64,000 nt of DNA from Vairimorpha necatrix (lineage: Eukaryota), in NCBI GenBank assembly GCA_036630325.1, contig CP142728.1, positions 744,001-808,000 on the forward strand, written 5' to 3'. Below the pieces are notes generated by a model, which was not told the DNA's origin, did not search any database, and saw only the letters and a program-made list of their open reading frames with translations. The translations under genes and the position numbers were made by a program. Numbering within the stretch: the first letter of the stretch is position 1; every line of letters starts with the position of its first letter. Below, piece after piece: positions 1-64,000 of this stretch.

Positions 1-837
1 TTTATATGTATTTGGTTTAATCTTTGATATTTTACTAAACCTCCATATAGAATATATCAATAGAACAGCACAGAATATTAATTCATTTAGATAACTTGAT
101 CTTTTTATATCTTCGGTTATATTCATAGTTTGTTTACTTTACTGTATCAAATTTGTTTATAAAATTTTTGAATCTGAAACATCAATAATATTGAATTAGA
201 TCTGATTTGTTATTACATAACAAATAATATGAGAATGTGATATTTCTGTAATAAAGATCATCGATGTATATATTTTTATTTGTGCAAGTGGAACTAAAAA
301 CCTATTTTTCAAGAAAATTACATTTATTTATAATTTAGTCTATCGAATTCCCTCATTTATATACAATTATAAAATATCGTTTTATGATCTTCTACAGTTA
401 AAAAAAAATTTTAACTTATATTTATCACATTCTTCCTTAGAAACGCCACACTCAAACTCAAAATTTGACTTTGTATCACCAACAAACTAGTATCAGTTAT
501 GCTTGTAAGATATTACAGAGTCCTGTTTTTATGGTAAATTAGATGATTAGTATTTACAGGTGTATAAGATATGTGATCACTAATTCCGCTATTTTAATTA
601 TAAGTTAATGCTTTTATGATACAATCCTTTTTTATAATTGATAATGATAGACATTGCTTTTAAAACTAATAAAGAGCTATTAATTACATCAGTTTTTCTG
701 CTATGTGCCAATAAATCGCTGTCATCAAACTAGTAAAACAAATCATAAATATGAAATTCAAGGCGTATACCGCTCTCTAATTGTTATATTTTATAAAATT
801 TAGAAGGTAAATTATTTAAAAAATTTTTAAAAATTAA

Positions 838-1113
838 TTAAATTCTTTTAATTTCATTATGAATCTTAAAATATTCATCCAATTCTTTATCTCCTCCTAT
901 AAACTCTCCTTTTATAAAAATTGTAGGATAATATTTAAAATTGTACTTTTTAATAACATCTTCCACTAAGTCAGGATTTTCTTCCTTTTTAAAAGTTTCA
1001 AATTCCACATTATTGGCGTATAATATTGCTAGTCCTCTTACAGTATCTTGACATTCTTCCATTGTCAAGATACAGGTTCTTTTTTCATTTATTAATGTTT
1101 CTAATAAAGACAT
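838..1113 (-). CDS. Glutaredoxin-like protein (91 aa)
   Basis: First true ATG at 1113 (MSLLETLINEK); the ORF-track start at 1173 is a TTG. Cys at the active-site position (EECQDT) and the typical C-terminal YPTIFIKGEFIGG (cis-Pro plus GG) motif. Confidence 0.85.
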   Translation of the reverse strand: MSLLETLINEKRTCILTMEECQDTVRGLAILYANNVEFETFKKEENPDLVEDVIKKYNFKYYPTIFIKGEFIGGDKELDEYFKIHNEIKRI

Positions 1114-2017
1114 GTTTGTTATTAATAAAATTTTTTTATAGTGAAATATGAAACTATTTATTATGTTTTGCAAATCTAAACAAACGCGTTATTCAACTAA
1201 ATGAATACAAAATTAATAATGCACGATAATATATCATAATATTTAAACACTAAAATAAAATTTACAAACAGTCTGAAATTTAGTATTTAAAAAATGAAAA
1301 TAAATAGGAAATAATTGTTTGTATTGTTGTTCCAATTACGTTGTCATTGGTCGCATGTAAACATTCAAGAGTTTTCCATTTAAATATTTTTTAGTAAATA
1401 TAAATGGGGATGCAAGTCGTTGCCATAATACTTTATTGTAAGTTGTACATGTATACAAAGTGTTAGTTGACGCTTTATACGTCCAACAATTACAAAGATT
1501 GTGGCGATTATAGTTCGGCGGGAAATTTCAAAAGTATTAAATGCCTTTCGTACTTATTCAAAGTGTTAAATGTAAAAATAATTTTTAAAAATACATACAT
1601 TAATCATATAGAGATTTTAATATTGGGTTTTTAATAAAAAGTGTTAGATTGCGACATATGCAACGAAATCGCTTAAAAAAAAACAATCACAGGTCAAAAA
1701 CAATTGACATTCGTATATTGTCACGCCACAAAGTTTTATTGTTCTAATTTTTATTCTACAAATAAAGAAGTCTTTTGCTAGGATGTCCCAATAAATGATA
1801 TTTGCTGAGATTTAGAAAGAGGCGTTTCATGAGGAAATAAAAATAAAAGATTCCACATTAAAAGAATATATGACTTTAAATAATACTATATGACATTAAA
1901 TAACTTGTTATAAAGATTATACAATGAATAGAATGTTCCTAAGAGGAAATAATAAGTAAAAAAATCTAACAACATGTTTTTTTTTTTCGTTCTGGACATC
2001 TTCACCCTTCATTTTCA

Positions 2018-2644
2018 ATGATTAGTTTTGATAATTCTTCTATAGTGATAAAAAAGTTAGAGTTACTTAGAAAATACGCCTCAATGGTAACAGTAACTAA
2101 AAATTCTTTAACTACTAAAAAAATGCAGATTATTTTTCCTGATACACAAATGTTAATTAAAGAAGTCTCAACCGTCACATTAAAAATATCGGATTTAATT
2201 CAAATCCTTACAAAATCAGAACAATGCACAAAAAATAAAAATTTTATTATTTCAAAGTACAAATATAATGATATTGAAATTGAGAAAAAATATAAAAAAT
2301 TTGATGAGGTTTTGGTACTCCCATGTTCCGAACCAAATTTAAGTATCAGAATAAACCAAATTCTCATATTAAGTGATAGCGATTTTATTATTAAATGTGA
2401 TCAAACAGGATTATTTGAAATGAGTAGTAATTCCTTAATAGAGACGGAATTTAAATTAAAAAATTGTACAATAATAAACAGCAAAATAGAAAATGTAATT
2501 GTTAAAGTAAAAAGTAGAGATTTGAAAATATTAGAAAATTTTCAAAATGATAAAATTTTTTGTTTTTTTTCAGATTATATTTTAGTTTATATTTTGGAAG
2601 ATACTATTACAAATATTGTGATGATTCCAATACTACTAAAATGA
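2018..2644 (+). CDS. Hypothetical protein (208 aa), possibly a divergent sliding-clamp-like subunit
   Basis: Uninterrupted 208-aa ORF in AT-rich DNA, CCC motif shortly before the ATG (cacccttcattttcaATG), no TE motifs. The function is only a guess. Confidence 0.75.
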   Translation: MISFDNSSIVIKKLELLRKYASMVTVTKNSLTTKKMQIIFPDTQMLIKEVSTVTLKISDLIQILTKSEQCTKNKNFIISKYKYNDIEIEKKYKKFDEVLVLPCSEPNLSIRINQILILSDSDFIIKCDQTGLFEMSSNSLIETEFKLKNCTIINSKIENVIVKVKSRDLKILENFQNDKIFCFFSDYILVYILEDTITNIVMIPILLK

Positions 2645-3049
2645 TTTATAGGCAAAAAATGTGCTTAGTTCATATGCGGGGCAGAAATATTGTAACCATC
2701 ATATATGACTACTAAACAGCCAAATATGAAATTAAAGGAATTCAATTTAATATATTATTGACATATCACCATTAATTATGTTTTTTTGTTATTTAAACTA
2801 CCAGACAAAAGGCAAAATATACATATATTTATAAAACTACAATACGAAAATTTACTCGATCAACTTACAATTAATTGATTTCGCTGTCATTCGACAAACC
2901 ACTATATGTTAGAATTAAATAAAAAAAATGATTTTGACCTTTCTTCAAGGCAAAAAAAGTTAATTTTATGAGAACATGGGGTTGTCTATTGTAAAATATC
3001 AAAAGGACAATATGTAAAATGTCTATAAAGGATTATTAACGCAATTGAC

Positions 3050-4190
3050 ATGGCCTATGCTTTCTACACTACCCTAGCTTTAAAAATTTAGCATGATTTT
3101 GACTTACTATAATAATTTTCACATTGTCTAGTAGCAATTTAAATGATATGAATCGCAATTCTACAGCCATTTTTTCCCTTCCGATTTTGTTTGAGCTTTC
3201 TTTAAACGTTAGAATTAAATAATACCATTCTATTTCCAATCTTAATGGTATCTTTATTATCAGATTCCTTTTTCACTCTTGTGTATTCGCTTCTGTAAAC
3301 TTCCAAGTTCTCTCGCCTTCTTTTGAAACCTTTTCTCTATTTTTTAGATTAAACATTCTTGTTATCTATATTATTTGGTACTTAAAATGATAAGAGTTCT
3401 ATAGGGCACAACCTATAGCGTTATGATACGATCGCATGTAATCTCTGACTACTTTAGCCACACATTTTCCCCAATCAATTTTCCCAAATTTGTAATCTAA
3501 CTTAATTTATGGCCATTGTTCTATTAACCTTATAACATGTCCCTCAGTTGTAGGGTTATAAGGGAGACCATATTTCCATATATATTTTTTGTCTTCGCAT
3601 ATTCCTTACAGATATATTTTTTAGATTCTTTACCATCGTCAGATAAAATAGCCTTTGGAATACAATATTTCTTAAGTATACATTTATTTTATATAGAAAT
3701 GACCGTATTCATATCTTTTGTATAAATTGGCCGTCTTTGGAATTCTTGAAAAATGTTCAATTACTGTCAATTAAAATTTGTATCAGTGCTCGCTTCCTCT
3801 CAAGGGCCCTACTATTTTGAAATCCCAAATTTCACCTTTTGTCTTCGTTACTAATGGCACAATATGTCTGAATTCCCCCGTGGTTCTCTTCTTAACAGTT
3901 TCACAATTATTTACAAAATTTTTACATGTCTCTACTTTCATTCTTCCGAGTGAATTTTGACCAATAATATATTTCATGTTCTGTTTTGATCCATGCCCTA
4001 GAAAATCATGGTACAACCTTAGAGTAAAACATCGTCTCTTTTTTTATTCTCTTTATCGTTGAATTTGTTTCTTTTGCAGTTTCTCAAGTTTTCTCAATTA
4101 TTTGCTTGGTGATCTGTATAGTTTGATGATCCTATGACATATTTTATATCGAAATTATATTCTTGTAGCATTAATAATCATCTATTTTAT
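3050..4190 (-). pseudogene. Degenerate Ty3/gypsy integrase region
   Basis: YHDFLGHGSKQNMKYIIGQ and WDFKIVGPL closely match YHDLLGHGSKQNMKYNIGQ and WELDMVGPL of the element at 32013-35544. Many stops; boundaries approximate. Confidence 0.85.
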
Positions 4191-5339
4191 TTTCAAAGTC
4201 CTTTCCTCCACTTCCTTGCTCATCTTAAAAATTAGGGCAATAAAAATATCAACAATCTAGATAACCTAGCTTATACATTTCTCGACTTAAATAGATATTC
4301 CAAGCTTAATGGTTCGTTCTGAGTATAAATTTTCCCAATTTATTTACGCGCTAAACGAGCGCTCGATTTTTTTTGAAAATCAAAACCTTAACACTAAATA
4401 TTACAGTTTAAAATTTAGATATTTCTAAGTTTTTAAACCATATTATAGGAAGTGCCACACATGTCAAATATATTGTGTCTTTGTTTTGATATGTTTGACA
4501 TGTTGTTTCTTAAATAAATTAGAATATCTAAACCCATGTTTTCATTCCAACTCATATATTAGTATTATGATGTTCATAACTTTATTCAACTAATTAAGAT
4601 TTCTGTCTTCGATCCATAAATAAATTTGGATTTTCTGGGATTGTACCTTCCCTTAAAGTATGGAAGCTATAACAACCAAGTCCCAACCTGAATGAGAAAA
4701 TTCAATTAAAAAAATTTATAGTTTAGTTCCAACATTTCAAAAGCTTCATTTTTTACTTAAAATCTGAAGTACAAAACCAGTTGAGTCTGATCGGCTTGAT
4801 CAAATACTCAAAGAAGACGAGGGAAGCCTGGGATGTGACAAACATTTTTAATACCGCCCAAAGATGAAATCCTAGGGTCTTATTCTTGTGGATGATATTC
4901 TCTAATTGAAGGAATTGGTGGGTGGCACAAACACGGATTTGTGAGTACGTGGTTTAATCTATGAAAAGAAGGTTTCAAGCACTTCATCGGCAGCATCATG
5001 ATGGCCATAATTGCCCTTAAGATAAGTGTAAAGAACAATACTTTAGTATGTTTTGGTATTTTAGAAGCAGGTTTGCAGGGAATACAATATATGTATGCAA
5101 GAACACACATCAAAACAAAAAAGAAAGTTCAAGGACGTTGTCGCTAATAGGTCTTTTGGAAGATTCATTTATTCAATTGTTCATATGAGGGCTTATAGCT
5201 GTGAAAATGATGGTTCTAGTTGGATACTTACAACAAAAGATGCTCTTTATAAGTATGCTTTTATCTCTGTTTTGAAAATTAAAACCGTCATTGTTTTTGT
5301 AGCACAGTTAAACAATAAGATTTGAACGTTAGATTTTCT

Positions 5340-5800
5340 AGATAGACTCAAATATATCAAAGTCAAAGAGTTAAAAAATGAAACTGTTGTAGCCCATCAA
5401 AACTTGCCAATCATCTTTCGACAATTGTACGTATTTAAATGGCTACTAAAACTATTTAAAAACATTTCCAAAGGAGAAGATGGAAAATAAGAATAAACAT
5501 TTTGAGAGGAACAATAGCTAAATTTTGCTTAATCTTGGCAGACCAAGTCATCCCAGGGTCAATGACAAGTCGAAAGGTTTAATCGAACCCTTCCCGATAC
5601 TTGCAAACATCCTACGAAAGGATTTAGTAAAAATTATTTCTGACTAACAGTTATAAATAAAGTCGTTTACGATTATAATCCCGTACACTCTGCTACAAAG
5701 AATTCTCCCTTTAATATATGATACGGAAACTTAAAACAATACATGTCTGAGGGATAATGATTCTTCTGATGAGGATAAAACAATCTCAAACACAACGACA
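5340..5800 (+). pseudogene. Remnant of a Ginger2-like integrase
   Basis: Eroded RP.HP...GQVERFNRT and YN..HSATK.SPFN motifs resembling the element at 25838-27625. Boundaries approximate. Confidence 0.55.
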
Positions 5801-6040
5801 GCAAAAAAATGCTCTAAATAATAGAGTATACTGTCAAAGTTTGATGCTATGTTAAGAATGTTTGATATGTATATATTATCAAACAAACCAAAATCGTTTT
5901 TAACAAAAATATTTAATAAAAGTTTTTAAAAGAAGAATAAGAAAAATTTGAAGCAAGAAAATCATCACAATCGGCTTAGACTAAAATAAGGGCCAAGATA
6001 TTACGAAATAAACAATTTTAACAATAAAATATTATAAGTT

Positions 6041-9000
6041 TGTTAATAAATATTTAAAAATTTCTATTTTTATAACCCTTAAGATACCTTAAATAAACAT
6101 GGTGGAGAATATAAATAGAAAAAATAACTAAAAACAACATAACCCATGAGAAAAAAAGAACAGAGGCTCCTAGTATTTTTAGTAAAAAAACGAAGAAGAC
6201 AAAATGAATGACTTTATTAGTACATTTGACGAATCCGTTTTGGACTGGCATCTAGAGAAGTTTTGAAATAAAAGAAAACCAAGTTTTAACTTTGAAGATT
6301 GGAAAAGAGATGCACTAGAGTATTTTTGTACGAAAATATCTATAGAGGACCTTTGCTCTAAGAAACAAAAGGATAATCGGTCTGTTTCTGTATTTATAAA
6401 AAACGATTAAATTGTGTGAAGATTTAAGTGCTGAGGAAAAAAATAAAGAAAAATTTTAAAAAACGGCATTAACCCCGATATAAACTCAATAAAAATGTTT
6501 TTATTCAGTAAATATGAGACAAAAGAGGAATTCTATGAAACCATTGAAGAAATGGTGAAAGAAGCCGGTTTGGCCTTTTCTTTCAAAAACTTAAGCTTAA
6601 AAGAAACTCCTAGAAAAACTTTAACCTGTATATTTTGTAAAAATCCAGGACATGTTTCTACAAGTTGCTATTTTCGGAATAGAAAAAAAGACACTGGTGC
6701 AAGTAAGCAAGTACATGGGGTAGTAGCCAATACTGAAGAGATATTAGAGAAAAAGACTGCATTTTACGAAAATTAAAATAATTACGTCTATGTTAAAAGT
6801 AATAAGGTGCCTGTTATTTTCGATTCTGGTTCTATTATAATTTCAATTCACATTGTGGAGTTTGAGAATTAAAATTACAGATATTAAGGAGGAAAACTCC
6901 ATTGAGCTTTTTTACGTGTTTTTTAAGAATTTTAAGTAAGGGAGATGTTAGGGTTAGAATTTAAATATATGGACAAGATATTTATAAAAAAAAACTTTAT
7001 TTGGCGCTTGGTCGCTAAATCAGAAGTATTTTTTAGAAAACAGAAGCTGATAAAAAATTTTGCAAACCCAAAAAACAGAATATGTCAAATTTAAACTAAC
7101 TTCGGTGAAAAGGTCCTAGAAAGGGCGTATGGACTGCCATAAAAATTATGAGTAGGCATAAAGCTGAAATATAAAAGTTATTGGAGAAAAAAATATATTC
7201 GAAAATCCAGATCTACGTGGTTAAACATTCTTAGACCAGTCATCTATTCAGATGGTTCGGTTCGGGTGTCAACCAATTTGATTGCACTCAATAAGTTAGT
7301 AGATTTGGACAAATACTCGCTTCCAAGCATAGAAAGAATTTTAAATAATATAAAAGATCAAAAATATTTTTCAAAGTTGGATTTAAAAGATGGTTTTTCA
7401 GATAGAATTAGCTGAAGAAGACAGACACAAAACAGCTTTTAGACATAAACATCTTTTATACGAATGGAATGTATTGCTAACGGCTTTAAAAATTCGCCGG
7501 CCATGTTTCAACGGTTTATGGATGTTATTTTACAAGATGATATTGGAGAAAGGTGTTTCATTTATGTTGACGATATTATGGTTTTAGATACAACTGAAGA
7601 AATCCATGATAACAATTTTAGGATTGTAACAGAACATTTAAATAGAATGCTTTACAATTAAATGAAGATAAAACTATTTATTAAAAGAAATCGGTTTAAT
7701 TTTTTGGACATATGATAGAGTACAATAAATTAAACCGAAAAGGTAAGCTTGGCTAGCTATTGATAAAGTCGAACCGCTGCATGATATAAGACCATTGCGA
7801 GATTTTCTTGGCCTTATAAATTTTTACAGATTTCTTATTCCCGGAAGTTCAAGTGTTGCAGGATGCTTGTACGATTTACTTAAAAAGATAGAAAGTTCGG
7901 TTGGGGAGAACATGAAGATAAGCTTCAAACCATCATAAAATCGAATATAGCATTATACCAACCAGACTATATTGAACCCTTTATACTATAAACAAACGCG
8001 TTGCAATTCGGATGTTGGAGCAATAACCTCACAAAGGCAAGGCATAACAATTCATCCTATTTCGTATGCTTCAAGAAGACTTTTACCCTCTGAGATGAAC
8101 TACAGTAATAGTGAAAGGGAATGCTTAGCAGTGTTATGGGGAATGGAGAAGTTTAAATTTTTCTTATACGAATATGTATTCGAAGTAATAACGGACCCAA
8201 AGCTTTGGAAGTGTTGAACAAATGAGAAATGGGCTCTCAAGAATACAAAGATGGCTGGACAGACTTAGCCAATTTAATTTCACAGTAAAATATAAAAGGG
8301 GTGTCGAGAGGGCACATGTGGACTACATTTCTCGCCTATACCAAAAGGAATGCAAGTTATTAAAGAAATTCAGGACTTAACTGATGACATGAAAAGAGAA
8401 CTTATTAAAGATAAACACGAGAAGTTAGTACATCGTGGAGCAAAAACAGTAACTGAAGAACTTAGAAAGCAATATACGTGGCTTTATATGGAAAAATAAG
8501 TAAAGGAAGAGTTGAAAAAATGTATAAGATGTAAAATGTACAATTCAAGAAGGGGGCAGGCCTTTTTGTTTGCCGAGGCGTATTCTGCTGGAAAAAGGTG
8601 GCCATAGACATTATAGGATGTATAAATAAACAATATATAATGCAAAAATTGATTACTTTGGCCGAAAAGGGTTGGGAAATTTATTACCATGAGAGAATTT
8701 CAAAAGATTGTAGATTTTATATTGTAATTTACTAAACAAATAACAATAAAGGAGTAGATGTTTGATTCGTCTAAAGAGAAACAAAGTAGGTAAGTAAAGA
8801 GCTGGGCCATAGAGAATAAAGTAAAAGGACATTATACAACACCCTTAGACCATCAATCGAATGGATGAGTAGAAAGATTTAATAGAACCGTCTAGGAAGG
8901 AATTTACAAACAGGAGGGAAATCTAAATCCAAAATCAAAACTATTGAAAATATTAAAGGCTTACAATAATATCGGCCACTCGAAACTAGGACTGTCTCCG

Positions 9001-9339
9001 AATGAAGCTTGTAAAAAGAAAAATGAAACAAAAATAAAAGAGAAGCAGTACGAAGAAATTATAATGTTTAATAATGTAAACGAGCATAAAGAGGTTGAAG
9101 AAGCGGTTAAGGAAAACGATCAAGTAACAATGAAGAATGAATTTGCATTGTCCAAAGGACAGCCAAGTTTAAAGATAGAAGACAGGTTGCAGAACGGTTA
9201 AAAAACAATGCTTACATTGTACTATAAATATGAAAAGTACTTAAGAGACATGCACCTCGACTCAAAATACTTGTTTACTAGCCTATAAAAGAGGAGGGAT
9301 GCAAAATATTTATAAATTTCTATTTTATAACCCCTAAAT
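6041..9339 (+). mobile_element. Degenerate Ty3/gypsy LTR retrotransposon (gag-PR-RT-RH-IN)
   Basis: CIFCKNPGHVSTSC zinc knuckle, FDSGS protease, YVDD RT, RNase H (ERECLAVLW) and integrase ERFNRT. A short LTR-like repeat at 6041-6099 is followed by TGGTGGAG (PBS, tRNA-Ala-like) and recurs at about 9300-9339 after the purine tract AAAAGAGGAGGGA. Confidence 0.85.
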
Positions 9340-12072
9340 CAGAGGTGGGCAAAAGCCGGCCCGCGGGCCGGATCCGGCCCTTTTGCTAATTTTATCCTGC
9401 CCGCTTAAAAATTCTAACGCAATTTTTTTAAAACTCTTTATTAGATTTTATTACATAAACATTATTAATATGCGAACTGTATATATAATAGGCGAAATAA
9501 AATAAGCGTTTGGCTGATTACACTAGTGTGAACGATGCGGGTCGCTCGCGACAATCGCTCTCATGGCGGGGTTTTCATCAAACACAAAGTAGATCGCGCT
9601 AGGTTTAAAATGCATGTGTGGACGACATATGCTGCACTCCTCTCAGCCTCTCAATGTTTGGGGGACGACAGATCGCAGCCCAGGCATTGTAAATTATTAT
9701 TTTTTTGAACGCATACTCTTTTTTAGTTCGAATCTACCATTGGTTTGCATATATAAAATTGAAAAAGTGGACTTTTTGTAAGTAAATTTTTAAAACTTTG
9801 GTGTTTTTTTATTGTTTTTATTTAACTTGATTTAACTTATTTTTTTATAGCCCTTTTAAAATGAGAGAAACTAAAAAAAGAAAAGTTGATTTGGAATGCA
9901 GAAACTTCAATGAAGATTGGACAGTAAAATATCTTTTTACAAACATTAATAAGAAAGCAATTTGTTTAGTTTGTCAGGAAACAATTGCTGTTTTCAAAGA
10001 ATACAATTTAAGCAGGCATTTTACAACAAAACATCAAAAATATGCATCACTTTCTTTACAAGAACTTCAAAACATAGCTGAAAACTTAACAAGAAACTTG
10101 AATCAGCAACAAAAAATTTTTACCAAACGAATTGATATTGTAAAATCTACTACAAAAGCAAGTTATGCTGTCGCACACAAAATTGCTAAGTTCTGTAAGC
10201 CGTTTTCAGAAGCAGAATTTGTTAAACAATGCATGGTACAAGTGTCGGAGATATGTTGTCCTGAAAAGAAACATATTTTTGAAAATCTAAGCCTTTCGAG
10301 AAGAACAATAGTACGCCGGATTGAAAATATTTCAGGAAACCTACTTGACCAGCTATGCAGAAAAATTGCTGATTTTACCTATTGTTCTCTGGCTTTAGAT
10401 GAGTCCTGCGATATTACTGATACAAGTCAATTATTAATATGTATTCGCGGCATTAATAAGAAATGTGAAATTAGCGAGGAACTTCTTAGTGTGCATCCAA
10501 TGAAAAATACAACTACTGGTAAAGACTTTTTTCTCGCTGTTGAAGAGTGTTTAGTTAAAGTTAGTTTAACTTGGAATAAAATAGTAAGCGTCACTACGGA
10601 TGGCTGTCCTAGTTTAACAGGGAAAAATATAGGCTTACTTAAACGCATTCGCGACAAAGTAAAAAAGTTACAACCAGAACACGATATATTATTTTTGCAC
10701 TGCATTATTCACCAAGAAATGCTATGCAGAAAAGTTTTGAAATTGAATCACGTCGTTACTGTTGTGACCAAAATTGTAAATTTTATCCGAGGACGTGCCT
10801 TAAATTATCGACAGTTTCTTGAATTTTTGAAAGAAATTGAAAGTGACTACTACGAAATTCCCTATTACACTGAAGTGAGATGGCTTAGCATTGGTAAAGT
10901 TTTACATAGATTTCAAAATTTGTTTGATGAAATAGTATCATTTTTGTCGATAAAAGAAAAACTACAAGATTTTCCTGAATTGCAAAATGAGGCTTGGCTA
11001 AACGATTTCTCGTTTTCAGTAGATATAGTAAAATATTTGAATGAACTAAATATAAATCTACAAGGTAAAAACCAATTCGCTTTCAATATGCACTCAAACG
11101 TCAAAGCATTTATGACAAAACTCAATTTATTTGCTGAAAACTTTAATAATAAATTATTAAATCATTTCCCCTCATTGCAAGCACGGCGAGAATCATTAAA
11201 AAATACAGATTTTAATAAATATAGTGCAAAAACACAAGACCTGCATTCTGAATTCCAAAGAAGATTTCAAGATTTCAAAGATATTGAAAAACCTTTATCA
11301 TTAATTAGCCATCCTTTCAATTTCGATGTGCAAGAAGCTCCTGTTGAAATTCAACTAGAACTAATTGACTTACAATCAAATAATTACTAAAAGAAAATTT
11401 TCACTCAAACGAATTGAGTGCTTTCTATGGCGCGTTAAATAATGAATATTTCAAACATTTTTTGAACTATGCTCAGAAATATCTTGTTTTATTTGGTTCG
11501 ACTTATATTTGTGAAAGAACCTTTTCTTTAATGGTTTTTACGAAAAATAAGTATCGATCACAAATTACTGACGAAAATCTACACTCGGTATTAAGGATTG
11601 CTACAAGTGATTTAGAACCTAATTTTGAAGGAAAAATGTCGGATGAACATTCGAAATTTCACGTTTCGCATTAACATTAAATATTTATTTTAACGTTTGA
11701 TGTTTTTTTTTCTTTTTTGAATTTTTTTTACTATTATATTTAATGATGCAATATAAATGTTAAATTGTAATAACCATGTGTCAATATAAAATAATTAATA
11801 TCGTTAAGACATAAATAAGTAACAAAATAAAACCTTTTATTGTGTGGTTTATCTAATAGCCATTTATTTATAATAATATTTCATAAAAAGGTACTTGACA
11901 TATTTTATTCTAATTGAAATGATACTTAATATTTTTGTTAAAAAATGGGCAGGGAAAAAACTTCATCCGAAATTTCCGACTGTGTAAAGCAAAGCCGAAA
12001 TAGTCCTCCGGCCCGGGAGACATTTTAAAAAATTCCTTTGGCCCACAGCTTTAAAGTATTTGCCCACCTCTG
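9340..12072 (+). mobile_element. hAT DNA transposon, SPIN/Buster(Charlie)-like
   Basis: 14-bp TIR CAGAGGTGGGCAAA at both ends; exact 8-bp TSD CCCTAAAT (9332-9339 and 12073-12080). Confidence 0.96.
9861..11674 (+). CDS. hAT transposase (SPIN/GTF2IRD2-like), one frameshift near 11385
   Basis: BED-like finger (CLVC...RHFTTKH), LALDES, TTDG, HCIIH, EVRWLS, and the dimerisation motif FGSTYICERTFS in the second frame. Adding one T at about 11384 joins both ORFs (..SNN-LLKENFHSNELSAFY..). Confidence 0.9.
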
Positions 12073-12080
12073 CCCTAAAT

Positions 12081-12660
12081 GATCGTCAGAAATAAGAGCA
12101 GATACGAGAATATCCACTAATATAAAGGTGACCCATAAAAAGACTGATACTCATGTGTTTGAAGAAGAAGAAGAATTAAATTTTAATAGTTGAAGTTGGT
12201 ATAACCAATCAGGATCTACTTACTATACTCGAGAAGAAAAACTAAGAAAATATGACCTTTTTGCAAATAAACCGGGACTAATACATAAATCCCGATCTTA
12301 ATAGTTCCATATGTAATGACATGAGATGGAGTGGTAACTAAATATCACAGAAAGTACATCAGGGAGCTGGATTCTAACCCGATTTTGAGGCATACATCCG
12401 GTCTATTGTGATGAAGAAGACTCTAGAGTCCATCTCTTTGGAACGACGACGAGGATGCAATCAGGACGATGCAGGAGAATAAGAAGTGGCTAGAGCTGTA
12501 GCGCACTAGCGAATATGGCAACTGTTAAAAAAGTAGTGTCGGCAAAGGGGAATGAAGCTGAAAAGGTGAAGTTGGAAAATATCAATAATTCCACAGAAAT
12601 CAAAGTCTGTGAAGAGCTGAATCCAATGAGCGATGCCGGGGAAAGATGTGCTGTGAATAT
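12081..12660 (+). pseudogene. 3' remnant of an RLE-type (R4/Dong-like) non-LTR retrotransposon
   Basis: EIRADTRI..IKV, VEVGITNQD, KLRKYD and KKTLESISLE, homologous to the 3' part of the element at 18560-20640. Confidence 0.7.
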
Positions 12661-12779
12661 CTAAGCTTAATGATAAATTAACTCTATAAATCTTTTAAAT
12701 ATTCATAATCCCTAAGATATTTTAAATAAACAAGCATGATGGAAAATACTTTAAAGACGGGCCCTATCCCTTGTGTCAT

Positions 12780-13010
12780 GACAGACACCTAGCTAGATGG
12801 GCAGAAAATGTGTCCACAATACTATCAATGTTTTTTCTATTGGAAATTTAGTTATTGTTAAAAAACGACACTAATATTAAAACAAAAAAACTAAAATTTG
12901 GTTCTTTTTATAGGGGGCCTAAAGAACTAATAGAAATTTTATCAAATAACCGATTAAGATAAACTACGATGGTAAAAAGCAATTGTATCAACTAATTTGG
13001 TTAAAAACAA
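12780..13010 (+). pseudogene. C-terminal remnant of a Ginger2-like integrase
   Basis: Eroded match to LARM...VIV..D.NIKTKKLK..SF...IEILSNNR of ORF 25935-26231. Confidence 0.6.
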
Positions 13011-13203
13011 AAAACGAGCCTTTAGATTAATTTTACCTTTTGTTGTATTACTTTATTTTTTTATGATCTTTGTTGACATACATTATTATTGAAAACTGGA
13101 TTTAAAGTTTTTTTTAAGTATTCGTTTGTTTTAAACAATAAGTGTAATCTGTGTAAAAAAACTATAAAACATTCGCAGTTTTGCATTAAAATCGATTTTT
13201 ATA

Positions 13204-13207
<4 letters not shown>

Positions 13208-13235
<28 letters not shown>
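13208..13235. repeat. (AT)14 microsatellite
   Basis: Pure AT dinucleotide run, read directly. Confidence 0.95.
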
Positions 13236-13241
<6 letters not shown>

Positions 13242-14499
13242 TGCGTGATACTTTATAGAATAAAATGTAAAAAATCGCAAATTGCAACGTTATAGCATAA
13301 TATAACATCTCAATTTATTATAGTATACAAATTATTAAATCATAATTGTAATCTTAGATTTTTATAAGACTCCTACATAAACCGAAAGAAAAATTCGTGA
13401 ACTTTAAGTATTCGATTTCTTCTCCAAAACTTTGCATATGAGCACCACATCTTATTTTCATCTTTTAATTCTTTGATTCATTTAGCAAGATAGCCTATTC
13501 GATTATAAATCCCTTTAGTTTAGAATAAATTAAAATTAGTTCATATAAAAATCCTATTTAATTGTTTTTCTTAGTTTATCAAGCATTTATATGAAGTTTA
13601 AGTGTAATCATAAAAATCGCCGAGGCTCATCTAGAACAATTAAACGAGGAATCAAGCAAAAATTAAAACATCATAAACAGCGGATTTGTCATACCTATAA
13701 ATCTAAGGAGGAAATTTTTGATATAAATACATATAAATGTATAGGTTATAAAAATGTTAGCTGTAGAACTTCGTTTTAATCTTAATGGGATTTTTTTAAC
13801 GCACAAAAGCATGATCTAATTAACACTATTATGAATTGAAAAAAACTAATTTTATGTTTTATATCCTCCTATTGTAAGTTGGTGTCATGTAAGTAATACT
13901 TAAAATAAAATCTATAGTTTAGGACCTAAATTCTAGTTTCTTTTAAAAACTATGAAAAATGTAAGAAAGAACACACTATATGCTCATGTATGATGCTTTA
14001 CGATGGTTTGATTGCGCGCCCAGCGCGCTGCAATAATTTTAGAAAATTTTATAAAAACTGTACCGATATTTGTAATTTTTTTAACTGTTGCAAAAAAAAT
14101 TGTTAATTTGTGTGTAGAAAGCCAAGAAAAGACATTTAACGGGCTCAAAGAATTGCTAGAGTTACAACTATGTATGCACCAAACATATTTACAATCTAAA
14201 TGTGGTTTAACGACTAATGCGTCAAACACTAAACTAAGTGCAATCCTTAGCTAATTCTGTGATGTAATATAACGACCGATAGCTTTTCATCAAGGTAACT
14301 ATCAAGAGCAGAAATAAATTATACTATCACAAAGAAGGAATTTCTGGCTTAATTATGTGCCAAGAACACCTAGATTCGTATTCGGTAGAAAATTTACTAT
14401 TTTTAAAGATAATGGAACGCTAGAAACCATCAACCTAAAGGAGAAATTACATCATCGCGAGTTATAAGTTGGGTATAGAGAATCCAGATGTATAGCTTC

Positions 14500-16030
14500 A
14501 TAAATAAATACAAGAAACATACTGAATTGGCCCAATTTGATGCTTACACACGCAAACATAAAGTAATAAACAAATTTAATAGAACTAACAAGAAAGAGAT
14601 AATACTGAAAGCTCATGAAAAGCTGGTTATAGAGAAGCCAAAGCTCTTTTTGAAATTATGTGATAATTAGACAGCAAAAAAATTTTATTTACAGGAACAA
14701 AAAAAAGTTTAAAGTGTAAAGAATGTACCCTTGTAATAATAACAGAATATAGACACATTAAAGCTTTTGAACCTGGCATAGGGGGCTTCTGGCGTTATAG
14801 GCCCAATAGAAAACTTAATATATATATATTTATATCTACAGCAATATATCTCATTGAGGTCCGCTATAACAAATGATGCATGACCGTTTGGAACCCGCAT
14901 TATAAAAATTAAGGAGTGGAAAAATAAAAAAAAATTTAAGAAAGGGGCTTTCGGATTTTTTAAAATAATAAAAGAAGATAATTTTCGGCATTGGTTAAGC
15001 TCAAAGTAACTGATGAAGGTTCTTATGGTGTTTGTCCTGGTTTATTACATGCCTAAATCGAATATCTCTTTTGTAAGGAGCTTAAATCCCTCGATTTGCT
15101 GGGTATGTGCTCAGGATCGTTAAAGTTTACAGAATCGATATAGTGATTACGTCATTTGCACCATCCTTAGGATTTGTCATAATATTGCGTCGTATGCGCT
15201 CCATCGATCAGTGACTACAAAAGAACTAGGTAATACATTATCTTGTATGACCTCAAGAAGAATAGCAATATTTCCACTAGCACACAAGATGAGCAATGCG
15301 CACGCCGATTCAGCTTTTTTAAACGTTTTTATACGAAAATAAAAGTTTATTTTTATACTCAAAAAAATTTATCGGTTTAAATAAATTTTGACATTTTTTA
15401 TATGGTCCTTTCAAATTTTTATGCGGGTTCCAAAAGGCCATATGCCTAATAAAGGTATTGGAAAATAAACAAGTAAGAATATATTGATGTTCTTATAAAT
15501 GGTACAAAGAAGTTTATTGTAAAGACATTTGTTGGGAAGCATCAAAAGAAAGTAGACATAACCATATTGTTTTTGTATGATGGAAAGCATTTGTGATCAA
15601 TACGTAACTTCTCCATATCAGCATGTTCAAACGGCAGAATAAACGTTTTAATAAAACGATTTTGGAGGCAATAATAAAAATAGACAACAATTAGATTAAA
15701 AAAAAATAGTTGATAATGTACTAAATAGTTCTAATAATATTCAACATTCAGTAAAGAAGTTGATACCAAGAGAAGCGTTGAATCACAAAACTTATTATCA
15801 AAGAATAGGCATTTACAAATAATATCGAGAAGTACAAGAAGATTTTAAAAAACGCCCTATCTATAATTAGAATTACGCGATTATACCTTGAAAGAAGATC
15901 ATATGCATTAATATAAAGAACAGCCAAAAATTTAAGCTATGGACGAAGTCGTAGTCATACTATCTAACGATACATTTTTTATTAATGTAAAAGGAGTAGT
16001 TAATAAAAGGACATTTCACTTAATTAAATA
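14500..16030 (+). pseudogene. Eroded gypsy integrase region, interrupted by a Merlin derivative
   Basis: ILKAHEKL..R and SPY....NGR..RFNKT relics, similar to the 6-9 kb element. Boundaries approximate. Confidence 0.55.
14875..15446 (-). mobile_element. Non-autonomous Merlin (ISXO2/IS1016-like) element
   Basis: Imperfect TIRs (..CATGACCGTTTGGAACCCGCAT..); residual transposase motif IQDNVLPSSFVVTDRWSAY; degenerate 8-bp TSD (taacaaat / taataaag). Confidence 0.8.
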
Positions 16031-17564
16031 AAATAAAAAAGATGATGTTATATTTGGGAGAGAGAGAAAAAACAACTACCTTTCGCTGTGATGTTGTAGA
16101 TTAATATTCAAAGATATATTTAAAAAACAAAAACCCCTAACTTGGATATATCTAAAAGTACTTAAAGCAGTTGATATTAATGTATTTATTGGTGGCTTAT
16201 TTATTCTCTAATATTTCCGGTTCTTTAAAGACTGTCCTGTATAGACGGATCTTGCGATATTTATAATAGCTTTCTAAAATATTGTATAATTCAATATTTT
16301 TATTAATGGTATTCTTGTTATTCTGATGTTCCATACCCTTCAAGACAAACTTCTTTTTATATTTTATTTTTAATGTAATAATTGTTTAGCAATTTTACTA
16401 AAGGTTAATGCTTTTGCATAATACACCTATTGCTAAAGAATCCTGTGCTTGTTTGTTGGCGGTTGAAACATCATTGATGAATGTGACAGATGACACTGTT
16501 AAAATCTGCGCTTGTGATGTAGTCATATACATCACAAATACATACTTTCTTTTTATGTTATTTTTTTCATACAGGATTTGTTCAGCAATTTTAATAATGT
16601 TAATTTTCGTGGCTTTTGACCCCTTGCTGAAATTTAATTTGTTTATTTATTACCGTGTTTTGACGTCAGAGGAATAATTAACAGATGTTATATATGACAA
16701 CCGGATTGTGACGTTTCCACGAACATCATGTTTTCTTCTAATTATTTTTAACATTTTCGCTTAGATAGTTTTGTTTACCATAGTATAGTCTGTTACTTAA
16801 GTTTTCTCTTTATACATCTACTGGTATTTTAGTTACATTATTTTATTCATATTTCATTTTATTTTCGTCACTGTTACAAATACAAAGATACCTTAAAATT
16901 TTAATTTTTTGCCCCTTTTGTGTTTTTATTAACACTGCATACAACTTTGGCTATATTATCAATGCCGCCACATTTAACAACGCTAAACTTCTTTTTTATA
17001 AATTAATTATTTCTTTCTGGGGTCGATACCCTTAATCAATGTTCATTATTCACTTTTTTAAAGTTTCTCTTCTACTTCCACCTTCTTTCATGACACTTTA
17101 TTCCTTATTTTGCCTTAATTTTTTTCTATTCGTCTTCAAAAACTTATTTATATGTAGAAAAAAATTTACCTAATTTTTTAGTTTATCTATTGTTTTTTCA
17201 ATAATCAGATCTGCAATTCAATGCTCGAATTTTTTAATACCTGCTTTGATAATATCTCTTTCTTTATCTCTTGTAATGTTTTTATTGCTTCTTCTCTTAT
17301 AGATTCTTTATAAAATTTTTTGGTCTCCTGACCACTGATTCTATCTGCCCCTCAATTTTCTCTGTGTCACCGTTTATATATTTTTTATAGTAAGTTTAAC
17401 ACTTACATTCAGTATTTTTTATACTTATAAACCAATCTTATCAAATTAAAAAAGTGAACAGTACTAGAATATCTGATCAGTGTAACAAATAATAAATTTA
17501 GTATAGCGTTGACTTGAATTATTGACATTTGAGGCATAATAAAAGTAAGAATCATAAGAAAATA

Positions 17565-18220
17565 GGCTCTACTTCATTTCCTTGCCTCACCTAAAAAACA
17601 TCAAGAAAAAGGTACAAAATCTTGTTATTTTTCAAATCTAAACATTTTTTTTTGTGAGGAGGGGGGGGGTGCAAGAAAATGGAGTTAAGGTATTTTTTGT
17701 CGATTTGAGAATTTTAATTGCTTCCTCCAGATTTACGAAAAGGGGGGGGGAAAATTTTATTTTATAATCCGTCAATCTTGAATCTGAAGGAAGCAATTCT
17801 GGAGATGAATATTTGTGAAGGTATGTACTTTAGAAACAATGAAGCAGCATTTGAAGATTTTTAAGATGCAAAGGAAATCGCGCTCTACAATAATTACTGA
17901 TGTTTTTATCTTATCCTTCGGCCACTAGAAACTTTGTAAGCAAACACTAGATTGAAAAATACTCGCTTGTTAATATAAACACTGATAGAGGTAACACAAA
18001 GCATATAGAAAATCTTTGGTCCCATTTGAAGAACGAATATAGATTGAGAAGTGGGTTAATTAGGCTTAGCATTGATTTATTTCTAAAAGAAATTCACATG
18101 ATAAAAAGAAATATCAAATTTTCAAAAATTATAATAAAAACTCTCTTTATTAAAATTTTCGAACTTGTACATTAGATTGATAATAAATTTTTTAGGGGGG
18201 GGCAAGAATGAAGTAGCGCC
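17565..18220 (+). mobile_element. Internally deleted Merlin element, same family as 37718-38937
   Basis: TIR GGC(G/T)CTACTTCATT..CTTGCC; TSD agaaaata / agaaaaca (7 of 8); retains IENLWSHLKNEYR. Confidence 0.88.
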
Positions 18221-18559
18221 AGAAAACATATTTAAACCAAATTACAGGGAACCTTCCAAAATAGTATTGACCTGTTGATATTTTCTCCAATTAATGGATC
18301 TGGTACGAAATTACTCAATAGTATTATGTTTACTGATAAATTACATTAGAAACAAAAAAACTTGTTAAATGTATGTTCATGGATTATTTATATACATTCA
18401 AATATTGAATTCTCAAAAATATATCCACAAAGTTATCTGTTTTGCCGAATGTCCATTTCTTTTCCAAATCTAAAACACTTCGAATAGTATTAGCCATACG
18501 TAAAACAAGGCTCAGGTTATTGTTTCCAAATTTCGACAATTTACTTATGTTTAATAGAG

Positions 18560-20640
18560 GACTTTCCTATGAAGGCAGCATATTTAGATCAATAACGTGC
18601 ATGTCAAACCTTTACAAGCTCCCCACGAAATATTTAACATATGTAATGCAAATAGAGGTAGAATCAAGAGTTTACTTGCAGAAAAAAATCGGAACTGTGA
18701 GAGGAGCCCAAGGTGCTATAGAACAAGTTATGCTTAACCTCTGCATCAATAAAGAAAACAGTAATACATTTAGGACTAAATGGATCAGTGTAAAAAGCTT
18801 TTAACTCTATCGACCACAAATATCTTATGAAGTGTTCAAAATGTCTCAACTTTACTGAGTGGATTTTTAAGACATCGAAAAACGTAACATCGAAATGGCC
18901 TCTGTCAATATGAATAAAGGGAAAAGGATCCTAGACAAAAAATATCCAGGGGGATTTTGTAAGGAGATAGCCTTTCTCCTCCTACTCTTCGTATTGTGCC
19001 CAATCCGCTCAGCAGATACCTAAATATGAGAGATCCAAAAGTCGACGTGTCTCTGGAAGGCGAAGACTATCAAACTAATCACGACTGTTTATTGATAAAG
19101 TTAAAATTATTACAAAAGAAGATGAAACCGCATAGAACATAACACTAGACGTTGATGAGTTCTTTTGTACAGTATGTCTGGAAATAAATTAGACTAAGTC
19201 GGCTGCTAACAGTAAATCATGTGAAAATTTTGGCCGATGCAATTGATAGTGCAAAGGAATGTAAGTATCTGGGAATAACTCAGACCGATCAAAGTAGAAT
19301 AAGCCCCGAGGAATTTAGAAAACTTAAAGAAAAAATTTTAAAAAGAGTAAGGACATTAGCACAGATTGCGATGAGCGGAAAGAATATGTATAAAGCGATT
19401 AATGAATTTGCCATAAGTAAGCTAAATTATTACATTGGGGCAATTAATCTTAAACCAGAGGATTTTATGAAACTAGAGACAGAAATTAGGGGACTCCTAA
19501 CAATCTTTAATGTAAAAACAACCTGCTTGTTAGGAAAGGCTCTTCTTGGCAGAATAGATTTAGTCAGGGGCTTTGAATGCAGCGAATTTAAAAGCATTAG
19601 TAATGCCGAATCTCTATGAAACTCTTATCAGAACAGAAAAGAATAGCAAAAGAAGAGCTGCAACATTAAAGGAAGAAACAGAAAACAAGTCACATTTGGC
19701 GCTCATTATACCATATCTCAAAGAAAAGTACGAATTTAAAGACCAAGTAATCGATGCGAAAATGTTAGACGACAAGCAAAAAAACAGACTGAATAACGAT
19801 TTTAAAAACAAAATATACCATAAAAAGTTTTATGAACAGTCTATAAATCCTAATGTGTCTATAAGGGAAAGTTCTTTGTGGCTAAGAAGAGGAAATACTA
19901 GAGCAACAGAAGAGGGGGCTTTATGCGTTGTGCAAGATGGAAATATTTTTTTTGGAGAATCAGTGAATTTGAAAACTGAAAGAAAAAGGAAAGACAGTAG
20001 ACCACCTAGCAACAAGGTGCGATCGTATGCTATCATTTAATTATACTAGAAGGCATAATGAAGTAGTTAATGCATCCTCCTCCACTTTGCCTAAAGTATG
20101 GACTAAAATCATCTAAGAAAATACGAAACAACAGCGTGCAGAAATTATAGCTAATGATAACGCAGAAATTCTGGCAGGCACAGGATCAACGTCGATGTAA
20201 AGGTACAATTTAATAAGTCCGATATATTTGTACTGGACAAAAAAAAAATAAAAAATAACGCTAATCGAAAAAGGAATAATATCCCAAGATAATTTACAGA
20301 AAGTTCGATATCTTAGCAAATAAATTGGGCCCAATTGACAAGGGCAAAGTTCAAATAATACCATGCGTCATGGCATGGGATGGGATAAAATTGTGACAAA
20401 ATACCACAGCAATTGTGTTAATGCCATCGGCCTATCGACTAGTACCGAAGCTTACATCCAAATGAGAATTCTAAAGAAGACACTAGAAAGCATCTCCTTT
20501 GAACACCGGCAGGGGCTCGCTGGGGGAGGAGCTGGAATAAAGAACATAGTAGAGGTGGCTAGAAGGTGGTGTGGCCAGATAGAGTCCGCGGCAGTGGAGG
20601 TTAATTGAAGATTAAAACAAGCACATTAATAGCTTCAATA
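18560..20640 (+). mobile_element. Degenerate non-LTR retrotransposon with restriction-like endonuclease (R4/Dong-like)
   Basis: RT relics (RGAQGAIEQ, GDSLSPLLFVLC, KYLG), SGKNMYKAINEFAISKLNY, Y.RRHNEVV and a PDIFVLD endonuclease motif. Many frameshifts. Confidence 0.85.
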
Positions 20641-20646
20641 ATTAAA

Positions 20647-21260
20647 GGTACATGACCGTTTGAACCCCGCTTTGAAATTTTAAAGGACCCCTTTTAAAAA
20701 TGGCCAAATTGGCAAAAACAATGTTTGTTGAGCCAGAGGAGCTATATAGTGATGAAATGTATTTATACATGGAATACAAAGAAAAGTTTTTTTTGGAAAC
20801 ATTCGATGCTGAACAGGCGTGCGCCTTGCTCGTTTCTGTTACTAGTAGAAATCCTGCTTTTTCCTTGAGATAATACAAGATAATGTATAACCTGATTCTA
20901 TTATGATCTCTAATCAATGGGTAGCATATGAGGCCACATTAGACAAGCAAAGGAATAGAGCACAGTACTATGAATCACTCCATCAATGCTGTAACCCCTT
21001 GCGATTCTGAGTCACAATACCAAATAATTTAGTTGGTTTTGGCTCCTTTCTATATGAGATATTCGATCTAGACATAAACAAAGACGTTTACTATGAATAC
21101 CTTTTACAGTTCCTCTAAGCCTTTCCAAATTCCCAAAAATCCCCGGGAAATTTGTCTTCTTTCATTATTTAAAATAAATTGTTGAGTCCCCTTTTTATAA
21201 TTTTTTTTATTTTTCCCTTTTTTTGAATTTTCCAAAGCGGGTTCCAAACGGTCATGTACC
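20647..21260 (+). mobile_element. Non-autonomous Merlin element, same family as 14875-15446
   Basis: TIR GGTACATGACCGTTTG(G/A)ACCC(C)GCTTTG; residual IQDNV.PDSIMISNQWVAY and NHS motifs. Confidence 0.88.
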
Positions 21261-21949
21261 TAATAAATTATATTTTAGAGGGTTCATTTCATATAAGAGT
21301 GGGTAAAGAAAATACTTATAACTCCTAATGATGTAAAAGAAATACTTAAATCAAAACGAACTATTTTCCATAATATATAATTTCCTACAAAAATCAACCC
21401 AAAATTGTTTTTTGCGGTAAAAGCTCAATTTAAAAAATTTTGTAATTAAATATAAGGTATTTGGTTTTTTTGTTGTTTTCTCTTCTAATAAAAATTCTTT
21501 TAATTCATTGGTTCAAATTAAATGTCCTACTTTTTATAAAATCTTGTTTATATATTTGCCATTTAACTACTCTACAAGCAAAATTTAAAATGTTAGTATA
21601 TTTACACTTTTAAAAATATTTCTATAATCTTCTTTTGTTTGTTTACTGCCAATTTTCCGCAATAAATTTTATGATGACGGGGTTTTTTGTGGCTCTTGTC
21701 ACTTGATGTTGGTAATAAGAATACAAAATACATCAAATATATGTTTTTGTTTTACTTTTGCAACAGTAAAATAATGCATTAGACATAGTATTTTTTTGTC
21801 AAATGATTAATATAAAAAAACTAATACAAATATGTTTCTGAAAAGTAATAAAATATAAATTTTTATTTTTGCAATATTAAGTTTTTAGATTTTTGCATTT
21901 ATAAGTTAGCCTAAAAAACCATTTTTATATTTTACTAACAAAACAACCC

Positions 21950-22858
21950 ATGCCCAATAAAACACCACTACATGCGTTACTTAAAAAAGAATTAATAGAT
22001 TATTTTCAAAGTGATGAGAGGAATGTAGAAAAGGAATATAATGTTCACTATGATAAAAATGGTTTACATTTCACTACTATTACACAGCAATTCATCAGTA
22101 ATGATGATATAAAGAAAATCTTCAAAAAAAGAAAAAAATGTCGAAAAAGTCAAAACAATAAAAAATTGATGGATTCTGAAAGCTTAGAAAAAATTTCTTC
22201 AGAGAAGAAAAACATACATAAAAAACAAACTGATATTATGATAAATGAGACAAACACAGAAGACATAGAATCTTCTTTGCCTTGCAGTCCAGGGGTTAAC
22301 CCATGTGATTTAATGCTAAATGCTGGAAGCCACGTGATATCTACTAATAGCTCCAAAATAAAATCATCTGAAAAACAAACAGAAACAAATAAAATATTAC
22401 AGTTTTCAATAGAAAATGAAACAAACAATTTTTCTCTAAATGAAATAGATACGTTAGAAAGCTTAGAAGATGTTAAAATTGAAACTGTGCACCTTCAACA
22501 TATAAATATGATAAAACTTAAATACGGAACATTAGCTTTTGAACATGAAGATGAAGAATTTTTCAGGACCATAACTGAAGATACAATTGGATATTTGAAA
22601 AGTGTTTATGAAATTAAATTATTAGAAATTTACAACAAGGTCAATAACAAAAACAAAAAAAAATTAGATTTCACTAAACTTCTAAAAAAAAAATTTGAAA
22701 GTTTTTATTTTTCCACCGTAGGAAGTTCTTACATACTATTTAATAGAATAGATGTGCCATTTATTTCGGCCTGGCACGAATATCTTGAATACTTGACTGA
22801 ATTGAATTTTTTATCTACGAAAAAAAATATTATTGGATTTTTTAAAAATAACGTATGA
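21950..22858 (+). CDS. Hypothetical protein (302 aa), probable host gene
   Basis: Long open frame with CCC immediately before the ATG, a basic KKRKKCRK stretch (possible NLS) and no TE motifs. Confidence 0.8.
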   Translation: MPNKTPLHALLKKELIDYFQSDERNVEKEYNVHYDKNGLHFTTITQQFISNDDIKKIFKKRKKCRKSQNNKKLMDSESLEKISSEKKNIHKKQTDIMINETNTEDIESSLPCSPGVNPCDLMLNAGSHVISTNSSKIKSSEKQTETNKILQFSIENETNNFSLNEIDTLESLEDVKIETVHLQHINMIKLKYGTLAFEHEDEEFFRTITEDTIGYLKSVYEIKLLEIYNKVNNKNKKKLDFTKLLKKKFESFYFSTVGSSYILFNRIDVPFISAWHEYLEYLTELNFLSTKKNIIGFFKNNV

Positions 22859-24193
22859 AAATAAAATTGTTTTAAGATTTTGATATTTAATTTTTGTTGG
22901 ACCTTGTTAAGAGTTCTGAGCATAAAATTATGCTTTAACAAACATTCTATAATTTCTTTTTTATGGTCATAACAAGTTTTTAAAAATGATTTTCCAAATT
23001 ATTTGTATTAATATATGATTTTTAATATATTTTTTGGTCATAAGTCGTGCCGCCCTTTTTTGGTTTCTCATTTATACTTATATTATTCCAAAACATTTTA
23101 CAAGGATTGCTTATTTAACATGTCGATTTTAAAATTTTTAAAACATTCATCAGCATAAAAACGAGCTTATTTACAGTTGATTGGCGTCATGAAGTCTGAA
23201 ATTTGGCGATCAGTACTTCCCTTCGATATGAATTAGCAAATTAAATATCACTTGTACAAAGAGGTTTAAATTTTATTTTTAAAAAGTTAAAAATGAATTA
23301 AAATCAAGATCAAAAACAATTCTTATTGCTTGAATATAGAAATAATCCACAAGAATATCATTATTATCTCTTTTGCCTGTATTATGTATGAACTGTTGAG
23401 TAAGAAACATAATTCGATCTAGCTGAAGTAGGTATACAAGATACATGAAAATATATATGTAAAAACAGCTCTTTTATTGATATATGTCATGTGCCCGTGA
23501 GACATGTCAATTTATATAGTAGTTTTCTGAGTGGATAGTTTTGTTAAACCTTTATTAAAGTTAGTTACTAATCTTATATTACATACACTTCAAACACAAA
23601 CTTTCTTTTACATTATATTTTTAATTTATTATTCAGGGTCAATACTATATTACAAACATTGGAAAACTTACGAATAAGGTAAACCAATACAACCTACGTT
23701 TGTTTGATTATATGACCTATCTTGACAGTCTATTTGAGACTCATACCGTGTATTTGGACACATGTGACAGATAATGTTATGAAATCTACCTATGTGATGT
23801 AGTAATGTAGTTTCCATGTAAAAGAAAACTCAGAGCTCGTCGTTGATATGCCTCTGATATATGAGAAAATGAACAAAGATTCTCAGCTTCCAGTCTAGTA
23901 ATAAATAAGAGTGTGTGGACAAATAATCGTATAGACGATGCGGCACTTGAAGGAATTAACGATGCAAAGCACCTAAAATGGTACAATTTTTTCTAGTACT
24001 CTACAATAAGAGATATTTGAAAAGATAAGAACCTAAAACTTCAAACGTTAAAAAGAAGTGAAATATCTACATTAAATTTTATGATATGATGAAGATTAAT
24101 GTGCATGCAATATCAGTGATCAATTATCATTAAATTTCATTCAAAATATTATCGATATATTTCAAAGTCTAGATTTAGATATCGCAAGGTATA

Positions 24194-24446
24194 TGAGGTA
24201 AACACTGGGCATTTTTCCAAGTTTAAAATATGTTTCTAAATAGGTTTTATTATAGGGTTCTTTGGCTATTATTGGCCTTTATTTGTCCAGAAATGTCATA
24301 GCTTTGCTTATGATTTCTTTTCTCGTAGCTCATGTCAAGCTTTTCAAAAATATTTATAAAAAATAAAATTCTGGAAAATCTTTTTTTTTTTCTAGAAAAG
24401 TTTTTATAGGATAAAATGATTTTATTGACATGTGGATAATACCACA
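24194..24446 (-). mobile_element. Solo LTR of the 27639-31754 family
   Basis: Diverged full-length LTR copy starting TGTGGTATTATCCACA on the minus strand; exact 5-bp TSD GTATA. Confidence 0.9.
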
Positions 24447-24728
24447 GTATAGATTAGTCATCGATTTTTCGTAGCTTTCAACAATTAAAACTATTATACC
24501 TTGGTCAGAGTTGAAACTAAGCAACAAAGAATCAAGATTAAGGCATAAACAGCCTTTTTCCATTTATAAATCTACATAAGTTTAGAAATGTCTCTATATT
24601 GTGCATAAATACATAAAGTAAGAGCAGTATCAAAACATTTTTTTTCTATACTTGGGCTTTTAATTAGGTTTGTTGTAAAGGAGTTATAACAACAAAATGC
24701 TAATATTAAGAAAGCCCCCCATTATAAC

Positions 24729-25833
24729 GGTTAAGTTGCGATGTTACCCCCCCCCCCCACCCCTAAAAAAATAAAAAAAAGGGGGGGGGGAAATAAAAAA
24801 GGAATAAAATTATACCCTTAAAATGAATATCAGAAACTTTAGAAAACTAATATATAAAAAAGAGGAATTAATTATATTTCTTCTTGAAAAAATTTTATTA
24901 AGGGTACCGATGCGCAATAAGTGCATAAAACCCATGACCAAAATTAAAAATAATTTGAACAAATATCGTTGTTACTTACGACTAAATGGGAGAAAATGCT
25001 CAAACATAGGTAACATTTACAAACAAAGCATTTTTAAAAGTTCTAGATTAGATATCGAAGATCTTTTAATTTTGCTGTGTGAATGGGTTAAAGATGTAAA
25101 GAAAGTTTCGACTTCTATCGAATTAAATATAGATAGTATTATCGTATCTCGCTGGTTTACGCGGTTTAATAACGCTGTATTCTTATCCTATTTCAACTAC
25201 ATAAAAAACAAAACCATAGGAGGTTTAAATTGCGTAGTTGAAATAGACGAGACATTGCTTGTTAAAAGTAAAAACCATGACGGTATAATCTTTAAATACC
25301 AAGTTTGGGCTGTTGGTGGAGTAGTAAGAGGAGAAAGCAATTCTTTTTTTTTCGAAATTATTGAAAATCGTTCAGTAACTACCCTTGTCAATTAAAAAAA
25401 ACGAAAAATCGCACCCGGATCTACAATTATTACTGACTGTTGGCAGGGTTATGAAGGGTTTTCGGAACTATGTCCGGATTATTACTATTTACATTTAACT
25501 GTAAATCATAGCCAAAATTTTGTAAATGCAACAACAGGCGCCCACACCCAAACAATTGAGGAAATGTGGTTTGTAATTAAAAGGGAATTGCGCAAAAAAG
25601 GAACTTGCCATGGTTCTTTAATGAATCTACTTCGAAAACTTTATATAGCTCGTTTTAAGTATATTCATAGAGAATCACTACTTGAAAAAATGTACAGCTT
25701 TTTTGAAATTGTTAAATATCATTTTTAAACCACGATTTAGCGCCTGAATTTGATTTTGAATTAATTGTTTAAATTTTAGTTTGTCTTTTTTTATTTTTTT
25801 TTTTTGGGGGGGGGGGGTAACATCGCAATTTAA
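24729..25833 (+). mobile_element. Merlin (ISXO2/IS1016-like) transposon with frameshifted transposase (about 24823-25728)
   Basis: TIR GGTTAAGTTGCGATGTTACCCC; motifs VVEIDET, WAVGG, PGSTIITDCWQGY, VNHSQNFV and HTQTIEEMW. Confidence 0.92.
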
Positions 25834-27327
25834 TTATTGTGGCGCGCGAGCGTTGACCCCGTGCAAGCGTTGACCCCCCCCAAAAAAAAAAAATAAGAAA
25901 TAAAAAGAACACAAAAAAATTTTAAAATTGAATTTTAATTAAAGTTTTTAAGCCTCGACATAGGGAAAATTTGAGTTCCTTCTTCAGTTTCACATTTCAC
26001 TCTGTTGTTTGAGAGAATTTCTATAATCTTAACTTCTTTAGAAAAAAATGAAGATAATTTTAGTTTTTTTGTTTTGATATTATTATCAAAGTCTTTAGCT
26101 ACAATGACTTTGTCACCAATTTCAAAAGTATATTTTGAGATATGAACTAATGAATGACGATCCATTCTTGCAAGGTAATTTGGATCAACTGAACCAGTTT
26201 CAGTTTGCTCATTAAAAACACTATTCGACAAATCTCTTTTATTTTTTGTATCGAGTATAATCCAATTTCTTTTAAGCTATCATCTGAAGACTCGTTCTCA
26301 TCTTGCGTATAGACAGAATTGAATCCTGGTATTTTTAAGAATAAATTAAACGGGACCTGCTTTGTCGCACTATGTTTGGCCAAATTGTAGTTGTAAACTA
26401 CTTTATCTAGATGTTTCAGCCATTCCTTTTCTTCTTCAGTTTTAGAATGGTCAACGGCTAACAAACTTTCTTCAAATACATGTTTTTGTATTGTTCGCGT
26501 TAAAGTTTGGTTAAACCTTTCTATTTGCCCGTTTGATTGTGGGTGACGGGGCCTACTATGTTTTTGAACAATAAAAAGGTCGAACAAAGGTTATTTATAT
26601 GGGAATTGCAGAATTCCTTTCCATTATCGCTTTGAAGGATCTTGGGCGGACCAGTCATATTGTAAAATAAAAATTTAAGGTTTTTTGTAACCTCATCACC
26701 TGTTTTACTTTTCAATGGAAAGGCCCAGGCAAACTTAGAATACACATCTATTATTGTTAAAATCCAACAATACCCATCGTTAAACCTTTTATAGCGTGTC
26801 ATATCGATTAAATCGATCATAATTCGTTCCATCGGTTTAGAGGCCGTAATATGTACTTGGCGCTCTTTATTTTTTAACGGTTGTGATTGTCCACATGTGA
26901 TGCATTCGGAAACGATTTTTCTTATAATGTTCCTAGTAATTTTAAAAAAACCTTATTGCATGATGCTTCGAATCGGTTAACGCCCCTGTGATGAAGCTGG
27001 TGGAAAGCTCTACATTCCACTTCCATGGCCTCAAGCTGTTCACTATGAAAAACCTTGAGGTGGTTCCCATTGGCCTCGTCCCTTAAATATAGCGCCCCAT
27101 CTATAAGAAGGTAATTACCAGCTTTTTGTTTCAACCGTTTTTTTTGTTGCTTTTCTAAAACAACTTCATTGTCCCTGCCTAGTAAAACTAATTTTAAATT
27201 ACTGTATTCACTAGCAATTCTGGGAGGAAGAATCATTTTTAAAGGGGATAATAAAAATCTTTTTATTTATCAATTGTTATTATGTAAGTATTTTCTTATT
27301 TTTTATTTCGTTTTATCTAGTATGCCA

Positions 27328-27380
27328 TGGTCGAGTGGTATGCTGTTTGTTTCTTTCACATGGTCCGCGGGTTCAAATCC
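27328..27380 (+). promoter_or_regulatory. tRNA-like Pol III internal promoter (A box and B box)
   Basis: TGGTCGAGTGG (27328-27338) and GGTTCAAATCC (27370-27380) at tRNA-like spacing; no intact cloverleaf. Confidence 0.6.
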
Positions 27381-27440
27381 AAACAAGTGCGTTTATTTAT
27401 TTAAAAAAGATTTAACTTAGACAGGGCTTTCTGAAAGGAG

Positions 27441-27620
27441 GGGTCAACGCCTGCACGGGATGCAAATCCTAGCGGTCAACGCCTGCACGGTGTTGCATTT
27501 ACTAGGGGTCAATGCTTGCACGGGATGAAAATCCTAAGGGTCAACTCCTGCACGGGGTTGCATTTACTAGGGGTCAATGCTTGCACAAGCTGGAAATCCT
27601 AGGGGGTCAACGCTCGCGCG
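27441..27620. repeat. Subterminal tandem array of five ~32-33-bp units plus the TIR
   Basis: GGGTCAA(C/T)GC(C/T)TGCAC core followed alternately by ..AAATCCTA and ..GCATTTACTA; the same core occurs at 25852-25880. Confidence 0.9.
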
Positions 27621-27638
27621 CCAAATTATAAAGGTTTC

Positions 27639-30600
27639 TGTGGTATTATCCACATCTCAAGAAAATCATTTTTTCTGATAAAAACTTTTTCTAGAAAAAA
27701 TGAATTTTCTAGAATTTTATTTTTTATAAATATTTATTTTTGAAAAGAAGGGCATGAGCTACGAGAAGAGGAGTCATAGGCAAAGCTATGACAGGTCAAA
27801 ACTTAACAAAGACCGATACAGGCCAGAAGAGCCTTTAATAAAAAATTATTTAGAAATGTATTTTAAACTGGGCAAAGTCCCCAGTAATAACGTCAAGTTG
27901 AATTCAACGAGGTTAAACATTAACAGTAACCCAGGAAACATTAAAGAAGATGGGTATACTGAATTCGAAAAGAATATTATTGATAACACTATTAAGTGTA
28001 AAGAAAAAATCTTAAAAATATATGATATAAAGACTCAGCTCACTCTTAAGCAGTTAGATAAATTTGAAGAATTGGGAAAGGCTAACAAATGGACAGATGA
28101 ACAAATGGCCATAATTTACTTATCATGTATCTACGATGAAAGAAAAGAAACTCTTACAAGTAATTCGTATTTAGTTCTTAGAAAAAGGATTTTAGATATA
28201 ATTTATCCGCCTGAGCGGAAGAGACAATGCATCAGGGATTTAGATGCTATAAATCAATCTAATTATACTACCATTAAAGATTATGAGGAGATTATAGGAG
28301 AAAGACTTTTAGCATATAGCTATTACAATAGTCTCACTAAGAAGAAGACCCAAAATAAAAAAGAAGAATTATTTTTAAAAGGATTGGGCGATTTTACGCA
28401 TTTGGAATTAACGCGTTTAAATATGATTAATCGACCCATAATTGAAATTTATGAATATCTAATTCAAGTTGAAAACGAATTAGTAATAAACATGAGTCAA
28501 AAGCCAGATCAAATGATTCGAAACTACAACTCAATAACTGGTAAATTGAATGAGAAGAAATGGTGTAGTTTTCATAAGAGTAACATTTCCCACGATACGA
28601 AACATTGCTACTTGCAAAAAAATAAAAATAATCAAAGACAAGAAAGTAATTATAAACCTGACAAAAATATGATTATTAAATTAAGAAAAAAAATAATTGA
28701 AGATGTTATAGTTGAAGGTACTATAAATAACCAAAAAGTAGATATTCTAGTAGACAGCGGATCAAAAAATAATTACATTAATAAAGAAGAAGTGAATCGA
28801 CTGAAATTACAAGTCGTCGAAGGCAAAAGGCTAAAAACAATCTTTGGAAACAATACAACCTTAGAATGCGATAAAAAGGTTAATGTAGAATTATTTTAAA
28901 AGATAGGGCCTTTAACACTAGCTTTTACGTATTAGAACAGGCTCCTGTTAACTTCATCCTGGGCAACGATTTCTTATACAATGTTAACGCGAAGGTTGAC
29001 TATCAAGCAGGAGTGGTAGAAATAGATAAAATATTATTGGAAATTCAAGGAATGGAGGAAGAAGCTGGAGAACGACTAGATAAATAATTAGAAAATAAGT
29101 CATGCATTGTTAGCGAAGATGAAAAGTTAAATAAATTTGTTGAACTCTACAAGCAAAATAACAAAAGGTTTAAATACTTGGAAGGAGAATTTGCATCCTT
29201 TAATATAAAAGAAAATATCCCTGTAATTAAAAGAAAGGCATACACTGTTCCCTTTCAATATATAAATAAGGCAAAGGAAGAAATTAAAAGACTTGTAAAA
29301 GAAGATATTATAGAGAAAAGTTTTTCAAATACAGTTAGTCCTGCATTCTTTATAGAAAAGAAGAATAAAGATCTTAGGCTGGTGGTAGATTACAGAGAAG
29401 TTAATAAAGCTATAGAAGATGACCCTTGGATACTACCAAATATTGATAATTGCTTAATTAACATGGGGGAAAATGAATATTTTTCACAATTAGACCTTAG
29501 TAATGGGTTTAATCAAATAAGAATTGATGAAAAAAGCAAAGAGATTACATCGTTTTTCCTATTAGGACAGCAGTGGCAGTATAACAGAATTTCATTTGGA
29601 ATCAAGCCCGGTCCCAAACTATTTCAAAGGTATATATAAAACATTTTAGGTAATATAGATAATGTATTTGTTTTTATCGATGACATAATCATATATAATT
29701 TGACGAAGTCTGATCATATTGAAACCGTACATATGGTGTTAAAGAGATTATATGATAAAGGAATACAAATCAACTTTGAAAAATCAAAAATTTTCCAGAA
29801 AGAAATAGAACTATAGGATATAGAGTTAACAATAAAGGCATTTTCCCTAAGACGAGTTATTTAGAAAACTCGATTTTTAATAAAGAAATAAAAACAAAGC
29901 GAGATTTGCAGAAATTACTTGGAGTATTAAATTGGTACAGGAGATTTATACCAGACATGTCTAGAAAAATTAGCAGCATTACAAACATGTTGTCAAATAA
30001 AAATAAAGCGATAAAAATTAATTCAAATATGAAGAATGAAATAAATAAGATTAAAATGTGGATTAAAGAAAAACATCATCTAAGTTTTCCAGACTACTCA
30101 AAAAGGTTTATGCTAGAAAGCGATGCTAGCGATATAGGGATGGGAAGTGTACTTACACAAGAAGGAAAGGTAATCAGATACTTTAGTAAGAAATTTTCAG
30201 GTTCAGAATTAAATTACACAATCGTAGAAAAGGAGTTCTTAGCAATCATACTATCATTACTTGAATTTAAAAATATCATACAAGGTTCTCATGTGGAAGT
30301 ATTAACGGACAGTAAAAATTGTATCTATGAAAATAAAGCCTCAAGTTCAAGGATTAGCAGGTGGAAGTTGCTGTTAAACGAATTCTGTCATACAATCAAA
30401 CATGTAAATGGAAAGGAGAACTGTTTGGCAGATCAACTATCTAGAAATCAAGCGTCACTTTTACATCAAAATGAAGAAAACGCAGTCAATACAACAAACA
30501 TTATAAAAGAATGTTGTCTCTATAAAAAAAATGGATCATTTTTAACAGATCAAAACAACAGGATCATTATAAAAAAGAAAAAGGTAGAGAGGTTTTTAGA

Positions 30601-31754
30601 ATTTATGCACAAGTATAGTGAACATAGAGGAAGTAGCACGCTATATTACAACCTAAAGAATTATTATTATATAAGTGGGTTGTTTAAAAGAATAATAAAT
30701 ATAACAAAGAAATGTAACACATGTGGTGTGTTCAAAGGTAATAACTATTTAAGATATGAAAAAAGTAAAATGATAGCGACGGAAAAATTTGAGAAGATTA
30801 GTACGGATATATATGGACCGTTTAATTTAGATAATTTCATAACTTCTGGTAGAAAAGAGGTAGGATATATCCTAACAATTACGGATATATATTCGAGGTT
30901 TACTCGATTATATTTTTTATACACAGTAAAATCAGAGTCAGTAATTCAAGCTCTAGAAAATTGGATAGAAACGTACGGCAAGCCAAAAACTTTAATATCA
31001 GACAATGGGCGCCAATACATAAGCAAGCAAACTAGAGAATTCTTAGCTGAACAACAGATTACACATACCTTAATACCTACATATACCCCTAGTTCTAATG
31101 GTATATCAGAAGCTATCAACAAGACAATTACATTTGTGTTGAGTATAAATAAAGGTAAAGAAATTAGACTCGCTCTTGCAAACGCAGAAAATGCGATAAA
31201 CCGAAATTATAATAGGAATATAGGCAAATCACCATTCTCCATCATAAACGAATATGATGAATACGATCCTATGCGAAGACCAATATCATATAAATATCCT
31301 TATAGTGCGACCACTTTACAGTTAGCTAAAGTGGGAGAATTCTGCCGAGAACGCTTATTTAATCCTGATAAGCTTGGATATAAATTTACAAAATTACGAA
31401 GAATCGAAGCGGTTAGTAAGAAAGGATATTGGGTCAGGGTAAAGGGGAATATAGGTTGGAGCCACATCAAAAATCTAAAGTTCTAGGAGAGGCAGACTGT
31501 GGTATTATCCACATATCAAGAAAATCATTTTTTCTGATAAAAACTTTTTCTAGAAAAAATGAATTTTCTAGAATTTTATTTTTTATAAATATTTATTTTT
31601 GAAAAGAAGGGCATGAGCTACGAGAAGAGGAGTCATAAGCAAAGCTATGACAGGTCAAAACTTAACAAAGACCGATACAGGCCAGGTGAGCCTTTAATAA
31701 AAAATTATTTAGAAATGTATTTTAAACTGGGCAAAGTCCCCAGTAATAACGTCA
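27639..31754 (+). mobile_element. Full-length Ty3/gypsy LTR retrotransposon (palindromic-PBS type)
   Basis: 257-bp LTRs (27639-27895 and 31498-31754, TG..CA, 4 mismatches by eye), exact TSD GTTTC, purine-rich tract AGGAGAGGCAGAC before the 3' LTR. Confidence 0.97.
27754..31486 (+). CDS. Gag-Pol polyprotein, broken by three frameshifts (about 28897, 29638, 29820)
   Basis: WCSFHKSNISHDTKHC, LVDSGS protease, LRLVVDYR and FIDD RT, ESDAS RNase H, and integrase TDIYGP / ISDNG / NGISE. Confidence 0.9.
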
Positions 31755-32012
31755 GTTTCTTTTTGTCATTTTAGGGCATTTTTAAAAAAATAAAAATCAT
31801 AAATTTTTGCTTTTCTCTGTTTTGCGCCCCATTATTTTAAGGGGGGGGGGGGCAGCAAAACAGAGAAGCTCCTATTATTGTATATCTCTATTCCTCTGTT
31901 AACCCTTTCAGTAGGTAAATTTCCCTTTTTTTTATAAATTAAGTCTTGTAAAGTACGATTAAACCTTTCTTCACACCCATTTGGCTGGTGATGGAAAGGT
32001 GTGGTATAATGT

Positions 32013-35000
32013 TGTTGGGATAAAAACATGGGTTTATTTATTATAAAATATTTAAAGAAACACGGTGTCAAATATATCAAAACAAGTACACTATATATTT
32101 GACACGTGTAGCACTTCCTACACTACCCCTCCTTTAAAAGTTTAACATGATTTCGACACGCCGTAACTATTTTCCCACTGTCCAATAAAACTTTAAATGA
32201 ATGAAATTTTTGTTCTACAACTACTCCTTTTTCTTCCCATTTAGGTTCTAGTTTTCCTCTTATAGGGAGAATTAAATAGTACCAGACTCTATCTCCTACC
32301 TTTATGGTGTCCTTACTATCAGCATTCTCTTTCCCACTCGTGTTATATTCACGTCTGTAGGCTTCTAAATTTTTAATGGCCTGTTCCTGATACTCTTCCT
32401 TTTCTTTTGAGGTCTTAATCCCTTCCTGTAGGTCCATATTATTAAGTGTCATTCCTGTGATAAGTTCTACTGGAGCGCAGCCTATAGCCCTATGGTACGA
32501 CTGCATATAAGCCTTGACCAATTTGGGAACGCATCTCGCCCAATCAAATTTCCCAAATTCAGTAATTTTCCTTAACTTAGAACCTATTGTTCTATTAAAT
32601 CTCTCCACAAGCCCCGTGGTCGTAGGTTTATAGGGGGAACCATATTTCCAGATAAAGTTCTTAACCTTTGCATATTCATCACAAATTTTATTTTTGAACT
32701 CTTTGCCATTATCAGTTAGAATGGCCTTCGGTACACCATGTTTCCCGACTATATGTTTATCAATCAAATGAACAACCGTATTCATATCCTTTGTATAAAT
32801 TGGCACAACTTCTGCAATTTTTGAGAAATGGTCAATCATTATCACTAAATACTTATATCCTTGCTCACTCTCCTTCAGAGGGCCTACCATGTCCAATTCC
32901 CAGATCTCTCCTAATTTATTAGCCACCACCGGTATAATATCCTTAATTTTTTCTGTGGTTTTTCCTTTTGACAAACTTCACAATTTTCAATATAGTCTTC
33001 TATGTCTCTATTCATATGCTTCCATGAGTATTTTTGTCCGATATTATACTTCATGTTCTGTTTTGATCCATGACCTAATAAATCATGATAAAACCTCAGT
33101 AATGCCAATGTTCTCTCTTTTTTAATAATTTTCTTTTGTACTAAATTTATTTGATGCACCTTTTCTTCTTCCCTTTTAAATTCTCTGCTTAGGTGATCTG
33201 TATGATTCGAAGGTCCTGTTATATATTCAATATCAAAGTCATATTCTTGTAAAATCAACGACCATCTAGCCAACCTGGCTTTAACATTTCTAGACTTGAA
33301 CAGTTATTTCAGAGCTTGATGATCAGTTTTTAATGTGAACTTGCCCAATAATAAATATTCTCTGAAATGTTGGATGGATTTTATAACCGCCAATAGTTCT
33401 TGTTCCGTCGCGGAGTAATTCTTTTCTGTCTTCGAGTGTAAGGAGCTGTAATAAGAAACAATCTTTTCTTTTCCTCCAATTATTTGTGCCAATGTGGCAC
33501 CACATCCCTCGTTTGATGCATCTGTAGTCAAAATGAACTTATCCTTCAAATTTGGGATAGTCAACAAGGCCGTTCTCTTCATGGCCTGTTTTACCTCTTC
33601 AATATCCTTACGATATTTAGCATTTTGTTCCACATTTTATCAAAAACAATCTGCTTCCTCATCCTTGAGCCTGATTATGTCAAATAGTGGGCTAACCACC
33701 CTGTGGCTGTTTTTTATGAATTTAGCACATTAATTATACAGTCCCAACAAAGATTGTAATTTCTTCTTACTTTTAGGAATGGGTAACTGTTGAATGCTCC
33801 TAACTCTTTCTTCGTCTACACCTATTCCCTCTTTTGATATTACATGACCTAAAATTTTTAATTCAGTCTTATTAAATTCGTATTTATCCTTATTAAGTTT
33901 AAGCCCTACCGACTTGAGCTTTTCTAATACCATTTGAACATCTCTCTTATGATCTTCTCTAGTTTTACTATATATGAGTATATCATCCATGTATACTACA
34001 ACAAACTTAAATAAAAATTCCCTTAATATGTTATTCATCCCCCGCTGAAATGTAGCTGGGCCATTAACAAGTCCAAATGGCATTTTCGTAAATTCAAATA
34101 AGCCTTCTCTACAGGCGAAAGCTGTCTTCTCAATATCACATGGCGCCATATCTATTTGGTGATAGCCCGATTCAGCATCTAATTTAGTGAAGTAAGTTGC
34201 ACCCTCTAAAGCATTGATAAACTCTTCTACGGGGGGCATTGGATAAGCGTCTCTGATGGTCGCATCATTTAATCTTCTATAATCCACGTATAACCTATGA
34301 TCTCCATTCTTTTTTGGGACTATAATTATCGGACTTCGCCATGCGCTTACACTGGGTCTAACTATTCCAAGTTTTAGATTTATCTTATACTTATCAAGTA
34401 ACCCTTGTCCTATTATGCAGGGAATTGTGATATCCCTAGTAATAATGAATCTATCTTCAAAAATCATCCCTTCAATTTTAATATTGATTACTGTTTCCCC
34501 AATGATCTTTATTTTCGATCCATTGGCTGCTCTAAGCTGTTGTTTCGAACGATTAACAACGGTTTTCTTTGGCAAAAGCTCTGGCCTAATTAAATTTATA
34601 TCGGCTCCTGTATCGATGAGCACTTTAAAATTGACTTCTGCATCATTTAGTGACGCTTTCTTTAGCGTAGTCCTATTATCCTTTAATTTGGTAACGGAGT
34701 AATTGTAAATAAATAACTTTGAATCTGTCTTCTTGGTTTCTCCTTCTTCTTTCTCTTGACCTTTCTTAGCTTCTCTTTCATCTCTACGGAAGCTATTGAA
34801 TTTACACTTTGACACAATATGGCCTTTCTTTCCGCAAATAAAACACTCATTTTTAAGTCCTCTCGGGAGTCAAATTCTTTTTATCGTGATCCCTGAAGCT
34901 AGTCGCCTTGACATTCATATAACCTCCATGCAAAAATTCTGTATAACGTACCTCATCCATTGCGGTAACATTCCTTAAGGCCTTATATATGCACTCCCAA

Positions 35001-35544
35001 GATAATGAGTTCTTCTTGTTTATTAAAACCGCGTTTGCTAAATAATCTGGAATTCCTTTCAGTACAAAGGCAATCAATATGCCTTCTGGAACATTCCCTT
35101 TACGCGCCAATCCCGCCATCTTATCTAGATAGTTGGCGAGAGATCCACCATGATATTGAAGGGCGGAAAGTTTATCTATACTCACTTTCATCGCCATGGA
35201 CCCACAAATCTTTCTTGGAACAAGGCTTTCAGTCTTTCAAGTGAAAGACCAATTGGCTGCGCTATTAGCCAATCCCTCGCCTCATCCTTTAACGACATTC
35301 TAAAAAGGAGTGCAAGTTTACTCTCACTGTACTCCATCAGCCTCCCCACATCCTGCAAGTCCTCCAAGAACTGCTGTGGATCATCTTTCTCTTCATTTCT
35401 GAAAATGAGAAAGTTCCTGACGTTGTCGCCAAATTGTTGGGATAAAAACATGGGTTTATTTATTATAAAATATTTAAAGAAACACGGTGTCAAATATATC
35501 AAAACAAGTACACTATATATTTGACACGTGTAGCACTTCCTATA
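32013..35544 (-). mobile_element. Ty3/gypsy LTR retrotransposon with tRNA-Ser-like PBS
   Basis: 110-bp LTRs (32013-32122 and 35435-35544, 1 mismatch), TSD AATGT, PBS TGGCGACAACGTCAGG, PPT AAAGGAGGGG. Motifs CFICGKKGHIVSKC, IDTGA, YMDD, TTDAS and LTDNG. Several frameshifts. Confidence 0.96.
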
Positions 35545-37717
35545 AATGTAATTCTTTTTTAAATGCTTGACAATACATTCAACCTTACTACTGAGATTTT
35601 ATTTCGATTGATCCTGGATCAATGTCTTCAATGGCATAAAAGAACTTATTTCTTTTAAAAATTTAACTATATTTTCATCTTTTCTCTTATTTATCATTTA
35701 AGCAAATCCTTTTCTCGTAAAATAATCAATCCCAGTTATAATGTATTGTGTGTTTATTGGACCTATTATATCTATAGCAATTTTTTCTCCCTTTGCATAC
35801 GAGGTAACAAATATGTGTTGTTTAGATTTTTTAGAATTGTACTCGTTGCATGTTTCACACGAATCTATAATTTTTTTAATCAATTTCTGTAAATTTTTAA
35901 ATAAAACTTCTCTTATACATCTCATATATTACTGAATGTATCCTATAGTGAAGTAACTCATTATGAATTTCTCGGATCGTCTAAAGCATTTTTTCTTTGT
36001 CTATTTCTTCACATTGATTTATCGATCCTTTGTGTAAATTGAATCTCTTGTCGTTTGTTGCCAACCCAGAATTTCGACTCAGGCAATCCACGTGAGGAAT
36101 TTCTTTACCTCGTCTATATGTAATTCCACAATTAAACTATGACATTGTATCTAGCCATTTTTGTATTCCTAGATACTTGATCTCTCCCCTAATTAAAGCT
36201 TCTAACGATTTATGATCTGTGATAATTTCAAAATGTGTACTGTATAAAAAATATCAAAAGTGTAACATTGCCCATAATAAGGCTAGACATTCCTTTTCGC
36301 TAATACTATATTTAATCTCATTATCTAAAAGACTTCTCGATGCAAATGAATTGGTTTTTCATCTTTATCAAAGTTTTGCGAGAGTAATGCAGCTATAACT
36401 CAATAAAAGCGTCGGTCTCAAGTTTGCATTCTTATGACCAATCTGGCTGAAATAGTCCGACTGTATTAATAAAAATCCTTTTAACTTCTTTAAAAGCGTT
36501 CTCTTCTATATTCGTCCATTTAAACTCTTTCCTATTTTTCAATAATTCATGCAAAGGACCACATACTATTGAACAGTTCTTAATGAATTTTCTATGATAA
36601 TTTATTGCACCTAAAAAATCTTAAACCTGTTTTTTGTCCTTTAATGGTTATAAATCCTTAACAGCTTGCATCTTATTTATGTGCGGAATAATGATATTGT
36701 GTTTAATTTTGTATCCAAGGAATATAACTTCAGATTGCTTAAATACACACTTTTCCTCATTGATTTTGAGGCCATTTTCGTGTAAAACTTTTCGAATTCT
36801 ATCATATGATTCGTCATGCTCTTTTACTGCTTTTCCAAACATTAAAATATCATCTACGTAACAGAAACAACTTTTACCAATTTCATCTCTTAAAACTTTA
36901 TTCATTTTCGTTTTAATATCGCCGGAGCATTCTTAAACCCCATTGGTATTACTTCCCACTCATATAATTTATGTTTATATCATAATACCGGTTTATATCT
37001 ATCTTTTGGTGACAAAAGAATTTGAAAAAATCCGTCCTTCATATCCAATTTAAAAAATACTGCCATGTCTTTAAATTACAATGGATTTCATCTATTCTTG
37101 GCAAAGAATAATTATCATGTTCTACCAATTTATTAAGTGCTATTAAATTGGTTGTAACCCTTAAAGTGCCGCAAGGCTTTACCACGGGTCTCAAAATACT
37201 AACCCACGTTGATTTTATGTTTTTTATATATCCCTTATGTAATAATTTATTCATTGCAATTTCAATTCCTACTTCCGATTTTTTTTTCCGGTAAATTATA
37301 TATCTTCTTGATCACTTTTGAACCTTCAGGTGTTTTGATTTCACATGTATAACACAGTTTCTCAACATTATTAAGTCTAATTAATGTTTCTCTTCCTGTT
37401 GTAGACTGTATTTCTACAACATTTATTTTATTTCACTCCCTGTCAAATCTATCATTGAATTTTCTAGAATTTTATTTGCTATAAATAAAATTCTAGAAAG
37501 GAAGGGTACAGTAAGATGATGGAGAGACGAACACAAGGAGTGTTTGGACATAGCGATAAAAGAGCTATCAGAGAGTCCAAAGGGACATTTGAAATCAAAA
37601 GTAAATACATTAATTCTATTTTAGAGTGGTACTTTATCGCCGGGAGAGCTTCCCCGGGATACCACACTTCCAAACAGGATTTTTTCAGTTCGTACTTTTG
37701 GCAATATATAAAACTTC

Positions 37718-38937
37718 GGCGCTACTTCATTTTCTTGCCCCCCCCCCAGAAAAAAAAATTATTTAGAAGAAATTTTATTTATTCCAACCTACAAAGTTTT
37801 AAAATTTTTATATAAGCACACCTATGATCATCATTATTGAAATGATTGATATTTTTTTTTCCCCAAGCGAATTCTTTTAGAAAAAAATTTATCCTATGCC
37901 TTTAAAGCCTCATTCTTGATCTATATTCATTCTTCAAATGGGACCACAAATTTTCTATATTATTTGTGTGGTCTCCTTCTGCATTTATAAACCCAAGCGA
38001 ATGATTTACTTTGTAATGTTCACTCCCAAAATTTCTAGAGGCTGGAGGGCATAAAGGGTATCCATCAGAAATTATAATAGAGCCACGTTTTACTCTGTGT
38101 CTAAAAAACTCTTCAATAGTACCAGATTGTCGATTCGGTAGCAATTCAAGAACAACTTCTCTACAGTTACCTTCTACTATGCCGCCTATAATCCATTGAA
38201 TTCCAGACATGGAATTCAAAGTTGAAGAAGGATTAGATACAATTACCCCGTTGCATATGGCGGTTTCATCAAATTGTACACAAACAGAAGTTCCTCATAT
38301 TTGGTAGCTATCATCGCTTTTAGAAGCAATGACTTCCATCACTGTATCCTTGATTTTAATATATGAATATTCACATATTTTGCAAAGATCTATTACTTGA
38401 TAAGTAGTATAATTTAATACCCAGCCATAGAATGTTCTAAGAATTTTGTGAAATTGAACGCTTATCCCTTTAAACATCGTACCATTTTTAAGTGAGCTCT
38501 TCGAACTACACTTTTTATTAACACAACGATAAGCTTTACCGTCAATTTAGCCGGAACATCCATTAATGTTCATAAGAACAGTTCGTTCTGATGTCGAACA
38601 ATGTCTGCAAGCAATCGATCTTTTTAGAAGACCATTATCTAAAAAAATCAATTGCTGCTTCATTGTGCCTAAAGCACGCATCTTCGCAGATATTTAGCTC
38701 CCGAATAGCTTCCTTTAAATTTCTTATTAAGGATTAAAAAATTAAAATTTTTTAACCCCTTAATGAGGAATCTGAAGGAGGCATTTAAAAATTCTCAAAT
38801 CGACAAAAAATACCTTAACTTCATTTTCTTGCCCCCCTCAAAAAAAAAAAATGTTTAGATTTGAAAAATAACACGTTTTTGTATCTTTTTATGTATGTTT
38901 TTTTTTAGGGGGGGGGGCAAGAAAATGAAGTAGCGCC
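37718..38937 (-). mobile_element. Merlin transposon with disrupted transposase
   Basis: TIR GGCGCTACTTCATTTTCTTGCCCCCCC, exact 8-bp TSD AAAACTTC, motifs QFDET, GSIIISDGYP, VNHS and HTNNIENLW. Confidence 0.96.
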
Positions 38938-41900
38938 AAAACTTCGATCTATATGAGTGTCCTTTATATGTGTTATTTAATATGACGTGTTAATTTATTT
39001 TAAATGATTTTTCCAAACATGTCCAAAATTTCAATGTTCTTGTGTTATATGTGTTAAAAGTTTAAATCTTTCTACACTAGCACTACTTATAAAATTATAA
39101 TTTGCACCTGTATCAAAAAATACTGGAACCTTCTCCCCACAAATGTAAACTGAAATTTTCCTATTTAATCAATCTCCAAGTTCTTCGGTAATTTCATTGA
39201 TATTTCTCTTAAGATTATTACTTTGCTTTGGCTTTAGACAATTTCTAACATAATGCCCTAAGCTATTGCAGTTGTAACATTTAGCTGTTTTTTTGTTCTA
39301 TAGTTTAAGAGTAGAAATTTTTTCAATCATCAATTTTAAATCATTAATTCGATGTAATTTAATTGTACACACCCTTCTAATTTCTTGATTGTCTCTAGAT
39401 TTTCGTCTGTAAAACGCCATTTGCCAATAAAATTCCGTTTACATCGCCCATTCCTATTTTAGTCCTGCTGTAATTATATCAATGATTTATTTTTTGCAAA
39501 TTTATACTTTCTAGCTGCATTTCTAACTCTTTCTATAAACATTGGTATAGTTTCTTCATTTTGTTGTACCATACGATATAACTTCCACAGAGTAAGCTTT
39601 TTCGTATCAAATTCGGTTCTAGCCAACTCTTTGCATTTAACGTAACCCATTGAACACTTCCTTTTAGCGTCCATCAACTCGTGGTGCCAAACTACTATTT
39701 AGTACTCAGCTCTTCCAATCGAATATTCAATTTTCCTTTCATCGCACATTTCTCTGAAGAAGTCATATTTTCTAACCTTCTACATTCACTAATCAAATTT
39801 TCCCTTTTGATATTAGTTTTAACTGGCTTTGTATTAATATTCTCCACCATTTTATTTTCAAAGTTCTTTTCTTTCACTTCCTTGCTCATCTTAGAAATTG
39901 GGATAATAAAAATATCGGCAAAATCGATAAACAAATTACATTGTTTTTTAATTTTTATTTTGAAAATAATGTATAACAAATTGATACATAAATATGCTGT
40001 AAAGAGATCTTTTATGTTCTTAATTTTGCAATTCCTACATGATAGGCCCTATAATTTCTTATCAGAGCTTAAAAATCCATATATAATTTTTTATCCAGTG
40101 TAAGGTTAGTAAAACCAATTCTTTAATATCACTTTTTTATGGCTTAATTATATTTCCTAATACTTATACAGAATGATGATATAGCAATGGCCTAAATAGA
40201 CTCTTACGGCATTTTTTATAATTATATATGAAGCACGTTGGTGAATTATACAACGAACGGACCCTTGTAAAATAATCAGATGAGTGTAATGTGACGTAAA
40301 AATGAAGTACTGAAACGAAAAATTCGACATATTGAAAACAATAAGCAGGGGGATTACGTGGATAAAAGAGATATTTAAATGATTTTGAAATGAGGCTTGA
40401 ATGTTAAAAAGGAATGCAATATTTGAAGGTCTTCATGAACAGTTACAAAAAATAACTATTGGTTCCATTACTTAAGGCTTATTTGCAGTTAACTATTATT
40501 TTTTGGACGTACAAGAAAATAAATGAAAGACATTATGTACGATACTGAGTATTTGTTTGGAAAAAACATAATTTTCGGGATTCAACTACATCAAACGTTC
40601 TACAAAAATATCACGGAAAATAGTTTTCATGAGTCCCAAATTTTTGAAGAGTTTGTTTTAAATAAAAGAATTTCAATTACTCTAATTTAAAAAATGGATT
40701 TGGAAATTGATTTTAAACATAAATGGGGATAAAGATGATTATTCAAAGACATAAACTGCATAAAATTTTAAAAATCTAATCCATACAAAAAAGCAACATT
40801 CATGAATTCTCTTAAATAAAACGAATATTTAAAGAATAGTTCTAAAATTTTCTAGGCTACCAACGACGCATATAGAGATAATCTGATATACATGAGAAAT
40901 TGAAAAAAAACAAGACATATCTTCATATGAACTAATTCAGATTTAATTTGTAGTATACACTTCATCATGGTATAACCCCATGCTTTTACTGTGTCATGAA
41001 CATTGATATTTAGACTCTGACCATCATAATTTTTGATAATTTTTTTCTTTTTATACTTTTAAATTCATGGAACATTCGTTAAACAACAAAGTCCTCGAAA
41101 AAAAACCAACCAACAAAATTTTTAATTTTACTTGTAAAACTACATTACATAAAAATTATTATAAATGTTTACTTTAAAAAAAGACGGAATTGTAAAAAAA
41201 TAATATTAAAATATTTAATAAAAAGACACAAACAGCTAAAGAAGAAAAGCTCCACGTAGATAAAAACTCCACCTAAGAGGAAAATTCATTAATAACTGCC
41301 TTATATGCCAACATGCCCCAATGGCCTTGCCTGTGGTGTAATTTCTTATTCCCGTGGGCTGTAGAATCCTAAAAATAAAATAAAAATAAAATGAATAAGA
41401 CTGAATTAGCAAAGCGAAGAAAAACCACCAAGACACTAAAAATTCATGTTTTTCTTTGCTTGTTTGAGGTAGATATAACCCCCACACAGGGTTCCGAATT
41501 ATTTAAGTGTGACCCTTTCAGAACGGCGATGTTTGATTCTTGACATTAAAAATCCCAAATACATGTCGGTGTAGCAATCTCCGCCGTAACCATTAGATTT
41601 AGCTTTAGAAGAACTTCCATTTAGATCTTAAATCGCGTCTAGAATGACCCCATCGGGAAAAAACTTAAAATCGAATAAAAATAAAATGTTTAATGTAAAA
41701 AAGATATCCAGTATCAAAACAAACGTTCATAGATCATCATAATAAGTTTCATACAAAAGGAGGTCAAATCCGCCCAAAGAAAAATACATTCAAAGAAAAA
41801 ACTTAAAGGAAATAATTTCAATAACTTGAATGAAGACATTGTCGTACAAGCTCAAAGGTGTCTACAATCATCTGCATCCGCACACGCCTCCATTGCCCCG

Positions 41901-44900
41901 TCACACCACCATCCCAGCATTTTATTGGACAGTGTTAACCATTAGTCTTTATTACTTTCGGTCGCGTATGTTACAGAATACGATAGAATAGGGCTCGTGG
42001 GTGACTTTTGCTCCACGTCGTTAAATATAAAGGTTAGCTTTTGAAACATAACCCAGATGCACCTGCCATAGTCCATACTAGAACATTCATTGCAGATATT
42101 TTTATGTATTGATACGTTATCACAAGCGTGATGTGGTTTTCGGCCATAAAATGTTTTTTAACACATGATTATTATCTTTTATGTCTATTAAAAAAAATTA
42201 AAATTGTTTATTGTAAAAAAGACAGAATCAGCAAAACGAATAAAAGCCTCTAAGCCACAAAATCCCACCAATAAAGAAAAAATCATCAAAAATTGCGTTT
42301 ACACGCCAGCATACCTTAACAATTTCGCTCGTAGGAGAAAAGTTTGTTTATATAGGATACATCCTTAGTCATAATATGACCAGAGGCCCCCTTTTATGAG
42401 TCTGATGAAAAACGAAAACACCTGGATCAATACACCATTTAAGAACACGACTCAGTTCAGTGGAACAATACAGCATCAGTATCATGCCCGACCTCTCCCA
42501 GGTCAAATCTAATTAATTACAAGTCATGTTGTTAATAAATCAAACACCCTTTCTTCTATTTCTAGATCTTAGTTTTTTTTTAATTATTCTATATTAATTA
42601 TCTTGTTTTGCTATATATTTAAGTTTGATATTAAATATGATTTTCCATGAGACAACCATCTTGTCTTAGTAATCTATAATATCACAGAGTTCTTTTATCT
42701 TATCTGGGTTGTTTTTTAATCCGATTTTATTACCGAGAAGTAGTTTAGTTTTTTCTTGGACATTTGTTTTTGAACAAGTCAGTAAAGGCAGTTTATTTTC
42801 AAAAGATGTTCTAATGTCAGTTAACTAGACGCACTCTAGCAGAAAGTGTTCTAAATTTTCTTGTGGTCCATCACACAAAAAGCATTTATTTCTATAACTC
42901 ATTGGTATTCTTTTTGAATTGGCTATTGCTGAAACACCTTACGAGAATACATCTCAATCTAGTATATGTTCTAATGTTTCTATTATTTATTTTGTTCATG
43001 ACATATTTTATTTGTAAATTTCTTATGTCATATTGGTTTGCTATTGATGCAGCTAAAGAAGTATTTAGAGTTTTTCGAATTCTTAGTACATCAATTATTT
43101 TTGTAGTGATAAATCTACTATCACTTGATTCATATTCGTTGCCGACGAATTGTTTAAACCATCTTTGTTTTCTTGAATACCAAGTAGTTTTTCTTTCTTT
43201 CGGATTGATTAAAATTATATCCGATATGATTGTCTTATTGTGTTTCCTAAAAAAAAAAAAACTAAAAAACTTTTATTGTTATTAAAGAAAAGCCACCCAG
43301 CAAATAAAAACTTCAACAGCCAATAACTTGTGATACACACCAGCATACCATAAAGGCCTTGCTTGTAGGAGAAAAAATATCCCTTAGGATTAGAACCACA
43401 AACATTCCTGTCTGTGACCTGCGTTCAGCAGGGTTCTAAGAGAATAACACGTCTGACCTACTCGTCAGTTAAGAACCTAACTAGTTCAACGTAAATGCTA
43501 CGGCACCAGCAGCTTGCCATACCTCCCCCAGGTAAAAGTGTGTTTTTTTTCTTCTAGATTTCTCTAGATCTGTTCTGGCTTACAAGCCTCTCCTTTATTC
43601 GTATAACGATATATCGTTGTACAATCATCTTGTCTAAGAACTCTACTCTTACAAGTAGAGACTTTTTTTTTATCAAAAGAAGCTTTGATGCCATTGATGT
43701 TACCAATAATCATCTTAACTAGCTCCTCTTTTGTTTGAGTTGAAGATCTCAACTCAGATATTTTATTCTCATATAGAGATCTTGTGTTAGAGAGCGTCGG
43801 ACAGTCTAACAAGAAGTGTTCAAGGTCTTCTCGTTCTCCCTCACATAAGAAACAATGAGTCCTATAAAAAGGAGGGATTCTGTTGGCAATAGCCAAAGCA
43901 GAAGACCATCTGACTAAATTACACCGAAGCCTGGTGTAATTCCTGATCTGCCTGTTGTTTACTTTTGATAGTATGTGCTTAATCTGCGAGTCACAGATTC
44001 CATACTTATCTGCTACTAGAGCACCTAAGGTGGTGTTGTAGGAACCCCTTGCCTTAAGTACCTCTAAAATCTTGTTCTTGTCTATAATGTAGGCAATGCT
44101 TTCATAATCGTTCCCGATATATCTCTTACACCAACGTCTAGTCCTCGAACTCCTCGTTGTTTTCCTTTCCCTCGGAGGTTGGTTAATAAATTCCGAGATA
44201 ATGGTTTTATTGTGTTTCCACTTCCTTAATGCCCTAAATCTACTTAGGGCCGCCTGTATGTGAACTCTATTCTACAAAGTTCGTCCATTATCCTATCTAA
44301 TGGCACTATCTTGGTTCGAAATTTCATTCGGATCGCTTTTCTTAGGATTCTATTGATCCCACCAGACCTTATACTAGACATCCCCCATAATTCACTTCCG
44401 TACATTAGTGGGAAAAAACACATTTTTTATTAATATACCTTTAAAAGCTATATTGATTCCTTTATTTAGAAGCTTTGGTTTTAAGACTTCTAAAGCTTTT
44501 TTGCCTCTGAAGGCTCCATCTCTTACTAGGTGTTCTTCTAAAGTAGATCTTTTTATAAGAACACCCAAATACCTGTATTCGGCGACTTCACCGATTTTTC
44601 CAAAGTCAGTCCTGATAGCGACATCTACAGACTCGGATATATTACTGGCATCCCATACTAAGATACCACTTTTGTCACAGTTGATCTCCATACGATTCTC
44701 AACTGCCCATCTGCTGACTTGACATACTTTGTGTTTCAAATCAGCAAGAGTAATGCCTAGAACTACGATGTCATCTGCAAACATCCGTCCGGGCAGGCTT
44801 ATATTTGAGCGAGGAACGCTCAATCCTGTCATGCCGTCAAAAATATCATTTATGAATAGATTGAACAGCGTAGGAGAACAGGGGCACCCCTGTCTCACAC

Positions 44901-46084
44901 CTTTTTTGTAGAGATATCCACTACTTGTGTCTCCGATATACGGATTCTCATCTTAGTATTTCCATAGATATCTTTCAATGTGTTTATAGGATATCTTGGA
45001 ATACTATACCTTTCTAGCTTATTAAATAGTAGCTCATGGCTAACATTGTCGTAAGCTTTTTCAAAGTCAATAAAACATAGAAATGTTTGTTGACTTCGAA
45101 ATTCTCTTCTTTTAACCACCTCCAGCAAGGTTGCAATCTGATTCATACATTCTTCTCCTGCTCTAAATCCGGCTTGGAAAGGAGAAAGAATGTTCTTTTC
45201 TTCAACAAACTGTGTAAGTCTGTCGTTTACTATTTTTAAGTAAATTTTGCTTATTGTGTTAATTAGCGCAATTCCTCTATAGTTGTTGAGATCTGACACA
45301 TCTCCTTTTTTATGGAGGCAAATCATGTCAGCAGCACTCCAGCTAACAGGAGGGCTGTCTCCTGTTAGTATTCTGTTGAACTCGATCACAAGGAACAGAG
45401 GTAGTTTTTTATCTACTAAACTAGGTTTAAGTAGTATCTTGTATAGCTTGGTTGGAATCTCATCCGGCCCAGCTGCCTTGTTGTTGACACAGTTATTAGT
45501 GGCTCTCAGTAAATCCTCCATAGTGATGTTCTCTGGAGTATCCCTTTCGATATTTTTTTGATAGACATTTTCAACGTCTGAAATTGAGTTAGCTAGATTA
45601 GCGTAAAAGTCATTGGCTATCTCTAACTTCTTTTTATGCTCGTTATGAGCCATGCCTGATACATCTTTCAAACAAACATTGTATAATCTAACAGTAACGT
45701 TAGAAGAACTTTTCAACCATTTCCAGAAGTCTCTGGATCTGTTACTTTTATAGAGCTCAATGCCCTTGAAGGCCCAAAGTTTGGCTCGATCTTTCCGAAC
45801 TTTTATCTTTGTTGCCTTAATTTTATCCTTCAGTAACATGTACCTATGCACATACGTTACGGACCTATTCGTTAGCATACGCTTAGTAGCATATCTAAAA
45901 CTTTTAAAGACATTTACGTGTCTCCATCTGATGGGCAGCCCTTTGAATGTCCCCACTTTACTGTATATCTTGGAGGATATACAAACGTCTTTTAAAACTC
46001 TAGAGAGTTCATCTAGTGTGAATGTTTTTTCATTCAACTTTCTTGAAAGCTTAGCTTCCATTCCTGGATGCTCAAGTTTCTTCC

Positions 46085-46927
46085 GGGTGAAGGATACTTT
46101 AGACCCCACCCCCCCCCTTTGAAGCGCTTCAATTTTTTTTTCGAACCCCAAAATTGAAGTGCAAAAAAAAAGAGGAGCAAGAAAGGGACAAAAATTTCTT
46201 ATCACTTTAAACATTAAAAATAACAAATAAATATATGCTTTTATACAAAAATTAATTTTAGATTTAGTTATAATAATCATTTGAAGTATTGTGTCTTTTT
46301 TCGCCCTTCTTATTTTTTCAATTTTTTTTAATTGTTGGTTTATTATTAAAGTAGATTTTTGAAGAAAATCTACTTTAATAATAAACCAACAATTAAAATT
46401 ATAAATATTATTTATAAAAGAAAATTTAAATAAATGTTCAACGATCTACACATATTGTTAAATCAAAAAATTTAATTTAAATATGTTAAGTTATAAAGAA
46501 TTATATAGTTTTATGGTTATAATCTTTTTTTAAATTAAATTTCGTATACAAATATATATTTATTTGGTATTTTTACTGTTTGAAGATGCAAGTAATTTGA
46601 GTACTAATGATTGCTTCTCCTTTATTTTGCACTTCGTTTTTGGGGTTCAAAATTATAAAGTGAACACTCTCAGAGGGGAGCGTTTTTGTCCCCAATTCTA
46701 AAAAATCAGAAGGGCAAAATTAGCTTATTGGTTTATATTATTGTAAAAACTTGTATTAAAATATAATTGTGTACATAAATATATATTTATTTTGTATTTT
46801 TAATGTTTAAAGTGATAAGAAATTTTTGTCCCTTTCTTGCTCCTCTTTTTTTTTGCACTTCAATTTTGGGGTTCGAAAAAAAAATTGAAGCGCTTCAAAG
46901 GGGGGGGGTCTAAAGTACCCCACCTCC
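46085..46927. mobile_element. Mutator-like non-autonomous element (MITE) inside ORF2
   Basis: About 150-bp TIRs and an exact 9-bp TSD GTTTCTTCC (46076-46084 and 46928-46936). Removing it restores ..VYNRKKLEH.. in ORF2. Confidence 0.9.
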
Positions 46928-49482
46928 GTTTCTTCCTATTGTAGACAAATGGCCGTTCTCTCACTGGAGAAGGAAGAGATGATCACTTACCGTCCATCTT
47001 CGAGAGATTGTTACTTTCTCGTTGTCCTGAATTAAGACCCTAAATATCGTATCAATACGTCTTTTAGAGACTTGTCCATCACTCAGGATTCTTGTCCCTG
47101 GTAATTATGTTATAGTTTATTGCGGGGCTTAACCCTGCGATAGCAAGCTTCTTTTTGAGGGAAGAATCACTAGTATTCATATCCCCCATCACTACAATCT
47201 CCTTGTAGTTTCTTTTATCCTTCTCAATACTAAGAAGGTTAATTACTTTACTTAGAGTTTCGGCCTTTAACTCTCTCTCTTGTGGAACGTAAACATTGAT
47301 TATTAAGACCTTTGTCCATCCTGTACTAGTTTTGAATTCAACGACAGTTTGTAGAATATTGTCGTCATCCCCCTTTTTGGAACATCTTACTGCCCCGTCT
47401 TTTCTGACTAGAGTCATTAGACCCGGCCGATTCTTTCCTATGGCTGGTGTCTCCACCACCATATACTTTTCTAGTCTCGTAGAACCTGAGGATTTCATCC
47501 AAGTTTCTTGAAGACACAAGACTGTTGGCTTTTCTACTTTAAGGAGGATTTCCAAGTCCTCCTTCTTTCCGTAGAAATGGGTGATGTTAAGACTATAGAG
47601 CTTGGCCTTCTCTGTGGACTTGCATCTTCTTTTATTCTCCACCCTATCACGAGTTACAATTTCTTTTAATATTTCTAGGCCAAGTATATCCATGGCTTCA
47701 GAAATTTCTTTTTTTCTTGACCTTCTGACTACGCAGAAGGTGAAGTTAGCATCTTTTCTGCGATGCTTTCTGGTATAGATAAGAGAGTCCGAAATCCCGT
47801 TGACACTCTGTCTAACTGTTGTCGGAGTTCTTCTCTATTGATATGGTTGGCCATTGTTTTAACTAGACACAACCCCTTTTGAATGCTTGTTCTCGGCATT
47901 CTAGCTTTTACCATGATATAGACATGAGATTTAAATCTCAGTTTACATCCATTACTTTTATTAGTAAAGTTACTAACTTTTGGTGAATTGTTGGGTAGAC
48001 AATTAATTTTGGTACAGCTAAGAAGCAGTATAACTTGTTTTTTATTAAAATATATATTATTTAATAAAAATCTTTTAATAACAGCATTTTTAAAACTGTT
48101 CATTGTGATTTTTACTATCAACTTTCCTGTCTTTCCCGAGATGTTCAAAGTTTAACTCGGATAGAAAGAACTCTTCATGGCTTACTGTAGGCTTGTCAGA
48201 TAGACCGTTTTTTATAACTTTTACTGCCTTATCGACAGGCACATACTTCCTCCAATTTTGACGAAGATCGGAGAATATTTTCGTCAAAGCTGATCAGTTC
48301 CTAGAGATATAATTGCCTACTTCGTTTTCGGCAACTAATACTCTTACATTTTTGGAAGCGTTCTCAAGAGCTTCTGCAGCTTGAAAGTAGAATTCATCTC
48401 TAATGAGAAAGATTCTACCCTCGCCTTCAATATCTTTTACTAGGGGAATGTTCTTTTCCTCTATGCCTATTCTTTTGGCCCAGGTCTCCCTAATGATGTA
48501 TTCTCCTCGGGGGAAACCATAAGCGACTACAATTTTGTATTTGCAGTCCTTGAGCCTCTTTCCGTTGATTGCTAGGTCTAGCAACTCTTATCTGGATAGC
48601 TTATCTGACCAATTCGGCTGTTTCTTCCTCGATGTGTGAGGAGGAGGACCTTAAGCGAAGAAGTTTTCTTCATCTTGGATTTGCGCTCAGTCATAAATTT
48701 CGACTTCGCACAACCTTTTATAGATGACAGTAACAAATCATCTTTCAGTATTTTTTTACAAGTTTTAGAACTTGAAGCGGGTACTTTCAACTGTTTCGTA
48801 TCACAGTTGAAGTTCTTTTTTATACCTTCTAGGAATGGGGTAAACCTATTGGCATCTGCTGTTTTTGAAGTTTTTAAGGCATCAGCTTTTTTTGAAACCT
48901 TTGGTTCTATATCACAATTTTTAAGAATGATTGTCCAGTCATTCTCCGTCTTTTCTGTTAGAAGAATATTTTTCTTCAACAATTTCCTGTTTCCTTTTAC
49001 GGCGGCGGTTACCTTCCGTAAAAACACATTAATGGTATTGGATGATGGGATCCTTTTACCCGTAACCTTTATTTGCTCTATATCTTGAGCTTTAGAGAAG
49101 ACACCAAACTTCTCCTTTTCCTTTTTTTGATCAGTACGATCAGCATTTTTTGTGATTGGTTCTTCACACTCTCCTTTTTTGCAGTGAGAATCATGTCAAT
49201 TCTCTGCTCTAATCTTTCGTTTGAAGCCTTTAGGGCATCAATTTGTGTGTTGGGTTGGTTTCTCATTACAATAATCTCAATCTCATGCTGCTTCTTCAAG
49301 TTTTTATGCTTGAATCTCTGTTCATTGAGCTCTTCACAGATGGTATCTAAGTACTCCTGATGAATACTTGTCACTCCATGTGAACTCTTACAATAGGAAA
49401 CAAGGCTAGCCATCAGCCCAGCTCTCCCACAGTACCTTTGGTTGGCATTTCTGCCTTCTTCTATCTTTATTCTGTTGAATAA

Positions 49483-49877
49483 AGTCTCTGTTTGGGACCA
49501 GAATTTTATCATTTCTTGGTCTGTGTAAATAGCAGCCTTGCGGAAGCTGCTAACTTCACATTCTGGTTTGTATCCTTCCAATACTAGTGAATTAACACTT
49601 TCTTGTACTCCAGAGGTCAATAAGTCGGCCCCAATCTCGCAAGTTTCTTCCTCCTTTTTTTGCGTTTGGTGAACCCCATAGTCTCTGTTTGTGACCAGAA
49701 TTTTATCAATTCTTGGTCTGTGTGAATAGCAGCCTTGCGGAAGCTGTTAACTTCACAATCTGGTTTGTAGCCTTTTAATACTAGTGAATTAACACTTTCT
49801 TGTACTCCAGAAGTCGATAAGCCGGCCTCAATCTCGCAAGTTTCTTCCTCTTTTTTTTTGCGTTTGGTGAACCCCAT
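49483..49877. repeat. Tandem duplication, two copies of about 197 bp, at the 5' end of ORF1
   Basis: 49483-49679 closely matches 49680-49877; both encode SGVQESVNSLVL.GYKP.CEV.SFRKAAI. Confidence 0.92.
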
Positions 49878-49959
49878 CTATATGGATCAAACTCCTATTT
49901 ACATTGATATGATTCAATCGAGGACATTTTCATTCACCGCCAAAAACACTGAGGCACAT

Positions 49960-50215
49960 TGAGGTTATCACTGGGTATTTTGCCCAGTTTAAAATACATT
50001 TCTAACAATTTTTCATTTGAGGCTCTTCTGGCCTGTATTGGTCTTTGTTTAGTTTCGACCTGTCATCGCTTTACTTATGACTTCTCTTCTCGTAGCTCAT
50101 ACCCTTCTTTTCTTAAATAAATATTTATAAAAAATAAAAACCTAGAAAATTCATTTTTCCTAGAAAAAGTTTTTATAAGAAAAAATGATTTTCTTGAAAT
50201 GTGGATAATACCACA
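49960..50215 (-). mobile_element. Solo LTR of the 27639-31754 family
   Basis: Full-length diverged copy; TSD cacat / catat (4 of 5). Confidence 0.88.
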
Positions 50216-50969
50216 CATATACATGTGGTATCCCAGGAAAACCCTCCCGGATATAAAGTAATATCCTAAAATACTTTTAATAAATTGTTTTTTATTCATA
50301 ACTGTCCTTCTGGACTCTCTGCCATACTGTTCTTTCATTCTCTGTTCCATCTCCTTTTTACGTACCCTTCCTTTTTCTGGAAATTTATTTACAATAAATA
50401 TTTTATATGAAAATTCAATGATAGTTTTGACAAGGAGGGAAATAAGATAAATGTTGAAGACTAACAGTCTACAACAATACAACTAAAAAATCTGCAGACT
50501 AAAATTTTTGTTATTATTACTATTTCTTCAGAAGGACTGTTTTGAGGGGAATGGTTATTTTAAAAGGCCTTAAAAAACCGCCAAATGCTTTGTGCAAAAT
50601 AATCTTTTTGTAGCTACATCTGATCGAGAAACATGGATCAAAATTTGATGTTATTATGGATTCGAGCATGTTTAAACAAATATGGGTCATTTGAAAATAA
50701 AAAAAACTTCTTATTCTTGACAACTATAAATCTCATTATACTGAAAAAGTTATGAAAAGTTTTGCTAGTAATAACATTGATACCTTTTTAATTCACCTAA
50801 AGACTACATCTTATTTACAACCATTAGATGTTTTAATAAATTCTTCATTTAAGGTTGAATTAAAAAGAAAATGGCAGGAATGGCTTGCAAACGGCCCAAA
50901 GGAATATACAAATAAAGGTTATAGGCGTAGATCGAACTGGGGATATATTTTGAATTCAATGAAGGATGC

Positions 50970-53900
50970 TGTCGTACCTCCTGCGGAAGTACAACTCCAA
51001 TAAAGATAAGTTTTGAGTAAATAGTTTATTTCTCTTATCTTCCATACCCCTAAGTATGGAATTTTCTTTTATAGTTTTTTTTTGTTTGTTTACCGGGTAA
51101 ACAAATCAAGAAATGTCAAAAATGATATGTTTGACATGTGGGATACCACATCCTACCCTCTTCTTTTAATGTCCTTTATGTGGATCCAGTTGCCTCCTTC
51201 TTCTACTTTAACCCAGTTTCCTTTCTTCCCAACCTCTTTGATCGTACAGGGTCCTTTATATTGTTCATCCATTTTCCCAGCTTTGAAATCTCTTACAAAT
51301 ACTTTATCATTTATTTTTAATTTTTTATCGTTATTCTGGTTCAGTGTGGCTGGAACTGATTTGTATTTTGGTTCCTTTAGGTGGCTTTGTCGTCTGAATG
51401 GGTCAAAAAAGCTGTATTGTTTCTCTAATTCGAATGGAGAACATCCAATAGTTCTTTTGTAATTTACGTTAAGTTTAATGTTAATTTTATTTGTTATGTC
51501 GTTGATGTTATTTAGCTTGTTTATCCTTAGACATTCAGCTATTATACTGTTTTGCCTTTCTGCCATTCCGTTGCTTTGTGGATGGTATATTGGAGTGTTA
51601 ACGAGTTTAATTCCTCTACTTTTCTCATATTTTTCTCTGAGTTTTTCTCCGGTAAATTGTGTGCCATTGTCCATGATAATTTTTTCTGGCTGTTGAAATT
51701 CTTGTATCCATTTATCTATACATTTTAATATTGTACCTTCCGTTATGTTATATAGAAGGTATACCCTTGAAATTCTTGAGTAAACGTCTGTTATGCAAAG
51801 GTAATAAGCCTTATAATGGATTGTATCATGTTCAAAATTTTCAAGTTCAAATGGTCCAAATATGTCCATGGCTATTGTTCCGTAAATTTTATCAGATTCG
51901 ATCTGTAATTTCTGAGTTTTGACTTTCTCTTTCTTATTTAAGTTACACATTCTGCAATTTTTTGTTATTGCTATTATTTTGTTCTTTAATCCAATTATGT
52001 TGTAGAAAGGAGAGAGATTCTTGTTTAATACTACGATTCCTGGGTGGCCGGCTAGTTCATGTATTTTCGTTAGAAAATTTTCTGCTTCGGTGTTTTTGAT
52101 CATTATTTTGTCATCTTTATTTCTTTCCCAGTTTTCCTTTCCGGATTTATCGTCTGATATTTTTTCTACATATTGTTCTATTATATTCGTAAGGTTATTT
52201 CCATGTCTGACATTTTCTATTTTAAAACATCTTGATAGGTAGTCAGCTACTGAGTTATTCTCTCCTGCGATTTGTTTTATGCAGTAATTGTGCTCTATCA
52301 TCATCGCATCCCATCTTTTTATTTTTCTGCTTATTTTGCTTTTAAATAGACAATTCCTGTTATCTGTATAGATTTCGACGTAATTTCCGAGTACTATGTT
52401 TCTGCACTTATCCATCGCGTATACTATTGCAAAGTATTCTTTTTCCACTATTGTATAATTTCTTTCAGTTTTATTAAATTTCATGCTTATATTTAAAATT
52501 ATTCCGTGTTCTTGTGATAGTACTGCGCCCATTCCTAGTTCAGAGGCGTCGCAATGTAGTGTAAATTTTTTACTGTAGTCTGGCAGTACTAGATGGCTAT
52601 TGTTCTTTAGTGTACTTACTAATTTGTTTATTATTAGATTGTCTTCTTTTGTTAGCTTGACTTTTTTTTCGTTTCCTTTTAGCTTTTCGGTTAAGCTTAG
52701 AATTTCTAGACTTAAGTTTGGAATGTATTTTCTGTACCAATTAAATATACCAATTATTTTTTGCAGGTCTTTTTTAGTGTGGCATTTCATGTTTTCTGTT
52801 AGTTTACAGTCTTTCGTGAGAGGGTACATTTTTCCGTTAAAAATTCTTGTTCCTAGGATTTCGGTGTCCTTTGTGCAAAACTCTGATTTTGCGAAATTTA
52901 CATTTACATTGTAATGTTTCAATCTTGTGAACAGTTCTTTAAGCGTATTGAGGTGTGATTCGTAGTCCTTTGTGGCAATTATTATGTCGTCTATATATAC
53001 TGAAATGTTATTTATCCCGAAAAGTATTTTGTTCATGATTTTCTGAAAAGCTTTTGGTCCATTTTTTAATCCAAAAGGAAGTCTTTTGTACCTGAATGTT
53101 TTACCAAATATCGAAAATGCTGTCCATTTTCTGCTATCTTTTGCTAGGAGTAATTGATTAAACCCGTTTGTCAAGTCTAATTTGCTTATTACTTCGCTTT
53201 TACCAAGTTGATAAATAATATCGTCCATTTTGGGTATTATTTCCACTTCATCTTCAACAAAGTTATTTATTTCTCTATAGTCTACTATTAATCTCATTTT
53301 CCCATTTTTCTTTTTCTTAAAAAATGCGGGACTTGTGTATCTTTCATTACATTCTTCTATTATGTCAGCGGTTATAAGTCGTTGTATTTCGGCTATTGCA
53401 TCTTCTTTAAAGTTTGATGGTACGGCATAGTTAATTTTCTTACATTTTATGTCGTTGTTTGAAACTTGTAATTTAACGTGATCTGTGTTTATAGGACAAT
53501 TTTCTTTGATTTCTCTTTTATAATTATCTATAATTTCCCTAAGTCTTTCTTCTTCCTTAGTGATAAGTATTTTTCCTGGGGTTTTTTCGAATTCTGTTTC
53601 TTCTGCATTTGTTTTCATATTTACGGTTGCGTTGTTCCAGATTATTTTCTTTCTTGTAAAATCTAATATAATATCGTTTCTCGATATGAAATCTCTACCA
53701 AGTATAATATTGACTGGTAGGTTTTTTAATAAGTAAAATTCAATCTTGCATGTCTCGTTTTGATCCTTTAATTTTAAGTCGAGTTCTATTGTAGTGTTAG
53801 TTTTTTCACTAGATTTATTACCGAACATTACCTGGATCTCTTTGTTTTCTCTAGTGGTGATGTTCCATTGTTCTACGAGGTCTGCTTTAATAAAGTTTAA

Positions 53901-55066
53901 TCCTGCTCCGCAGTCTATAGTTCCTGTTGACTCGTGTTTTGTGTTGATTATGAGTGGGATATCGAGTTGTTCGACAATGGTAGGATTTTCTAAAATAACA
54001 TAGTTTAAAGAGTTTTTATTTTCCCTGGGCTCTGAAGTCTTTCTCGTTGTATTCTTTAAATTTTGATTGGTATCGGGAACTACTGTCTTTTTGTAGTTGT
54101 TGAATTTTTCGTGTTTTACTTTGCTCATATTCGATCGATTTGTTTCATTGCTTTGCCCGCAGTCTCTCGTTGTATGTCCCAAAGTTTTGTGGACTTTACA
54201 CCATTTTTTCATGAATCTTATACCTGAGGTGTTATTTAGCTTTCTCGGTATGTTAAATCTTGTTATTATGTTTTCTTCAATTCTTTTTAGAGCTGGTATG
54301 ATTTCGGGTAGTGTTTCGAAGTTTTGTTCCTCGAGATATCTTACTGTTTCTAAGCCTAGTCCTCTGTATAGAGATTCCTTTGATCTTCGTTCATATTCTT
54401 TCATGCTACAGTTGGATACTTTACTGTAGATAGTTAATCGATTCATGATTTCGTTTACATAGTCGTCGAAGAAGATGTGGTCAGTCTGTTTGAGATTACT
54501 CAGTTCTGCTATTAAGTTCTCGACCCTTTTCTGTGAAAATACTTTGGACATGATGTATTTTTTGTTCTCTTCATAGTCATCTTTCAATTTGGTTTTATCT
54601 ATAATCTGATCTTCTATAAGATCGTATAAAAAGAGCCTTTTAGTTTCTTCATTCCATTGGTTCCTTTGGAAAATTTCTTCGATCTTTTTGAACCATCCTA
54701 GTAGATCGATTTCGAATATGTCGTTGATCAGTTCTACATTCTTAGTGATTCCTAGATCCACTTCACCTGTCTTAATTCTTATGGTGACTACTTTTGTTTC
54801 TTGAATTTTGGAGTTGTGCCCTGCGATTTCTCTTCCTCGCGTGGGTGGGAGTTCATTATATTTGTACTCTCTTATTGAATTCAATATGTCGTACCTCCTG
54901 CGGAAGTACAACTCCAATAAAGATAAGTTTTGAGTAAATAGTTTATTTCTCTTATCTTCCATACCCCTAAGTATGGAATTTTCTTTTATAGTTTTTTTTG
55001 TTTGTTTACCGGGTAAACAAATCAAGAAATGTCAAAAATGATATGTTTGACATGTGGGATACCACA
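50970..55066 (-). mobile_element. Intact Ty3/gypsy LTR retrotransposon (palindromic-PBS type)
   Basis: LTRs 50970-51150 and 54887-55066 are identical except for one T in a homopolymer; exact TSD GATGC; PPT AAAAGAAGAGGGTAGGA. Confidence 0.98.
51153..54962 (-). CDS. Single uninterrupted Gag-Pol polyprotein (1269 aa from the first ATG)
   Basis: First ATG at 54962 (MEDK), preceded by GGGG. Motifs WCKVHKTLGHTTRDC, IDCGA, YIDD, HCDAS, HELAGH..CRMC, MDIFGP / MDNG / NGMAE and a GPC C-terminal module. Confidence 0.95.
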   Translation of the reverse strand: MEDKRNKLFTQNLSLLELYFRRRYDILNSIREYKYNELPPTRGREIAGHNSKIQETKVVTIRIKTGEVDLGITKNVELINDIFEIDLLGWFKKIEEIFQRNQWNEETKRLFLYDLIEDQIIDKTKLKDDYEENKKYIMSKVFSQKRVENLIAELSNLKQTDHIFFDDYVNEIMNRLTIYSKVSNCSMKEYERRSKESLYRGLGLETVRYLEEQNFETLPEIIPALKRIEENIITRFNIPRKLNNTSGIRFMKKWCKVHKTLGHTTRDCGQSNETNRSNMSKVKHEKFNNYKKTVVPDTNQNLKNTTRKTSEPRENKNSLNYVILENPTIVEQLDIPLIINTKHESTGTIDCGAGLNFIKADLVEQWNITTRENKEIQVMFGNKSSEKTNTTIELDLKLKDQNETCKIEFYLLKNLPVNIILGRDFISRNDIILDFTRKKIIWNNATVNMKTNAEETEFEKTPGKILITKEEERLREIIDNYKREIKENCPINTDHVKLQVSNNDIKCKKINYAVPSNFKEDAIAEIQRLITADIIEECNERYTSPAFFKKKKNGKMRLIVDYREINNFVEDEVEIIPKMDDIIYQLGKSEVISKLDLTNGFNQLLLAKDSRKWTAFSIFGKTFRYKRLPFGLKNGPKAFQKIMNKILFGINNISVYIDDIIIATKDYESHLNTLKELFTRLKHYNVNVNFAKSEFCTKDTEILGTRIFNGKMYPLTKDCKLTENMKCHTKKDLQKIIGIFNWYRKYIPNLSLEILSLTEKLKGNEKKVKLTKEDNLIINKLVSTLKNNSHLVLPDYSKKFTLHCDASELGMGAVLSQEHGIILNISMKFNKTERNYTIVEKEYFAIVYAMDKCRNIVLGNYVEIYTDNRNCLFKSKISRKIKRWDAMMIEHNYCIKQIAGENNSVADYLSRCFKIENVRHGNNLTNIIEQYVEKISDDKSGKENWERNKDDKIMIKNTEAENFLTKIHELAGHPGIVVLNKNLSPFYNIIGLKNKIIAITKNCRMCNLNKKEKVKTQKLQIESDKIYGTIAMDIFGPFELENFEHDTIHYKAYYLCITDVYSRISRVYLLYNITEGTILKCIDKWIQEFQQPEKIIMDNGTQFTGEKLREKYEKSRGIKLVNTPIYHPQSNGMAERQNSIIAECLRINKLNNINDITNKINIKLNVNYKRTIGCSPFELEKQYSFFDPFRRQSHLKEPKYKSVPATLNQNNDKKLKINDKVFVRDFKAGKMDEQYKGPCTIKEVGKKGNWVKVEEGGNWIHIKDIKRRG

Positions 55067-56071
55067 GATGCATAAAAAAAATAACTCCCGAAATGGCTTT
55101 TCGGGCTCTTAGATTGTAAAGAACAGATTCATGTTTTCTTGAAAACAATACTTTTAATTTGAACAATAAACTTCAAGATGTTCTTTATTGTGCTGAAATT
55201 GAATACAAAGGCCTAGACTGTGAAAATTTATTTGTAGATTCTAAAGAAATCTAAAGGTTTATTGTAATAAAGGGTTCATTTTTTTAAATTATTTTTTTAC
55301 CATTTGGCTGAGGGGTGGAACTCTTATACTAGTATCAGTTTCTTTTTAAAAAGTCATAAAATTCAACTTTTTTTTTTTTTTGGGGGGGGGGTGTTAACTT
55401 AACCCGGAACCCCCGGTAATAAAAAAATAATTATGCAGAAAGGAACATTTAGAATGATATTTACGTACAGGCCTCCTACCTGGTGGCAACACCACAAAAC
55501 TACTTTTAAAAAATTAGAAAGGAAGATGAATTTTAAATCCTTAACTGATGAGGAAAATATTGAAGAAATCTTAGACAAAGCAGAGACGGATATAATTATA
55601 GCACACGAACGCTTTAAAGAGACAAAAACTAAGGAAGATCATGTACGACGCATGAAATGAATACGGCTTCCCCATTTCAATAAAAAACATCTAAAAGAGA
55701 ATTTTAGAAAGAAGAACGTGTTACGATTTTTTATAAGGATAGAAAATGAAAAGAAACTATCATTAACGATTACGAGCTAATTATTTGAGTTTAGTTGCCT
55801 TGGATTAAAGATGTTAAGAGTTGAGTGGAAAAGGCAACACTGGAGTTAAAAAAAAATGATGAAGTATTATAGACACTATAAAGAAGATAGAGATCATCAA
55901 GTGATAATCCGACTACAGAGATATAATACGAAACCAGGTAACGGTATAATGCAACGAGTACGATAAAAAACAGCTGAATTACGTCGAAACGGCTAATGCA
56001 ATATTTAAAAGAATTAAGTTTATATCGAGGGTCATCAGTTTTGGCTATTTTGACAGACGATTAGAATATAG

Positions 56072-58570
56072 TGTGGTGCGAGCTGCCTTCCTGGCCGCTC
56101 GGCTTGTTTAAATAGTTTACGTTTGTATAATTTTTATTGACTCTTTTAGTTTTCATAACTTGGTGAAGGGCTAGAAATTCATCCTTTTATGTTTTATTTT
56201 TAATAAATGTCAAGCATGTCAATTATTGGAGGGAAAGCTGGTCTCTTATACAGCTTTCCATATTTTGACATTATTCACTAGGTTAGACATTTTCTTATTC
56301 GTCATTTGTTTGTTGACGAAGACGTATTTGTTTACGTCTATGACTCGGCTGTAATTGAGATATGACAGCCGGGGGGGGGGGGGGTTCGAGTATTAGAGTC
56401 TCACTGGGCTTGTCATAGGGACAGGAAGGATGTCGTGTGACACACTCCCCTCCTTTCGAAGGATCCACTCTGCTGGATCTGATTCTTCAATCCACATGAT
56501 ATCCTTCCTATTCACTTTGTATTCTTTCTCGTCTAGTAAATAGTTCCTATACAGTCCATCTCCACCCAACCTTTTATTAAGTCTTGCAATTTCCTCGCGG
56601 TTAGTATTAAATTTCCTAATTTTTTTAATCAATAGTTTTTTTCTTTTAAATATTTTGAGGAATCTTTTGTCCCTTCGTCTTGTATGTGACTGTTGATATT
56701 TTTTCTTTTTGTTTGGTGTAACATTATCTTTTATTTTGGTAAGCGTTTCTAATGGTTTATTTGTTAAAGGTATAGGCTGTCCTGGTTTAGTTGTAGGTGC
56801 CACAAGTTTTTTTACGCTTAAAGTTGATCTCAAGGGTTTCTGTTTGTTTTCTACTACCCCGCGTTGGGAAACACAGTCCACGTCATTTATTTTAACGTTT
56901 TCGTCTGTTAAATTTGATTAACTTCTTTTGTCCTTTTGCGACTTTCGAGATTTTCTTCTTGTTCATCTCCTGTTATTTTACTTGGATGGTTCTTATATTT
57001 CACTTCATCTTGTAAATGTTTAGTGTTAATAATTAATTTTAAATTCAGTTTGGGCTTATTAAACATTTCTTTTTTACCTATAGATTTCTTTGTATCGTTT
57101 TTCCGAACTTTCTGTTTTTCTAACTTAATGTTACTGTCCTTACTCTTTAGTTCCTCAGCTTTTTTGAAACCAGCACTGACTTTTGTTTCTCGGGGTTGTT
57201 TCTTTTCTTTCCCGTATGTGTGATGTAATCAAATAGTTCTAGTTTGTTGATTTCCTCTATCCCGAGTATCAGTTCCTCTTCTACTTCTTCTAGAACTTGA
57301 CACTTTACTGCTTTTATGTCGTTTTTTCTTTTAATGTGAAGTGTAGTTTCTCCATAGACTGTCGTTTCTCCATTTATTCCCTTGATACTTAAATTCGTTG
57401 ACGCAATGTGAACTTTTAACTCCTCAGCTATATCTTTTCTGATTATCGAATCAGTTGCACCCGTGTCCAAGAGTGTGTTTATTTTTAAAGGCCCGGTTTG
57501 TAGTAGTACTCGCGGCCTGTCGTCATCTTTGTTGTTAATCGATGTAACAATTTGTATAGCTTTTGTTTTATAGTTCGGTTCAAATTCTCCTTTCACTCTC
57601 TTTTCATATATCATGTCTTTTGTATCATGATTATTTAGTTTACTTTTTACATTAAAGTTTATCTTCTGTTCGTATCTCTTACAGAAGTTGAGTATATCTC
57701 CCCAAGTAGTGCATCCCTCGATTTTATCTAATAAATAGTAATCGTTGCCTAGATACTCCATTATCTTATTAGTGGCATTTCTTATCTTCTTTTTGTTTCT
57801 TTCAGAAGATTTCATTAATTCGTATACGTATGTTATAATGTCTTGATATTTTGGGCCATTCAAGATTAAGTGCCAAAATACTTGTTCGTTGTCTTCGGCT
57901 TCTGGTGCCGGTAAATATTCTTCTTCAAATTCTTTTTTGAAACTCTCATAATCACAAATTTCGAAGCCTTCCTTTGCTTCAAACCATGCAAGAGCTTTAA
58001 ATTCGAGTTTAGTTTTGATTATTTTGAAGATTTGTTCTGGTGTTTTCTCACCCTCTAATTCAATAAATTGTTGTATGAAGTCTCTGGGGGTTTTCTCCTC
58101 TAGTTCCCTTAAATTTATAAAATCTTTCTGTAGTTAGCATCCCTGCTAACTTTTAATAACACTCCCTATGTTATCCTCGGCATTCGCGTTGTCGCCATTG
58201 TGGTGCGAGCTGCCTTCCTGGCCGCTCGGCTTGTTTAAATAGTTTACGTTTGTATAATTTTTATTGACTCTTTTAGTTTTCATAACTTGGTGAAGGGCTA
58301 GAAATTCATCCTTTTATGTTTTATTTTTAATAAATGTCAAGCATGTCAATTATTTGAGGGAAAGCTGGTCTCTTATACAGCTTTCCATATTTTGACATTA
58401 TTCACTAGGTTAGGCATTTTCTTATTCGTCATTTGTTTGTTGACGAAGACGTATTTGTTTACGTCTATGACTCGGCTGTAATTGAGATATGACAGCCCCC
58501 CCGGGGGGGGGGTTCGAGTATTAGAGTCTCACTGGGCTTGTCATAGGGACAGGAAGGATGTCGTGTGACA
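56072..58570 (-). mobile_element. Non-autonomous LTR element (gag and protease only)
   Basis: About 371-bp near-identical LTRs (56072-56442 and 58199-58570), exact TSD TATAG, PBS TGGCGACAAC, PPT AAAGGAGGGGAG, LLDTGA protease. No RT or RNase H motifs in the 1.76-kb interior. Confidence 0.93.
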
Positions 58571-58584
58571 TATAGATTTATAAC

Positions 58585-58843
58585 TGTGGTATTATCCGCA
58601 TGTTAAGAAAATTTTTTTTTCTTGCAAAAACTTTTCTAGAAAAAATGAATTAACAAGAATTTTATTTTTTATAAATGCATATTTTAGAAAAGAAGGGTAT
58701 TAGCTGCGAGAGGTGAAATTCTAAGCAAAGCTATGACGGGTCAAAACTAAACAAAGACCAATGCAAGCCAGAGGAGCCGTCGCCTTCAATAAAAATTATT
58801 TTAAAATTATTAAAAATGAGCAAAGTACCTAGCGTTAACGTCT
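58585..58843 (+). mobile_element. Solo LTR of the 27639-31754 family
   Basis: TGTGGTATTATCCGCA...TAACGTC, collinear with the 257-bp LTR; no TSD recognised. Confidence 0.85.
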
Positions 58844-59169
58844 GTTAGGTTAGATATGTAGAAATATTACAAATGAATATATGTTTATTAATTTTATAGT
58901 CGAATCAGATACAGTAATTGTTTTTATAAAGCTAAAAAACAATAATCACTCATCTTAATAGGAAGAAAAAAATAAAAAGCTTAAGAGCTTGCAATATATC
59001 ACAGAATTATTAGTGACTAATCTTGATCTAAGGGTTAAATATGGAAAAAACGTAATAATGTCAGCTGTCAGAAAAAAATAATTTTAGCAAGCATTATAAG
59101 TTACACAAGGAAAAAATGATTTTATGCGAGTGAATGATTATGATTTGTCATTAATATCTTTAAACTACT

Positions 59170-60610
59170 ATTTTCTAACTCAATATACAATTTTTTTTAG
59201 TGTGTAATCAATCTTATACATACTTTTTACATGGTTTTTTTAATAGTGTAGAAATATATATGACCATAATATAACCAACAGATATTCTTTTGTTTGTATT
59301 TATTATCATGTATTATTGTAAATATGTTTTTAAAATATTACCTTTGTAAAAACACAGTTTTAAAATAGTATAAAAATGTTTTTAGAATTTTTTAAACCGT
59401 AACAAAAATTGAATAAACATTTAACCATCGGAAAATGCAAAAATGTATTGATCAAACAATGAACTTTTAAATTTTTGTTTGAAATCATTGTATTGTATTT
59501 AATTTATGATTTTAATTTTATTTGACTATTGATATGTTGCTTAGAAGTACTTTCTAAATATCATGTTTTTGTAATGTCAATCTTGTGTTCGGATTTTGTT
59601 AATATTAATGCGTGTATGAGTAAAGTAAGAAGATTGATTTTATAAAACCCTCCTTATATTCATAATCAATATTTGTCTGGTTTATATCTATTAATTACAA
59701 TGGCCATCTATCGTATCTTTTGTATCTAATTGATAATATTCATTATCCATTCTTATATATCTTAAATCTTATTTTATATATCCACAGAATCAAATTTCTT
59801 GTTTGTATAATATATCTATAATCCTTTTCTGTATATATCTGTATCTATAATCTTTTTTTCTATATATCTATAACTATAATCTTTTTTTTTCTATATATAT
59901 ACAATAAATTATATTTTTTGTGTTTATTTTCTATATAACGATTATCTTTTCTCTTTATTATATGACGTATATAACACCATCATCAATTATACTTTTGAAT
60001 TTATTCCCATACTAATGAAAATATAATTGATGAAAGTAATATATGTTAGTAAACATATAAAAAAGAACATCGATTTAAATTAAAAAACACAAAAAATATA
60101 ATTTATAATATATACATAGTTCAAAACATAAGAAGTTTTTTAAAGCATCCCCTTTTCACTTACTGCATACACGCATTATCATTAACAAAATCCGAACACA
60201 AGATTGACCTTAAAAAAAATGATATTTAAAAAGTACTTCTAAGAACATATCAATATTCAAATAAAATTTAAATCGCAAATAAAATACTGTACGAATGTTT
60301 TCAAACAATCATTAAAAGTTCATTTTTGCTTATACATCTTTGCGTTTTCATTTTTCGATGGTTATAAAGTTTTTTTCAATTTTTAAAAGGTTTAATAAAA
60401 TTCTAAAAACTATTCTAATACTTATTTTGAAACTGTGTTTTACGAATATAATAACTTAAAAAGATATTTACAATAACACATGAGAGTAAACACGGCAGAA
60501 AAAATATCTAATTGTTTCAATATGGTCATATTCACCACCATACTATTAAAAAATAGGCAAAAAACAAATATATTAGAGACACAATTACAAATAATAGAAA
60601 AATATGAGTA
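59170..60610. repeat. Long diverged inverted repeat (arms about 59170-59625 and 60160-60610)
   Basis: For example GTCAATCTTGTGTTCGGATTTTGTTAAT versus ATTAACAAAATCCGAACACAAGATTGAC; collinear similarity extends about 450 bp. Confidence 0.85.
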
Positions 60611-62942
60611 ATAAAAATAAACAAATCCTTTTTTATACAAAGTTCTTCCTTCTTCAATACAAAATTTATGTCAATAAGTAAATGTTTATATGAATCATGT
60701 AGACATGACAGCCTTCAGGCATTTTTAAGCAAAAAAATGTAAACGAGTAACAATTTTTAAATAGCGCTTCGGACCAATTTGCGCATAAACAAACACCTTT
60801 AATGAACAAAATATTCAATCGACTGGAAAATATATAAAGAATAATTCTTTCTTTGATTTTCTTGTTATTGTTTGGTTGAATATTTATGTTTGGCATAAAT
60901 AATATACTTAAAAAATGATATAATATCAAATTGGATGAATAATTTTTTTTAAGGGTAAAAAATTATTTATGTAAAGCAAGACATGATAGGTCAGTCACTG
61001 CTTTACAGTGTAAAAGAACAAATGAAGATTGCTAACATTTATAATTGTGTAAATTTTAAGGGCTGCAATTCTACGACATGTCAATTTTCTCATTTTTATT
61101 AAAAATTGAATTGTATATAAAATTAATTTTTACAAACATTTTTCTTAGAAAGAAGGGAACAAAAAAAATCAAATGAAAGAAATGGAAATTAGAAGTCAAT
61201 ACAGATTAGTTTTTTCCAAAATTGTCTAAAAAACAGTAGAGTTTTTTTACTCACCGATAATGTTTCTGAATCCACAATAAATAAAATAAACAAACATGAC
61301 GAAATCGAAACTAACATTATGCAGAATAAGTATTTCAAAGATCAATATCATACACGAACTAAAAATTTTTTATGTGTAGAACTATGTATACCTCATAGGT
61401 ATAAGTTGTGTTCTGATTTAAATGTTTAATTGATATCTAATGTACCAAAAACTTATCTAATAATCTTTTTAAAATAACAAGAACCTAAAAAATATAGTAT
61501 TTTGCTAAATTTAATATAAAAAGAAGCTAGTGTCAAGTGTGCATTAATTAGGATATTCTATAGTTTATGTATGAGGGTGCTTTTCTTGAAGGAACATGGT
61601 ATTGCGTTAGTCTAGATTTCTGAGGTGTAATTGTATTGATTTGTCATTAAAGACTATTTGTTAATTAAGCAGTAAAAATTTAACTATGGCTTTTAAGTGT
61701 GTGTTTTCCATTTGTAAATGACTTTATTGGTTCGCTCTAATAGATGTCTACAAAACAGACAAAGTTAGAAATCTACAAAGATAATTTCATGATAAATCGA
61801 AACTGGGAATTGGCACTATTATAAAAAACTTAAACGCAGTTTACGAAACAAAAATTTGCTGTAAGCAACTTCAAGCATACATTAAAAAAATTCAGATTAA
61901 CAAACAATAAAAATATTAGACCCTTATAAAAAACCTTTTGCTATATCTGAACGTTATTCATGATTAGGGCTGCCATAGAACTTTTTTTCTTAATGAAATT
62001 TCTATTTTTTTATATATGCGTAAGTATAATATTAGAACGTATTTTTTGTGTGAACCAAAAGCTAAAATTTTTTTAGATAAATCGTCAATACCTATATTAT
62101 GATTTAAATTTTATATAGATGTTAAAGTATGCTCGCACTAATATTAAACTGTAACAATTTTGCTTTATTTATAATTTTATTAAATCATAGCGACGTTAAT
62201 TAAGGTTGTTTCGCTGTAACATCTAATTAAATATTGCTATTAAATTAATAAGGGTTAAACATAAAATAACAACACCTCTCCCTATGCGATACCCTTTCCT
62301 ATAAATATACTTAACTACTATTTTCCTAAATTCATAGTGTCTGTTAGTTTATGTTCCTCGTTTTTAAGAACATTATAAGAATCTTTTGTATACACTTCAA
62401 CATATTAGCCCACATAAAAACGGAGTTTATTAAATTGTCAATTTTTTTATATTTACAATTTAAGCTTAAATTTCTCGTTATAATTTAACTATTCTCTATA
62501 TCAATTCCAAAATATCTAGAATTTTTTTTTGTAAGACTATTTACTATCATCCATACATCGGCCTTATATTTCCCCAAATTATCAAAAAAGTATTGTACAG
62601 CATGATAAATTAAAAAAAAATACTCGCTCCTTCTTGATTGTCCTATTGACTCTAGATATTATTTCTAGTGGTTCGGATATTCTTCTAATTCTTTCAGTTG
62701 CTTCATATTCCATCCCTTTTTTATTAGCTTCAAACTCATACGTTTTTTATCCATTTTTATCATCTATTTTTCATCTCATAATGCTTATTTTCACTTTTGT
62801 TTCGTTGAATTTAAATTAATTGAATATTTTCTTCTCAATCAGTTTTTGAACTCTAGAAATAAAGAAAAACGATACGAAGAAAGATTATAACTTATCTACA
62901 TAAAGCATTTTTAAATAAATACTCACAATTATAGCTAGTTAA

Positions 62943-63720
62943 TATGGCGCGCGAGCGTTTATTCCTTAGGATTCCTGCCTTGTTCAAGCATTGTCCCTTG
63001 AGTTTCCTTACGGAAGGCCCTGTCTGAATCATATCTCATTTAGATTAATTAACACTCCAAACTGGATTCGAATTTACGACTCGTACGAAAACTCGTTAGT
63101 ATACAACCAGAACATTAATTTTCTAATATATAAAATTTTTCAAAAAGAAAATATTGGCATAATACCATTTTGGCCAAAATAAATATTCCTATATAAAATT
63201 ATTCTTTCTCTCAGAAAAACTGTTAAACACGAAAAAAAACATGCATTTTACAAGACAAAGATAATAAAGTTGTTTTAGAAAAGTAAAAAAAAACAGTAAA
63301 AACAAAAGGCCGCTAATTTATTTCTTGTAGATGAAGCACTATATTTAAGGTATGAGACATATGAAAACCACCTACCGGTTTTTATAGTAAAAATCTTGAA
63401 GCCATCGAAGTCAAATGTTGAGCTTTCACTAGCCTCGTCACAAAGGCGTTAACAGATTTAAGTCATCATGCAATAAGGTTTTCTCTGAAAATCCCTAGGG
63501 ACAATATTGTAAAAGTTCTTTCCGAATGCATCATATTATACAATTGCAACTGTAAACAATAATAGCCAAGTCTATATTACGGCCTCTAAACCGATGAAGC
63601 TATTATGATCGATTTAATCGCCATTACGCGCTATAAAAAGTTTATCAATGAGAATTGTTGGATTTTAACATTAGAAATGTGTATTCTAAGTTTGACTGAA
63701 CCTTTCTAAAAAAAATAAAA
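62943..63720 (+). mobile_element. Truncated, diverged second copy of the Ginger2-like element
   Basis: Starts TATGGCGCGCGAGCGTT, keeps one subterminal unit, and shows LYLR.E...NHL, HKGVNRF, IPRD.I.K..SEC and ITASKPM relics. Right boundary approximate. Confidence 0.85.
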
Positions 63721-64000
63721 CGGGAGGATAGGTTATAGAAAACATACTATTTATTTTACAATATAACTGGTCTCTCCAAGATTCTTTAAAGCAATTTTGA
63801 ATAAAAAATCTATAATTCACTTATAAATAAACCTTTTGCAGACTTTTTTATTGATCAAAAACATAGTGTGCCCAATCACTCACAATCAAATTGGTAAATA
63901 GAAAGATTTAACCAACATTAATTAGTACTACTTAAGTACATGTTTTTATAGAAGGGTTGCTTGCCCTTGACAATTCTAGAACAGAAAATGAAAATGAATG

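Follow-up and report, generated by a model that had tools for sequence, protein, structure and literature searches.

Two Ty3/gypsy-type LTR retrotransposons in Vairimorpha necatrix carry a perfect palindrome, 12 nt long in one and 14 nt in the other, just inside the 5' LTR, at the position where a primer-binding site (PBS) usually stands, and in each of the relatives whose site could be located the Gag protein is compatible with a palindrome at the same place. We have very little doubt that selection keeps this site self-complementary for intermolecular pairing. With moderate confidence, we go further and read the palindrome as the PBS itself, with the element's own RNA acting in trans as the primer. 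The RNA:RNA duplex, the priming step and the 3' end from which it would start are proposed here from sequence comparison.

The stretch analyzed (the window) comprises 64,000 nt of contig CP142728.1 (GenBank assembly GCA_036630325.1, positions 744,001 to 808,000), and coordinates are counted from its first nucleotide. It is AT-rich, with a G+C content of about 30%, and mobile elements are densely packed in it; no tRNA genes were found within it. The two elements, designated A and B, have the following parts:

27639-31754, plus strand: element A, Ty3/gypsy-type LTR retrotransposon
27639..27895, plus strand: 5' LTR of element A, 257 bp, TG..CA, with a TATA-like box and the Gag ATG at 27754
27754..28899, plus strand: Gag and start of protease of element A (P0002, 381 aa)
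27897-27908, plus strand: palindrome of element A, GTTGAATTCAAC, perfect over 12 nt, with the 10-nt core TTGAATTCAA at 27898-27907
31485..31497, plus strand: purine-rich tract of element A, AGGAGAGGCAGAC, polypurine-tract-like, adjoining the 3' LTR
31498..31754, plus strand: 3' LTR of element A, 257 bp, TG..CA
50970-55066, minus strand: element B, Ty3/gypsy-type LTR retrotransposon, 4.1 kb
54887..55066, minus strand: 5' LTR of element B, 180 bp, TG..CA, with a TATA-like box and the polyprotein ATG at 54962
54873..54886, minus strand: palindrome of element B, TATTGAATTCAATA, perfect over 14 nt, with the core TTGAATTCAA at 54875-54884
51153..54962, minus strand: polyprotein of element B (P0001, Gag-PR-RT-RNaseH-IN), 1269 aa, uninterrupted
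50970..51150, minus strand: 3' LTR of element B, 181 bp

Both elements are of Ty3/gypsy type by LTR anatomy and Pfam domains. Each has direct TG..CA LTRs and a short target duplication: GTTTC, 5 bp, at 27634-27638 and 31755-31759 for A, whose LTR copies are 98% identical to each other, and GCATC, 5 bp, at 55071-55067 and 50969-50965 for B. The B polyprotein has Pfam matches to an aspartyl protease (residues 337-428), RVT_1 (550-706), RT_RNaseH (795-888), Integrase_H2C2 (958-1011) and rve (1032-1128), giving the Ty3/gypsy order of protease, reverse transcriptase, RNase H and integrase. Element A is a decayed relative of B, with in-frame stops and frame changes in its pol region (about 28900-31486). 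Their Pol sequences are about 35% identical and their Gag sequences about 25%; the initial annotation had found the Gag sequence around the two sites impossible to align by eye, but alignment tools show it to be homologous at this level, the N-termini having LE.YF and L-N-S in common.

In element A the LTR ends ...GTCA (27895) and is followed by AG, TTGAATTCAA and C; in element B it ends ...GACA and is followed by TA, TTGAATTCAA and TA. In both, then, 2 nt separate the core from the terminal CA, and the longer B palindrome abuts the CA itself. The reading frame of each element opens at an ATG within the 5' LTR soon after the TATA-like box, runs through the LTR end and crosses the palindrome, which is read K-L-N-S-T in A and D-I-L-N-S-I in B. 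Just outside the core, A has the pair G/C and B the pair A/T. All of this agrees with the initial annotation, which had placed AG-TTGAATTCAA-C and its 12-nt palindrome directly after an LTR end at 27895, had pointed out the same core at the same 2-nt offset behind LTRs of 257 and 180 bp, and had described an outward pair that changes yet stays complementary; coordinates, offset and pair were verified in the DNA.

Perfect 12-nt palindromes occur at a rate of 8.4e-4 per position, so chance does not account for two of them at an equal distance from their LTR ends. The decamer TTGAATTCAA is present in four copies in the window against 0.44 expected, a number reached in none of 100 shuffles. At the level of codons, the palindrome might still be a by-product, or even a chance result, of keeping Leu-Asn-Ser for some function of the Gag protein: both window copies have these residues in the same frame, and LE.YF nearby is conserved as protein. 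The codons for LE.YF differ between A and B, however, whereas those for L-N-S are identical and rare. Drawn from each element's own codon usage, TTG-AAT-TCA has a probability of 0.024 in A and 0.010 in B.

Because the palindrome site falls inside a reading frame, proteins can be used in place of DNA to follow it into relatives. A Gag profile built from three palindrome-bearing seeds was searched (E <= 0.001) against 1.84 billion representatives and yielded 650 relatives, the representatives among them being at most 50% identical; the best 150 of these 650 matches and the three queries form the set of 153 proteins examined. The relatives listed are those closest to palindrome-bearing seeds, and weaker, palindrome-free ones may escape such a search. 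Named relatives among the matches listed come from Nosema (KAF9760596.1, KAF9760601.1, and KAF9758261.1, all from N. granulosis), Pancytospora epiphaga (KAI5177037.1), Dictyocoela (KAG0420228.1 and KAG0441668.1), and Hepatospora eriocheir (ORD96395.1). These proteins place A and B in a large single-polyprotein Ty3/gypsy group whose named members in the sample are all microsporidian. Short leaders carrying GGG ahead of the ATG accord with a microsporidian host. A Gag frame that begins in the 5' LTR and continues through U5 is a trait of the group. The best protein relative of element B is P0004 from Nosema granulosis (32% identity over 99% of the query); its source name, "Tf2-6 polyprotein," is an automatic label and says nothing about a place in the Tf1/sushi clade.

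Other searches returned less. A word-index search with Gag residues 1-330 gave no match of near length, and DNA encoding a relative was not found in the viral contig or genome contig collections. Two metagenome loci were considered as clade members and rejected: L001, at 50% GC, has an ordinary fungal-type gypsy Gag, and L002 matches in RT only, with no match in Gag.

A site was called compatible if any choice of codons for its peptide gives a C-ending codon, then an A-starting codon, with a perfect 12-nt palindrome running from the third letter of the latter. Compatibility is necessary for a palindrome but not sufficient, and the DNA itself was read for A and B only, the other 42 sites being back-translations. 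An anchor HMM from which the site columns had been left out placed the site in 25 proteins, 23 of which are compatible exactly there; the predictions for the remaining two are displaced by indels, of three residues and of one. With an iterated position-specific HMM, the site could be located in 44 of the 153 proteins, and each of these 44 sites is compatible. Most of the 109 others begin downstream of the site, and some score too weakly. By comparison, 597 of 62296 positions (0.96%) away from the N-terminus are compatible; shuffling the alignment columns 5000 times, with kinship ignored, leaves a mean of 16.4 compatible rows of 44 (sd 2.77, maximum 27); and windows slid by 1 to 20 residues leave between none and two of 44. 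Among the matches listed whose profile start is at position 21 or earlier, inspection by eye found a compatible peptide in the expected place in 35 of 35. A position-free count of compatible N-terminal peptides was dropped, as about 1% per position amounts to a chance match in 100 residues. Compatible sites outside the 44 were also seen by eye and left uncounted: CNLDPK in P0145, DILTSM in P0180, H[RK]INLS in P0143, P0179, and P0198, CKVNLP in P0104, and RIANLL in P0239.

The two examples on which the initial annotation relied have thus become 44 located sites that are palindrome-compatible at the protein level, and its proposal that selection acts on nucleic-acid symmetry gains strong support from the comparison with the shuffles. 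It had also named what would speak against that proposal, clade members without symmetry at this place; there are none among the relatives with a located N-terminus.

The sites are far from uniform. Ten types of core tripeptide occur in the 43 rows included in a Gag tree, each type with its own palindrome by back-translation: LNS in 18 rows (TTGAATTCAA), LSS in six (TTGAGCTCAA), MNS in five (ATGAATTCAT), LIS in five (TTGATATCAA), MSS in three (ATGAGCTCAT), LHA in two (TTGCATGCAA), and LSL (TTAAGCTTAA), LNL (TTAAATTTAA), VNL (GTAAATTTAC), and LYT (TTGTATACAA) once each. On the tree, which was computed from Gag downstream of the site for 43 of the 44 rows (one was too short), the type switches at least 18 times, a rough figure given a quick tree with many weakly supported forks; several sister pairs differ in type. 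The back-translation rule gives a single 12-mer each for A and B, both in agreement with the DNA, and likewise predicts unique 12-mers for P0093 (ATTGAGCTCAAT), P0114 (AGTAAATTTACT), P0189 (GTTAAGCTTAAC), and P0224 (TTTGTATACAAA).

Residues on the two sides of the site vary together, in the manner expected of paired letters. Tripeptides that begin with L (TTG/TTA) are followed by I, K, M, N, R, S, or T, all of which have A-starting codons (35 of 35); those that begin with M (ATG) are followed by F, L, S, or Y, which have T-starting codons (8 of 8); and the one that begins with V is followed by L, with a C-starting codon. At the 41 sites with S or L as third residue, the middle position holds only N, S, or I (AAT, AGC, ATA), with K, R, and M absent, a restriction with p about 1e-8 from composition (10.6% of the residues in these proteins are K), and the central pair appears to be constrained. 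Partial shuffles that disturb the inner pairs, pair 1-10, or the outer pair 0-11 each reached 44 of 44 in none of 5000 trials, the means being 38.0 when the third residue was shuffled, 31.0 for the following residue, and 27.3 for the preceding one. The residue preceding the core can have A as its first letter at all 44 sites, against a background of 47%, and its own predecessor can have a C-ending codon at all 44, which 25% of residues cannot. These flanking residues fit a terminal CA and 2-nt spacer in every family, an arrangement seen directly in A and B.

This pattern leaves little room for Gag function as the reason for the conserved tripeptide. The initial annotation had entered the caveat that both copies read Leu-Asn-Ser in the same frame, and so they do; in relatives, however, the residues vary while staying palindrome-compatible. 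The substitutes are chemically unlike (LHA, LYT, VNL, MSS), the neighbors covary by codon letters and not by chemistry, and the codons are rare in both window copies. We regard an explanation by protein function as hardly credible.

What the palindrome might pair with is suggested by its position. Minus-strand synthesis starts from the 3' end of the annealed primer and thereby fixes where a 5' LTR ends on its inner side, so whatever primes these elements must pair with the palindrome, which begins 1-2 nt past the CA. Priming by tRNA is the rule in LTR elements, and in Ty3/gypsy elements a TGG-type tRNA site is usual but not obligatory, Tf1 also being without one. An example lies between A and B: element C (32012-35542, minus strand), which is unrelated to either, has the TGG-type site TTTGGCGACAACGTCAGG, with its Gag ATG located 3' of that site. 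No such site is present after the 5' LTR of A or of B, and neither has the usual Ty3/gypsy feature of a PBS that pairs with the 3' end of a host tRNA. A small host RNA, whether a tRNA, a half-tRNA, or another, could conceivably prime at the palindrome nonetheless, its symmetry being incidental, but the cores differ between families within the same host genera (TTGAATTCAA and, as inferred from proteins, TTGAGCTCAA, TTGATATCAA, TTGCATGCAA, ATGAATTCAT, TTAAATTTAA, GTAAATTTAC, and others), so that no single host RNA could be the primer or follow such changes. We consider a host primer very improbable. The element's own RNA, on the other hand, always matches, because a palindrome is its own complement.

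There remain two ways for an RNA to pair with itself, within one molecule or between two. To our knowledge, there is one well-studied alternative to tRNA and half-tRNA priming in these elements, the fold-back self-priming of Tf1. Elements A and B resemble Tf1/Tf2 of Schizosaccharomyces pombe, and the Tf1/sushi elements generally, in being of Ty3/gypsy type with no tRNA primer site and in having beside the 5' LTR a site complementary to the element's own RNA. In Tf1, the primer site is bound by the 5' end of its own transcript, which folds back to form an 11-bp RNA:RNA duplex that must be cut (PMC7175516); the corresponding length in A and B is 12-14 bp. Fold-back priming of this type was tried for both elements and rejected. 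The 16 nt after the LTR pair with their own LTR at best at -5.0 kcal/mol in A and -5.8 kcal/mol in B, values equaled or bettered by 98.7 and 54.7% of shuffles, respectively, and the longest exact complement of the site in its own LTR is 6 nt. A site that pairs with itself needs a second molecule as its partner, and this is where A and B depart from Tf1: with no partner for the site in the LTRs, pairing between two RNA copies remains.

Predicted energies point the same way. The homodimer duplex comes to -14.0 kcal/mol for A and -13.4 kcal/mol for B, against -1.1 and -0.8 kcal/mol for the hairpins, and in single-molecule folds the palindrome pairs with itself only weakly. A two-molecule duplex is also favored because the central letters look complementary, whereas a hairpin would leave the center free to vary.

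Such a duplex would suit a site for dimer linkage or packaging just as well, reverse transcription then starting from some other primer. The dimer initiation site of HIV-1 is a 6-nt loop palindrome, and Ty1 RNA reportedly contains palindromes too (PMC3592414). Self-complementarity kept by compensatory change is typical of dimer sites and is found here, directly in the outer pair of A versus B and by back-translation at all 44 sites; the duplex is far more stable than the hairpin, and there are structured hairpins just upstream of the palindrome in both 5' regions. However, the dimer sites of retroviruses and the Ty1 palindromes lie apart from the primer site, usually in a hairpin loop, in elements primed by tRNA, while the palindrome of A and B is not set in a hairpin loop apart from the primer site; it occupies the primer position within the coding frame and has a length of at least 12 nt. 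Its place is CA plus 2 nt in both elements, with the same frame implied at 44 of 44 sites. No conserved candidate site, TGG-type or other, follows either LTR, and any alternative primer would need to bind the same variable palindrome. A role in dimerization or packaging alone is therefore unlikely, if the most serious competitor to priming in trans.

If the palindrome does serve as a PBS for the element's own RNA, events might run as follows. Two genomic RNA copies would anneal through it into a 12-14 bp RNA:RNA duplex, with the zinc-knuckle region of Gag perhaps assisting. Cleavage of one strand where the duplex ends on its 3' side, by analogy with the RNase H of Tf1, would create a new 3' end, from which U5-R of the partner RNA would be copied. 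A single contact would then serve both to form the dimer and to prime, with no host RNA needed. A stronger version, in which priming in trans is reciprocal and clade-wide, each packaged RNA being cut at the duplex edge and priming the other while the sequence drifts as a palindrome, may also hold, but we put it forward tentatively, as somewhat short of probable.

The symmetry could also act at the DNA level, by pairing two identical single-stranded cDNA ends or by offering a dimeric protein, for example integrase or a host factor, a binding site of two-fold symmetry on the double-stranded copy. Palindromes keep their symmetry in DNA as well; for Tf1, about half of the cDNA is described as keeping the PBS single-stranded at its 3' end (PMC11042837); and element B is inserted 10 nt from a second copy of TTGAATTCAA in its target. 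A protein site, though, would be expected to keep its letters and not to swap compensating pairs, and at least ten different cores are implied; plus-strand transfer, for its part, normally requires complementarity between strands and not self-complementarity. We judge action at the DNA level improbable, more so than a pure dimer site, and continue to favor pairing between RNAs at the PBS.

Microsporidia-specific Ty3/gypsy groups with a single Gag-Pol polyprotein and compact structure have been described (Parisot et al., 2014; PMC4202319), and elements A and B are like them in polyprotein, compactness, and hosts, a likeness drawn from architecture. The main text of that paper does not mention a PBS, a primer, or a palindrome (PMC4202319). 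Nor did we find in the open literature, including that on microsporidian LTR elements, any description of a palindromic or self-complementary primer site.

The choice of primer is a defining step in the life cycle of an LTR element. There is a fair chance that the one proposed here is a separate mechanism; otherwise it would be a variant of LTR retrotransposon self-priming. If it is correct, a palindromic primer site free to drift would be a third solution to priming, would link genome dimerization and initiation, which are usually treated apart, and would help explain the success of these elements in hosts with reduced genomes, as they would not depend on the sequence of any host RNA. For annotation, the palindrome is a simple mark of the clade, in which tRNA-based LTR finders would report no primer site. 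Each family also carries a clear prediction, a unique 12-mer derived from its protein.

Contigs from four sets (X1-X4) were compared with 27400-32000, and copies of the element A family are present in sets X1 and X2, among them a contig of about 11% divergence (record 10 of X2) that crosses the palindrome site. The differences listed include a 1-nt deletion at 27911 and do not bear on the palindrome. A third LTR family in the window is represented by solo LTRs that end ...TACCACA, in the same frame as those of A and B.

Single-RNA folds place a hairpin immediately upstream of the palindrome in both element A and element B, the Ty3/gypsy-type LTR retrotransposons at 27639-31754 (+) and 50970-55066 (-). 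The 5' regions of the two fold better than shuffled sequences, with z of -4.3 and -3.5, and the predicted hairpins are reminiscent of the U5-IR stem-loop of Tf1, the self-priming Ty3/gypsy element of Schizosaccharomyces pombe, a structure named in the title of a paper cited by PMC7175516.

Features of elements A, B and C
27868-27886, plus strand: hairpin of A in a single-RNA fold, stem CUGGG/CCCAG
54887-54912, minus strand: hairpin of B, 11-bp stem GUUGUACUUCC/GGAGGUACGAC, ending 1 nt short of the palindrome
54200-54159, minus strand: zinc-knuckle-like C-X2-H-X4-H-X4-C in the Gag of B (residues 255-268 of its polyprotein, P0001), read from the sequence
32012-35542, minus strand: LTR element C, whose LTRs are short (repeats 32012-32120 and 35434-35542; exact start uncertain)

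Element C contrasts usefully with A and B. Immediately after its 5' LTR comes an ordinary TGG-type site (TTTGGCGACAACGTCAGG), with the Gag ATG downstream of this site. The RT of C is 29% identical to that of B.

The zinc-knuckle-like stretch in the Gag of B is, judging by its residues, likely a nucleic-acid chaperone region; at this position the relative from Nosema granulosis (P0004) has the classical C-X2-C-X4-H-X4-C instead. Another polyprotein of the microsporidian-type clade to which A and B belong, P0131, comes from a 4.1-kb contig that a public record assigns to an Aeromonas sp. metagenome-assembled genome; this contig is probably eukaryotic, and wrongly binned.

The target DNA outside the 3' LTR of B holds another exact copy of the decamer TTGAATTCAA, at 50950-50959, 10 nt from the LTR and 5 nt past the GCATC target duplication (50965-50969). 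Given the rate of the decamer in the window, a copy so near the end of B is unlikely to have arisen by chance. It lies at the 3' end, within the final codons, of a frame on the plus strand; this frame contains the motif ...TSYLQPLDV..., typical of pogo/DDE-type transposases. Sites homologous to the Tf1 primer site can receive Tf1 cDNA insertions, according to PMC11042837. B shows a normal duplication, and the TTGAATTCAA match lies off the junction.

Other repeat units in the window
24200-24446, minus strand: solo or truncated LTR
37400-37665, plus strand: solo or truncated LTR
49960-50217, minus strand: solo or truncated LTR
50226-50470, minus strand: solo or truncated LTR
58584-58843, plus strand: solo or truncated LTR
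56072-58572: 2.5-kb unit between ~370-bp direct repeats (TGTGGTGCGAG...GTCGTGTGACA)
46100-46180 and 46826-46910: ~80-nt inverted repeats flanking ~650 bp

Three of the five solo or truncated LTRs are A-like; the other two are of a third family (TGTAGAC...GGGATACCACA), the coding part of which is similar to the protein P0095. Those at 49960-50217 and 50226-50470 are nearly head to tail. None of the five is followed by internal sequence, so that a primer site is visible in none.

The 2.5-kb unit may be a non-autonomous LTR element. Its sole long frame is at 57147-57815 (minus strand), and both direct repeats include a run of variable length, consisting either of G only or of C followed by G. The 46100-46910 region has the appearance of a small element with inverted repeats that inserted between or inside the minus-strand frames 44895-46280 and 47079-47693, with a 14-nt palindrome (TTGAAGCGCTTCAA) within each inverted repeat; the second frame, by its sequence ...CLQETW..., is presumably similar to a non-LTR retrotransposon endonuclease. 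Immediately upstream of A, short tandem-like repeats (..CTAGGGGTCAATGCTTGCAC..) occupy 27500-27625, where contigs of sequencing run X2 form a very deep pile-up.

Follow-up and report, generated by a model that had tools for sequence, protein, structure and literature searches.

An intact Ty3/gypsy element and the palindrome after its 5' LTR

The stretch of DNA that was analyzed (64,000 nucleotides from Vairimorpha necatrix, hereafter the window) contains an intact Ty3/gypsy element, element A, which lies on the minus strand and runs from 55066 to 50970. Its features, in their 5' to 3' order on that strand, are the following.

55067-55071, minus strand: target-site duplication GCATC on the 5' side of element A (the copy on the 3' side is at 50965-50969)
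54887-55066, minus strand: 5' LTR, 180 nt, TGTGG...CGACA
54990-54983, minus strand: TATAAAAG in the 5' LTR, about 20 nt before the Gag ATG
51153-54962, minus strand: single gag-pol ORF, 1269 codons plus stop, reading through U5 and the palindrome
54888-54912, minus strand: predicted U5 hairpin (11-bp stem, 3-nt loop) in the minimum-free-energy fold
54873-54886, minus strand: perfect 14-nt palindrome TATTGAATTCAATA at the primer-binding position
about 53679-53954, minus strand: protease domain (Pfam scan, as for the next three)
about 52845-53315, minus strand: reverse transcriptase (RT) domain
about 52299-52649, minus strand: RNase H domain
about 51579-52091, minus strand: integrase domain
51151-51167, minus strand: polypurine tract AAAAGAAGAGGGTAGGA, abutting the 3' LTR on its upstream side
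50970-51150, minus strand: 3' LTR, 181 nt, with an extra A in an A run

The limits of the LTRs were set by comparison of the two copies, together with the 5-bp GCATC duplication and the polypurine tract. Element-free joints of the flanks were found in contigs of two public runs (X1 and X2), one joint having five shared letters, and since these empty-site contigs join both flanks, element A is bounded as a real insertion would be. Among the differences listed between the window and the public-run contigs, none fell inside 54873-54886, but as 366 more differences exist, this carries little weight. A sequence-only reading of this locus had described one open gag-pol ORF and effectively identical LTRs; the ORF is indeed uninterrupted over its 1269 codons, and pairwise comparison of the LTRs (180 versus 181 nt) gave 99.4% identity. 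The domain order protease-RT-RNase H-integrase is that of gypsy elements and not that of copia elements, in which integrase precedes RT. Thus, an LTR pair, a target duplication, a polypurine tract and the domain order all place element A in Ty3/gypsy. The Pfam scan found no chromodomain in element A; Tf1/sushi chromoviruses carry one at the C-terminus of integrase.

The 5' LTR ends in ...GGAGGTACGACA, with its last A at 54887, and the palindrome begins at the next base, 54886, directly after the LTR as the sequence-only reading had stated. Within it lie a 12-nt palindrome that is found family-wide (54874-54885) and a 10-nt core (54875-54884). The predicted U5 hairpin would stop one base short of the LTR end and so adjoin the palindrome. 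The Gag ATG is located within the LTR at 54962 and is in frame, and the palindrome is translated as Ile-Leu-Asn-Ser-Ile in the gag-pol ORF. A TGG-type primer site, which the same reading had reported missing, is indeed lacking in element A: TGG is absent from the 80 nt past the LTR. Its statement that other elements of the window carry canonical tRNA-type sites was also correct, as elements F and G have TGGCGACAACG 1-3 nt past the LTR. A gypsy element from the contigs that we fetched as described below (L007), which served as a control, likewise has the usual TGG... site 1-3 nt after its LTR.

We asked how often such a palindrome arises in this sequence. The site TATTGAATTCAATA is the sole match to itself in the window at one mismatch or fewer, where 0.11 are expected. 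Perfect 14-nt palindromes occur 32 times in the 64-kb window, of which roughly half belong to a single (AT)n run, and 12-nt palindromes occur at a rate of 8e-4 per position in the window and 1-2 times per fetched contig. Taken singly, the site of element A is only modestly improbable, and the weight of the argument lies with its relatives.

One such relative, diverged from element A, is present in the window.

27639-31754, plus strand: element B, with LTRs at 27639-27895 and 31498-31754
27897-27908, plus strand: perfect 12-nt palindrome GTTGAATTCAAC of element B, 1 nt past the LTR end ...CGTCA (27895)

The LTRs of element B are 98% identical and its target duplication is GTTTC, so that the LTR ends of both A and B are proven by LTR pairs and target duplications. 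Its Gag ATG, at 27754, again lies inside the LTR, and its ORF is broken between 28899 and 29957. The two elements share just 36% identity in the RNase H-integrase region. They have the 10-nt core of the palindrome in common, flanked by an A-T pair in A and a G-C pair in B, and the palindrome of B is read as Lys-Leu-Asn-Ser-Thr in Gag. All three codons of the shared tripeptide, TTG AAT TCA, are the same in A and B. At other residues conserved between A and B, the codons are identical in only 4/23 cases for Leu, 14/27 for Asn and 1/12 for Ser, and in the neighboring LE.YF motif all four conserved residues differ synonymously. Conservation at this site thus sits in the nucleotides.

Relatives of the site in DNA and in proteins

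Further relatives were obtained as DNA by a pol-alignment scan of prokaryote genome contigs, which led to eukaryote-like contigs in metagenome bins, and by a Gag-alignment search of the same bins, which added further contigs. Five fetched loci contained the family's Gag N-terminal region or the DNA upstream of it; four of the five come from one contaminated metagenome bin, and the 3' boundary of the LTR was inferred in all of them from the terminal CA and the alignment, without an LTR pair. The LTR end, the spacer and the site are given for each.

L003: ...GGCA T TATGACGTCATA, peptide GIMTSY
L004: ...GACA T GCTGATATCAGC, peptide DMLISA
L005: ...AACA followed by the 16-nt TAATTGATATCAATTA; the Gag ATG lies only downstream of the site, which is non-coding
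L017: ...GCCA A ATTGAATTCAAT, peptide AKLNSM, the same as in protein P0132
L019: ...GACA A GATGAATTCATC, peptide DKMNSS

Weak Gag matches at L016, L018 and L020 in G004 belong to other families and showed no clear LTR end or palindrome. A metagenome scan returned two short loci with 26-27% identity. A Gag-protease word search gave no match, single-protein scans were empty (P0136 in genome contigs, P0140 in viral contigs), and the family pol alignment found nothing in viral contigs.

All seven elements (A, B and the five fetched loci) carried a perfect palindrome of 12 nt or more at the site, in six different sequences. When the seven were aligned, 42/42 cells of the 12-nt palindrome were Watson-Crick pairs. 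Three of its six pairs had changed on both sides, each showing three pair types, and the inner three pairs were invariant across the seven DNA examples. Neither the covariation score nor the percentage paired was reached by any of 500 shuffles, and structures slid by 1-3 columns paired only 20-55% of cells. The pair outside the 12-nt palindrome was not conserved. One base separates the LTR CA from the 12-nt palindrome in six of the seven elements. In L005 the palindrome is upstream of the Gag ATG, and the site is therefore not coding there.

Relatives were also examined as proteins. The closest full-length protein to that of element A is a Nosema granulosis polyprotein (32% identity), the Gag of which has DILNSI at the site; judged by sequence, the nearest named relatives of the lineage are those of this microsporidian. 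Across three diverged Gags, LNS and the nearby LE.YF are the only invariant parts of the N-terminal 60 residues. A profile of three Gag N-terminal halves, run against 1.84 billion representative proteins, gave 402 matches at E <= 0.001, of which 167 were at E <= 1e-10. The best 150 of these 167 were aligned with the proteins of A, B and Nosema (153 in total) by a family profile in two rounds. A residue at the Leu column was present in 61 of the 153, which were scored; the remaining 92 begin further along or have diverged too far.

The four residues at this column could encode a perfect in-frame 10-nt palindrome in 58 of the 61 proteins. This test infers palindromes from peptides, and changes in the middle codon (N to S, I or T) are visible only in DNA. 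Elsewhere in these proteins, four-residue windows were compatible at a background rate of 4.2% (807/19435). The effective null is weaker than this 4.2%, nearer one third per step, because 7 of the 21 single-base non-synonymous neighbors of LNS are still compatible. The column was varied, with 34 four-residue states and 14 implied palindromes. Besides LNS, the peptide states included LSS, LIS, LHA, LSL, MNS followed by F or Y, and MSS followed by L or W. The most telling states involve changes in two codons together, as when LNS gives way to LHA or LSL; LDP, LNL and LLT, noticed by eye and left out of the count, belong here too. When Leu is in first place, the residue three positions on has codons that start only with A in 34 of 41 cases, the rest being 3 Arg, 3 Ser and 1 Ala, and the single Ala fits CTG...G. 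When Met is in first place, a residue with T-only codon starts follows three positions on in 7 of 13 cases (the rest are 4 Leu, 1 Ile and 1 Glu). For the unambiguous Leu and Met cases, 34/0 versus 1/7, Fisher's test gave p = 3e-7. The three misfits among the 61 were P0144 (MNSI), P0162 (MTSE) and P0222 (FSSN), the last of them weakly aligned; the Met of P0144 is the first residue of the protein and may represent a TTG start. At the four coding DNA loci, L003, L004, L017 and L019, the actual codons form the palindrome as the peptide test assumed, and the codons both assumed and present include the rare ACG for Thr and CTG...G for Leu...Ala. A Gag tree contained 29 tripeptide changes with at most three misfits, a pattern far from what drift would produce.

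The sequence-only reading had proposed a search of relatives for compensatory changes that keep the palindrome. Such changes were found, in three covarying pairs of the 7/7 DNA elements and in the 58/61 compatible proteins against 4.2%. It had set against this the case in which relatives keep only Leu-Asn-Ser, with free synonymous change; what we observed is that the peptide varies and self-complementarity stays, even where, as in L005, the site is non-coding. The invariance of LNS alongside LE.YF at the start of the three diverged Gags would by itself be consistent with mere conservation of a Gag peptide. However, the peptide varies widely with palindrome compatibility retained, its codons are identical in A and B where synonymous change is otherwise the rule, and one site is not translated at all; nor would chance readily supply 12-nt palindromes that arise at 8e-4 per position in the window. 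Chance or peptide conservation can, for practical purposes, be set aside.

Pairing partners of the site and a proposed priming mechanism

To look for a pairing partner, the strongest duplex that the site can form over the full length of the LTR was compared with those obtained from 500 dinucleotide shuffles of the LTR. Shuffles did as well in 448 cases for A, 464 for B, 378 for L003, 114 for L004 and 499 for L005. The earlier claim that no long complement to the site lies in the LTR thus stands for all five elements, where the best duplex is no better than in shuffled sequence, and since there is no LTR complement, priming is not of the Tf1 type. A partner in the 200 nt downstream of the site was likewise not found for A, L003, L004 and L005 (272, 319, 134 and 364 of 500 shuffles as good) and was marginal for B (28/500). 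No downstream partner was common to A, B, L003, L004 and L005, and consequently the site is not a hairpin site of the GalEa kind. The 64-kb window contains no tRNA. The computed self-duplex of the site has an energy of -13.4 to -19.4 kcal/mol, and when two molecules of the 5' region are folded together, the predicted intermolecular helix is formed by the site.

The palindrome occupies the primer position, is conserved and covaries in self-complementary fashion, and it lacks both a tRNA-type sequence and any other partner in the element. Very probably, selection maintains it at the primer position as an element that pairs with itself, and it is not a tRNA site. The 3' end of the primer sets the U5 boundary, which lies one base before the palindrome, and a primer must therefore anneal at the palindrome; because self-complementarity is required, the simplest mechanism is that the site serves as its own primer. 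We propose, with a probability of about one half, that the site is the minus-strand primer-binding site of a Ty3/gypsy lineage, complementary to itself rather than to a tRNA, with its own primer supplied in trans. From the sequence comparisons we infer the pairing of RNAs in particles, the cut and the priming as follows. Two genomic RNAs would pair through the site to give a duplex of 12-16 bp. One of them would then be cut where the duplex ends on its 3' side, possibly by the RNase H of the element's own RT, by analogy with Tf1, in which RNase H cuts an RNA-RNA duplex according to the excerpts of PMC5445492 and PMC6934838. The new 3'-OH, annealed to the site of the partner, would be extended through U5 and R. 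The remainder of the cycle would follow its normal course, as plus-strand strong-stop DNA would copy the 12 nt of the primer and could anneal to the minus-strand copy of the site. The cut must be asymmetric, because cutting both paired RNAs would leave no template with the site joined to gag.

Several other explanations were weighed against this one. A host RNA (a tRNA 3' end, a tRNA half or a small RNA) is the default primer among LTR elements, and its binding site might be palindromic by chance. However, the site shows six sequences in seven DNA examples and 14 inferred from proteins, all of them self-complementary; if one host RNA served every element, the sequence would be held constant, and if each element had its own, the sites would not all be palindromes. 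In addition, the site lacks the TGG start, and a gap-free 12-nt palindrome would be poorly matched to a tRNA arm with its 7-nt loop. An ordinary host-RNA site is thus very unlikely. A protein-binding site was also considered and rejected, as it would not covary.

The palindrome could also be a dimerization or packaging signal only, with synthesis started in some other way, e.g., by a host RNA that displaces the dimer or by protein-primed or unprimed initiation. Retroviruses are well known to join two genomic RNAs through palindromes (a point also discussed in the excerpted text of PMC5445492), and covariation demonstrates pairing, not priming. Nevertheless, no other candidate primer site common to A and B was found within the first 80 nt past the LTR, the U5 boundary, where any primer must end, lies one base before the palindrome in 6/7 elements, and known dimer sites sit in hairpin loops beside a separate primer site. 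A role in dimerization alone is therefore possible and, in our judgment, unlikely. Fold-back in cis, which the sequence-only reading had already named as an alternative, is a less probable arrangement still. Here the palindrome of a single RNA would form a hairpin, be cut just past it, and use its own 3' end to prime U5-R, which needs the identical self-complementarity and so fits all of the covariation. However, a 12-nt palindrome folds into a stem of only 4 bp with a 4-nt loop, against -13.4 to -19.4 kcal/mol for the intermolecular duplex; in predicted folds of the 5' region the cis hairpin contributes little and the dimer fold pairs the site between molecules; and a cut past the site would detach the sole template from gag.

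Comparison with known priming systems

The start of reverse transcription is a defining step of every retroelement, and three solutions to it are established: the 3' end of a tRNA, half of a tRNA, and, in Tf1, fold-back of the 5' end of the transcript. Priming by the site itself, in which the site of a cut genomic RNA would prime the identical site of its partner and dimerization would be priming, could represent a fourth route, with the GalEa site perhaps an independent invention; we hold this broader claim somewhat short of even odds. Plant surveys, according to the excerpted text of PMC6317226, recognize tRNA, half-tRNA and self-priming as the only classes. For microsporidian transposons, a survey reports gypsy groups that are specific to microsporidia and have a single polyprotein (excerpts of PMC4202319); in the main text of that source, supplements aside, the terms PBS, primer, tRNA and palindrom- are absent. 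In the literature searched, no paper was found that reports a palindromic primer site for gypsy or microsporidian elements. The present family is a whole gypsy lineage that retains a self-complementary site where the primer would bind, with covariation readable even from proteins, and it offers a clean, testable case of a tRNA-independent mechanism that ties RNA dimerization to priming. As a practical consequence, LTR-element finders that require a tRNA match will mis-score these elements.

The canonical tRNA-primed gypsy elements F, G and L007 share with the A family the LTR-CA, the short spacer, the geometry of the site, the polypurine tract and the 5-bp duplication. Their sites begin with TGG and are non-palindromic, whereas the site of the A family is self-complementary and variable in sequence. 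The retroviral dimer initiation site resembles it in that a short palindrome pairs two genomic RNAs; however, the retroviral palindrome is placed in the loop of a hairpin that follows a distinct tRNA primer site, and here the palindrome occupies the primer site itself. Tf1 and Tf2 resemble the A family in being tRNA-independent, and in both cases the element's own RNA, cut within an RNA-RNA duplex, would supply the primer. Tf1 needs no palindrome, as its primer site is paired by the opening 11 nt of its transcript (excerpts of PMC6317226, PMC5445492 and PMC6934838), whereas here the site pairs with itself.

The closest parallel is the Conserved Hairpin Site of the fungal Ty1/copia element GalEa, a palindrome just past the 5' LTR whose variants keep the palindrome (Donnart et al. 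2017, PMC5445492, in excerpt; the site is also cited in the excerpted text of PMC6934838). In the same excerpts of PMC5445492, GalEa is described as having no tRNA site and no U5 complement that was found, and as fitting no known model. In both systems, a conserved palindrome replaces the tRNA site directly past the 5' LTR. They differ in that GalEa has the copia order and the present elements the gypsy order, and the GalEa palindrome is 10 nt counting the last A of the LTR, as given in the excerpts, versus 12 nt beginning one base past the CA here. In GalEa a second conserved sequence 12-41 bp downstream pairs with the first, again according to the excerpted text, whereas the elements studied here have no shared partner. 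Moreover, unlike in GalEa, the site is in most cases translated as part of Gag. If the proposed mechanism is true, it would account for the unexplained palindromic site of GalEa.

Occurrences of the palindrome core in the window

Four matches to the palindrome's 10-nt core are present in the window, where 0.44 would be expected, and two of them are the primer sites of element A (the intact Ty3/gypsy element) and element B (its diverged relative). The other two lie in or beside the following features.

50950-50959: further core copy, 10 nt past the 3' LTR of A
50752 onward, plus strand: pogo-like DDE transposase ORF
47332-47341: core match inside a LINE-like element
44392-47693, minus strand: non-LTR (LINE-like) retrotransposon ORFs, endonuclease and reverse transcriptase

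The copy beside the insertion of A falls within the final codons of the transposase ORF and, as the empty-site contigs show, is part of the target DNA; its position may reflect chance or a target preference. The match in the LINE-like element, which reads Val-Glu-Phe-Lys, is apparently due to chance.

LTR starts, solo LTRs and element G

TGTGGTAT is present eleven times in the window, and the LTRs of A and B as well as the B-like solo LTRs begin with it. The site at 32000 is the LTR end, on the reverse strand, of element F, another gypsy element. The LTR of L017, a related element in a public contig, starts with the same sequence, and at their beginnings the LTRs of A and B carry a small inverted repeat (TGTGG...CCACA).

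27639, 31498, 32000, 50224, 58585: TGTGGTAT, plus strand
55066, 51150, 50215, 37666, 24446, 20408: TGTGGTAT, minus strand
49959-50215, minus strand: solo LTR related to B, 90% identical
58585-58846, plus strand: solo LTR related to B, 80% identical
24204-24446, minus strand: solo LTR related to B, 80% identical
49483-49858: 179-nt unit duplicated in tandem, copies 93% identical, adjoining a B-like solo LTR
56072-58498, minus strand: element G, 300-nt LTRs lying 2127 nt apart

None of the three B-like solo LTRs is followed by the palindrome. Element G has the canonical primer site TGGCGACAACG and its LTRs are adjoined by C/G homopolymer runs; since it is too short to code for gag-pol, G probably represents a non-autonomous copy or one that has suffered a deletion.

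Variant forms in public contigs

In two contigs carrying related elements (L003 and L005), the contig start is repeated at the contig end (147 and 190 nt, respectively), and each is a circularly permuted element that has a single LTR. This form could be produced if LTRs or tandem copies were collapsed during assembly, or could represent one-LTR circles. Finally, in a contig from the public run X2 (depth 84.6), the match covers the LTR, the palindrome and 8 more bases, after which 154 nt of the N-terminal part of Gag are missing from the contig (window 54710-54865); this contig represents a variant subfamily that retains the palindrome site.
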